Shown: positions 1 to 32,000 of the stretch, in pieces | Layout: each line of letters starts with the position of its first letter | How positions within the stretch are numbered: the stretch's first letter is position 1 | NCBI GenBank assembly: GCA_017475555.1 | Contig: JAFVFL010000046.1 | Span: forward strand, 138,676 to 170,675 | Reading direction: 5' to 3' | Length of the DNA stretch: 32,000 nucleotides | Source of the DNA: Ruminococcus sp. | GTDB taxonomy: Bacteria; Bacillota; Clostridia; Oscillospirales; Ruminococcaceae | The notes under the pieces: generated by a model | Told to the model about the DNA's origin: nothing | The model's database searches: none | The model's input: the letters and a program-made list of their open reading frames with translations, nothing else | Made by a program: the position numbers and the translations under genes

Positions 1-934
1 TGAATATCTTGTCGCTTGCCGCCATTCCATTCATTGCAACGTGAAAGTAACTTCCAAGTCGGTGCATCGGCAGGAAAAATTCAGCAGACAGAAGTATCAT
101 AAAAATGCAGTTGGCAAGTGCAAGATTTCCCTTAACAAAGGCTCTTGTTGCCATGAGGATTCCAAGTGCAGCACCGCCGTATGCGAAGAAGTCCATGATG
201 ATTATGGAGTTGAGCTGCATGGTGAGGACTTTCATGGTCACGAAGCGGAAGTTCTCGGATTCCTCATTCATCTGCTTGTTTTTGAATTCGTCCGCCTGAT
301 AGGTTTTCAGCGTGGTCATGCCCTGCAAGTTTTCAAGGAATGTTGAGCCAAGCTGTGCGTACTGTCCCCAATATTTTGAGAGCAGCTTTTTGGCGATTTT
401 CTGCACCATCATGATCGCTCCGGGAATCAGCGGTACACAGACCAGAAGCACTGTTGCAGTCGCCCAGCTTCCGCCGAATCCGAACAGGAAAAACAGTGTG
501 ATCGGTGCGATGAATGCGTAGAAAAACTGCGGAACGTAAAGTCCGAAGTAGCTTTCAAGCTGGTCAACTCCCTCAACAGATTCCTGCACAAGCTCCGCAG
601 TTGTGACTTGTTCACGGTACTTGCTGCCGAGTTTCAATAGCTTGCCGTATATCATCTCTCGCATTTTCTGCTTTACGGTTTTGGACGCAAGATAGCTCAT
701 TCTCGTTGCTCCTCTTGCAGTGAAAAAGCGTACAATTACGGTCATCAAAATAAATATGACAGGGAATCCGATATTGAATGCTTCCAGCGTTCCGTCATAT
801 AAGTCTCCGATCGTCGTAACAATCAGTGCTATCATGACAGCATTCATACAAAGCTCCAGCCATTGCAAAATGATATTGCCGATAATGTATTTTTTACTTT
901 CGGGACATAACTGTGTTAATCGTTTATCAAACAT
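1..934 (-). CDS. Type I ABC exporter (fused permease/ATPase, CydD/CydC-like), N-terminal transmembrane domain; 3' part of the gene runs off the left edge
   Basis: Absent from the ORF track because it is open to the window edge. Manual minus-strand translation from ATG 934..932 (GGAGG about 7 nt upstream) reads MFDKRLTQLCPESKKYIIGNIILQWLELCMNAV...GLYVPQFFYAFIAPITLFFLFGF...FLENLQGMTTLKTYQADEF...AMNGMAASDKIF. There is no stop down to nt 1. The pattern is typical of an ABC exporter TMD. Confidence 0.75.
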   Translation of the reverse strand, partial: MFDKRLTQLCPESKKYIIGNIILQWLELCMNAVMIALIVTTIGDLYDGTLEAFNIGFPVIFILMTVIVRFFTARGATRMSYLASKTVKQKMREMIYGKLLKLGSKYREQVTTAELVQESVEGVDQLESYFGLYVPQFFYAFIAPITLFFLFGFGGSWATATVLLVCVPLIPGAIMMVQKIAKKLLSKYWGQYAQLGSTFLENLQGMTTLKTYQADEFKNKQMNEESENFRFVTMKVLTMQLNSIIIMDFFAYGGAALGILMATRAFVKGNLALANCIFMILLSAEFFLPMHRLGSYFHVAMNGMAASDKIF

Positions 935-965
935 ACATATCCTCCATTCAGATAGTTTTATCTAA

Positions 966-994
966 ATTATATCACTTTTTCAGAATTTATTCAA
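966..994 (-). promoter_or_regulatory. sigma70-type promoter for the ABC exporter gene
   Basis: Minus strand reads TTGAAT (994..989), a 17-nt spacer, then TGaTATAAT (-10 at 971..966). Confidence 0.45.
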
Positions 995-1088
995 CCTGTT
1001 GACCATGCACAAATCAGCAAGCTATTATTTGTTCAAAAGGGAGAATTTTCAATCTTTTCCTCACATCCTCGAAATCTCACTTGACATA

Positions 1089-1097
1089 TGCTATAAT
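1089..1097 (+). promoter_or_regulatory. Extended -10 element (TGcTATAAT) upstream of the PD-(D/E)XK gene
   Basis: tgctataat lies at 1089..1097, about 65 nt upstream of ATG 1164. The adjacent TTGACA (1081..1086) is only 5 nt away, so it is not a functional -35 partner. Confidence 0.35.
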
Positions 1098-1163
1098 GAA
1101 AATACAGTCTGAATATAGGGAACCTGAGAGATTTTGAATAGTGGTATAGGGGAGGTGTGCAGC

Positions 1164-2258
1164 ATGAATGAGTCAATTTTCAGCAGATTGTTCCGTTACA
1201 GAGAAACGCCGAAAATGTCACCGACAGAAAACTATCTCACTGAAATGCTTGCATGGATGATCGACAATCTGCCGCAGTTCGGGCATGATTATGTTCAGCT
1301 TTTATCTGCCAAATGTATGGAAAGTGCGGCATTTGATGCAGCAGATCTGTTTCCAGTTTCTGCAAAAACACAGGTAAAGGTTAAAACCGGTTTTATAGAC
1401 ATGGTGGTAATTACAAACCACAATATAGGATTTATATGTGAGCACAAAACAGACAGTTTATTGAGTGATGATCAGATACAAAAATACTACGATCACAGTG
1501 ATGAAATAGATGATAGTCTGGTCTTTAAGACAGTTTTGCTGACAAAGCATTCAAAGCAGCACACACAGGATTCAGATATCGCATTAACATGGCATGAGCT
1601 GTATGAGTTCTTTTCCAGGCGGCTCGAAAACGGTGAATATGACTCAGGCGAGACAATGATCACCGAACAATTTTTAATGTATCTTACGGAGGTAGGAATG
1701 GGCAGGAAGGACAGTATCCGGATCGGGAGCGTAGAGCACTACTGTGAAGCGATGAAATTGGATCAGACGCTGAAAAGTATTTTCAGCGATATCGTCACTG
1801 ATAAAGAGCTGGAAACGAAATGCTGCGGGATAAGAGAATTTGTATCGTCATATGATCCCTCTGTTCCCGCCAGACGCTGGGGACGTATCGGAATAGAGTT
1901 CTCGGACAGCTGGGAGCCTGGAATCTTTGCAGGCGTCATACTGGACAACAAAGATCACCAGCTGAGAGAATTTAACGATCAGCCTCAGCTTGTTGTTCTG
2001 ATAGACTGTGACCCTGAAAGAAGCTCCGATATCCTCAGTAAACCGGGCTTCAAAAATATTATGGCAAATATTCCTGATTCTGAAAACGGATTTATCATAG
2101 ACAGATCACCTCAGAGCAAATGGAGATCGCTGATCCTCCAGAAGCCCCTGAAAGATGTTCTGAGGCACAATGAATATGAGGAACAGAAAAACGACATTAT
2201 GACTGAGATCATTTCGGGTATCAATATAATTTTAAAATATTATGGCGGCACAAAGTAA
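1164..2258 (+). CDS. PD-(D/E)XK nuclease superfamily protein (364 aa)
   Basis: ATG 1164 is preceded by GGGGAGG at about 8 nt. N-terminal SPTENYLTEMLAWMI followed by GFIDMVVITNHNIGFICEHKTDSLLSDDQIQKYY matches the D...(E/Q)xK core and the trailing Qhx+Y pattern of PD-(D/E)XK families. Confidence 0.6.
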   Translation: MNESIFSRLFRYRETPKMSPTENYLTEMLAWMIDNLPQFGHDYVQLLSAKCMESAAFDAADLFPVSAKTQVKVKTGFIDMVVITNHNIGFICEHKTDSLLSDDQIQKYYDHSDEIDDSLVFKTVLLTKHSKQHTQDSDIALTWHELYEFFSRRLENGEYDSGETMITEQFLMYLTEVGMGRKDSIRIGSVEHYCEAMKLDQTLKSIFSDIVTDKELETKCCGIREFVSSYDPSVPARRWGRIGIEFSDSWEPGIFAGVILDNKDHQLREFNDQPQLVVLIDCDPERSSDILSKPGFKNIMANIPDSENGFIIDRSPQSKWRSLILQKPLKDVLRHNEYEEQKNDIMTEIISGINIILKYYGGTK

Positions 2259-2297
2259 AGCTCAGAATTGATACAACTATGAAAGGGAGGAATGTGA

Positions 2298-3005
2298 ATG
2301 AAGGTCACAGTTTATTCAAGAGAAGAAGTCGAAGGCATTATCAACGCTGACAGTTTTCCGCAGAATACCGCAGTTATCAGTTTTTGTGACCCGGAGCTGA
2401 AGCATATTGACAAAAACTATTCCCGTGTTGATTACAGCTGCTGCTGCGATAATGTGTTTTACTGCGAGGTGGACGACCTTGACCTCGACTATCTTCCTGA
2501 AAAGGGATATACCTACGACAGCTATTTTCCGGAAGCGGCTGAAGCTGCACAGTTTATCGGAAAAGCGTTTCGTGACGGCAAGGATATCATCTGTCAGTGT
2601 GAATACGGTCAGAGCCGCAGTGCAGGCTGTGCAGCGGCAATACTGGAGCATTTTTACCGCAGGGGTATTGACATATTTGCGGAATATAAGTATTATCCGA
2701 ATCAGGTCGTATATCACAAGGTATTTGATGCACTGGAATCAGCAGCCTTTCAGCCTACGGAATATCTCTGGCGTGTGTATGAATATTCGGGTACAAAAAA
2801 TCCGTTCAGCAGATATGCAGTCGAGGAAAGCCTGAACAGGCTGACTCAGACGGAGAGGGATATTCTGTATATGTATCTGTGGGACAGACGCCCGATCATT
2901 TCTATTGCAGAGCAAGCCGGATACAGTGATCTGCGTATCGAGCAGATATTATCAAAAGTACACCGTCATTTAGCACAATATATTACAAGCTTTATGCGAG
3001 GATAG
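2298..3005 (+). CDS. Fusion protein: CX5R phosphatase-like N-domain plus sigma70 region-4/LuxR-like HTH C-domain
   Basis: RBS AAAGGGAGGAA lies upstream. P-loop CEYGQSRSAG fits C-X5-R-S after DIICQ, preceded by an acidic EVDDLDLD segment. The C-terminus LTQTERDILYMYLWDRRPIISIAEQAGYSDLRIEQILSKVHRHL looks like sigma70 region 4. Confidence 0.55.
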   Translation: MKVTVYSREEVEGIINADSFPQNTAVISFCDPELKHIDKNYSRVDYSCCCDNVFYCEVDDLDLDYLPEKGYTYDSYFPEAAEAAQFIGKAFRDGKDIICQCEYGQSRSAGCAAAILEHFYRRGIDIFAEYKYYPNQVVYHKVFDALESAAFQPTEYLWRVYEYSGTKNPFSRYAVEESLNRLTQTERDILYMYLWDRRPIISIAEQAGYSDLRIEQILSKVHRHLAQYITSFMRG

Positions 3006-3074
3006 ACAGGTTTACAGTGTCAGGCAGTACAAGCTCTCAGAGCCTGCTGCAAAACTGATATGAATTCTTTCAAT

Positions 3075-3121
3075 AAAATCCCCCTGTTCAGCAGTCAGTG
3101 GCTGCCGGACAGGGGATTTTT
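3075..3121. terminator. Bidirectional hairpin terminator between convergent genes
   Basis: aaaatccccctgt ... acaggggatttt forms a stem of about 12 bp (one bulged C). It has an A-tract 5' and a T-tract 3', and lies between the stop at 3005 (+) and the stop at 3153 (-). Confidence 0.6.
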
Positions 3122-3152
3122 CAAAGCATAAGCGAATAAGAATTTATAATGA

Positions 3153-3722
3153 TCAGAATAATCTTATCATTCTGTTGTATATCCTCTGAGGAAGAAAGCT
3201 GCGGTATATAGCCTCATAAGCCTGCTGTACAGCCTCAGCCGAAAGTTCACGGCTGCCAAAGCTCAGCAGGACATAGGTCACTCCGAATACCTCTGCCTTG
3301 ACCCCGGTATCACTTAGACCGCAACGAAGATAAAAATCAATGCGTCTTCTGCGTGTTTCAAGCTCCTCACCGGTACAGCCCTCCGGAGCCTCCGACTCGC
3401 AGAGAACAATATCTGCACTGGCAAGCTGTGCCTTGAGTATTTCAAGAAATTCCGAACCTATCCCCTGCCCTCTCATGCCGCTGAGTACAGCAAAGTAGTC
3501 CAGCAGATAATACGTCCTGCCGCTGTCATTTATCCTCACAAGGAACGCATATCCGCACAGCTCGTCTCCACGGAACAGTCCGATGCACCGGTAAAGCCCC
3601 GCCTTTAAATGCTTTCGTATCATCGCAAGCGGCTTCAGCTCGCTGCTCGGAAAATCGTGCTTCATGTGCTCCCGGTAAATATGTGATATCTGCTCGTTTG
3701 TAAGCGATTCGCAGTGATACAT
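3153..3722 (-). CDS. GNAT family N-acetyltransferase
   Basis: Acetyl-CoA motif A is MRGQGIGSEFLEILKAQ. Start moved to ATG 3722, because the listed GTG 3731 sits inside the RBS GGGGTGAG. Confidence 0.75.
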   Translation of the reverse strand: MYHCESLTNEQISHIYREHMKHDFPSSELKPLAMIRKHLKAGLYRCIGLFRGDELCGYAFLVRINDSGRTYYLLDYFAVLSGMRGQGIGSEFLEILKAQLASADIVLCESEAPEGCTGEELETRRRRIDFYLRCGLSDTGVKAEVFGVTYVLLSFGSRELSAEAVQQAYEAIYRSFLPQRIYNRMIRLF

Positions 3723-3740
3723 TTTTCTCACCCCGAATAC

Positions 3741-3769
3741 AGTCTAACACATAAACAGATTCAAGTCAA
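3741..3769 (-). promoter_or_regulatory. sigma70-type promoter for the GNAT gene
   Basis: Minus strand reads TTGACT (3769..3764), a 17-nt spacer, then TGtTAGACT (-10 at 3746..3741). Confidence 0.4.
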
Positions 3770-3814
3770 TAAGCTTTGCCGTATTTCTATCCGATTCGTT
3801 GGAATGCACAAAAA

Positions 3815-4696
3815 TCAGACTGTATCTGCCGCTGTCCGTCCGGATCTTTTATCCATGAGCATGAGTACCAGAAACACAAGGCATAATAAAAATGTCGGTA
3901 TACTTGCAATGAGCTGCTGAGGTATCGTGGGCACGAAGTCTTCGGGAATACCGCTCAGTAAAAACTGCCCTGTGATACTGCCGCCGTTGTTGATCATTGC
4001 ATGACAGATAGCTGCCGGATATATAGAGCCGGTCTTTTTAGTGAGCCACATAAGTATCATTCCGTCAAAGGTGCAGATAATACACATCGAAAGAAAGCCA
4101 AGATACGGGTATCCTGGATAATCTGTACCGAAGTTATGCCCCTCAACAGTCAGCTCAGCGTGCCAGAGCCCCCAGATGATACCGCCGACTATGATAGTCC
4201 CCACAGTTCCGATAAGCGGCTCCATTTTCTGATTCATGTATCCTCTCCAGCCAAACTCCTCGCCGAAGGTATTGAACGCTACAAGCGGAGAGACTGTCAG
4301 CACCATAAGCAAACTGCTGACCGCCTCTTTCCATGTAAAGCCATCTCCAAGCCCTGACCAGTCTCCGTGGCCAAATATCAGCGTTGCAAGTACGCCCTGA
4401 GGAAGTGATATTATACTCACTATCACGACGGAAATTATATAGTATTTCACATTGCCCCTGAGCCTCAGGTGAAGCAGGCTGTCATGCCAGCCCTCATGAG
4501 TGAGCTTTCTTGTTATAACATTCGCAAGTGCGGGTCCATAGTCCATAAAACAGAAGAGCACCGGATATTTGTTCGTCTCGAACCATTCGTGATAACCAAA
4601 GACCTTATTGAATATTATCGCCGGTATCCACGAAAGTGCAAAGGCGAGCACCAGAAAAATACACAGCCGCTTCGCTTCGAGCTTTTTATTTAACAT
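3815..4696 (-). CDS. CPBP family intramembrane metalloprotease (CAAX/Abi-like)
   Basis: Three CPBP motifs are present: GEEFGWRGYM (EExxxR), IWGLWH (FxxxH-type) and CHAMINN (HxxxN). The protein is polytopic and hydrophobic. Its start overlaps the upstream permease stop by 11 nt. Confidence 0.8.
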   Translation of the reverse strand: MLNKKLEAKRLCIFLVLAFALSWIPAIIFNKVFGYHEWFETNKYPVLFCFMDYGPALANVITRKLTHEGWHDSLLHLRLRGNVKYYIISVVIVSIISLPQGVLATLIFGHGDWSGLGDGFTWKEAVSSLLMVLTVSPLVAFNTFGEEFGWRGYMNQKMEPLIGTVGTIIVGGIIWGLWHAELTVEGHNFGTDYPGYPYLGFLSMCIICTFDGMILMWLTKKTGSIYPAAICHAMINNGGSITGQFLLSGIPEDFVPTIPQQLIASIPTFLLCLVFLVLMLMDKRSGRTAADTV

Positions 4697-6266
4697 ACTC
4701 GTTCACTCCTTTCATGAACAGCCTGCACGATATCCTGTACGAAGCATAGTACGCCGCAAGTGCCGCTGGCGGGAACAGACTTGATATAAGATATACCGTA
4801 TCAGTTGCCTCGCCGTTGTATATACCGGATATAAAGCCTAACAGCTTATCCTCTGTCTCTGAAGGGAGCATAGCAAAAATTATCGTTGCTATGAGCGACA
4901 GGGAAAGCATTGCAGATACCTTGATGATACTGCCCTTTTTCGCACCATACCTTACAATAAACGGGATATCGAAGGCACTAAGTAAAAGCAGTACAAAGAA
5001 TACTATCAGTATCGTTCCGGTCGCAGGGGATACCTCCTCTCCGATAACTGCATATCTCATGGTATCAGAAATACTGTTGAAAAATATCCATGATACCATG
5101 TATATCCCGTTCAGGGCAAAGCACATAACGTACTTGTAATACATGAAGCCCTTTACTCCGGCGGGTGTCGAGACGGTAAAAAATGCCCAGAGCTTCTTGT
5201 CATCGCCGAGAAAAACGCCTGAAATGATATTACTTATAAGAAATACGCCAGAAACGATCAGTAATATCGTAGCTAATCTGCCTGTAGCGTCCATGATACT
5301 TATGTTTTCGTCATCGCCGGATATTGAAGCAAAAGCTACCATGATAAATACAAAAATCCTCAGGAAAAGGGGAAGCAGTGCTGAAAGGAAGATATTCAGG
5401 ACATTCTGCCTTATCTCCTTATAGAGAAAGCCCTTGGGATAGTCTCCGGAAAAGGATATCGTCTCCGCATTTTCAGCCCTTTCAGCTGATCTATGACCGC
5501 TGACAGCTCCTGTGCCGTATGCACGGGAAAGACGGCTGCATATCACAAAATAATCCAGTACAAAAAAAGCAGCTGTGAGCGGTATCAACCTAAGAAGATG
5601 GACTGCGGAGATCTCTGTGATAAGGCTGAGATCAGGAACACCATTCTCCATATTTATATGTATCTTGTTTTTCAGTACTCTGTAGGCTATCACAGCAAAA
5701 AGAACAGAGATTCCTACAGTAACAAACCCTGAACGATTGTACATTTTCTTGTAGTCGTCCATATTCCTTGCTGAAAAAGTAAAATAATTCAGGATTATCT
5801 CCATTATTTCAAACATGATAAGGCACGCAAGCTCTACTATTATAAAGCCGCAGGTAAACCTGAGCCCGGCTAATTTGCAGAACCCGATGATATTCAGTGT
5901 ACAGAACAGCATACTGACAGCAGTTGTGATGATATTCCTGGCTATTATTGTTTTTGCCCGGTCAGACGGAGTTATAGGCAGAGCATAGGAATATCTGAGC
6001 CAGCCCGACATTATATCACGCTTTATGCTGTCTCCTAATGCCAAACCTGTTGTTGCGCTGATAAATGCGGCATATATCGAAACCATATACGCAAAGGATT
6101 CCAAATTACTTTTTACTTCATCTGCATACAGCGAATCATCGTTTTTTATTGTTATCAGAGCAGCCCACATCATTCCGAAAAACAATATCAGCATGATCGC
6201 CCTGATAATATTTACCTTTCTGTTCAGACGCTGATCCTGAAAAAACAGTGACCTGAATTTTGTCAT
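4686..6266 (-). CDS. ABC-2 type transporter permease, large polytopic membrane protein
   Basis: Highly hydrophobic protein of about 526 aa, immediately downstream of the ABC ATPase. ATG 6266 overlaps the ATPase stop (TGATG), with GGGGAG upstream. Confidence 0.65.
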   Translation of the reverse strand: MTKFRSLFFQDQRLNRKVNIIRAIMLILFFGMMWAALITIKNDDSLYADEVKSNLESFAYMVSIYAAFISATTGLALGDSIKRDIMSGWLRYSYALPITPSDRAKTIIARNIITTAVSMLFCTLNIIGFCKLAGLRFTCGFIIVELACLIMFEIMEIILNYFTFSARNMDDYKKMYNRSGFVTVGISVLFAVIAYRVLKNKIHINMENGVPDLSLITEISAVHLLRLIPLTAAFFVLDYFVICSRLSRAYGTGAVSGHRSAERAENAETISFSGDYPKGFLYKEIRQNVLNIFLSALLPLFLRIFVFIMVAFASISGDDENISIMDATGRLATILLIVSGVFLISNIISGVFLGDDKKLWAFFTVSTPAGVKGFMYYKYVMCFALNGIYMVSWIFFNSISDTMRYAVIGEEVSPATGTILIVFFVLLLLSAFDIPFIVRYGAKKGSIIKVSAMLSLSLIATIIFAMLPSETEDKLLGFISGIYNGEATDTVYLISSLFPPAALAAYYASYRISCRLFMKGVNEYVK

Positions 6267-7144
6267 CAAGACCACTCCCCTTCTCCCTTATGTACATAGT
6301 ACAGCATAACATCGTCAAGACTCACCGGGTCAATGACTGCGTCCCTGTACCTGTAGCCTGCATTCTCCCTGTCCGGCACCATTACCTCTGCACCGTAATT
6401 ATTGACCCTTATGCTGATGATATCCTCCGGTGCAATTTCACTGAGCTTGTCCTTAGCACATTTGAGTATGCCGTGTTTTTCGAGTATATCGTCCTTGTAT
6501 CCGGTCAGAAGAATGCGTCCCTTGTCAATGAATGTAACGCTGTCAGCTATCTTTTCAAGGTCGGAGGTTATATGCGAGGACATGAGTATCGACCTTTCGC
6601 CGTCCTTCAGGTATTCCATAAATATGTGCAGTATCTCGTCACGAACAACCGGATCAAGTCCTGTAGTTGCCTCGTCCATCACGAGCAGCTCAGCGTTGTG
6701 GGAAAGAGCACAGGCTATTTGCAGCTTCATCTTCATGCCCTTTGAGAACTGCCCTATCTTTTTCTTTACAGGGAGCTGAAAACGCTCAAGATACTGCATA
6801 TAGACCGCATTGTCCCACTCCGGATACAGTCCCTCAAAGATACGTGCCATATCCTTAGGATTGAAGATATCGTGAAACGGCAGCTCATCGAACACAACTG
6901 CGATACGTGTCTTTATCTCCTGCTCATGCTTTATATGGTCAAGTCCGAGTATCTGTATCCCGCCCTCGTCGATATCAGTAATATTGAGCAGACTGCGTAT
7001 CGTGGTCGTTTTTCCTGCACCATTCTGACCGATAAATCCCATAATGCTCCCCTTCGGGACATTAAAGCTTACGTGGTCGAGCATGAAGCCCTCATAGTGC
7101 TTTGTGACATCTTTAAGTGTTATAGCATTTTCATATCCGGTCAT
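6266..7144 (-). CDS. ABC transporter ATP-binding protein (ABC-2/bacitracin-lantibiotic immunity type)
   Basis: Walker A GQNGAGKTTT, signature-like FSKGMKMKLQIA, Walker B LLVMDEATTGLD, H-loop SSHI. RBS is GGAGGAAA. Confidence 0.9.
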   Translation of the reverse strand: MTGYENAITLKDVTKHYEGFMLDHVSFNVPKGSIMGFIGQNGAGKTTTIRSLLNITDIDEGGIQILGLDHIKHEQEIKTRIAVVFDELPFHDIFNPKDMARIFEGLYPEWDNAVYMQYLERFQLPVKKKIGQFSKGMKMKLQIACALSHNAELLVMDEATTGLDPVVRDEILHIFMEYLKDGERSILMSSHITSDLEKIADSVTFIDKGRILLTGYKDDILEKHGILKCAKDKLSEIAPEDIISIRVNNYGAEVMVPDRENAGYRYRDAVIDPVSLDDVMLYYVHKGEGEWS

Positions 7145-7209
7145 AATTATTTCCTCCGTTCTTATACAGATCAGCTGTGTACGATAAATGTATAATTACT
7201 ATGTATACA

Positions 7210-7238
7210 ATTATAGCACGCTCGTTACACTTTGTCAA
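7210..7238 (-). promoter_or_regulatory. Consensus sigma70 promoter for the ABC/permease/CPBP operon
   Basis: Minus strand reads TTGACA (7238..7233), a 17-nt spacer, then TGcTATAAT (-10 at 7215..7210). Confidence 0.55.
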
Positions 7239-7317
7239 GTGTTTTTTAAGATTATTTTGCTGAAAAGGAAAAAACATATCGCAGACGCCAAAAACCCTTG
7301 GCGTTCAGTATAAAACG

Positions 7318-7348
7318 AAAAAAGGAGCTGTGTTTCAAGCTCCTTTTT
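7318..7348 (-). terminator. Rho-independent terminator downstream of the pectate lyase gene
   Basis: aaaaaggagct / agctccttttt forms an 11-bp stem with an 8-nt loop. A/T tracts on both sides lie about 70 nt past the stop at 7419. Confidence 0.65.
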
Positions 7349-7418
7349 CCATTATATCATTATATTGGAAACCGCATTCAGCTTAGCTGGCTGCGGAGGT
7401 CCGCATGATGATCTGATA

Positions 7419-10400
7419 TCAGACAGTTACCTCGCCGGCATCTATCTTCTGTATCATTATTGCGTCAAGTCCCGAAAGACCTACAGTTCCGTCACAGTCT
7501 GCATTCGTCTGTCCCTGCTGCGAGAGAGGATACTTCTCTGAGTTTGCAAGGAACTGGAGAACTGCTACAGCGTCTGCCATGTTTACTTTGTTATCGCAGT
7601 TTGCATCGCCGGGTGTAGTCGAAGTGCTGCCGTCGTCTGATGAGCTTGTAGTTGTCTGTACCGGCTCTGCTGTTGTAGTTGTAGTTGCAGCAGCTGTAGT
7701 TGTCTCAGTGGGCTGGTCGGAGGAGATTATCAGGTCGCCGGTATTGATGAGCATATCGTCCATTGTACCGCCGTCTGTCTCGAACTCTGCCTTGAGTGCC
7801 GAGAAGAGATCCTCACCGGTCTTAGTTGTCATCTTGTAGCTGTTCGCCGGGATATAGCTTACAGAGGAATTTGTATCGAAGTTCTCATAGGTGTTGCCGC
7901 TCGATACCTTTGTGCTCTTGTCTGTAACGATAGTACCGGGAGTTACGTTGTTGCTCTTGCAGTTGTTGAAGTAGTCATTGTAGCTCTTTATAGCACCTGC
8001 GTCAACTCTCTGCGGATTCTTGCAGCTGTTGAATACGTTGTATTCTGAGAAGATGTAAGCATTAGCTCTTGTGTTCTGGCAGTAGCTGGTCTGTCCGTCG
8101 AATACGTTGTTGTACATATGGATATTTGCCTGACGGGCAAGCGGTCCTCTTGACTCGCAGTCCTTCCAGTAGTTGTGGTGGTAGGTCAGGTGGAACTGAA
8201 GATTGCTGTCAGAAGCACCTACCAGGTTAGTCTTGTGATAGCCCTCATAGTAGCAGTAGCTGTTGGTAAAGTACATACCGCGCTTGAAGTCACAAGCTCC
8301 GTCGCCCTCAGCCTTATCGGACTCAGCCGGATTGGATATCTTCGGAACATAGAACTCGCAGTTGTGTATCCAGCACCTCTCAACAGTAGCTGTAAGAGTG
8401 CTGCCGCTCTGAACGCCCTCCATGCCTACGCAGTCCTCAGGTACGTTGCGGAAGGAGATATTTCTTACCTCGAAGCTCTTACCGAAGTCAGGTGCTGCGG
8501 ACTCAGCCATGAAGTGGAAGCCCCAGCCGTTTACACAAGCATCTGAGCCTACGCCCTCGATAGTAACGTTAAGTCCGGACTTCATTCTTGCCATGTAGCC
8601 GTTATCGCCTACAGAGCCGCCGTAATTCACTGAATCGAACTCGGTAACTCCCTCAGGAGCTGTTACATTGCCTATAATTCTAACAACGAGCGGAGTGCCG
8701 TCCTCAGCGAGCTTCTTGATGATACCGTTGTTGGAGTTGGCAGTACCGCCGTTTGAGGTCTTTCCGCCGCCAACGTCCTGACCCGCAGAGTTAAGTATAT
8801 TACCGATACCCTTGACAGTTGTGCCGTCCTTTGAGGTAACGGAAACTGTATTCTTATTTGACTCTGTAACGTAGAGTATCTTAGCGTTTGCTTTTATTGT
8901 ACCGCCGTCAGTGTAAGCACCAACGCCCTTGTCGTAGTTGAAGTGTGCGTAGCCTGAACGATCCTGCTCCGTAACCTCAATTCCTGTGCGGGTAATGCTG
9001 CCCTTGGAGGTATCAAGGGTTATGGAATATGTACCGGGAGCAAGTCCGAGGATATCAACACGGAGTCCTGCGTCTGTATCTCTTACAAGGTACTCAAGAT
9101 CCTCACCAGTGAGCTTTCCGGAGGTGGGGCCTGTGTACGAAACACCTGTAACGTCTGCATCCTTGATGCCTGAGAGCACGAGGTATGCCATCTCGTTCCA
9201 GCCGCCTGAGTAAACCACCTTGATATCACCAACTGAGATATTTCCGCCGCCCTGAACTGATGTAGTTTCGGTCGTGCTGCCGCCCTGTGAAGAGGAAGCC
9301 GTGGTTACAGGTGCAGAGCCGTCGCCGGAATATACCATGTAGAACAGATTAGCTGTGTCAGCCTTTGTGAGTGTGTGGCTGCCTGCTGTAACGTCAGTAG
9401 TTATGATACCGCCTGAGCCTGTGAGCTTTGTGCCGTCAAGCTTTATTGTGGGAGCGTCCTCAGCGAATACAAGGGTGAGCTTTCCTGCTGACGGAGCATT
9501 GAAGCTTATGCTCGTAGCGGACTCTATCTTCAGGCACTGAGTAAGTGTCTTTCCGTCGTAATTTACTGTACCCTTTGCAGTTGAAAGGTTTCCTGTGATC
9601 GAATAGAAGCTGCTTGATGTACCATTTGCAGTGAAGTCATGTACCTGGTCACCAGCTGTAACTGTCGTGCCGCCGCCCGATACAGTTGTGGTAACTGTTG
9701 TAGCAACGACCGGAGCAGCAGTTGTGGAAGCTGTAGTTGACGGAACAGGTGCGTCACCGTCGTCCTTCTTGAAGCCGCTGCCGATAGCAACGATAGAATC
9801 CTTGTAAGCTACGAGTGCAGCCTTGAGTGCGGTATTTACAGCGTAGCTCTCATCATCAACTGAATTGTCGAATGTCCACTTGAAATCGCCGCCGTCAATA
9901 CGACCTGCACCAGCAGTAACTATCGCCGGAACGTCAGCCGCAGCATCAGGAGTATACTTGTACATCGAGCTTGCTGTGTCAAAATTGTTATATGTAGTAC
10001 CACCTGAGACTGTCTTTACACTTGACGGAACGGATTCGCTGCGTGATGAAGCCTCATATGCATCGAAGCTTGAGCTGTTGTCCTGATATGTGATGTAGCT
10101 CTTTGCACCCTCGATGACGTTGCCGTATGACTTGATGATACCACCTGTCTCGCCGGAGAACGTTGCATCAGCAGTTCCGTTGAGTATATCACTGCCCTGG
10201 AGTGAGCTCATCATAGGCTTTGCACAGTTGCGGAAGTAATTGTTCTCTACAAAGCATGATGCTCCCATTGTAACACCTACGCCATACTTTGCGTTGCCGT
10301 CGAAGTAGTTGTTGTAGCTGTGGACTGTGCAGCTGCGAATTCTCGGGTGGCGCGAGTCTGAGTGATCGTACCAGTTGTGGTGGTAGGTTATGTAGTTCTC

Positions 10401-11444
10401 AGCAGTCTCGCTCTTCATTCCCTGAAGATTACACTTTCCGTTATCCCAGAAGTGGTTGTATGAATGAGTGATGTAGCTTGATGTCTTGGTATCAAGTGCT
10501 CCGTCACCCTTAGCCTGGTCGGAGTCGCTGCCTGCATCGCCGTAGAACATATCACAGTGATGTACCCACACATGGTCATTGTTCTGCTGAAGTCCGACAT
10601 CGTCACCCTCTCCGCTGTTGCAGTTCATGAAACCGATATTTCTTACCTCAACATTTGTAGCGTTCGCAATACGCAGACCGAAGCCATTGAAGGTAGTATC
10701 ATTGCCGATACCCTCGATAGTAACACCGCATGAAAGTCTCTTTGATGCACCATTTCCCTTTATGAGCAGATCGCCGTCCATAAGAGTTGCCGGGTCAGTG
10801 ATGTTGCCTATGCAGCGGATATCGAGCGGTCTGTCATCATAGCCCTTCTGGTATGCTGTGAGTATATCCTGTATACCGGTAGACGGTGTAGTTGCACCCT
10901 TTGAGCTTGTAACAACATCGAGCGAAACATTGTCCTTTGTGTCTTCAGTCACATAAAGAACGACCGCATTGCTCTTCAGCGTTCCGTCGTCGTTATATGC
11001 ACCCGAGGAAGAACCATTGACAAATCCGAAGCCGCTTCTGTCGTGTGCCTTGACTGTAACAGCCTGCTCAGCAGCCTTTGAGGTGTCAGCATTTCCGCTT
11101 ATTACAGGTACTATTTTAATGGTATGGCTGCCAGCCTTCAGACCGAGTGCGTCAGCTCTGAAATAGCCGCTGTACTGTCTTACGAGCATTGTGTCGATCT
11201 GTGTGCCGTCAACGTATACATTGTATCCGGTCGCATCGGTAACAGGTGACCATGTAGCATAAAGCCCCTCGTTATAGCCGACGATCGAAGCGATAGAAAC
11301 GTTTGAGGTCGCCGCAGATGCTGTGATAACGCCTGTTGAAAGCACAGCAGTTCCGGTGATGAAGGTACCAGCTGCGGAGCTTGCTGAAACTACAGCAGCT
11401 GCTGCAAGTGAAGCGATACGCTTTCTCATACGTGAATTTTTCAT
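7419..11444 (-). CDS. Secreted modular pectate lyase with two PL1-type catalytic modules, a central CBM-like module and a C-terminal type-I dockerin
   Basis: Start set at ATG 11444 (GGAGGG RBS) with signal peptide MKNSRMRKRIASLAAAAVVSASSAAG. Module 1 reads VWVHHCDMF...GDGALDTK...YHHNWYDHSDSRHPRIRSCTVHSYNNYF. Module 2 reads CWIHNCEF...GDGACDFK...YHHNYWKDCESRGPLARQANIHMYNNVF. Thr-rich linkers join the modules. Dockerin is GDANCDNKVNMADAVAVLQ...NADCDGTVGLSGLDAIMI. Confidence 0.85.
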   Translation of the reverse strand: MKNSRMRKRIASLAAAAVVSASSAAGTFITGTAVLSTGVITASAATSNVSIASIVGYNEGLYATWSPVTDATGYNVYVDGTQIDTMLVRQYSGYFRADALGLKAGSHTIKIVPVISGNADTSKAAEQAVTVKAHDRSGFGFVNGSSSGAYNDDGTLKSNAVVLYVTEDTKDNVSLDVVTSSKGATTPSTGIQDILTAYQKGYDDRPLDIRCIGNITDPATLMDGDLLIKGNGASKRLSCGVTIEGIGNDTTFNGFGLRIANATNVEVRNIGFMNCNSGEGDDVGLQQNNDHVWVHHCDMFYGDAGSDSDQAKGDGALDTKTSSYITHSYNHFWDNGKCNLQGMKSETAENYITYHHNWYDHSDSRHPRIRSCTVHSYNNYFDGNAKYGVGVTMGASCFVENNYFRNCAKPMMSSLQGSDILNGTADATFSGETGGIIKSYGNVIEGAKSYITYQDNSSSFDAYEASSRSESVPSSVKTVSGGTTYNNFDTASSMYKYTPDAAADVPAIVTAGAGRIDGGDFKWTFDNSVDDESYAVNTALKAALVAYKDSIVAIGSGFKKDDGDAPVPSTTASTTAAPVVATTVTTTVSGGGTTVTAGDQVHDFTANGTSSSFYSITGNLSTAKGTVNYDGKTLTQCLKIESATSISFNAPSAGKLTLVFAEDAPTIKLDGTKLTGSGGIITTDVTAGSHTLTKADTANLFYMVYSGDGSAPVTTASSSQGGSTTETTSVQGGGNISVGDIKVVYSGGWNEMAYLVLSGIKDADVTGVSYTGPTSGKLTGEDLEYLVRDTDAGLRVDILGLAPGTYSITLDTSKGSITRTGIEVTEQDRSGYAHFNYDKGVGAYTDGGTIKANAKILYVTESNKNTVSVTSKDGTTVKGIGNILNSAGQDVGGGKTSNGGTANSNNGIIKKLAEDGTPLVVRIIGNVTAPEGVTEFDSVNYGGSVGDNGYMARMKSGLNVTIEGVGSDACVNGWGFHFMAESAAPDFGKSFEVRNISFRNVPEDCVGMEGVQSGSTLTATVERCWIHNCEFYVPKISNPAESDKAEGDGACDFKRGMYFTNSYCYYEGYHKTNLVGASDSNLQFHLTYHHNYWKDCESRGPLARQANIHMYNNVFDGQTSYCQNTRANAYIFSEYNVFNSCKNPQRVDAGAIKSYNDYFNNCKSNNVTPGTIVTDKSTKVSSGNTYENFDTNSSVSYIPANSYKMTTKTGEDLFSALKAEFETDGGTMDDMLINTGDLIISSDQPTETTTAAATTTTTAEPVQTTTSSSDDGSTSTTPGDANCDNKVNMADAVAVLQFLANSEKYPLSQQGQTNADCDGTVGLSGLDAIMIQKIDAGEVTV

Positions 11445-11558
11445 TTTTGACCCTCCATAAAATAATGATATAATGATATAATGAAGCTGCCGATCGCAGC
11501 TTTGTCGGGATCTCAGAGCCGCATTCCCCGGCGGCTCTCTGTGTCCCTCACTGTCTAT

Positions 11559-11587
11559 ATTATACGCCTGTTTTCTGCATATTTCAA
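11559..11587 (-). promoter_or_regulatory. sigma70 promoter for the pectate lyase gene
   Basis: Minus strand reads TTGAAA (11587..11582), a 17-nt spacer, then TATAAT (11564..11559). This leaves a structured 5' UTR of about 110 nt. Confidence 0.5.
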
Positions 11588-11719
11588 TGACAGATAATAC
11601 TAAGAAACTGATTTTTTGTGCTTTTGTGTTTGGATTCCGGAGACGAAAAATCAATCACAAATTATTCACAGTTCATACTTTCTTTTGAAACAGCTTTACA
11701 TTCAAATGTACAATTATGG

Positions 11720-11748
11720 TTGACAAATCCGGATAAATGCTGTATAAT
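11720..11748 (+). promoter_or_regulatory. Consensus sigma70 promoter for the GH5 gene
   Basis: TTGACA (11720..11725), a 17-nt spacer, then TATAAT (11743..11748). Confidence 0.55.
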
Positions 11749-11834
11749 ATAGAAAGAATAATAATATTATCAGAAATTTATACGATACGTATATTGCAGG
11801 CGTGTATATTTCTGATATAAAGAGAGGGAAAATT

Positions 11835-13559
11835 ATGACAAGGAAAAACAAGCTCGTCCGGACAGGTCTGTCTGCGGTATCTGCGGCTGCTCTGCTCATG
11901 ACCGCTTCAGGTATCTCCGCTCCGCTGAGTGTCGGAACTGCAAATGCTGCACCTGATGAGTACCATGACGACTGGCTTCACGTAAATGAAAATGCCGAGA
12001 TCGTCGATATGAACGGAGATCCGGTATGGCTCACCGGCTGCAACTGGTTCGGCTACAACGTTACGACCCAGGTGTTTGACGGCGTCTGGTCAAGAAATAT
12101 GCACGAGATGCTTAACGAAATGGCTGACCACGGATTCAATTTACTCCGTGTACCAATGTCCACCCAGATACTTCTGCAATGGATGAACGGCGACCCTGAC
12201 CCGTATAAGGTCAAGGTCAACGAGTGGAAGAATCCGGAGCTTACAGTCGAGGGTATTGAGGGAGGTACAATCAAGTACAGCTTTGACATCTGGAATCAGG
12301 CTGTTGAGTGGTGCAGAGAAAACGGCATAAAGATAATGATAGATATACACTGTGCCACGACCGCTTCTAACGGACACCAGTACCCACTCTGGTATGACAG
12401 CAACTACTCCACAGATGACTGGCTGACGGCACTTGCATGGGTCGCTGATTACTACAAGGACGATGATACTATCATCGCTATCGACCTGAAAAACGAGCCG
12501 CACGGCAAGAATGACGGACAGGGCATGGCGAAGTGGGACGATTCAACTGATGAAAACAACTGGCGTTATGCGGCTGAGCAGGGTGCAGCGGCTGTCCTTG
12601 AAAAAAATCCGAACCTGCTCATCATGGTCGAGGGCATTGAGGTATATCCAAAGTTCGACGAGGGCGGAACGTGGGATTCTCAGCCTGTTGACTACTCACG
12701 TTATCCGTGGAGTCCGTTCTATGGTGCATGGTGGGGCGGAAACTTCCGTGGTGCAAGGGATTACCCTGTAGACCTCGGCGAGTATCAGAGTCAGCTTGTG
12801 TACTCTCCGCACGATTACGGCCCTCTTGTGTGGGAGCAGGACTGGTTCAAGAAGGACTTCACCCGTGAGACACTGCTTGAGGACTACTGGTACGACACAT
12901 GGGCATATCTTATCGAGGAGAATATCTCTCCACTACTCATGGGCGAATGGGGCGGCTTTATCGACGAGGAGCATGACCCGACCGGTGACAATACAAAGTG
13001 GCTGACTATCCTGCGTGACTACATGATAGAGAAGCATATCCACCATACGTTCTGGTGCTTCAACGAGAACTCCGGCGATACCGGCGGATTGCTGACAAAT
13101 GATTTCCAGGACTGGGACGTTGATAAGTATGAGCTTGTAAAGCCTGCACTCTGGCAGACGAATGACGGAAAATTCATCAGTCTTGACCATACTATCCCCC
13201 TTGGACAGAGCGGAAACGGCATTTCCCTTTCGGATTACTACGGCGGCACTGTGACCCAGCCGACAACTACAGCCGTGCCGGTCACCACGACTACAGAAGC
13301 TGCGGCTTCTGCTGAGACGACAACGATCTCCGGCTCTCAGGATAGTATGGGTGACGCAAACTGCGACAGCAAGGTGAATATGGCTGACGCTGTAGCGGTA
13401 TTGCAGAATCTTGCCAACAGCTCGAAATATTCTCTCTCTGAGCAGGGTGAAAAGAATGCTGACTGCGACGGAAGTTCAGGTCTGACCGGGAATGACGCTA
13501 TCACGATACTACGTGTAGAAGCAGGAGAGATAAAGCAGACTGATCTCCCCCTGAAATAA
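11835..13559 (+). CDS. GH5 endoglucanase (cellulase) with C-terminal type-I dockerin
   Basis: ATG 11835 follows AGAGAGGGAAA. Signal peptide is MTRKNKLVRTGLSAVSAAALLMTASG. The acid/base context is IAIDLKNEPHG and the nucleophile context is LMGEWGG. A Thr-rich linker precedes the dockerin GDANCDSKVNMADAVAVLQ...NADCDGSSGLTGNDAITIL. Confidence 0.88.
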   Translation: MTRKNKLVRTGLSAVSAAALLMTASGISAPLSVGTANAAPDEYHDDWLHVNENAEIVDMNGDPVWLTGCNWFGYNVTTQVFDGVWSRNMHEMLNEMADHGFNLLRVPMSTQILLQWMNGDPDPYKVKVNEWKNPELTVEGIEGGTIKYSFDIWNQAVEWCRENGIKIMIDIHCATTASNGHQYPLWYDSNYSTDDWLTALAWVADYYKDDDTIIAIDLKNEPHGKNDGQGMAKWDDSTDENNWRYAAEQGAAAVLEKNPNLLIMVEGIEVYPKFDEGGTWDSQPVDYSRYPWSPFYGAWWGGNFRGARDYPVDLGEYQSQLVYSPHDYGPLVWEQDWFKKDFTRETLLEDYWYDTWAYLIEENISPLLMGEWGGFIDEEHDPTGDNTKWLTILRDYMIEKHIHHTFWCFNENSGDTGGLLTNDFQDWDVDKYELVKPALWQTNDGKFISLDHTIPLGQSGNGISLSDYYGGTVTQPTTTAVPVTTTTEAAASAETTTISGSQDSMGDANCDSKVNMADAVAVLQNLANSSKYSLSEQGEKNADCDGSSGLTGNDAITILRVEAGEIKQTDLPLK

Positions 13560-13580
13560 ATGCTGAAAGGATCAGTAAAT

Positions 13581-14210
13581 ATGCTGGATTTTATCACTGT
13601 CAACACCCACAGCAGTATCCGCATCGAGGACAAAAAGATCATCTATGTTGACCCGTTCAGGATCACCGGTGAATCGCATGATGCTGACATTATCCTCATT
13701 ACGCACAGTCATTTCGACCACCTGTCGCCGGAGGATATCCGGAAGGTGATGAAGCAGGATACTGTGCTCGTCAGTCCGAAGTCTGTCACAGAGGCGGACA
13801 GTCTGGGGCTAACTGTGCAGAAGGTCGGTACTCACGAGACATTCGAGGTCGGCGGCATAAAAATGGAAACTGTTCCGGCGTACAATAAGCTGAAACCATT
13901 TCACCCGAAATCAAAGGGCTGGGTGGGATATATCATCAACAGCGAAACACATGGGCGTATTTACGTTGCCGGTGATACGGATATCACAGAGGAAAACCGA
14001 CAGGTGCAGTGCCGTATTGCCATGCTCCCCATCGGCGGAACATACACGGTCGATGCAAAGCAAGCCGCAAGGCTTGCCAATATCCTGCGTCCGGAATACG
14101 TCATTCCCGTCCACTACGGCAGCGTTGCCGGAAAGCCGGAGGATGCGGACACATTTCAGAAATACATTGAAAGCGGTATACAGGTCGTTTTGAAGGTACA
14201 GGCATTCTGA
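13581..14210 (+). CDS. MBL-fold metallo-hydrolase
   Basis: HxHxDH motif in ILITHSHFDHL. ATG 13581 is preferred (AAAGGA upstream) over ATG 13560, which abuts the GH5 stop and has no RBS. Confidence 0.75.
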   Translation: MLDFITVNTHSSIRIEDKKIIYVDPFRITGESHDADIILITHSHFDHLSPEDIRKVMKQDTVLVSPKSVTEADSLGLTVQKVGTHETFEVGGIKMETVPAYNKLKPFHPKSKGWVGYIINSETHGRIYVAGDTDITEENRQVQCRIAMLPIGGTYTVDAKQAARLANILRPEYVIPVHYGSVAGKPEDADTFQKYIESGIQVVLKVQAF

Positions 14211-14311
14211 AACGGGAGAATGGCATTACTGCGGAAGCAGATTCCTCCCGCACAGATAAGAAATACAAATGATAGTCCGCACGTTATGATTTTAATGGAG
14301 GAACACAGATC

Positions 14312-15490
14312 ATGAATGATTTTCAGTTTTACAGCCCGACCGAATTTGTATTCGGCAAGGATACAGAAGCACAGGTCGGTACACTCGTGAAAAAGCACGG
14401 CGGCACCAAAGTGCTGCTGCATTACGGCGGACAGTCGGCGATCAGAAGCGGCTTGCTCGACAGAGTAAAGCGATCGCTTTCCGAGAAGGATATCCCCTTC
14501 GCTGAGCTCGGCGGCGTGAAGCCGAATCCAAGAGATACGCTTGTTTATGAGGGCATTGAGCTTTGCCGCAGGGAGAATGTGGATTTCCTGCTTGCTGTCG
14601 GCGGCGGCTCGGTCATAGACTCGGCAAAGGCGATCGCAATGGGAGTTCCGTATGAGGGAGATTTCTGGGACTTCTACTCCGGCAAAAGCCCTGCGGCAGC
14701 ATTACCGGTCGGCACGGTGCTGACGATCGCCGCAGCAGGCAGTGAGGGTTCCGGCGATTCTGTCATCACAAAGGAGGACGGAGGTCTGAAACGAGGTGCA
14801 GGCTCCGATCTTATCCGCCCGAAATTCTCTGTTCTTGACCCGGCACTGACCTGCACTCTGCCGCCCTACCAGACAGCCTGCGGTGCGACAGACATTATGG
14901 CACACGTATTTGAGCGTTACTTCACGAATACGACCGAGGTCGAGCTGACCGACCGTCTTTGTGAGGCAGTTCTGCTGACAATGGTCAGGGAAACACCCCG
15001 TGTCATTACTGAGCCGGACAATTATCAGGCACGTGCCAACATCATGTGGGCTGGCACGGTCGCACATACCAACATTGTCGGTGTCGGCAGAGATCAGGAC
15101 TGGAACAGCCACGGCATTGAGCATGAGCTGTCGGCACTCTACGATTGTGCCCACGGTGCGGGACTTGCTGTGATAATGCCGGCATGGATGGAGTTTGTGT
15201 ACAAGCATGATCCGCTGCGGTTTGCACAGGCAGCCGTCCGGGTCTGGGGCTGTCAGATGGATTTTGAAAACCCGGAGGTCACGGCATTGGAGGGGATCAG
15301 ACGATTCCGTCAGTTCCTGCACAGCATCGGAATGCCTGTCAATTTCGCAGAGCTTGGTGCACAGGAGGAGGACATTCCCCGGCTTGTTGAGAAGCACGGT
15401 GTCGGCACCGGAAAAACCGGCGGATTTGTGGCACTCTCGGCTGAGGATATTGCAGAAATATATCGTATCGCAGCAAGGGCAAGTGTATGA
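14312..15490 (+). CDS. Iron-containing (group III) alcohol dehydrogenase, butanol-dehydrogenase/YqhD-like
   Basis: Motifs AVGGGSVIDSAKAIA and the His cluster HGIEHELSALYDCAHGAGLA. RBS is ATGGAGGAACA. Confidence 0.88.
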   Translation: MNDFQFYSPTEFVFGKDTEAQVGTLVKKHGGTKVLLHYGGQSAIRSGLLDRVKRSLSEKDIPFAELGGVKPNPRDTLVYEGIELCRRENVDFLLAVGGGSVIDSAKAIAMGVPYEGDFWDFYSGKSPAAALPVGTVLTIAAAGSEGSGDSVITKEDGGLKRGAGSDLIRPKFSVLDPALTCTLPPYQTACGATDIMAHVFERYFTNTTEVELTDRLCEAVLLTMVRETPRVITEPDNYQARANIMWAGTVAHTNIVGVGRDQDWNSHGIEHELSALYDCAHGAGLAVIMPAWMEFVYKHDPLRFAQAAVRVWGCQMDFENPEVTALEGIRRFRQFLHSIGMPVNFAELGAQEEDIPRLVEKHGVGTGKTGGFVALSAEDIAEIYRIAARASV

Positions 15491-15498
15491 TATGAAAC

Positions 15499-15530
15499 AA
15501 AGCAGCACCGGAATAATCTGGTGCTGCTTT
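15499..15530. terminator. Bidirectional hairpin terminator between adh (+) and the clpP-like gene (-)
   Basis: aaagcagcacc ggaataatct ggtgctgcttt forms a stem of about 11 bp flanked by A/T tracts. It sits between the convergent stops at 15490 and 15590. Confidence 0.65.
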
Positions 15531-15589
15531 CTCTGTTACGATACAACGCAGTAATAAGTCTTATCAGGCAAAAAACAGGTGAATTGCGG

Positions 15590-16162
15590 TCAGATCACCT
15601 CGTCCACAACGCCAGCCTTTTTTGCCTCTTCAGCCGTCATCCAATAATCACGGTCACAGATCTGCTCCACCTTCTTGACAGACATTCCCGTAAAGGAGGA
15701 GAGCAGCTGATTGATACGGGTACGCATTTTCATCAGATTTCGAGCAGCTATCTCTACATCTGTTGCCTGTCCGCTTGCACTTCCAAGTACCTGATGAAGC
15801 ATGATCTGACTATTTTCATATGCACATCGCTTACCCTTCGCCCCGCTTGCAAGCAGGAATGCACCCATAGATGCAGATAATCCGCAGCCAACAGTTGCAA
15901 CATCACAATGCAGTCTTCTCATCACATCATATATCGCTAAGCCTGCGGTGACACTGCCGCCGGGGCTGTTGATATACAGCTGGATATCCTGCTTAGGGTC
16001 TGCCGATTCAAGCGTGTGCATTTGTGCAATTACGCTGGCTGCAACGGCATCATTGATCTCATCAAACAGAAGTATGATACGATCAGAAAGCAGCTGATCA
16101 AATGGAGCAACGGATTTTTCCGTGCCATTCGGCTTTTTTGTAATGTAGTTCGGGACAATCAT
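15590..16162 (-). CDS. clpP: ClpP-family serine protease paralog (190 aa), last gene of a three-gene operon
   Basis: LYINSPGGSVTAG is present. The catalytic Ser lies in GLSASMGAFLL, His in IMLHQV and Asp in CDRDYWM. ATG 16162 is 3 nt after the upstream TAA, and RBS GAGGAGGA lies inside the upstream gene's 3' end. Confidence 0.88.
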   Translation of the reverse strand: MIVPNYITKKPNGTEKSVAPFDQLLSDRIILLFDEINDAVAASVIAQMHTLESADPKQDIQLYINSPGGSVTAGLAIYDVMRRLHCDVATVGCGLSASMGAFLLASGAKGKRCAYENSQIMLHQVLGSASGQATDVEIAARNLMKMRTRINQLLSSFTGMSVKKVEQICDRDYWMTAEEAKKAGVVDEVI

Positions 16163-16165
16163 CTT

Positions 16166-17977
16166 TTAATCCTCCTCGTCCGTGGTCGATAACGCTCCAA
16201 ATAGCTCGTCAAATTTTCTTTCTAATTCTCGTCTTATTTTATCTGCCGGATCAGTTTCGTACTGCTTTTTTGTTGATGATAACAGGCTTTTGAATTCTGC
16301 AAGAGCCTCATCTCCGTCAGGGAGAAGGCTGATTGCTGAGATAACTGCATCATCGTTCAATTCTTCCGAAAACTGTATGGCTTCCTTCAATTCGGATTCT
16401 GTGCAGTCTTTTTCTTTCATTTTGTAATTATAAGCTAATATCTGCTCTAAGTATTCAGTGCCGATCTCAAGGTCATCTGAGTCATCCTCGCTTGCACGTA
16501 GAAATGGACAGCGGCGTTGACCACGCTTGATCTCGTTGTAGATGTTCACAAAATCCAACATGGAGAAATTCCTGAACTTCTTCTCCGGCTGTTCTGCGAA
16601 AATATCCGTTTTGAACATTTCATAGCTGTCAATATCCTGCAATCGTGCCATAAATGGGTAATTTCTTCCGGATAATACCAGAGCCTCTACATAGCCCCAC
16701 TCCTTTTTTAAACGCTGTAGTTCAGGAACTGATATCAAAGGCATACACCCGCTCGCAGTGTTTTTACTGCCGCATAGCTGAGAGATCTCATTCAGCAAAG
16801 GCAATTCCTTGCTGTTCAGAAAGATCCAATCGTTGCAGTTTGCCTTGATAATTGATGCACCTGTAGCTCCATATTTATTCTCCAACTGCAAGAGACTTTG
16901 TGCGATAAGGATATATCTGATATTTCTGCTTCTGGCGGCAGCGATCGCATTGCAAAAGCTGGAGATCTCTGGTATATTTCCAAATTCATCAAGAACAAAG
17001 TTTACACGAAGAGGAAGCCGGAGATCGTCTTCTTTCTGTGCTTCATGAATCAATGATTCATATAGCTGCTTGAGAAATGTGGTAACAAGGAAATAATACG
17101 TATTCTTTTCGTCCGAAAGGATAAGATATACTATGCTCTTTTTTCTGCCAACACTATTCAGATCAAAGGTGGTTTCTCCCATCATTTTCTGGAGACGCTT
17201 ATTGCAGAAGAATTGCTGAACCATCGCAGTAAGGCTTGACTGGGTGGATCTGCGGGTCCTTTCGGGTTCACCGAATATACAACGATAGCTCATACCAGCT
17301 ATGGTGGATTGATCCATCATTTGACTAAGCTCCTCAAGCTTTTCAAAATTCTGCTCAAATGAAAGAGTCGTAAAGCTTGAGATATTTGCTTCTTTACGAT
17401 CGGCTACCTTCATCAGGAACAGCATATTCGCAACGCCAAATGTTTGTGCCGTCTGCCACCAAAACGGATCTACTCCACGGGCATTTTTCTGAGAAGCACT
17501 GATCGATTCAATAAAGTCGTTGATCATCTCGATCGCTTCATCCTTCCGCCCGTTGTGATATGCGTCCCAGATCGGGGTCAGCGGATTATAGCCCTCACCA
17601 TAGCTGAAGTCACGGAAGTTCAGAACAAGGACCTCGTATCCCATTTTTTTTGCTGCGTCAGCTGTATGAGCATAGATCTCACCTTTGGGATCTGTGCAGA
17701 CTACGGATTCTCCGGTACGCAGAGCCATATTAACAAACGGAAAGACACAGGTCCTTGTTTTTTTGGAGCCTGTCGATCCGAAAATCAATGTATGGTCATC
17801 CCCATTGTTGACATACACTGTGTCGCCGTCACGGTAAAGCGGGATACCACAGGCAGGGTAACTTTCCTGTGTAAGGTCTACAGCAGTATTGCTCATGCAA
17901 ATATCATCTGCTGATGCCCAATGGCTCTCCGACTGAGGCGGCAGAAATTTCCGATATTTATAGGCGTACTGTTGCAT
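16166..17977 (-). CDS. VirD4/TraG/TraD-like type IV coupling protein ATPase homolog, soluble (no TM segment), with an acidic C-terminal tail
   Basis: P-loop HTLIFGSTGSKKTRT, then VVCTDPKGE. The Walker B/TraG-D_C block is NFVLDEFGNIPE...AAARSRNIRYILIAQSLLQLENKYG...NCNDWIFL. The start is either ATG 17977 (AAAGGAGAG 6 nt upstream, 1 nt after the upstream TGA) or ATG 17998. Confidence 0.8.
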   Translation of the reverse strand: MQQYAYKYRKFLPPQSESHWASADDICMSNTAVDLTQESYPACGIPLYRDGDTVYVNNGDDHTLIFGSTGSKKTRTCVFPFVNMALRTGESVVCTDPKGEIYAHTADAAKKMGYEVLVLNFRDFSYGEGYNPLTPIWDAYHNGRKDEAIEMINDFIESISASQKNARGVDPFWWQTAQTFGVANMLFLMKVADRKEANISSFTTLSFEQNFEKLEELSQMMDQSTIAGMSYRCIFGEPERTRRSTQSSLTAMVQQFFCNKRLQKMMGETTFDLNSVGRKKSIVYLILSDEKNTYYFLVTTFLKQLYESLIHEAQKEDDLRLPLRVNFVLDEFGNIPEISSFCNAIAAARSRNIRYILIAQSLLQLENKYGATGASIIKANCNDWIFLNSKELPLLNEISQLCGSKNTASGCMPLISVPELQRLKKEWGYVEALVLSGRNYPFMARLQDIDSYEMFKTDIFAEQPEKKFRNFSMLDFVNIYNEIKRGQRRCPFLRASEDDSDDLEIGTEYLEQILAYNYKMKEKDCTESELKEAIQFSEELNDDAVISAISLLPDGDEALAEFKSLLSSTKKQYETDPADKIRRELERKFDELFGALSTTDEED

Positions 17978-17978
17978 A

Positions 17979-18473
17979 TCACTCTCTCCTTTCGTCATCA
18001 GGAATCATATCATCCCGTGCTATGTAATGTACTTCAAAATACTCCTCCAGCTTTTCCTTCATTGCGGTATAACGACATTCGCAAGGAACAGTAAACACAT
18101 AACGGATATGCTTTTGGTGGTCATACAAATACGCCAGAAAAGCATCAAGATATTCTGACGGTTCACTGCCGACCCACTGAGAAAGGTTGATAACTGATAC
18201 ACCTTTGAATGCTCCCTGCGTTCCTGTGTGCTCGTCAAGCTCCCATATATAGCGACTTAGTTCTTCAAAGTGTTCCGGCGGTTCACAATAACGCAGACTG
18301 AATATAAACGGATCAGATTTAGAATCTACACAGCTTCCGACAAGTGATGATAATGTTTGGAATTGCATTGCTTCGTGTAATTCCAGCAGCAGGACACCGG
18401 ACGCCCATGACTTGAGCGTAGTGTTTTCCGCATGGATACAGGCAGATATGGGTTCATTAAGATTCATCGCCAT
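17979..18473 (-). CDS. Hypothetical 164-aa cytoplasmic protein, first gene of the T4CP-like/ClpP operon
   Basis: ATG 18473 has AAAGGAGAG 7 nt upstream. No TM segment and no motif I recognise. The stop is coupled to the next gene's start. Confidence 0.6.
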   Translation of the reverse strand: MAMNLNEPISACIHAENTTLKSWASGVLLLELHEAMQFQTLSSLVGSCVDSKSDPFIFSLRYCEPPEHFEELSRYIWELDEHTGTQGAFKGVSVINLSQWVGSEPSEYLDAFLAYLYDHQKHIRYVFTVPCECRYTAMKEKLEEYFEVHYIARDDMIPDDERRE

Positions 18474-18521
18474 ATATAGCTCTCCTTTGCATTAGTTTTA
18501 CGGTGGATCACCTTGAAAGAT

Positions 18522-18550
18522 TATAATAACAGACCTGTAAATAAAAGTCA
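18522..18550 (-). promoter_or_regulatory. sigma70-type promoter for the three-gene operon
   Basis: Minus strand reads TTGACT (18550..18545), a 17-nt spacer, then TATTAT (18527..18522). An overlapping TATAAT lies 3 nt further on. Confidence 0.45.
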
Positions 18551-18700
18551 AGAAGTAAAATGAAAATTTCATAAGATTATCACATTCCAAATGAGATTAT
18601 TAAAAAATCAGGGCTATGCCTCCTGTACACACGGTCACTGAGGACACAGCTCTGTTTTTCGCAAGGCTATTCAATTAGTTTTAATCTTCTTTCAGCCCCT

Positions 18701-19621
18701 TCAGAAACAGCTCTGCATCAGTTTTTGTCTGATATATCGAATGACCTGCTGCTCTCCCCGTTTCCCCTCCGGCGTAAATGTAAACACCGGGTAAGCATGA
18801 AAGGTGTCCGGTTCGATGTGTATTTTGTAGTCTTTCACGTTGCAGCGTTTGAAGGCTGCCTCATAATCAGGTGCATCGCCGGACATCATCTCATCGCCGC
18901 CAAAGCCGAGCAGTATCGGCGGAAAGCCTGTATAATTGTCCTCCGCTGCACATCCGGCGATATGCTTTGGAATTGTACTGTCCGGGTCGTAGAACTCTCT
19001 GAATTGCTTCTGAAGCTCACCGCCCATGACAACATCACGGCCTTTGAGCAGATTCATCCGCTCCAGACTTTCCTGCGACGTGTACAGATTAAATACCGAA
19101 AAAGCAACGATCACTCCCGGCATAGGCAGCTCATAATCTTCATGAACAATATGCCTGCCAAGTCCCATCACCAAAACAGCCCCCGCTGAGTAACCAAGCC
19201 ATGCGATTTGTTTGGGTGAGTAACGCTCAAGCATTTTTTGGTGCAGCACATAACCGAATCTGACACCGTCATTCATATCGTGTTCAAGATAAATCGGATA
19301 CAGCGGTATCCATAGATCACAGCCGGTCTGATCAATATAATTCTGTATGCTTTTGGAATTAGGCAGCTGATACCGGATATATCCGCCGCCGGCATAATAA
19401 ACGATCGCTATTTTATGCTCGCTGCCTTGTTTTGCGTAGATAATACAGCGGTAGCCGCCGATCATCTGCTCCTGTTTTTCATAGCCCTTGATGTCCGGCA
19501 GCTTGTATTGCCGCTTTTGTACCTTCTTAGCCTGTCGGATAAAATCTTCCCTTGTCATCGTTTGCTTTTTTGCTGCCGCAATACGAAGAATCGGTTTTAG
19601 TACACTGTATATAAAGCTCAT
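18701..19621 (-). CDS. Alpha/beta hydrolase fold-3 (HSL-type esterase/lipase-like)
   Basis: Oxyanion-type YYAGGGY, nucleophile elbow GYSAGA, C-terminal GGDEMM and FHAYP. ATG 19621 (AGGGGTG upstream) is preferred over the listed GTG 19630. Confidence 0.7.
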   Translation of the reverse strand: MSFIYSVLKPILRIAAAKKQTMTREDFIRQAKKVQKRQYKLPDIKGYEKQEQMIGGYRCIIYAKQGSEHKIAIVYYAGGGYIRYQLPNSKSIQNYIDQTGCDLWIPLYPIYLEHDMNDGVRFGYVLHQKMLERYSPKQIAWLGYSAGAVLVMGLGRHIVHEDYELPMPGVIVAFSVFNLYTSQESLERMNLLKGRDVVMGGELQKQFREFYDPDSTIPKHIAGCAAEDNYTGFPPILLGFGGDEMMSGDAPDYEAAFKRCNVKDYKIHIEPDTFHAYPVFTFTPEGKRGEQQVIRYIRQKLMQSCF

Positions 19622-20061
19622 TTGTAACACCCCTGTTTTTCAAGCAGCTTTCGTTTTATTCTGCGTTTTGTAATTTCACGGTCGCCCCGCCGCTTTTCGG
19701 ATAAACAATTATCCCGCCATACCCCAGCCCGGCAAATGAATACTCGTCAGCTTCCTATCCACAGGAACAGTGCCGCCGTCAGCATACACAGAAACGGATA
19801 AGTGACGATCCTGACGATCTGATTCTTGTTGTTGAAGCTCCTGTCATGCCAGCCAGTGCAGTCCTTTGTCTCCGGAAAAATACGCTGAAAGAATCCCGAT
19901 GTCATCACAAGCCACTGATCCTGCACGACAATATCGAAAAGCTTAACATGGTTAGCACCCACAAACTATATTTCTATTATAGCACATGATACCTCAAATT
20001 GCAAGATTCTGATTGATGAAAAGTTCTCGCCAAATAATTTGTGAAGTGTGCAGACGGAGGG

Positions 20062-20090
20062 TTGCAATTCAGCGAAAGTTGTGATATAAT
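20062..20090 (+). promoter_or_regulatory. Near-consensus sigma70 promoter abutting the truncated ABC gene
   Basis: TTGCAA (20062..20067), a 17-nt spacer, then TGaTATAAT (-10 at 20085..20090). Confidence 0.45.
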
Positions 20091-20122
20091 AATTTTAGTT
20101 AGCAACAGCAAACTGTAATCGT

Positions 20123-21054
20123 GTGGATTCCGACGGTGCCGCAAAAGCACAGGATACGATGGTTTCGAGAATACTGGAATATGTGCGGGGCATTGCAGAG
20201 GTCAGAAATTTCGATCTGTTCGGCAAAAGTATCACGAATGTCGATGCTGCAATCGACGATTTCATAACATACAGTACGCATATGGAGACACATATGAGAT
20301 CGCAATGTTCCTGTTGAGCACTTTGAATAAGCTCTCCGGCGTGGTGATGATGCTGATGAGCATTGCATTTTATCTGAACGGTTCGATGAGCCTTGTTTAT
20401 GCGGTTATGATGATTATATGCTCATTTATGATTTTCGAGTCGCTCGACCAGGTCGGTGCATTCAACGGACTGATCAGAACGATCGAAAACTGTGTGGATA
20501 AGGCGAATGAGGCACTTTCCTCCCCTACAATGGATATTGACGGCAAGGAGATCACGCCGGAAAGCATGACCTTGACGGTGAGAAATGTTGATTTTTCCTA
20601 TGATACAAAGAAGATCATCGACGGCGTTTCGTTTGAGATTCCGGAGCGTACAACAATCGCATTTGTCGGGCCCTCCGGCGGAGGAAAGACGACTATCACA
20701 CAGCTTCTTGCTCGGTTCTGGGACGTGGACAGCGGACAGATTTTGCTCGGCGGAACTGACATTCGGGAGTACAGCTATGACAGCATTCTGGACGAGGCGA
20801 CGGCGAATGTTGACCCGGAAAATGAAAATCTGCTGATGAAAGCAGTCGAATCACTCACAAAGAAAAAGACGGTCATTATGATCGCACACCGGCTGAAAAC
20901 AGTCGAAACTGCAGACCAAATCTTTGTGATCGACCGCGGAAAGATCGTGCAGTGCGGAAAGCATGACGAGCTGATGAAGGAGGACGGAATCTACAGACGC
21001 TTCATCGGCGAGAGAAAGGAAGCCGCAGGCTGGAAGATCGGCAGCCGTGACTGA
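20123..21054 (+). pseudogene. ABC exporter (CydC/CydD-like) remnant: 5'-truncated, frameshifted, with an in-frame deletion of the Q-loop-to-signature region of the NBD
   Basis: Frame 1 (20123..20317) reads AKAQDTMVSRILEYVRGIAEVRNFDLFGKS, a late TMD segment. It switches frame near 20300 to ...VRNVDFSYDTKKIIDGVSFEIPERTTIAFVGPSGGGKTTITQLLARFWDVDSGQILLGGTDIREYSYDSI-LDEATANVD.... Only 31 aa separate Walker A from Walker B, and no LSGGQ is present. Confidence 0.8.
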
Positions 21055-21192
21055 AATTATATAACAATTATAGCCGTCTGTTTTGCAGCAGCTTGCACGG
21101 TAAATCTCCAATCAGATGTACATATCTAATTGGCTTCGCCGCAAATTTTGCCAATAACTCTTTGCGATAGTATACATTATATTCATAAAAAT

Positions 21193-21222
21193 AGTCACAA
21201 GATCTTTTCTGATCCTGTGACT
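21193..21222. terminator. Bidirectional hairpin terminator
   Basis: agtcacaagatc ttttct gatcctgtgact forms a 12-bp stem with 1 mismatch. It is followed by attttgctttt on the + strand and atttttat on the - strand. Confidence 0.55.
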
Positions 21223-21235
21223 ATTTTGCTTTTCA

Positions 21236-21337
21236 TTAACCGCACCAATAATCCATTGAACGATAAACTTCTCCAATCATATCCCAAATTTCTTTAGGTG
21301 CTGAATAGTGAACATTCAAACAAATATCATGTCGCAT
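21236..21337 (-). CDS. Small ORF (33 aa) with its own promoter, RBS and terminator
   Basis: Below the ORF-track size cut-off. Manual translation gives MRHDICLNVHYSAPKEIWDMIGEVYRSMDYWCG*. GGAG lies about 10 nt upstream of ATG 21337. Confidence 0.35.
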   Translation of the reverse strand: MRHDICLNVHYSAPKEIWDMIGEVYRSMDYWCG

Positions 21338-21382
21338 AGAATATCAACTCCATTGTATTGTTATTGCCTCGATATTATCATA

Positions 21383-21411
21383 ATTATACCACGCCACCCC
21401 CGAAAAAGCAA
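21383..21411 (-). promoter_or_regulatory. sigma70 promoter upstream of the 33-aa ORF
   Basis: Minus strand reads TTGCTT (21411..21406), a 17-nt spacer, then TGgTATAAT (-10 at 21388..21383). Confidence 0.45.
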
Positions 21412-21487
21412 TACCCATTTTCATAAAACTGCCGCCCAAACTGCACAATAACTGCACTGAAGCTTATTACATTCATAGAGTGCCGTC

Positions 21488-21525
21488 AAAAAGAAATACC
21501 GCACCCTTTTTCCAGAGTGCGGTAT
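21488..21525 (-). terminator. Rho-independent terminator about 170 nt downstream of the CotH-family gene
   Basis: ataccgcac / gtgcggtat forms a 9-bp stem (21496..21525). On the minus strand it is followed by ttcttttt. Confidence 0.55.
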
Positions 21526-21696
21526 CTGATTTGCCACATTTTTACTCTCTGAACGTGCAGATAGAGAGATTTGCAAAAATGCGGATACTTAGTAAAACGG
21601 GGAGTTTGCAATGTAAAAGCAGACAGATCACACACCCGGCTCCATTAGTCTCCGGTTATCCCAGAGCTATGGTAATATGCGAGTTGGTACGCTCAT

Positions 21697-24600
21697 CTAT
21701 CCATTGAGGTTCGACAGACTGATATCTTCAAAGTGATATGTACCCGAACGCAGTCCGGTACAGATTATCAGGCTTATATTAGTACAATCCTCCGGCATAG
21801 TGAATGTAAAAGTATGAGTCTGAGGTGTGATAGATGAAGTATAGATCATGTGTTCATAGGTGTTGAATTTATCTGTTGTTCCCTGTACGCCGATACTGCA
21901 TGGCAATGAATCAGCGTCCGTGGAAAGTGTGAACTGTATTTGATATGTCTTTCCCGCCTTTAATGAAAGCCCTGAATAATACGCCTGTATCTGCCATATC
22001 TTTGGAGCTGTATCTGATGTGATGAGCGTAACATCATCAGCAGCGTTAGTTTTCATATCAAAATTTACACCTAAATCGCCCTTGCTCCAGCGGTTCTGAT
22101 CTGTAATGAGTTCGACAGCAGCGGCAGTATTTATAAGCTGCCCTCTCATCATCACGAGGTCAAATGCGTCAATACTGTTGTCCTTGCAAAGATCGCCTGC
22201 CTGCCAATCAGCAAGCTCTGCTTCCGGGACACCAAGCAGCCATTTCTGCATTAAAACAACATCAGCAATGCTGAATCTGCCGTCAGCATTGACATCTCCA
22301 GTCGGAACATAAGCACCGAAATTCGCTGTCAACTCCATGTCTGATTCTACAGTAAAGGTGACCTCAGTCTCCTTGCTGCCAAATCTTCCGCTCCAGCCTA
22401 TGAACGACTCACCATTTTCCGGAGCTGCACTGACAGTGATCGCTGTACCGGCAGGATACTTACATACAAGACCGTCCGAAAGCTCTCCTGCTGGGATACC
22501 ATTTACAAGAATGCTGCCGCTTCCGCTGGTGTTAAGTGTTACGGAATAAAGCTCTTTATTCAAGCCGCAGTAGCTCATCATCTGTGTGATAGCATAGTCC
22601 GGACGTTTCTGGAAGAACTGTGTGATCTCATCGAACATCGTTCTGAGATATGCTTTTTCATCATCACGAACAGAGGCTGTTGGTTTTGCTGCCGAATTCC
22701 AGCGAAGCTCACTGTCTGTAAAATATTCAAAATATGTATCTGTCAGCCCGGTGATCTGAGCAGCCATTTTATCCGGTGCATAGACAACATTAGCATAGTC
22801 GCAGAAACGGCTTGCAAATTTATCCTTGAATGCAGGATTATCAAGCAGACGGATGAAGGCAGCCGCAGTATAAGTTGAGGAATTGCCCAGTTTACTGAAC
22901 ATATTATAGCTGTAGGAGCTGACTGCACCGGAATAATCAAGGCCACAGGTGAATTCGAAATCATATGTGCCAAAACGCCATTTACCGTCTGAATAGGGAT
23001 TGCCCTCGATTTCGGCTCCGTTGGAACGCCATACGATATAGTTGTGATTTGGCCAGTCCCACATTCCTGTGTAAAGACAAACAGCAAAGTGTTCGATCAT
23101 GCTGTCAACGTCAAGCTGCTGTGTCACCGCTTTATAATTTGCGGCATCGGACATATCATTGTCCCTTATAAAATTTATGAGATCGTTATATGCTTTAAGA
23201 TCATCAGCTGTTCCTTCTTCAAGAGCATTGTCCTTTATCATAGCGACATCTTCTTTGGCTATGCCGTAGTTGCTCTGGATATAGAAATCAGAGATCTTTT
23301 CCTGTATCTCATATAACCCCCAGTATTCGCCGTTCAGGAAGACAACAGCTTTGTCCCTGTCGATCGTTGCCATGTTATCAATGTCCTTCAGGGGAGTCTG
23401 TACGATCTGATCCCGCCAGCGGTTTATCCAGCTTACAGCACGCAGCGAGAATGAGTCATATTTCTTTATCTGCTTTCCGTCATCAACGGCTTTGTTGTCT
23501 GAGATAAGGTTGAAGTTCAGTTTAGAGTCACCGTATTCACTTCTTGCATAGACATTAAAGCTCTTCATTGCAGCATTGCGAGTAGACGCACCCTTTATGC
23601 GTATTCCCATATCCTGAGAAAGAGTCATCTCACCGTTCTGGAAAAGGCTCATGGTTGCCTCACGCTCCCACGATCTGCCTTTGCTGAAAAAGTTGGCAGC
23701 ATTATTTGTGTCCCATTCACTCTTGTCAGGATCATAGCTGCTGCTGTTTTTCCAGTCTATGAACTGCTGACCGACAACATAGATCCCTGTATCCTTATTG
23801 AATAGGTTTTCTCCGTCCGTAACAAGTGAAACGACCGGTATTTCCCGATAATATGCCAGCCGTTCACTGTCCATAACAAAATATGTATTGGTGATTATTT
23901 CGCTCCATACATCGCCGTCCTTAGCTGCGGCACGTATCACATTTGCCTTTTCAACAGGATAATCCGGTGCTTCATATTTCGTCTTTATGATTATAGAATA
24001 TGGACTGCTATCTTCGTATTCATAATTGTTCCAGATATTTTCATCTTCGGAGCGATCATGTAAGGTCAGAGTACCGTCATAAAGGACGGCACTGGCAGAC
24101 ATTGTAGGATCGCTGCCGTCAGTCGTATAGTAAATATCTGAAGAAGCATTAAGTGAAAGAAGTGGAGTATCCGCAGAATCATAAAATCCGGAGGGCAGTG
24201 AAAACTGTGGAGCGGCAACAGAAAAGACGTTTATCGCACCTGGTGTAGGAGCCATTTCAGACCATTCATCGGAGCCCGGCAGTAAACCGTAGGTACGATC
24301 CTCTGCAAGTGCAGGAATGGTAAGCGTCTGTACTGTTTTGCCGGAGCTGTCGCATAATGTCAGCGAATCGCCGTTTTTGCTCAGTCCGAAGCCGGTGTGG
24401 TATTCTGTCCCGGTCGAAGCCGCTTTGCTTGCAAAAACTATCAAATATTCTCCTGCACCAATTGAAGCCCCGGCGGGGAATGTCCAGCTTGTACCAGAAT
24501 CTGCAAGCGTCCAGCCGTTCAGAGCTATTAACGAATCTGAGCCGTTATACAACTCTATCCAGTCTGAGGCACTGCCGTAGCTGTCCAGATGTGAAGCCTT

Positions 24601-24732
24601 ATTCTGTGTGCAAACCTCTGTTATCATCAGCGACTGCTCCGCAGCAGCTGTTCCAAGCATAACTGCTGGAAATGAAGTGATCGTCAGACACACTGCGACC
24701 AGAGTGCTTTTGAGACGTTTTACTGTTTCCAT
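21697..24732 (-). CDS. Secreted CotH-family (atypical kinase fold) protein with an N-terminal lamin-tail-like domain, an internal type-I dockerin and a C-terminal CBM-like beta-sandwich
   Basis: ATG 24732 has GGAGG 6 nt upstream. Signal peptide is METVKRLKSTLVAVCLTITSFPAVMLGTAAA. The LTD-like segment is MITEVCTQN...DWIELYNGSD...GWTLAD. A large CotH-like core follows (...MKSFNVYARSEYGDSKLNFNL..., ...EYWGLYEIQEKI...). Dockerin is GDVNADGRFSIADVVLMQKWLL...AGDLCKDNSIDAFDLVMM. Confidence 0.7.
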   Translation of the reverse strand: METVKRLKSTLVAVCLTITSFPAVMLGTAAAEQSLMITEVCTQNKASHLDSYGSASDWIELYNGSDSLIALNGWTLADSGTSWTFPAGASIGAGEYLIVFASKAASTGTEYHTGFGLSKNGDSLTLCDSSGKTVQTLTIPALAEDRTYGLLPGSDEWSEMAPTPGAINVFSVAAPQFSLPSGFYDSADTPLLSLNASSDIYYTTDGSDPTMSASAVLYDGTLTLHDRSEDENIWNNYEYEDSSPYSIIIKTKYEAPDYPVEKANVIRAAAKDGDVWSEIITNTYFVMDSERLAYYREIPVVSLVTDGENLFNKDTGIYVVGQQFIDWKNSSSYDPDKSEWDTNNAANFFSKGRSWEREATMSLFQNGEMTLSQDMGIRIKGASTRNAAMKSFNVYARSEYGDSKLNFNLISDNKAVDDGKQIKKYDSFSLRAVSWINRWRDQIVQTPLKDIDNMATIDRDKAVVFLNGEYWGLYEIQEKISDFYIQSNYGIAKEDVAMIKDNALEEGTADDLKAYNDLINFIRDNDMSDAANYKAVTQQLDVDSMIEHFAVCLYTGMWDWPNHNYIVWRSNGAEIEGNPYSDGKWRFGTYDFEFTCGLDYSGAVSSYSYNMFSKLGNSSTYTAAAFIRLLDNPAFKDKFASRFCDYANVVYAPDKMAAQITGLTDTYFEYFTDSELRWNSAAKPTASVRDDEKAYLRTMFDEITQFFQKRPDYAITQMMSYCGLNKELYSVTLNTSGSGSILVNGIPAGELSDGLVCKYPAGTAITVSAAPENGESFIGWSGRFGSKETEVTFTVESDMELTANFGAYVPTGDVNADGRFSIADVVLMQKWLLGVPEAELADWQAGDLCKDNSIDAFDLVMMRGQLINTAAAVELITDQNRWSKGDLGVNFDMKTNAADDVTLITSDTAPKIWQIQAYYSGLSLKAGKTYQIQFTLSTDADSLPCSIGVQGTTDKFNTYEHMIYTSSITPQTHTFTFTMPEDCTNISLIICTGLRSGTYHFEDISLSNLNG

Positions 24733-24776
24733 AGCCAACCTCCTTTGCGAAATTTGGATCCATTTTGTATGATCAG

Positions 24777-24805
24777 ATTATACCATTTTTCAGGCAAATT
24801 GTCAA
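24777..24805 (-). promoter_or_regulatory. Consensus sigma70 promoter for the CotH-family gene
   Basis: Minus strand reads TTGACA (24805..24800), a 17-nt spacer, then TGgTATAAT (-10 at 24782..24777). Confidence 0.55.
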
Positions 24806-24897
24806 GAGTAATTATATTATACATATAAAAATCAACATACAGAAAAGATCATTCTTGAGCATATGCTCAGGGCTTTCAAATTCAAGCTTGAATGAAT

Positions 24898-25350
24898 TCA
24901 GACCGATAACGGTCCTGAATTCATAAAGCGTCTTTGCAGCGGAGAAAGCTCAAAATGTATCTGACATACATCTGCGGCAGGGATAATCGTTCCGTCTGTG
25001 AATTTCAGCTTGCCCTCTGCCTCATCGAAAAATCTGAAGTTTCCCGTATAAGTAACATATGCACCGCCTGGCTTGTGAGAATCAGGCTTGAAATAGACAA
25101 TAGCCACCCTCGGACGCTCAGTTTCCATTTCAATGAGCTGTGCGAACGCTGCATTCAGTGTTGCAAGCTCGTCCTCCGTCATTTCCTCACGGCTGTCGGT
25201 CAGCCGGGCTGCTTCGCCTACTTCCTCATCATAGCCCGTAAGAGCAGCGAAGGGTGAAAATTGTGCCGCCCTGCTCCACATGGACAAGGGCTGATGTTTC
25301 TTCATCCTGTAACGCTCATGGCTGCGGATATCATCGTACTTACCCTGCAT
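24898..25350 (-). CDS. YolD-like protein (accessory factor of Y-family polymerases)
   Basis: Lies directly downstream of the Y-family polymerase. The pattern ...MWSRAAQFSPFAALTGYDEEV...EMTEDELATLNAAFAQL...VAIVYFKP...G...FDEAEGKLKFTDGTIIPAADVCQI matches the YolD-family layout. Confidence 0.6.
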   Translation of the reverse strand: MQGKYDDIRSHERYRMKKHQPLSMWSRAAQFSPFAALTGYDEEVGEAARLTDSREEMTEDELATLNAAFAQLIEMETERPRVAIVYFKPDSHKPGGAYVTYTGNFRFFDEAEGKLKFTDGTIIPAADVCQIHFELSPLQRRFMNSGPLSV

Positions 25351-25441
25351 AGCGGCAGCCCTTTACTTCATTTTTCAGCTTCAATGTTCTTTCAAAAGCA
25401 ATATTCACATTGCCGTTATCATAGGGAATTGCAATTCTCAT
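25340..25441 (-). CDS. Small ORF (33 aa) between the polymerase and the yolD-like gene
   Basis: Manual translation gives MRIAIPYDNGNVNIAFERTLKLKNEVKGCRYAG*. GGAGG lies 7 nt upstream. It starts 16 nt after the polymerase stop and overlaps the yolD-like start by 11 nt. Confidence 0.35.
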   Translation of the reverse strand: MRIAIPYDNGNVNIAFERTLKLKNEVKGCRYAG

Positions 25442-25456
25442 ACTACTACCTCCATA

Positions 25457-26932
25457 TTATGCCTTATGTCCTCCGACCTGCCCGTTTCGTTCTCTGGTGG
25501 TCGCACCCTCCTGAAAATTCAAGCCTTTCAGTATGGCGTTCTTTCCGAATCTGTCCTTGATATGCAGCATTGCCTCCTGCAAGCTGTGTTCCCGTTTCAA
25601 GGCAGTTTCCTCCTGCTCACGCTGCCGCTCAAGTGCCTCCACATCATCAAACAGACTGTACTGCAATACTTCTTCCTTTGCCTCACTTGCCGGAACAATA
25701 TGATTTGCCACCACATACATACGCCGCACAAGCAGCTTATCATCAACGATTCGATCGTACAGCTCCATTGCCTTCTCCACAATAATTTTGGTAGATGAGG
25801 TCTGCCGTCCGAGATTTATCGAACCGTGAGCCTGCTTCGGAATTTTCTTGCCATAGCGGTCTGTTTTGAGTTCTCCGTTATAATCTCCCGGAATGCCGGT
25901 GTGGTCATAGCCGACCGTCAGCACGATCTGGTCAGTAACAAGCCCCTTTCGCACCAAGTCCAGCACAAGCAGCTCCGTCATCTCCCGGACAATTATCCGC
26001 CCCTTGTCAAATGTGTATGGACATGAAAGCACCTGTCCCTGACTGAGACTGCGGCTTTTTGGCTTGTATGACTTTATTGCACTGATCGGACACGGCTCAT
26101 ATCCCCATGCGTGGTCGATTATAAGCTCCGCATTCACTCCGAATGCCTTGAAAAGTTCATCTTCACCACTCTCTGAATACCTCGCAATGTCTCCCATTGT
26201 GTACAGTCCGAGTTTTGCAAGCCGGTTAGCATTACCGGTGCTGATACGCCAGAAGTCCGTTATAGGCGTATGATCCCACAGCTTGTCACGGAATGACATC
26301 TCGTCAAGCTCCGCAATGCGTACTCCGTCCTCATCAGCAGGCATTTTCTTCGCCACAATATCCATTGCAATTTTGGCAAGGTACAGATTCGTACCGATAC
26401 CTGCGGTCGCAGTGATACCCGTTTCCTTCAGCACATCACGTATCAGCTTTATTGCAAGCTCATGTGCCGTACAGTGATAGGTATTCAGATAGCCTGTCAC
26501 ATCAATGAACACCTCATCAATGGAGTATACGTGTATATCCTCCGGTGCGATATACCGCAGATATATCTCATAAATTTTCGTGCTGACCTTCATATAGTGT
26601 GCCATTTGCGGAGGTGCAATGATAAAATCCAGCTTCAATGACGGGTCACGGTCAAGCTCCGATGCATAGCAGGAGCTGTCTGTAAACTCGTGATATGGCT
26701 CATTCCGCAGCCGTTCCTCGTTTATTTCCCTGACCTTCTGAATGACCTCAAACAATCTCGGTCTGCCGGGGATTCCATATCGTTTCAGGGACGGTGTGAC
26801 CGCAAGACAAATCGTCTTTTCTGTACGGCTCTCGTCAGCCACAACAAGATTCGTATTCAAAGGCTCAAGCCCACGCTCCACACACTCCACCGAAGCATAA
26901 AACGATTTAAGGTCGATACAAATACACTGCAT
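25457..26932 (-). CDS. Y-family (translesion) DNA polymerase, UmuC/UvrX/DinB-like
   Basis: N-terminal ICIDLKSFYASVECV and catalytic YSIDEVFIDVTGY. Start is ATG 26932 or TTG 26947. Confidence 0.85.
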   Translation of the reverse strand: MQCICIDLKSFYASVECVERGLEPLNTNLVVADESRTEKTICLAVTPSLKRYGIPGRPRLFEVIQKVREINEERLRNEPYHEFTDSSCYASELDRDPSLKLDFIIAPPQMAHYMKVSTKIYEIYLRYIAPEDIHVYSIDEVFIDVTGYLNTYHCTAHELAIKLIRDVLKETGITATAGIGTNLYLAKIAMDIVAKKMPADEDGVRIAELDEMSFRDKLWDHTPITDFWRISTGNANRLAKLGLYTMGDIARYSESGEDELFKAFGVNAELIIDHAWGYEPCPISAIKSYKPKSRSLSQGQVLSCPYTFDKGRIIVREMTELLVLDLVRKGLVTDQIVLTVGYDHTGIPGDYNGELKTDRYGKKIPKQAHGSINLGRQTSSTKIIVEKAMELYDRIVDDKLLVRRMYVVANHIVPASEAKEEVLQYSLFDDVEALERQREQEETALKREHSLQEAMLHIKDRFGKNAILKGLNFQEGATTRERNGQVGGHKA

Positions 26933-26937
26933 AACAT

Positions 26938-27501
26938 TCACAACCAATCAGAATCGTAATCTCCGAGATAGCCACTAAGAAAACTGCTGTCAGGCTCATA
27001 TGGAAGCTCCGGCACATCATAGCCCTCTTCCTCCATAATTTCCAGCTTGTATGCAAGCAGCTCATACGGAACATTGTGAGCAGCAGCGATCTGAAACAGC
27101 GTCAGCTCCGAATATCGCATTTCATGATAAAGGTCATCGCTATCTCCAAGCAGCAGCTCCGCAGCAAAAATATTAGCCTCTTTCTCCATAACACCCGAAT
27201 TGTCGAATAGTCCATAATCAGTAAACTGCTTACATCTACTTGCATGAAGAACAGCATGACCAAGCTCATGAGCAAGAATAAAGGTCATGATAATATCGGG
27301 AAGATTCTCATTTACCACGATATTTTTGATTCGCCTGTAAACGATCATCATCGCCTTTATGGAAGTATCCTCTGTTCCCATATCATCATAGATAAGATTG
27401 ATGCCGCACTCCATACAGAGCCTTTCCGGATCCGATGTGCCGTATTTTCTGACAAGTCCTTTGACCTTGCGACATATTTCCTGAATTGAATAGCTCAACA
27501 T
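26938..27501 (-). CDS. ImmA/IrrE family metallo-endopeptidase
   Basis: HEXXH in ILAHELGHAVLH, downstream EKEANIFAAELL. It lies directly after an XRE repressor gene. Confidence 0.8.
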   Translation of the reverse strand: MLSYSIQEICRKVKGLVRKYGTSDPERLCMECGINLIYDDMGTEDTSIKAMMIVYRRIKNIVVNENLPDIIMTFILAHELGHAVLHASRCKQFTDYGLFDNSGVMEKEANIFAAELLLGDSDDLYHEMRYSELTLFQIAAAHNVPYELLAYKLEIMEEEGYDVPELPYEPDSSFLSGYLGDYDSDWL

Positions 27502-27522
27502 CTGCCGCTTAACACCTCGATC

Positions 27523-27954
27523 TCACTGTTTTTTCCTGCCGAATTTCTCCCTTGCGATCTCTCTGGACTCGTTATACACTCTGGTCAGTGCTTTGAAATA
27601 TGAGTCCTTTTCCTCCTGCGAAAGCTCGCCGCCTGCAAAGAGAGCTGCATTTTCTGCAAGCATTCGCTCTAAATCCCTTGCACCCGATGTGCCATAGCTG
27701 TCTTGTGCATCTTCGATAAAAGGATCTTTCTCAATGTCCTCCGTGGGATTCTCACATTCTTCATCCTTCAGATACTTAATTGAGACATGAAGTGCCTTTG
27801 CAAGCCGATAGATCGTCTTATCTCTCGGAAACTTCTCCCCCATTTCATATGCTGCAATGGAGCGTTTCGATACACCGACCTGCTCTCCAAGCTCCCCCTG
27901 AGACACTCCAAGCACACATCGTGCTTCCTTTATTTTTTCAGGAAATGTCTTCAT
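27523..27954 (-). CDS. XRE-family HTH transcriptional repressor (ImmR/CI-like)
   Basis: N-terminal HTH is IKEARCVLGVSQGELGEQVGVSKRSIAAYEMGEKFP. GGAGG lies 9 nt upstream of ATG 27954. Confidence 0.85.
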   Translation of the reverse strand: MKTFPEKIKEARCVLGVSQGELGEQVGVSKRSIAAYEMGEKFPRDKTIYRLAKALHVSIKYLKDEECENPTEDIEKDPFIEDAQDSYGTSGARDLERMLAENAALFAGGELSQEEKDSYFKALTRVYNESREIAREKFGRKKQ

Positions 27955-27987
27955 TATTTTTTCCTCCTAAAAATATTCAAAACCGTC

Positions 27988-28016
27988 TTGACACTAAGGA
28001 ACATATGTGCTATACC
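27988..28016 (+). promoter_or_regulatory. Divergent (rightward) promoter opposite the repressor gene
   Basis: TTGACA (27988..27993), a 17-nt spacer, then TGcTATACC (-10 at 28011..28016). Confidence 0.45.
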
Positions 28017-28021
28017 ACGAA

Positions 28022-28040
28022 TGAACTTTAGTGAACTTTA
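28022..28040 (+). repeat. Tandem direct repeat TGAACTTTA x2, candidate operator
   Basis: tgaacttta occurs at 28022..28030 and 28032..28040, immediately downstream of the rightward -10. Confidence 0.4.
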
Positions 28041-28234
28041 TCTGTATTATATCACAGCTTTCAGTGCTTGTCAAGACCTGAGTGCAAAATTTTTGCGAGG
28101 GAATATTACGCCCTCAGCCGTGAGAATACGGAGCTGACAGGAGTTATGAGAATGGCAAATATGAGCAGACTGAGCCGCTCGGCTTTAACTTCGTTACGCT
28201 CGGTCTGTCTGATGTACTCCTCGACCCTGAGTCT

Positions 28235-29002
28235 ATGGAGGTATTTATCCCCAATACTGGTCAGTCCGTCAATCTCAACGAGCCGTCTGCAACGCTGAAT
28301 GGCAGCGATGAGGAGCGTGCTCAGTGGATAAAGGGCGAGCATGGCTACTTTGCCGGGAGCATCTCTACAGGCGGTTCAGGTGGTGGAAAATCTGCAAAAG
28401 CTGTTGACAGTTCCGGAAAAAGTGCTATAATAAAAGGTAGAGGGAGCGGCACAGGTTCGACTATTTCTGATGAACATACCTACGAAAAAATAGGTACGAT
28501 TGATATCGATGACAACGAGGCTGTTGCAGGTTGTCTTTCCGAATTTGAGAGTAAATACAGCGACAGTGACATTGAGCATTGTCGGGTGATTTGTACTAAT
28601 GGCGATGTATACGAAATTCATGGTGATAGATACACCGTTGATACTTCACTTCTTGGCGAAAGAATGAATGGAAGTATTAATGAACATAATCACGTTACAA
28701 GTGAAAGTCAATACTCTTTTAGTTGGGAAGATATTGATTCATCTGCAAAAGATTTTTCTCATATCACTATGGCATATGATGAAAAATATCGTTATTCTAT
28801 GATATTCCCGGAAAAGCCGATTGATACCGATATGCTGCGTGAAGCTTATGATATTTCAGAAAATGAAGTTATGCTTATAAATTACAATTATCAGTATTAT
28901 TCAATTGGCAGCAAAATTTCTGATGAAGATTATCAGCATGAAGTGATTAAAAGAACTTGTGAAAGGGTAGGTGTTAAATATGAAAGAAAACCCAAGACGT
29001 AA
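28235..29002 (+). CDS. Hypothetical protein, probably a 5'-truncated/chimeric ORF with a Gly/Ser linker and an AT-rich C-terminal domain
   Basis: The frame is open from 28124 (EYGADRSYENGKYEQTEPLGFNFVTLGLSDVLLDPES-MEVF...), but the first start codon is ATG 28235 and it has no clear RBS. A linker STGGSGGGKSAKAVDSSGKSAIIKGRGSGTGS is present. G+C drops sharply after about 28400. Confidence 0.45.
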   Translation: MEVFIPNTGQSVNLNEPSATLNGSDEERAQWIKGEHGYFAGSISTGGSGGGKSAKAVDSSGKSAIIKGRGSGTGSTISDEHTYEKIGTIDIDDNEAVAGCLSEFESKYSDSDIEHCRVICTNGDVYEIHGDRYTVDTSLLGERMNGSINEHNHVTSESQYSFSWEDIDSSAKDFSHITMAYDEKYRYSMIFPEKPIDTDMLREAYDISENEVMLINYNYQYYSIGSKISDEDYQHEVIKRTCERVGVKYERKPKT

Positions 29003-29183
29003 AGAATACTTACAAAAGGGCAAGGACTTATTTGATGCATACCAAGCTGAACACAGAGCTTTTATGGAACGAAGGCGAGATAAAACAATGCTTGACAAAG
29101 GCGTTAATGAAGAAAATGAAATGAGAAGACGCTACAATGAAAAAGTCAAGGCGTTAGCTGAAGAATACCGAGATGTATCATAA
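28980..29183 (+). CDS. Small charged helical protein (67 aa)
   Basis: ATG 28980 follows AAAGGGTAGGTG and overlaps the end of the previous ORF. Sequence reads MKENPRRKEYLQKGKDLFDAYQAEHRAFMERRRDK.... Confidence 0.4.
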   Translation: MKENPRRKEYLQKGKDLFDAYQAEHRAFMERRRDKTMLDKGVNEENEMRRRYNEKVKALAEEYRDVS

Positions 29184-29195
29184 AGTTTATAGCAT

Positions 29196-29269
29196 ACAGC
29201 ATGGAGCAAGCCGGAAATGCCGTGGGCGGAAGTCCTCAAAGTAAGCAGGTTCAATTCCTGCCTGTTGTA
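29196..29269 (+). ncRNA. tRNA-like element / degenerate tRNA with a non-canonical anticodon arm
   Basis: A 74-nt cloverleaf-sized segment. Acceptor acagcat/ctgttgt pairs at 6 of 7 positions. The D-arm has A14 and G18G19 (agccGGaaa). The T-arm gcagg-TTCAATT-cctgc (29245..29261) is perfect. The anticodon stem pairs at only 3 of 5 positions in register. An alternative fold is gggc-GGAA-gtcc. Confidence 0.35.
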
Positions 29270-29293
29270 TGTTGACATAATTGCATATGCGAG

Positions 29294-29319
29294 AAAACCG
29301 CCCAACACGGCGGTTTTTT
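29294..29319 (+). terminator. Rho-independent terminator after the tRNA-like element
   Basis: aaaaccgcc caacac ggcggtttttt. Confidence 0.6.
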
Positions 29320-29350
29320 CATACCCGACCGCAGAAAGAGGTGAGACGGA

Positions 29351-31060
29351 GTGGAGGGGATAAGCGGCAGCCGGGCATATGAATATGCGAAATGGTGTAC
29401 AGAGCCGGGCAACGGATATGTCGGAGCGTACATAAAGCGGCAGGCTGAAAAATGGCTGAAAATAGCGGACGGACGCTCCGATACCGCCTATGTTGACGAA
29501 AGGCAGTACACCTTGATCGCACGGCTTTTACGCCTTATGAAGCACCCTGACCTCGGCTGCACGATGTACGACGGGCTTGAGGACTACGCTATGCTCTTCA
29601 TCACCGCCCTGTTCTGCACCCGGTTCCGCACCGATAATATCCGCTTCTACCACACGGGAGTGCTGGAAATAGGCAGAAAGAATTACAAGACCTTTTCCTC
29701 CGCTGTTATATTTATCATTGGTCTGCTGACTGAACCACGGTTCAGCCGGTTTTTTTCTGTCGCACCGGACTTGAAGCTGTCCAGCGAATTGCAGGTCGCT
29801 ATCAAGAAAATAATCAAGTCCAGCCCTGCTCTTGCTGACGAAAAAATATTCAAGCTCATGCGTAAGGAAATACGCTGCAAGCTCACAGAATCGGAATTTA
29901 CGCCGCTCGCTTACTCCAACGACCGCATGGACGGAAAGCTTGCGGCTATGTTTTTAGCTGACGAATGCGGTGCCCTCACCGACAACTACCCGATAGAGGC
30001 AATGCGTTCCTCGCAGATAACCCTCCGGGAGAAGCTCGGTATCATCATTTCCACGCAGTACCCGAACGACAAAAACGCCATGACTGAGGAGATCGCCGCT
30101 GCAAAGCAAAGCCTTGACGGGCTTGGCGGGAGCGACAGGTGCTTCGCTCTGCTCTATGAGCCTGACGAAAGGTACAAAAGCGGTGACTCCTGGAAAACTG
30201 AGGATATCGCCATTTATCAGGCGAATCCGGCAGCAGTCCGGGACAGTCATCTTTTTGAGGCTCTGCTCGAAAAACGGAAAATGGCTGTGATGTACGAGAA
30301 CCGCCGGAAGAATTTCCTCTGCAAGCACATGAATATCCAGTACACCGGGCTTGGCACTGAGGGATTTATAGACCTTAACAAGGTACGGCTGTGCAGCTTT
30401 GAGAACGGAAATGCCCCGGAATTCTGGCAGGGCAGGCGTGTTTACTTAGGGCTTGACCTGTCGCTGACGGAGGACAACACCTCGGTGGCAATGGTCACGC
30501 TTGAGGGGAATGATGTGTACGCTATGGTGTGGGGATTTATCCCGGCTGGGCGTATAGACGAAAAATCGGAGGCTGAAAAGGTGGACTACAACGCCCTCAT
30601 TGCTGACGGCTGCTGCTTTGCCTGCGGCGATGAGGTGATCGACTACAGCTTTGTCGAGGATTTTATCCAGTCGCTCCCGGAAAAATACGGAGTGGAGATA
30701 GTTCAGCTCGGCTTCGACAGGTGGAATGCAATGTCTACGGTGCAGAAGCTTGAACGCAGCGAAAAGCCCATAGAATGCGTTGAGATACGTCAGCATTCGA
30801 GTGTCCTGCACCGCCCGACAAAGCTCCTCAAGGAGCTTGTTCTGAGCCGGAAATTCCACTACGGGACGAATAAAATGCTGGAGATCAATTTTGCAAATGC
30901 ACGCTGCACTGAGGACACCAACCTGAACAAGTACGTCAACAAAAAACGCAGCACAGGCAAGGTGGATATGGTCGTTTCGCTCATCAATGCCCTGTATCTT
31001 TTACAGGTCGGTGAGCTTGACGGGCAGAATGAAATGCAGTTCGTGTGTCAGCTGATATGA
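29351..31060 (+). CDS. Phage terminase large subunit (Terminase_1/COG4626-like) with a degenerate Walker A
   Basis: GTG 29351 follows AAAGAGGTGA. The ATPase region reads VLEIGRKNYKTFS (family pattern RKNGK[ST]) with Walker B MFLADECGAL. Nuclease motifs are YLGLDLSLTEDNTSVAMV, GFDRWNA and GKVDMVVSLINAL. Confidence 0.75.
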   Translation: MEGISGSRAYEYAKWCTEPGNGYVGAYIKRQAEKWLKIADGRSDTAYVDERQYTLIARLLRLMKHPDLGCTMYDGLEDYAMLFITALFCTRFRTDNIRFYHTGVLEIGRKNYKTFSSAVIFIIGLLTEPRFSRFFSVAPDLKLSSELQVAIKKIIKSSPALADEKIFKLMRKEIRCKLTESEFTPLAYSNDRMDGKLAAMFLADECGALTDNYPIEAMRSSQITLREKLGIIISTQYPNDKNAMTEEIAAAKQSLDGLGGSDRCFALLYEPDERYKSGDSWKTEDIAIYQANPAAVRDSHLFEALLEKRKMAVMYENRRKNFLCKHMNIQYTGLGTEGFIDLNKVRLCSFENGNAPEFWQGRRVYLGLDLSLTEDNTSVAMVTLEGNDVYAMVWGFIPAGRIDEKSEAEKVDYNALIADGCCFACGDEVIDYSFVEDFIQSLPEKYGVEIVQLGFDRWNAMSTVQKLERSEKPIECVEIRQHSSVLHRPTKLLKELVLSRKFHYGTNKMLEINFANARCTEDTNLNKYVNKKRSTGKVDMVVSLINALYLLQVGELDGQNEMQFVCQLI

Positions 31061-31073
31061 GAGGTGAAAAGGA

Positions 31074-32000
31074 TTGGCTAACAAGCTCATACGTGGTCTT
31101 ACTGTCACTATCGGTGCGGATACCTCAAAGCTGTCTGCCGCCGTAAAGGAGGCAGAGGCACAGGTCAGAGGGGCGAAGACCGAGATACGTGAGATACAGT
31201 CGGCACTGTCTAAAGCCGGTGATTCTGCGGAGCTGTGGCAGCAGAAGCAGACCGTGCTCACAACGGCTATAGAGAGCAGCAAAAAGAAGCTCGATGAGCT
31301 GAAAACGGCTCAGAAAAGCCTTACGGAGCAGCTGCGTGACGGCGATATCGACCAGAAGAAATATGATGAATTCCAGGCAAAGCTCACCAAAGCCCGTGAC
31401 AAGCTCTCCGAGCTGAAAAAGCAGCAGGAGAACGTTGAAGCAGAGTTTAAGTCGGGGAGTATCGACAAGGAGGCATACGATAAATTCACCGACAAGGTAC
31501 ACCGTGCCGAGCTGAAGGTCAAAGACCTCGAAACTGCTGAGCACAGCCTTGAGGAAAATGTCAGGCTCGGCAATGTATCTGAGGAGCAATACCGTGCGTT
31601 TCAGAGAGAGATACAGCAGACCGAGGGCGATATTGCTGATAACGAGAGGAAAATTGCGGAATACAGAGCACGGCTCAGTGAGAAATACCGTGGCAGCGGG
31701 GTCGAGGACGAGCTTAATGCGGCAATAGCAGAGTTCGGTGAATTAAGTGCCGGCAATTACATGAATTACAGAAAATTCATGTCCCCCGACTGGTACAGTG
31801 AGGTATCCGGTTTTGCAGATTCAATCAACATGGATAACATATCGCTTCGTTCAGAAAAGAACCAGATCGCCCGGAATAATTACGTGATCGAGCAGTATGA
31901 AAAGGCGGAGCTGTCGGCGAACCTGATACAGGCAACGCAGGAGCAGATGACTGACGCTCAGTGGCTGCACGACCAGGGTTTTCCGGTGGGGGTGAATTAA
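31074..32000 (+). CDS. Coiled-coil protein resembling the N-terminal region of Firmicute phage tape measure proteins
   Basis: TTG 31074 follows GAGGTGA. The pattern LIRGLTVTIGADTSKLSAAVKEAE...ELWQQKQTVLTTAIESSKKKLDELK...VSEEQYRAFQREIQQTEGDI is typical of TMP N-termini. The TAA stop is at 31998..32000. Confidence 0.5.
   Translation: MANKLIRGLTVTIGADTSKLSAAVKEAEAQVRGAKTEIREIQSALSKAGDSAELWQQKQTVLTTAIESSKKKLDELKTAQKSLTEQLRDGDIDQKKYDEFQAKLTKARDKLSELKKQQENVEAEFKSGSIDKEAYDKFTDKVHRAELKVKDLETAEHSLEENVRLGNVSEEQYRAFQREIQQTEGDIADNERKIAEYRARLSEKYRGSGVEDELNAAIAEFGELSAGNYMNYRKFMSPDWYSEVSGFADSINMDNISLRSEKNQIARNNYVIEQYEKAELSANLIQATQEQMTDAQWLHDQGFPVGVN

Follow-up and report, generated by a model that had tools for sequence, protein, structure and literature searches.

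In the SIR2-HerA and DUF4297-HerA anti-phage systems, a ring of the FtsK/HerA superfamily is combined with an adjacent enzymatic effector, and in ietAS an ATPase is paired with a serine protease that is subtilisin-like, not ClpP. The Firmicute conjugative coupling proteins (T4CPs; VirD4/TraG/TrwB, including the CD1115 type of NF045973) share nucleotide-binding and all-alpha domains with Walker and RSRN motifs; those of the CD1115 type have an N-terminal membrane segment and adjoin genes for relaxase or PcfB, TrbL, PrgI and a VirB4-type ATPase. Clp ATPases dock on ClpP by the tripeptide (L/I/V)-G-(F/L) (PMC8745299, PMC7112952). In Listeria monocytogenes, a second, divergent ClpP (ClpP1) has Asn at the position of the triad Asp and functions together with the housekeeping ClpP2 in one hetero-complex (PMC5361862).

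Here we describe an operon from a 32-kb stretch of DNA of a gut or rumen Ruminococcus sp. (hereafter the window) in which a conjugation-type ring ATPase, its anchor and secretion system gone, is inherited together with a private ClpP. Such a module appears to be undescribed, and we came across no description of it in PADLOC, in Pfam or in the papers searched. We interpret the operon as a cytoplasmic ATPase-protease module, independent of any type IV secretion system (T4SS), with a role that lies most probably in conflict with phage or other mobile elements and otherwise in a specialised pathway of regulated proteolysis; taken as a whole, this explanation has in our judgement about an even chance of being right. 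The ATPase would have descended from Firmicute conjugative coupling proteins by loss of the membrane anchor, its ring, with or without a partner protein, would select and engage a macromolecular substrate, and ClpP would be the proteolytic output. From the sequences we infer both the physical docking of ClpP and the engagement of substrate.

Organization of the operon

Three translationally coupled genes on the minus strand occupy positions 15590-18473, flanked by one promoter and one strong hairpin. They encode a 164-aa protein (17979..18473), the ATPase (16166..17977) and a ClpP of 190 aa (15590..16162). Public gene calls start the ATPase at the ATG at 17977, for a length of 603 aa; with the in-frame ATG at 17998 as start, it would be 610 aa long. 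Both junctions are exactly as the first-pass annotation had read them, namely TGA-t-ATG at 17981..17975, with GGAGAGAG just before it, and TAA-aag-ATG at 16168..16160, with GAGGAGG just before it.

The promoter claimed at the same time was found by our scan, with its coordinates shifted by one base (minus strand, 18551..18523, not 18522..18550). This sigma-70-type promoter-like site (18523..18551), TTGACT-17-TATTAT extended by a TG, precedes the first gene by 50 bp and is a consensus match only, agreeing at 10/12 positions; in the scan, such matches barely outnumber those expected from shuffles (11 found, 6.8 expected). Folding bore out the downstream terminator: the minus-strand hairpin at 15499..15530, followed by UUUGUUU, has a predicted energy of -25.3 kcal/mol (z = -4.9), and none of 200 shuffles folds as stably. 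The clpP and adh genes converge on this hairpin, which may be active in both directions. The consensus terminator scan did not pick it up (15530..15499), apparently because its end loop exceeds the 3-8 nt limit of the scan. Within the window, the operon is flanked by a hydrolase gene on one side and adh on the other.

A coupling protein without anchor or secretion system

The ATPase matches T4SS-DNA_transf (PF02534, 3.7e-42), TraG-D_C (PF12696, 2.5e-21) and TrwB_AAD_bind (PF10412, 5.9e-17). Together with the translated motifs, these matches define a T4CP-type P-loop NTPase domain and an all-alpha domain and agree with the hallmarks noticed at first pass (P-loop, DPKGE, VLDEF block). In an alignment of the ATPase family, Walker A (GSTGSKKT, 17756..17779, minus strand) is invariant, and in Walker B (FVLDEF, 16982..16999, minus strand) E331 is invariant and D330 nearly so; DPKGE and AARSRN can also be read from the translation. 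The protein clears the Pfam cut-offs; with the NCBIfam equivalog NF045973 conju_CD1115 it scores 255.5 bits, marginally above the cut-off of 250. The large ATPase is of the FtsK/HerA superfamily, unlike the AAA+ ATPases of ClpXP, ClpAP and ClpCP. It shares this superfamily with the rings of SIR2-HerA and DUF4297-HerA but is a T4CP, not a HerA, its DUF87 score (16.5 bits) staying below the cut-off of 23.2; the module further differs from those systems in having ClpP as effector and an extra AAA+-like subunit.

In other respects the protein departs from its conjugative relatives. It shares only about 30% identity with annotated CD1115 members, from which the soluble ATPases form a separate clade in a neighbour-joining (NJ) tree, and in this clade an AAA+-like gene almost always precedes the ATPase. 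As had been claimed, the window ATPase has no membrane anchor: its best 19-residue Kyte-Doolittle hydropathy is 1.01, against N-terminal values of 2.75 and 1.80 in two genuine conjugative CD1115 relatives. The anchor is missing from the whole soluble clade, in which hydropathy peaks on a conserved internal helix around residue 170. The reported lack of T4SS genes in the 32 kb also held: no such gene was present among ORFs of 110 aa or more in the window, nor in about 90 related loci. Relaxase, VirB4, TrbL and PrgI are absent from the window and from the commonest families among 128 sampled neighbours, and no mating-pair genes lie nearby. The window ATPase is an orphan, soluble T4CP.

These observations bear on the possibility that the locus is the remnant of an integrative conjugative element, in which an orphaned coupling protein and a passenger ClpP have no joint function. 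In its favour, the ATPase narrowly passes the threshold of a conjugal-transfer family, and the neighbourhood of the trio includes a serine recombinase in one locus (L007) and CHAP-domain proteins in three. Against it, the homologous trios lie outside conjugative elements, the anchor is lost across the clade, the clade is distinct from conjugative T4CPs, and co-divergence with a private ClpP clade, described below, is unexpected for a decaying remnant. We regard this reading as largely refuted and very improbable.

A dedicated ClpP

The last gene encodes a bona fide ClpP (CLP_protease, PF00574, 1.2e-68, 231 bits; best PDB ClpP match E 1e-58). The first-pass annotation had named T4SS-DNA_transf, TraG-D_C and CLP_protease as the families to search for, and all three were matched. 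Translation confirmed the intact catalytic context that had been proposed: on the minus strand, Ser98 is encoded at 15869-15871, His123 at 15794-15796 and Asp172 at 15647-15649. A ClpP with a Ser-His-Asp triad adjoins a ring ATPase gene, as in ClpXP, ClpAP and ClpCP. This ClpP falls below the cut-offs of models for housekeeping ClpP (TIGR00493, 225.4 against 308.6; PRK00277, 241.9 against 249) and is borderline with PRK12553 (228 against 228).

Twelve T4CP-linked ClpPs, that of the window included, are monophyletic when compared with 77 housekeeping ClpPs and with references from E. coli and B. subtilis. F33 is found in 11/12 linked ClpPs and in 0/79 others, while E116, present in 9/12, replaces a Pro that is otherwise invariant (79/79). 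Further signatures are Q119, V125 and W174 as well as changes in the residues of the N-terminal gate, and the gate and Pro substitutions set the clade apart from the ClpP of the classical Clp proteases. Distances between ClpPs follow those between the adjoining ATPases (Mantel r = 0.93; 0/5000 permutations as high). The linked clade occurs only beside these soluble ATPases and has co-diverged with them. In seven of the twelve, Asn replaces the triad Asp exactly as in Listeria ClpP1 (PMC5361862), whereas the window ClpP keeps Asp172 and the Listeria protein is not linked to a T4CP.

The operon could also be part of the morphogenesis genes of the nearby prophage, with a ClpP-like prohead protease and an FtsK/HerA-type packaging ATPase. 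Prophage-like genes do occupy about 25.4-32 kb of the window, and ClpP gives sub-threshold NCBIfam matches to ClpP-related head maturation proteases; with NF045542 Clp_rel_HeadMat, however, it reaches 97.4 bits, below the cut-off of 120, and with cellular ClpP models 226-242 bits. Moreover, operon and prophage are about 7 kb apart, with cellular genes between them, no capsid or portal gene adjoins the trio in any locus, and 2.9 million viral contigs yielded two distant relatives only (33-35% identical), both without partner and ClpP. A phage origin of this kind is largely refuted and can be considered extremely improbable.

The first gene and its AAA+ partner family

The 164-aa protein, described at first pass as unknown, has no match in Pfam, NCBIfam or PADLOC but is recognizable as an AAA+ remnant by alignment, hhalign and AF2/Foldseek. 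Homologues were detected by tblastn in 69/94 loci, always directly upstream of the ATPase, and in nearly all relatives they measure about 285 aa. Homology between the 164-aa protein and these full-length partners is supported by tblastn and alignment; the window copy is a short form, an alpha/beta core fragment from which P-loop, lid and C-terminal tail are all missing. It has no GK[ST], and alignment with the full-length family places INLSQW at the Walker B position. Its AF2 model (pLDDT 76, pTM 0.73) was matched in Foldseek, among the matches listed, almost exclusively to AAA+-type cores (E from about 6e-4, TM-scores about 0.5). The model of a full-length partner (pLDDT 87.7) gave CbbX (3syk) as best structural match, with an E of 1.5e-10, and CbbX was also the only sequence-profile match of the family. 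A co-occurring AAA+ protein of the SpoVK/CbbX type, 690 aa long (AAA690), has a canonical AAA + AAA_lid_6 module, and its N-terminal domain aligns with the partner at a probability of 99.6% in hhalign. On this sequence and modelling evidence, the 164-aa protein is best described as a truncated, CbbX-like AAA+-fold protein. In contrast to CbbX, SpoVK and EccA, partners often have a degenerate Walker A, and the module is found outside any context of Rubisco, sporulation or T7SS. Although the short form is kept in three sequences with 52-54% identity among them, the 164-aa gene may be a remnant in decay.

The full-length partners carry a second feature of Clp ATPases. Using the motif definition of PMC8745299, an (L/I/V)-G-(F/L) tail was found in 119/120 partners, whereas 11/596 background proteins have the motif, and AAA690 ends in IGF in 6/6 members, 3/6 of whose loci are ClpP-linked. 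The AAA+ fold and the docking tripeptide recall ClpXP, ClpAP and ClpCP; unlike in those systems, the tripeptide falls in a disordered C-terminus and not in an internal loop, and most partners lack the Walker A lysine. Neither the 164-aa protein nor the ATPase of the window has the canonical tripeptide. It had been proposed that ClpP is paired here with a ring other than an AAA+ unfoldase; this describes the window's reduced clade only, as the partner is mostly a full CbbX-like AAA+ protein across the family.

A different division of labour can be drawn from these data, in which the real protease pair is ClpP with the AAA+ partner. The IGF/IGL/LGF-tailed partner, and in larger islands also AAA690, would dock as ClpX does, the T4CP would be a sensor or regulator, for example by binding DNA or an incoming protein, and the window operon would be reduced or partly decayed, dependent on the tail of the T4CP or on Clp ATPases of the host. 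The fold and the near-universal tail in a disordered C-terminus favour such a pair, and retention of the tail where the locus has no ClpP of its own would fit the use of host ClpP in trans. The same retention cuts the other way, since a motif equally conserved without an encoded ClpP may have the T4CP, or something else, as its docking target. Besides, most partners cannot be active unfoldases, because the Walker A lysine is intact in just 42/120, and the window's clade has kept ClpP although its partner lost the tripeptide. On balance we consider this arrangement possible but rather unlikely.

In the reading that we prefer, with the T4CP ring serving ClpP, the acidic tail of the ATPase (FDELFG...DEEED) would be the best tether candidate, because the partner of the window's clade has lost the canonical docking tripeptide. 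This C-terminal tail, ELERKFDELFGALSTTDEED (16169..16228, minus strand), is a candidate docking peptide kept in ClpP-linked relatives. The motif, FDELFG followed by acidic residues, ends 8/12 ClpP-linked and 1/53 other ATPases, a comparison limited by the post hoc choice of the pattern and by the non-independence of the lineages (about three are independent). One locus without ClpP (L025) also carries an FDELFG-type tail. The C-terminal extension as a whole has a median of 130 residues with ClpP and 82 without (p = 2e-5). Judged from these patterns, the tail is a candidate ClpP tether.

Distribution and the variable third gene

The ATPase is encoded in 408 GTDB loci, and modules of this type are widespread among uncultured Clostridia of gut and rumen. 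The trio, proposed earlier as a self-contained unit, is indeed co-conserved elsewhere in unrelated contexts: it is kept with tight spacing down to 42% ATPase identity (L007, 64%; L001, 58%; L180, 50%; L003, 46%; L011, 42%) and occurs also in seven GTDB loci. Lack of co-conservation and confinement of the trio to conjugative elements, two outcomes that the first-pass annotation had named as refuting its idea, are both contrary to what these loci show. The conserved core is the AAA+-like gene with the T4CP, a nearly universal pair by the tblastn count given above. The third position varies and may hold, among others, ClpP, a CARF-nuclease, a TIR protein, TPR/Sel1 proteins or membrane proteins, a variability of the effector position that parallels SIR2-HerA and DUF4297-HerA. 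A close relative of 51% identity (L179) has no ClpP, and ClpP-linked ATPases are scattered across a poorly resolved NJ tree.

Defence or regulated proteolysis

We infer a function in defence or in regulated proteolysis. The arguments for the defence reading of the first-pass annotation are weak: the exchange of third genes and a minority of loci in dense TIR/CARF/STAND defence islands speak for it, but the random sample of 128 neighbours consists mostly of metabolic, ordinary chromosomal genes, and PADLOC-DB 2.0.0 recognized no system. The window's single match was mad8 (35 bits), in the ATPase domain; neither the 164-aa protein and ClpP of the window nor the relatives' partner or common third gene was matched. 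With ietAS the family shares the pairing of an ATPase with a serine protease and a weak IetA match of AAA690 (4e-8), whereas none of the window's three proteins matches IetA or IetS.

The lack of a PADLOC system and the prevalence of ordinary neighbourhoods would also suit a pathway outside conflict, in which a ClpP paralogue and an alternative ATPase serve specialised regulated proteolysis or quality control in spore-forming Clostridia, with no role against phage or plasmids. The SpoVK/CbbX-like character of the AAA+ relatives and the Asn that seven linked ClpPs share with Listeria ClpP1 (PMC5361862) point the same way. A patchy distribution with differing insertion sites, the swapping of the third gene with CARF-nuclease, TIR and TPR proteins, and the loci in defence islands argue against such a pathway, which we judge unlikely.

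Base composition had been advanced as a sign of accessory origin. This argument was wrong: the G+C content of the trio (44.5%) is close to that of the window (46.5%), and adh, at 55.6%, is the outlier.

A three-gene operon and its recurrence

A single operon in the window encodes a VirD4/TraG-type coupling protein (T4CP) ATPase without membrane anchor or T4SS, a dedicated ClpP that has diverged together with it, and a partner protein derived from the AAA+ fold. All the parts of the three-gene operon proposed by the first-pass annotation could be located on the minus strand. The first open reading frame (17979-18473) encodes 164 amino acids (aa), the second (16166-17977) is the ATPase gene of 603 aa, or 610 aa if an in-frame ATG at 17998 is used, and the third (15590-16162) is clpP, of 190 aa. 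The junctions read ...GGAGAGAGTGAtATG... (first) and ...GAGGAGGATTAAaagATG... (second), so that the genes are spaced by 1 and 3 bases, and a Shine-Dalgarno sequence inside the upstream gene precedes both downstream starts. Upstream lies a promoter-like TTGACT-17-TATTAT with a TG extension (18551-18523, minus strand), a consensus match of a kind found 11 times in the window stretch when 6.8 are expected from shuffles, which is only modestly above expectation. A hairpin followed by UUUGUUU (15530-15499, minus strand; -25.3 kcal/mol, z = -4.9) separates the convergent clpP and alcohol dehydrogenase (adh) genes. The same three proteins are present in the public gene calls for an identical contig. 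The low G+C content once suspected for the trio was rejected, at 44.5% against 46.5% for the window; the compositional outlier is instead the iron-type adh gene (14312-15490), with 55.6% G+C.

The order of small protein, ATPase and ClpP recurs in relatives, where the genes lie -25 to +49 bases apart and the neighbours are quite different. The survey of co-conservation that had been proposed traced the trio to five loci whose ATPases are 64% (L007), 58% (L001), 50% (L180), 46% (L003) and 42% (L011) identical to that of the window. In a scan of GTDB with one genome per species, at least 408 loci encode relatives of the ATPase; the best 80 of these all derive from uncultured Clostridia MAGs (Oscillospiraceae, Acutalibacteraceae, Lachnospiraceae and Ruminococcus among them), share 40-50% ATPase identity, and carry ClpP immediately downstream of the ATPase in 7 cases. 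The trio is therefore co-conserved beyond the window.

A coupling protein-type ATPase outside conjugation

The assignment of the middle protein to the T4CPs holds. It matches the Pfam families T4SS-DNA_transf (3.7e-42), TraG-D_C (2.5e-21) and TrwB_AAD_bind (5.9e-17), and its Walker A (GSTGSKKT), DPKGE, Walker B (FVLDEF) and AARSRN motifs are conserved in relatives; judged by its sequence, the enzyme is apparently catalytically competent. The NCBIfam model "VirD4-like conjugal transfer protein, CD1115 family" is barely exceeded (255.5 bits, cut-off 250), and the nearest public protein is named "MAG: ... [Ruminococcus sp.]".

This T4CP catalytic core fails two defining features of its family, the membrane anchor and the T4SS context, as the first-pass annotation had remarked. 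Its N-terminus is not hydrophobic, with a maximum hydropathy of 1.01 compared with 2.75 and 1.80 in the first 80 residues of two genuine CD1115 coupling proteins, and no relaxase, VirB4, TrbL, PrgI or pilin gene was found in the window. Among 72,556 plasmids searched by tblastn, the best matches were conjugative relatives only, about 30% identical and annotated as CD1115-family coupling proteins on conjugative plasmids. The coupling protein of Bacillus thuringiensis pBMB68 adjoins a MobP3 relaxase, TrbL, PrgI and a DUF87 ATPase, and the neighbours in a Monoglobus record are PcfB, VirB6/TrbL, PrgI, a VirB4-like ATPase and a CHAP-domain protein. When the tree is rooted on these two coupling proteins, the soluble chromosomal ATPases form one clade. 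A scan of 2.9 million viral contigs returned only two distant T4CP relatives (33-35% identical), both without partner or ClpP. Because the plasmid and viral collections are biased towards cultured organisms, absence from them is weak evidence. In Clostridia MAGs from gut and rumen, the label "conjugal transfer" is probably mistaken for hundreds of proteins, which lie outside conjugation systems. Two relatives of the window's clade encode a second, shorter T4CP/HerA-like ATPase (434-444 aa) close to the trio (L001:10797-12101 and L003:2886-4220; 23% identical to each other, E 8e-16), which is not found in the window.

A dedicated ClpP clade

By its fold and triad the third protein is a genuine ClpP, one that falls outside the housekeeping equivalogs. 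It scores 231 bits in Pfam, has its best PDB ClpP match at E 1e-58 and, as had been read from the gene, retains an intact catalytic triad (Ser98, His123 and Asp172); it does not reach the curated cut-offs set for housekeeping ClpP models. Twelve T4CP-linked ClpPs were compared with those of E. coli and B. subtilis and with 77 from a metagenome scan, made with the alignment of linked ClpPs, in which only housekeeping ClpPs were among the matches listed; these served as outgroup. A T4CP-type ATPase was found at none of 80 metagenome ClpP loci, and a ClpX-like open reading frame at 31 of them.

A neighbour-joining tree places the 12 linked ClpPs in a clade of their own, and they bear signature residues (window numbering). 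Position 33 is Phe in 11/12 linked proteins and in 0/79 others, and position 116 is Glu in 9/12 where all 79 others have Pro. Linked proteins carry Gln at 119 (mostly Glu in others), Val at 125 (mostly Pro) and Trp at 174 (mostly Phe or Tyr), and positions 5, 6 and 9 of the N-terminal gate are changed from the canonical residues of the others. Several of these positions probably lie on the axial face where ATPases dock, and the signature residues may map to the hydrophobic docking pocket. Distances between pairs of loci are strongly correlated for ClpP and the ATPase core (Mantel r = 0.93, a value reached in 0/5000 permutations), and hence the two genes diverged together. The comparison of 12 linked proteins with 79 controls suggests a ClpP private to the T4CP module.

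The triad Asp is replaced by Asn in 7/12 linked ClpPs compared with 1/79 controls; the window ClpP retains Asp. These variants, with the sequence DRNNWM, are encoded at L022, L032, L035 (L035:6203-6781), L043, L054, L056 and L068. In Listeria ClpP1, Asn at the same place yields a heptamer that gains activity only on pairing with ClpP2 (PMC5361862), and the analogy suggests that Asn-variant linked ClpPs may pair with host ClpP.

An AAA+-like partner with a Clp-type docking tripeptide

The 164-aa protein, at first described as unknown, indeed has no match in Pfam, NCBIfam or PADLOC; family alignment and a structural model, in contrast, point to an AAA+ remnant. By tblastn alone, a homologue lies directly upstream of the ATPase in 69/94 loci, and in the GTDB loci this partner is almost always 280-300 aa long. 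The family comprises 946 representatives at 50% identity (E <= 1e-3), and all members with a source-supplied name are called "hypothetical protein". Its alignment (A3) contains a P-loop resembling GxxGxGK[TS], whose lysine is retained by 42/120 members, a DIDEW Walker-B-like strand and a helical lid. Since the sequence profile gave only marginal matches to CbbX in the PDB (E ~1), assignment of the AAA+ fold needed structure prediction. The AF2 model of the full-length partner from the ClpP-linked locus L054 (pLDDT 87.7, pTM 0.81), in which the last 14 residues are disordered, has CbbX as its best PDB match (3syk, E 1.5e-10), followed by RuvB, RFC, ClpA, HslU and ClpX.

The C-terminal 14 residues contain IGF, IGL, LGF or VGF in 119/120 members of the partner family, compared with 11/596 neighbouring proteins. 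These fit (L/I/V)-G-(F/L), the tripeptide that Clp ATPases insert into hydrophobic pockets on ClpP for docking (PMC8745299, PMC7112952). The window protein aligns to the middle of the family and is without P-loop, lid and tail. Its own model (pLDDT 76) has Foldseek matches which, among those listed, are almost all AAA+-type cores such as the clamp loader, Vps4 and spastin (E ~6e-4 to 1e-2), and on this model it is an AAA+ remnant. The short form is not a recent truncation, because two other sequences (52-54% identity) have it as well; partners of intermediate length (235-263 aa) with decayed tails are found in L001, L003, L179 and L180.

A 660-737-aa protein near the module at six loci combines a partner-like N-terminal domain with a canonical SpoVK/CbbX-type AAA+ module (L011:6030-8105, L021:6936-8933, L022:8376-10589, L043:1970-4024, L049:9158-11140 and L064:7533-9635). 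In profile-profile comparison the partner family matches the N-terminal domain of this 690-aa family (99.6% probability, E 9e-25), and all six of its proteins end in IGF at the extreme C-terminus.

A proposed coupling of the ring to ClpP

The ATPase ring, alone or with the partner, would bind a macromolecular substrate and couple it to ClpP. Since the partner of the window clade has lost the canonical tripeptide, the best candidate contact would be the acidic FDELFG tail of the ATPase itself. The window tail peptide is ELERKFDELFGALSTTDEED, its motif part reading ELERKFDELFG...DEEED, and the canonical (L/I/V)-G-(F/L) was not found in the window ATPase sequence. The extension beyond the conserved ELQR anchor has a median of 130 residues in ClpP-linked ATPases versus 82 in others (Mann-Whitney p = 2e-5). 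An amphipathic [FYL]x[EQNDS][LIV][FY][GA] end with acidic residues is present in 8/12 ClpP-linked ATPases versus 1/53 others (Fisher p = 8e-7), a pattern picked after viewing the sequences and with eight positives that amount to about three lineages; the ATPase of L025, which has a Sel1-type third gene, carries the same motif. The main rival to docking by the ATPase tail is that the AAA+ tail of the partner docks ClpP throughout the family, the T4CP acting as sensor or regulator, with the window version a reduced form. Where no private ClpP is encoded, the partner tail could possibly use host ClpP in trans.

To our knowledge, ClpP has been shown to work only with AAA+ Clp ATPases. The module is like the Clp proteases in uniting a ring ATPase, a ClpP and a docking tripeptide, the last being on the family partner and not on the window proteins. 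A ClpP lineage that is inherited only with a T4CP-type ring, differs at axial-face and gate residues and is accompanied by a tripeptide-tailed AAA+-fold protein points to unexplored ways of driving or regulating ClpP. A new class of ClpP-activating machine is a real, though unproven, possibility. The module consists of three small soluble proteins with clear point mutants and is hence directly testable.

A variable third gene and the role of the module

The conserved core is the pair of AAA+-like gene and ATPase, with ClpP, as in the window, one option at the third position. Other third genes, downstream on the same strand, encode a 283-299-aa helical protein without Pfam match (16 loci), a CARF and PD-(D/E)xK Card1-like nuclease (the +1 gene in 3 loci, in the vicinity in 9; PADLOC CARF4--CARF_PDDEXK, 1e-34), a 400-aa TPR protein, Sel1 proteins, a TIR protein (L017) and membrane proteins of 565-611 aa. 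Recurrent neighbours, besides the SpoVK/CbbX-type AAA+ protein (6 loci), are a transglutaminase-like protein (8 loci), paired YbjN-like proteins (5 loci), a PrsW protease and a DUF4062-STAND protein.

Ordinary metabolic families dominate 128 randomly sampled neighbours from the GTDB loci, and no T4SS family occurs among them, in line with the reported lack of a conjugative setting; the module thus resembles a small cassette that has entered chromosomes at many sites. Recognisable defence islands are a minority of these sites. The suggested defence neighbourhood stands for some loci, such as L011, and no enrichment in defence islands is claimed.

A conflict-system role, with the third gene as effector slot, is a candidate, because that gene can be swapped (nuclease, TIR, protease and repeat proteins), insertion sites are scattered and some loci lie in islands. 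The role may instead be specialised housekeeping proteolysis, for which the ordinary neighbourhoods speak, as do relatives of SpoVK/CbbX type, the lack of PADLOC matches and the Asn variants resembling Listeria ClpP1. If the variable gene is an effector slot, the module would add a new conflict system of modular build to a clade with few tested defence systems. Its architecture is also similar to that of HerA-effector defence pairs. The boldest version, which we consider rather unlikely, is that a coupling-protein-derived ring of the FtsK/HerA superfamily (not AAA+) has become domesticated and engages substrates on behalf of a private ClpP, to which it docks through a C-terminal tail peptide. 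It would form a new class of ATP-dependent protease that intercepts incoming mobile-element proteins or protein-DNA complexes (relaxase-ssDNA, phage terminal proteins) as immunity. The family at large would then serve as a modular chassis for immunity or regulation, with nuclease, TIR or repeat-protein outputs able to take the place of ClpP.

PADLOC-DB 2.0.0 holds no description of the module, and Pfam and NCBIfam none of the partner; the ATPase has a 35-bit match to PADLOC mad8, which has no domain assignment in the text of the MADS preprint. A T4CP-ClpP system was not found in the literature searched, including conflict-system papers of the Aravind group, a search of incomplete coverage that gives absence of evidence. 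Judged from sequence comparison, the module appears to be an unreported combination of known parts.

The trio of L011 (a 21.7-kb locus) sits in a dense island with TIR, ThsB-like, Card1-like CARF nuclease, AAA+, YbjN-like, RyR, RidA and transglutaminase-like proteins and a methyltransferase, which may be one large multi-gene system.

Other genes of the window

Apart from the trio and adh, the window contains cellulosomal enzymes, ABC transporter genes and, from about 25.4 kb on, prophage-like genes. Cellulosome-type genes (7419-13559 and 21697-24738), including those for a 1411-aa CBM77 pectate lyase, a GH5 cellulase and a 1013-aa CotH-kinase/LTD/dockerin protein, fit a fibre-degrading Ruminococcus. 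At 1134-3005 a 374-aa PD-(D/E)XK-family protein is followed by a 235-aa protein with weak matches to sigma-70 region 4 and dual-specificity phosphatase. The region 19631-21696 is gene-poor; its sole open reading frame (20305-21054, 249 aa), with a partial ABC-transporter ATPase domain after a hydrophobic N-terminus, is a probable ABC exporter gene fragment. The prophage-like block (24898-32000) encodes a UmuC/ImpB-type polymerase (25457-26947), an ImmA/IrrE metallopeptidase (26938-27501), a cI-like HTH repressor (27523-27954), a divergently oriented 255-aa open reading frame and a large terminase (29351-31060).

Follow-up and report, generated by a model that had tools for sequence, protein, structure and literature searches.

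A soluble VirD4-like ATPase that travels with a degenerate AAA+-like partner and a private ClpP

Recognition of relaxase-DNA complexes and of the substrates of type IV secretion systems (T4SS) is what coupling proteins (T4CPs) are built for, and to our knowledge every T4CP studied works at a secretion channel. We know of none among TrwB of R388, Cagbeta of H. pylori and DotL that works with a protease. Likewise, every ClpP partner known to us is an AAA+ unfoldase. In the SIR2-HerA and DUF4297-HerA systems of anti-phage defence, a hexamer of the FtsK-HerA superfamily assembles with an effector enzyme and activates it. A functional T4CP without a transmembrane (TM) domain has been described for pIP501, where TraJ is recruited to the membrane by TraI, encoded upstream (PMC4981023). 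Clp ATPases dock on the pockets of ClpP through short, hydrophobic (V/I)G(F/L)-type motifs (PMC8182300).

We analysed a stretch of 32,000 nt from Ruminococcus sp. (hereafter the window), in which a VirD4-like ATPase no longer accompanies DNA-transfer machinery and travels with a degenerate AAA+-like partner and a private ClpP. The three genes probably constitute an undescribed ATPase-protease module with a role in conflict or defence. A literature search for links between VirD4/TraG and ClpP, or between T4CPs and defence, returned nothing relevant except three NsnA (Menshen) proteins with a T4SS-DNA_transf domain.

The operon and its soluble ATPase

Three abutting genes in the window, encoding a 164-aa partner, the ATPase and ClpP in this order, form one operon. 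The plus strand of 16166-17977 gave stops only, and the ATPase gene was assigned to the minus strand, where its product is 603 aa long. The operon has the following features:

18523..18551, minus strand: sigma-70-like promoter, TTGACT, 17 nt, TG-TATTAT; a consensus match only (10/12 plus the extended -10 TG)
17979..18473, minus strand: gene of the 164-aa partner, a shortened member of a conserved upstream partner family
16166..17977, minus strand: soluble VirD4/TraG-like ATPase of 603 aa, with the T4CP nucleotide-binding domain and all-alpha domain and no TM segment
17756..17779, minus strand: deviant Walker A motif GSTGSKKT, residues 67-74, with K72 in place of the canonical Gly
16982..17002, minus strand: Walker B region NFVLDEF, residues 326-332, from conservation in 67 sequences
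16169..16501, minus strand: C-terminal extension, residues 493-603, a predicted five-helix domain with a net charge of -19
16196..16213, minus strand: FDELFG motif, residues 589-594, followed by the acidic end ALSTTDEED, from the homologue alignment
16170..16177, minus strand: Shine-Dalgarno sequence of clpP, GAGGAGGA, within the E-E-D codons that end the ATPase gene
15590..16162, minus strand: dedicated ClpP paralogue of 190 aa (Pfam CLP_protease, 1.2e-68), with the catalytic Ser-His-Asp present in the alignment

The TGA of the partner gene lies 1 nt ahead of the ATPase ATG, and the ATPase stop codon lies 3 nt ahead of the clpP ATG, the latter as read in the initial annotation of this DNA. 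Since the Shine-Dalgarno sequence of clpP lies inside codons of the ATPase, tight or coupled translation is implied, and part of the terminal acidity of the ATPase may therefore be a constraint at the DNA level. The promoter-like site was the best-scoring one in the region and falls within the 227-nt gap upstream of the partner gene; judged by its resemblance to the consensus, this putative promoter is likely the start of the three-gene operon. The GC content of the operon was slightly below that of its left flank.

The open reading frame of the ATPase gene spans 16166..17998, with the ATG at 17977 as the most likely start. A GGAGAG Shine-Dalgarno sequence is located 8 nt 5' of this ATG, and the database copy (P0002) and all homologues start at the same Met (MQQYAY). 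The reading frame stops 7 codons 5' of MQQYAY, so that a longer N-terminus is impossible; an upstream start that adds TM helices, which the initial annotation had named as evidence against its own reading, can therefore not exist. The highest 19-residue Kyte-Doolittle mean was 1.01 in the whole ATPase and 0.14 in the 66 residues N-terminal to the P-loop, compared to 2.75 and 1.8 in two T4CPs assigned by PGAP to the CD1115 family, which served as positive controls. The 164-aa upstream protein reached a maximum of 0.96 and contains no hydrophobic segment. Hence, the reported lack of an N-terminal TM anchor was confirmed, and neither an anchor nor a membrane-bound recruiter as in pIP501 was found in this pair.

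The ATPase is a T4CP homologue, as had been proposed. It matched the Pfam families T4SS-DNA_transf (PF02534; 3.7e-42), TraG-D_C (2.5e-21) and TrwB_AAD_bind (5.9e-17), the T4CP fold models being PF02534, PF10412 and PF12696. The NCBIfam model of VirD4-like proteins of the CD1115 family (NF045973) gave a borderline pass (9.1e-76; 255.5 bits against a cut-off of 250). In the tree, the ATPase sits in a clade apart from the PGAP-named NF045973 members examined, without their TM helices and P-loop. The AlphaFold2 model of the ATPase had a pLDDT of 89.9, and its top Foldseek matches were Cagbeta (8dol; 6e-17), TrwB (1e9r and 1gl7; ~1e-13) and DotL (6sz9). Across these three proteins, E-values ranged from 6e-17 to 2e-9, TM-scores on the target from 0.6 to 0.74 and identities from 12 to 16%. 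The HerA-complex structures 8zis, 8wld and 9c1n were among the lower matches. The fold is thus that of VirD4/TrwB and not that of an AAA+ unfoldase. Searches of PADLOC and PHROGs gave no informative match for the ATPase or its partner. In PADLOC the ATPase matched only mad8, weakly (2.7e-9), and none of the HerA models, and neither the partner nor ClpP matched a known defence-system model.

The Walker A variant and the distribution of the family

The initial annotation had read the P-loop as GSTGSKKT, with Lys instead of Gly before the Walker Lys. In a profile alignment to DotL, GSTGSKKT pairs with GSTGSGKT, which places K72 at the position of the canonical Gly and bears out this reading; the ATPase thus lacks the canonical Walker A motif GxxGxGK[ST]. 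G-x-T-G-S-K-K was invariant in both homologue alignments (A1 and A4). Among TM-less homologues with a complete N-terminus, taken from a table covering 168 loci, the xKK form of Walker A was found in 126 of 130 sequences. In the TM-bearing sister clade, all 17 sequences caught by the P-loop pattern read GSGKT, and others read GAGKT on inspection. Whether GSKKT defines a subfamily had been raised as a question at the outset, and these counts answer it positively. The variant loop was absent from every conjugative T4CP examined, i.e. two examples from the CD1115 family and the readable sequences of the TM-bearing sister clade, which carry G[SA]GKT. Loop and acidic tail together had been taken to set this protein apart from bona fide conjugative T4CPs. 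This holds for the loop in the T4CPs examined, but an acidic C-terminus does not by itself distinguish the protein, as genuine CD1115 T4CPs have one too.

Going by P-loop mutants such as Ras G15A, nucleotide binding should normally suffer from a Gly-to-Lys change directly ahead of the Walker Lys; for this reason, the ATPase may work not as a motor but as a slow switch, or as a scaffold without hydrolysis. The Walker B region and the conserved arginine motif of T4CPs are both present. In the 67 aligned sequences, N326 and F332 of Walker B were invariant, D330 and E331 were at least 90% conserved, and A347, R349, S350, R351, N352 and R354 of the AARSRN motif were invariant. From the conservation of the Walker B DE and AARSRN residues we argue that selection acts on the nucleotide site in spite of the unusual P-loop. 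Being invariant, the loop GxTGSKK[TS] can be regarded as a natural experiment on the Walker A glycine.

Relatives of the ATPase were found in 533 species genomes, mostly of gut and rumen Clostridia. A metagenome scan with a single protein query gave no relatives and was repeated with an alignment. Three traits co-vary in the family: loss of the TM helices, the GxTGSKK[TS] loop and an upstream CbbX-like AAA+ partner with a degenerate ATP site. The soluble KK group forms one clade, sister to the TM clade (SH-aLRT 94), and many core residues are conserved across sequences that are ~42-45% identical to the query. Because they are family-wide, the anchor loss, P-loop, tail and junctions of the ATPase are far beyond chance. 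The initial annotation had treated them as peculiarities of one protein; the traits are real but define a large soluble family, and the AAA+ fold of the upstream partner and the variable third gene had been missed.

Genes for VirB4, VirB6, PrgI, PcfB and MobP3 were found in the flanks of none of the 126 soluble loci, compared to 10 of the 38 loci of the remaining class, which mostly belong to the TM clade. As these counts were drawn from related sequences, they overstate independence. The window's own genome, a 100% complete draft, yielded no match to VirB4 or a relaxase and none to AAA_10 above the cut-off; its only two PF02534 genes both encode soluble proteins, and both lie beside a ClpP paralogue. 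No family member was detected above 30% identity among the 72,556 plasmids of PLSDB, and linkage to relaxase, VirB4 or mating-pair genes on a plasmid or ICE was not found. The phage collections IMG/VR and INPHARED contained nothing closer than 35% identity, and a phage origin was rejected. No orthologue was found in 24 genomes of the same genus. The neighbours of family loci include TIR, GH-E and Endonuclea_NS_2 toxin domains and giant TPR/Sel1 proteins. Patchy distribution, swappable effectors and defence-type neighbours thus occur together, in a defence-island signal that is qualitative and anecdotal.

Upstream partner, ClpP and C-terminal extension

A homologue of the partner gene was located by tblastn directly upstream of the ATPase gene in most soluble loci. 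Members of the partner family are normally ~285 aa long, with a CbbX-like AAA+ fold and a degenerate Walker A motif, of which the Lys varies between K, R and N (alignment A3). The AlphaFold2 model of a 283-aa member from locus L010 had a pLDDT of 90.5, and Foldseek ranked CbbX (3syk) at the top, followed by clamp-loader delta, RuvB and ClpX. The 164-aa protein itself matched nothing in Pfam, NCBIfam or PADLOC, and a sequence-profile search of the PDB with the partner returned nothing; the AAA+ fold was identified only by fold search. The window partner retains the central core of the AAA+ alpha/beta domain, without the lid domain and without the C-terminal [ILVM]G[FLI] motif that occurs in 76 of 88 members against a background of 0.9%. 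A similarly short copy of 157 aa with the same DERR end is found in L224, the closest ClpP-linked relative.

ClpP of the window is 50-53% identical to the housekeeping ClpP of the same genome (contig C1). A clpP gene lies immediately downstream of the ATPase gene in 13 loci (the window, L005, L007, L019, L029, L034, L042, L053, L055, L067, L224, L226 and L227), and the 13 proteins form one clade (support 100/99) outside 30 housekeeping ClpPs of the order. Judged from gene order and phylogeny, the link between ATPase and ClpP is strongly supported by this synteny and by the dedicated ClpP clade. Relative to the order's housekeeping ClpPs, the linked ClpPs show a 2-residue indel, to which we attach no weight beyond the tree. 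Matches to PHROGs suggested a prophage head-maturation protease; this candidate was rejected, given that the NCBIfam ClpP models scored far higher, capsid genes were not adjacent and the clade is of the cellular ClpP type.

About 85% of the sampled family loci lack an adjacent clpP gene; ClpP is therefore an optional addition, and the core function lies elsewhere. The third gene varies among loci and may encode ClpP, a CARF-PD-(D/E)xK nuclease (PADLOC CARF4, 1.7e-32), a TPR protein, an HTH protein, YbjN-like proteins or others. Furthermore, a second, unrelated family of soluble T4CP-like proteins with a canonical P-loop (type B, P0124) lies next to members of a separate ClpP clade in all 6 loci. 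These type-B pairs mostly lack long tails and keep ClpP. One of them is on contig C29 of the window's genome, among the housekeeping genes asnB, pyrB and alaS. Two independent soluble VirD4-like lineages each appear to co-inherit a ClpP clade of their own.

The C-terminal extension of the ATPase had been described as an acidic, helical tail of about 130 aa. Its acidity (32 D+E against 13 K+R, net charge -19, pI 4.1) and, in the AlphaFold2 model, its helicity were upheld; its length was not, as the stretch beyond CPF (490-492), the final conserved motif of the core, measures 111 residues. The model contains five helices with block-mean pLDDT values of 73-95 across residues 501-590, and the extension is predicted to fold into a small helical domain that closes with a few disordered residues (DEED), in place of a floppy acidic tail. 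A Pfam search with the tail alone returned no domain, and the tail showed no similarity to the separate downstream proteins of other loci, so that a fused copy of these was rejected. Tail length ranges from 0 to ~290 aa across the family. Long tails were commoner beside ClpP (9/10 versus 27/95). ELERKFDELFG is conserved in P0003-P0006, P0011 and P0030, and LEELFG is present in P0013. The conserved ELExxFDELFG also occurs in the ClpP-less members L022, L150, L160 and L191; with the motif present in basal members that lack ClpP, we rejected its being specific to ClpP-linked proteins. The ClpP-linked member L019 has a tail of only 6 aa. Sequence comparison thus hints, weakly, at the tail as a candidate ClpP dock, but it is not a proven or necessary one, because FDELFG occurs without an adjacent ClpP and L019 manages with 6 aa. 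The tail carries LFG (residues 592-594), not the G-F order of the (V/I)G(F/L) docking motif.

Interpretation and comparison with known systems

The module is characterised by its family traits, its synteny, a dedicated ClpP clade and the absence of any detected T4SS gene. The reading we favour, to which we give an even chance, is that the ATPase is a soluble, non-conjugative VirD4/TraG derivative within an ATPase-protease module with a likely role in inter-genomic conflict. We infer that the ATPase forms hexamers, is active as an ATPase with its KK loop and makes physical contact with ClpP, and that the role is one in defence. The lineage would have branched from TM-anchored CD1115-type T4CPs of Firmicutes, lost the anchor, fixed Lys for Gly in Walker A and become tied to an upstream CbbX-type partner with a degenerate ATP site. 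Partner and ATPase would then form the core of an accessory module, scattered horizontally among Clostridia, that recruits a variable third component (a private ClpP in at least 13 loci, including the window). The ATPase may assemble as a TrwB-like hexamer and apply its features of substrate receptor and translocase to a cytoplasmic target, for example a protein or the DNA-protein complex of an invader. Where a T4CP would feed a secretion channel, the ATPase could pass this target to the ClpP barrel or gate that barrel. Candidate contacts are the C-terminal helical domain with its FDELFG and acidic end and, in other lineages, the IGF-like motif at the C-terminus of the partner. An anti-phage or anti-plasmid role seems likelier than housekeeping proteolysis.

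A genuine conjugative T4CP of the two-part type, with the 164-aa protein as recruiter and the T4SS encoded elsewhere, would account for the borderline CD1115 score (255.5 versus 250) and the conserved partner gene directly upstream. Functional TM-less T4CPs do exist (TraJ/TraI of pIP501; PMC4981023), and real T4CPs also have acidic C-termini. Yet the partner is a soluble AAA+-fold protein without a hydrophobic segment, the window's draft genome has no VirB4, relaxase or above-cut-off AAA_10 match, and conjugation genes were near 0 of 126 family loci. With the PLSDB plasmids free of family members above 30% identity, and with true CD1115 proteins only ~30% identical to the ATPase, we consider this explanation very improbable. 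We also regard it as distinctly unlikely that the KK P-loop marks a catalytically dead pseudo-ATPase, i.e. a static scaffold or a sensor that binds DNA or protein, next to an equally inactive partner and without ATP-driven translocation. A substitution of the Gly that precedes the Walker Lys usually does damage, the Walker A Lys of the partner varies (K/R/N) and the window partner is truncated. However, GxTGSKK[TS] is invariant and shows no decay, and sequences at ~42-45% identity to the query preserve the Walker B DE, the arginines of AARSRN and many residues of the core, as is typical of a nucleotide site that works, if in altered form.

Ordinary cell physiology (regulated proteolysis, stress or, in Clostridia, development of the sporulation type) is another task that the module might serve as a dedicated ATP-dependent protease; its T4CP-like ring would then work with a second ClpP as a different kind of unfoldase or adaptor. 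Specialised ClpP paralogues are known from many bacteria, the ClpP lineage here is dedicated and intact, and two different soluble T4CP-like/ClpP pairs reside in one genome, that on C29 amid asnB, pyrB and alaS. Against this stand the patchy distribution (no orthologue in 24 congeners), the sister loci in which a CARF-nuclease, a TPR protein or an HTH protein takes the third place, the variable neighbourhoods rich in toxin and TIR domains and an operon GC slightly below the left flank; on balance, we think this explanation fairly unlikely. Control in the opposite direction, in which ClpP acts on the ATPase, appears improbable. Here, the acidic, partly disordered C-terminus would be a degron or substrate mimic, and an ATPase with a toxic or signalling function would have its abundance set by ClpP with ClpX or ClpC, much as in a toxin-antitoxin pair. 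The disordered acidic peptide at the end of the AlphaFold2 tail, the correlation of tail length with ClpP adjacency and the stoichiometry that tight translational coupling would set all fit this view, as does the substrate-mimic idea of the initial annotation. However, ClpP without an unfoldase cannot degrade folded proteins (PMC8182300), a private co-evolving ClpP clade exceeds what a degron needs, as housekeeping ClpP would suffice, and type-B pairs keep ClpP although they mostly lack long tails.

In a bolder form of the conflict reading that we favour, which is speculative and well short of an even chance, a VirD4-class, non-AAA+ hexamer of the FtsK-HerA superfamily would dock on a private ClpP tetradecamer and feed or gate it, as a new class of ATP-dependent protease. 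Since T4CPs recognise relaxase-DNA complexes and T4SS substrates, the soluble version could capture incoming DNA-linked proteins of conjugative elements or phages and destroy them, as a form of anti-plasmid or anti-phage immunity. The trigger might then be the extra Walker A Lys together with the pseudo-AAA+ partner, whose IGF end is ClpX-like. If ATPase and ClpP truly cooperate, this would be a new class of motor in regulated proteolysis and a new fate for the substrates of coupling proteins. The variable effectors (ClpP, CARF nuclease) make the module a candidate for a new defence system. Moreover, this large family (533 species genomes) is currently labelled "conjugative DNA transfer protein", and such a label on a soluble family inflates counts of conjugative elements in metagenomes.

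Among named families, the CD1115 family (NF045973) is nearest. It shares with the ATPase the core of nucleotide-binding and all-alpha domains, the TraG-D_C block, an acidic C-terminus and, close to the N-terminus, an [ST]RWA motif of juxtamembrane type. True members, ~30% identical to the ATPase, have two N-terminal TM helices, G[TS]GSGKT and relaxase/PcfB and VirB6/PrgI/VirB4 neighbours, all of which the ATPase lacks. In the two that we examined, WP_044798567 (B. thuringiensis pBMB68) and WP_007037036 (Monoglobus, from a record listed as plasmid), TM helices and GTTGSGKT or GGSGSGKT were present, and the genes lie between those for relaxase/PcfB and those for VirB6/VirB4. Structurally, TrwB, Cagbeta and DotL match best, and from them one would expect assembly into a hexameric ring around a central channel, but all three have the canonical Walker A motif and operate together with a T4SS at a membrane. 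TraJ/TraI of pIP501 resembles the window pair in combining a T4CP without its own TM domain with a gene immediately upstream. It differs in that TraI is membrane-associated and the tra operon is complete, whereas in the window the upstream protein is soluble with an AAA+ fold, ClpP is encoded downstream and tra genes are absent.

Complexes of ClpX, ClpA, ClpC or ClpE with ClpP are similar in that a P-loop ATPase is encoded beside ClpP, and tails in the ATPase family carry LFG or LYG; their partners are AAA+ unfoldases, whereas the window ATPase is of the FtsK-HerA/VirD4 class and its tail motif reads L-F-G. The HerA defence complexes differ in belonging to the HerA branch and not the VirD4 branch, and the window module has ClpP as effector and an AAA+-like protein as a third partner. 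What the HerA complexes and the window module share is the modular swapping of effectors.

Operon layout and surroundings

The initial annotation had placed a T4CP homologue at 16166-17977. These coordinates were correct, but the gene is encoded by the minus strand (reading the plus strand yields only stops). The open reading frame spans 16166..17998, and translation probably begins with the ATG at 17977, giving 603 aa, as indicated by a GGAGAG Shine-Dalgarno, by the database copy of the protein (P0002) and by a start common to all homologues. Upstream of MQQYAY, the ATPase frame is closed after seven codons. The operon consists of three co-oriented, almost abutting genes, encoding a 164-aa partner, the ATPase and ClpP.

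Features of the operon and of the nearby mobile-element/prophage block
15590-16162, minus strand: ClpP, 190 aa, ATG 3 nt past the ATPase stop
16170-16177, minus strand: clpP Shine-Dalgarno GAGGAGGA, within the final E-E-D codons of the ATPase
17979-18473, minus strand: 164-aa partner, stop 1 nt ahead of the ATPase ATG
227-nt gap upstream of the partner: promoter-like site TTGACT-17-TGnTATTAT
24898-32000: mobile-element/prophage block
25457-26947: Y-family polymerase, in this block
26938-27501: IrrE/M78 peptidase, in this block
27523-27954: cI-type HTH, in this block
29351-31060: large terminase, in this block

Since the terminal E-E-D codons double as the clpP Shine-Dalgarno, the acidic end and the ribosome-binding site are under mutual constraint, and part of the EED conservation may lie at the nucleotide level. 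The operon is flanked by ordinary chromosomal genes (GH5 cellulase, MBL hydrolase, Fe-ADH, alpha/beta hydrolase and a CotH-dockerin protein), the gene set of a cellulolytic Clostridium-type organism. A prophage begins at ~27.5 kb in the window. Because the CotH-dockerin gene stands between the operon and the mobile-element/prophage block, the operon probably lies outside this block. A 249-aa ABC-type ATPase, hydrophobic near its N-terminus, is encoded on the opposite strand at a distance of 1.8 kb from the operon (20305-21054, plus strand) and matched the PADLOC model mad3 (5.7e-19) of the methylation-associated defence system.

A soluble family and its relation to conjugative coupling proteins

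The proposed homology to T4CPs was borne out by matches of the window ATPase to Pfam T4SS-DNA_transf, TraG-D_C and TrwB_AAD_bind. Its top structural matches were Cagbeta (8dol, 6e-17), TrwB (1e9r, 1gl7; ~1e-13) and DotL. AlphaFold2 modelling from a 67-sequence alignment (pLDDT 89.9, pTM 0.81) predicted a complete T4CP fold; the Walker B and arginine motifs are conserved and the KK P-loop is invariant. The absence of a membrane anchor and the deviant P-loop, both noted initially, were confirmed. The 19-residue Kyte-Doolittle mean peaked at 1.01 across the entire protein and at 0.14 in the part preceding the P-loop, compared to 2.75 and 1.8 in two genuine CD1115-type T4CPs. Residues 67-74 read GSTGSKKT, which profile alignment pairs with GSTGSGKT of DotL, so that K72 replaces the canonical glycine.

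A search of 5.8 billion proteins yielded >1,300 homologue clusters, mostly of ~487-aa proteins from Clostridia MAGs, and relatives of the window ATPase were found in 533 genomes of the GTDB species set. G-x-T-G-S-K-K was invariant across every alignment of the family, and none of the members in the soluble-family alignments had a hydrophobic N-terminus. Among TM-less proteins with a complete N-terminus, 126 of the 130 had xKK in Walker A. The next lineage out in a metagenome scan comprised proteins of ~700 aa, at 33-38% identity, that carry two N-terminal TM helices. All P-loop-pattern matches with a complete N-terminus in this TM-bearing sister clade had GSGKT (17/17), and additional members had GSTGAGKT by inspection. 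In a maximum-likelihood tree the soluble KK sequences formed one clade (SH-aLRT 94), with the TM clade as sister. Judging from these alignments, the missing anchor and the deviant P-loop are family traits. Replacement of Gly by Lys in Walker A normally lowers nucleotide binding in P-loop mutants. The strict conservation of the KK loop suggests an altered, perhaps switch-like, cycle rather than lost function.

We compared the window protein with two proteins named "VirD4-like, CD1115 family" by PGAP, from the B. thuringiensis plasmid pBMB68 and from a Monoglobus record listed as plasmid. Identity was only ~30%, and both, unlike the window protein, had TM helices and GTTGSGKT or GGSGSGKT. Both genes were flanked by MobP3 or PcfB genes on one side and by VirB6/PrgI/VirB4 genes on the other. 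The CD1115 proteins likewise end in acidic residues, and hence acidity alone is not distinctive.

A TM-less protein can be a true T4CP, as illustrated by TraJ of pIP501, whose recruiter is the membrane protein TraI, the product of the gene immediately upstream (PMC4981023). In contrast to TraI, the protein upstream of the window ATPase is soluble, and we found no T4SS that the ATPase could serve. VirB4, VirB6, PrgI, PcfB and MobP3 were absent from the flanks of all 126 soluble-family loci; the same genes flanked 10 of the 38 remaining-class loci (mostly TM clade), where flanks were equally short. The window's genome, estimated to be 100% complete, had no match to VirB4, no AAA_10 above cut-off and no PF03432 relaxase, and its only two PF02534 genes both encode soluble proteins. 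Family members were lacking above 30% identity in PLSDB plasmids and above 35% in phage collections. Taken jointly, it is very likely that these traits characterise a family and that this family is not conjugative. None of the 24 sampled same-genus genomes had an orthologue, which indicates that the operon is accessory and was probably acquired; its GC content was slightly under that of the left flank.

Upstream partner, linked ClpP and C-terminal tail

In nearly all soluble loci, the gene immediately preceding that of the ATPase encoded a partner homologue, usually of ~285 aa. The partner was not recognised by any sequence library searched. The AlphaFold2 model of a 283-aa partner (L010; pLDDT 90.5) had an AAA+ fold, matching CbbX (3syk) best, followed by clamp-loader delta, RuvB and ClpX. 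Across the family, the Walker A lysine is K, R or N and Walker B is often degraded, and the partner looks like a pseudo-ATPase or adaptor. The tripeptide [ILVM]G[FLI] occurred within the last 14 residues of 76 of the 88 distinct partners (e.g. L010:9129-9980, L013:5066-5923 and L022:5120-5986), against a background of 0.9% in internal windows, often as the final residues (SLGF or KIGF before the stop). Such a tripeptide is the docking element of Clp ATPases on ClpP (PMC8182300). Most loci with a tripeptide-bearing partner had no dedicated ClpP; the docking site of the tripeptide might be housekeeping ClpP or the T4CP-like ring. The window partner and the 157-aa partner of L224, the closest ClpP-linked relative, are shortened forms that keep the central alpha/beta domain core and the DERR end, and lack the lid and the tripeptide. 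As the short form recurs in an intact operon, it is a lineage trait rather than a wreck.

The gene downstream of the ATPase is variable. It encodes ClpP in 13 loci (the window, L005, L007, L019, L029, L034, L042, L053, L055, L067, L224, L226 and L227) and a 287-aa helical protein in 17 loci. Elsewhere it encodes a 415-aa CARF-PD-(D/E)xK nuclease (PADLOC CARF4, 1.7e-32; Pfam Card1_endonuc), a TPR protein, a small HTH protein, paired YbjN-like proteins or a large AAA protein repeating the partner domain. The Card1/Can2-like nuclease recurs as alternative or additional third gene in L012 (6905-8164) and ~12 other loci, some of which (L034, L055) combine it with ClpP, an HTH protein and a pair of YbjN-like proteins. 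Neither a cyclase nor Cas10 flanked the nuclease loci. The two closest long contigs carry an extra HerA/TrwB-like ATPase of 438-444 aa (L005:12785-14101, L007:4886-6220; same gene cluster; PADLOC mad8, 1.6e-16), in L005 directly after ClpP.

The 13 linked ClpPs formed one clade (100/99), outside the housekeeping ClpPs of 30 genomes from most families of the order. The latter were 67-77% identical to the housekeeping copy of the window's genome, and the window ClpP 53%. This topology argues that ClpP was captured once and then stayed with this ATPase family. Ser and His are retained throughout; the catalytic Asp is kept in window-clade ClpPs, and is Asn in a more distant group of linked ClpPs, namely L019, L029, L034, L042, L053 and L067 (DRNNW vs DRDYW). 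The window ClpP is lineage-specific and, in its catalytic residues, intact.

The other PF02534 gene of this genome, on contig C29, encodes a soluble 506-aa T4CP-like ATPase that shares ~25% identity with the window protein and has a canonical GPSGAGKT and a hyper-acidic tail ending DDDGVPF. The gene for another ClpP paralogue (219 aa) immediately precedes it, and this pair (L193:4286-6462, minus strand) sits among asnB, pyrB and alaS. Its five closest relatives (other genera; ~430-440 aa, mostly short-tailed) all had a ClpP-like gene immediately upstream, and the ClpPs of these loci formed a separate clade (99/95). The ~600-aa T4CP loci from the search that yielded these relatives all lacked a ClpP. 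With two separate soluble VirD4-like lineages, each having its own ClpP lineage, a functional ATPase-ClpP relationship is the most economical reading and a probable one. A fourth, distant ClpP-family gene (contig C34, 13010-13516; 243-aa ORF, perhaps of TepA or SppA type) is followed, ~1.7 kb downstream, by a 913-aa ORF weakly matching AAA_10 (15198-15362). The 913-aa ORF may encode an FtsK/SpoIIIE-type protein, in which case it would add a third ClpP-family/FtsK-superfamily neighbourhood in one genome.

Whether the ATPase tail mediates this relationship is more doubtful. The tail is acidic as proposed (32 acidic vs 13 basic residues, net -19, pI 4.1), but counts 111 residues from the last conserved core motif (CPF, 490-492), not ~130. 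AlphaFold2 placed five helices, mostly with high confidence, in residues 495-597 and limited disorder to the last five residues, so that the tail is best modelled as a small helical domain capped by a short acidic terminus. Among distinct proteins, 9 of 10 ClpP-linked ones vs 27 of 95 others had tails of at least 30 aa (Fisher p ~2e-4, inflated by relatedness), and 6/10 vs 10/95 had an L[FY]G motif (p ~7e-4, likewise inflated). In the window's clade, ClpP was present for every examined member that carries ELERKFDELFG. However, ELERKFDELFG is also found in basal members and L022, all without adjacent ClpP; L019 has ClpP and a tail of just 6 aa; and tails are mostly absent from the C29-type proteins. 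The tail is a candidate, though rather unlikely, ClpP dock; ClpP, the partner and a substrate are all possible binding partners of the tail.

Putative role and known systems

The ATPase would form a TrwB-like hexamer that engages a target in the cytoplasm, the partner serving as adaptor or trigger, and that either passes the target to ClpP or opens ClpP. A hexamer on ClpP would have the same 6:7 symmetry mismatch as ClpXP. T4CPs are specialised in recognising relaxase-DNA complexes and secretion substrates, which would make the destruction of invading DNA-linked proteins an attractive candidate task for the module.

Conflict systems are usually recognised by a constant core with interchangeable enzymes and a patchy distribution, the pattern seen here around the ATPase. 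Neighbourhoods of the family loci contained TIR-domain proteins, GH-E and Endonuclea_NS_2 nuclease-toxin domains, CHAP and giant TPR/Sel1 proteins. No known defence model matched the module. A role in conflict or defence is conceivable, at slightly less than even chances.

We found no paper linking VirD4/TraG-like proteins with ClpP or describing the soluble family. The window ATPase would be a previously unreported variant within the T4CP superfamily, and the three-part module of partner, ATPase and ClpP appears undescribed. Three NsnA (Menshen) proteins come closest to a precedent for the use of a T4CP domain in defence (PMC12065111).
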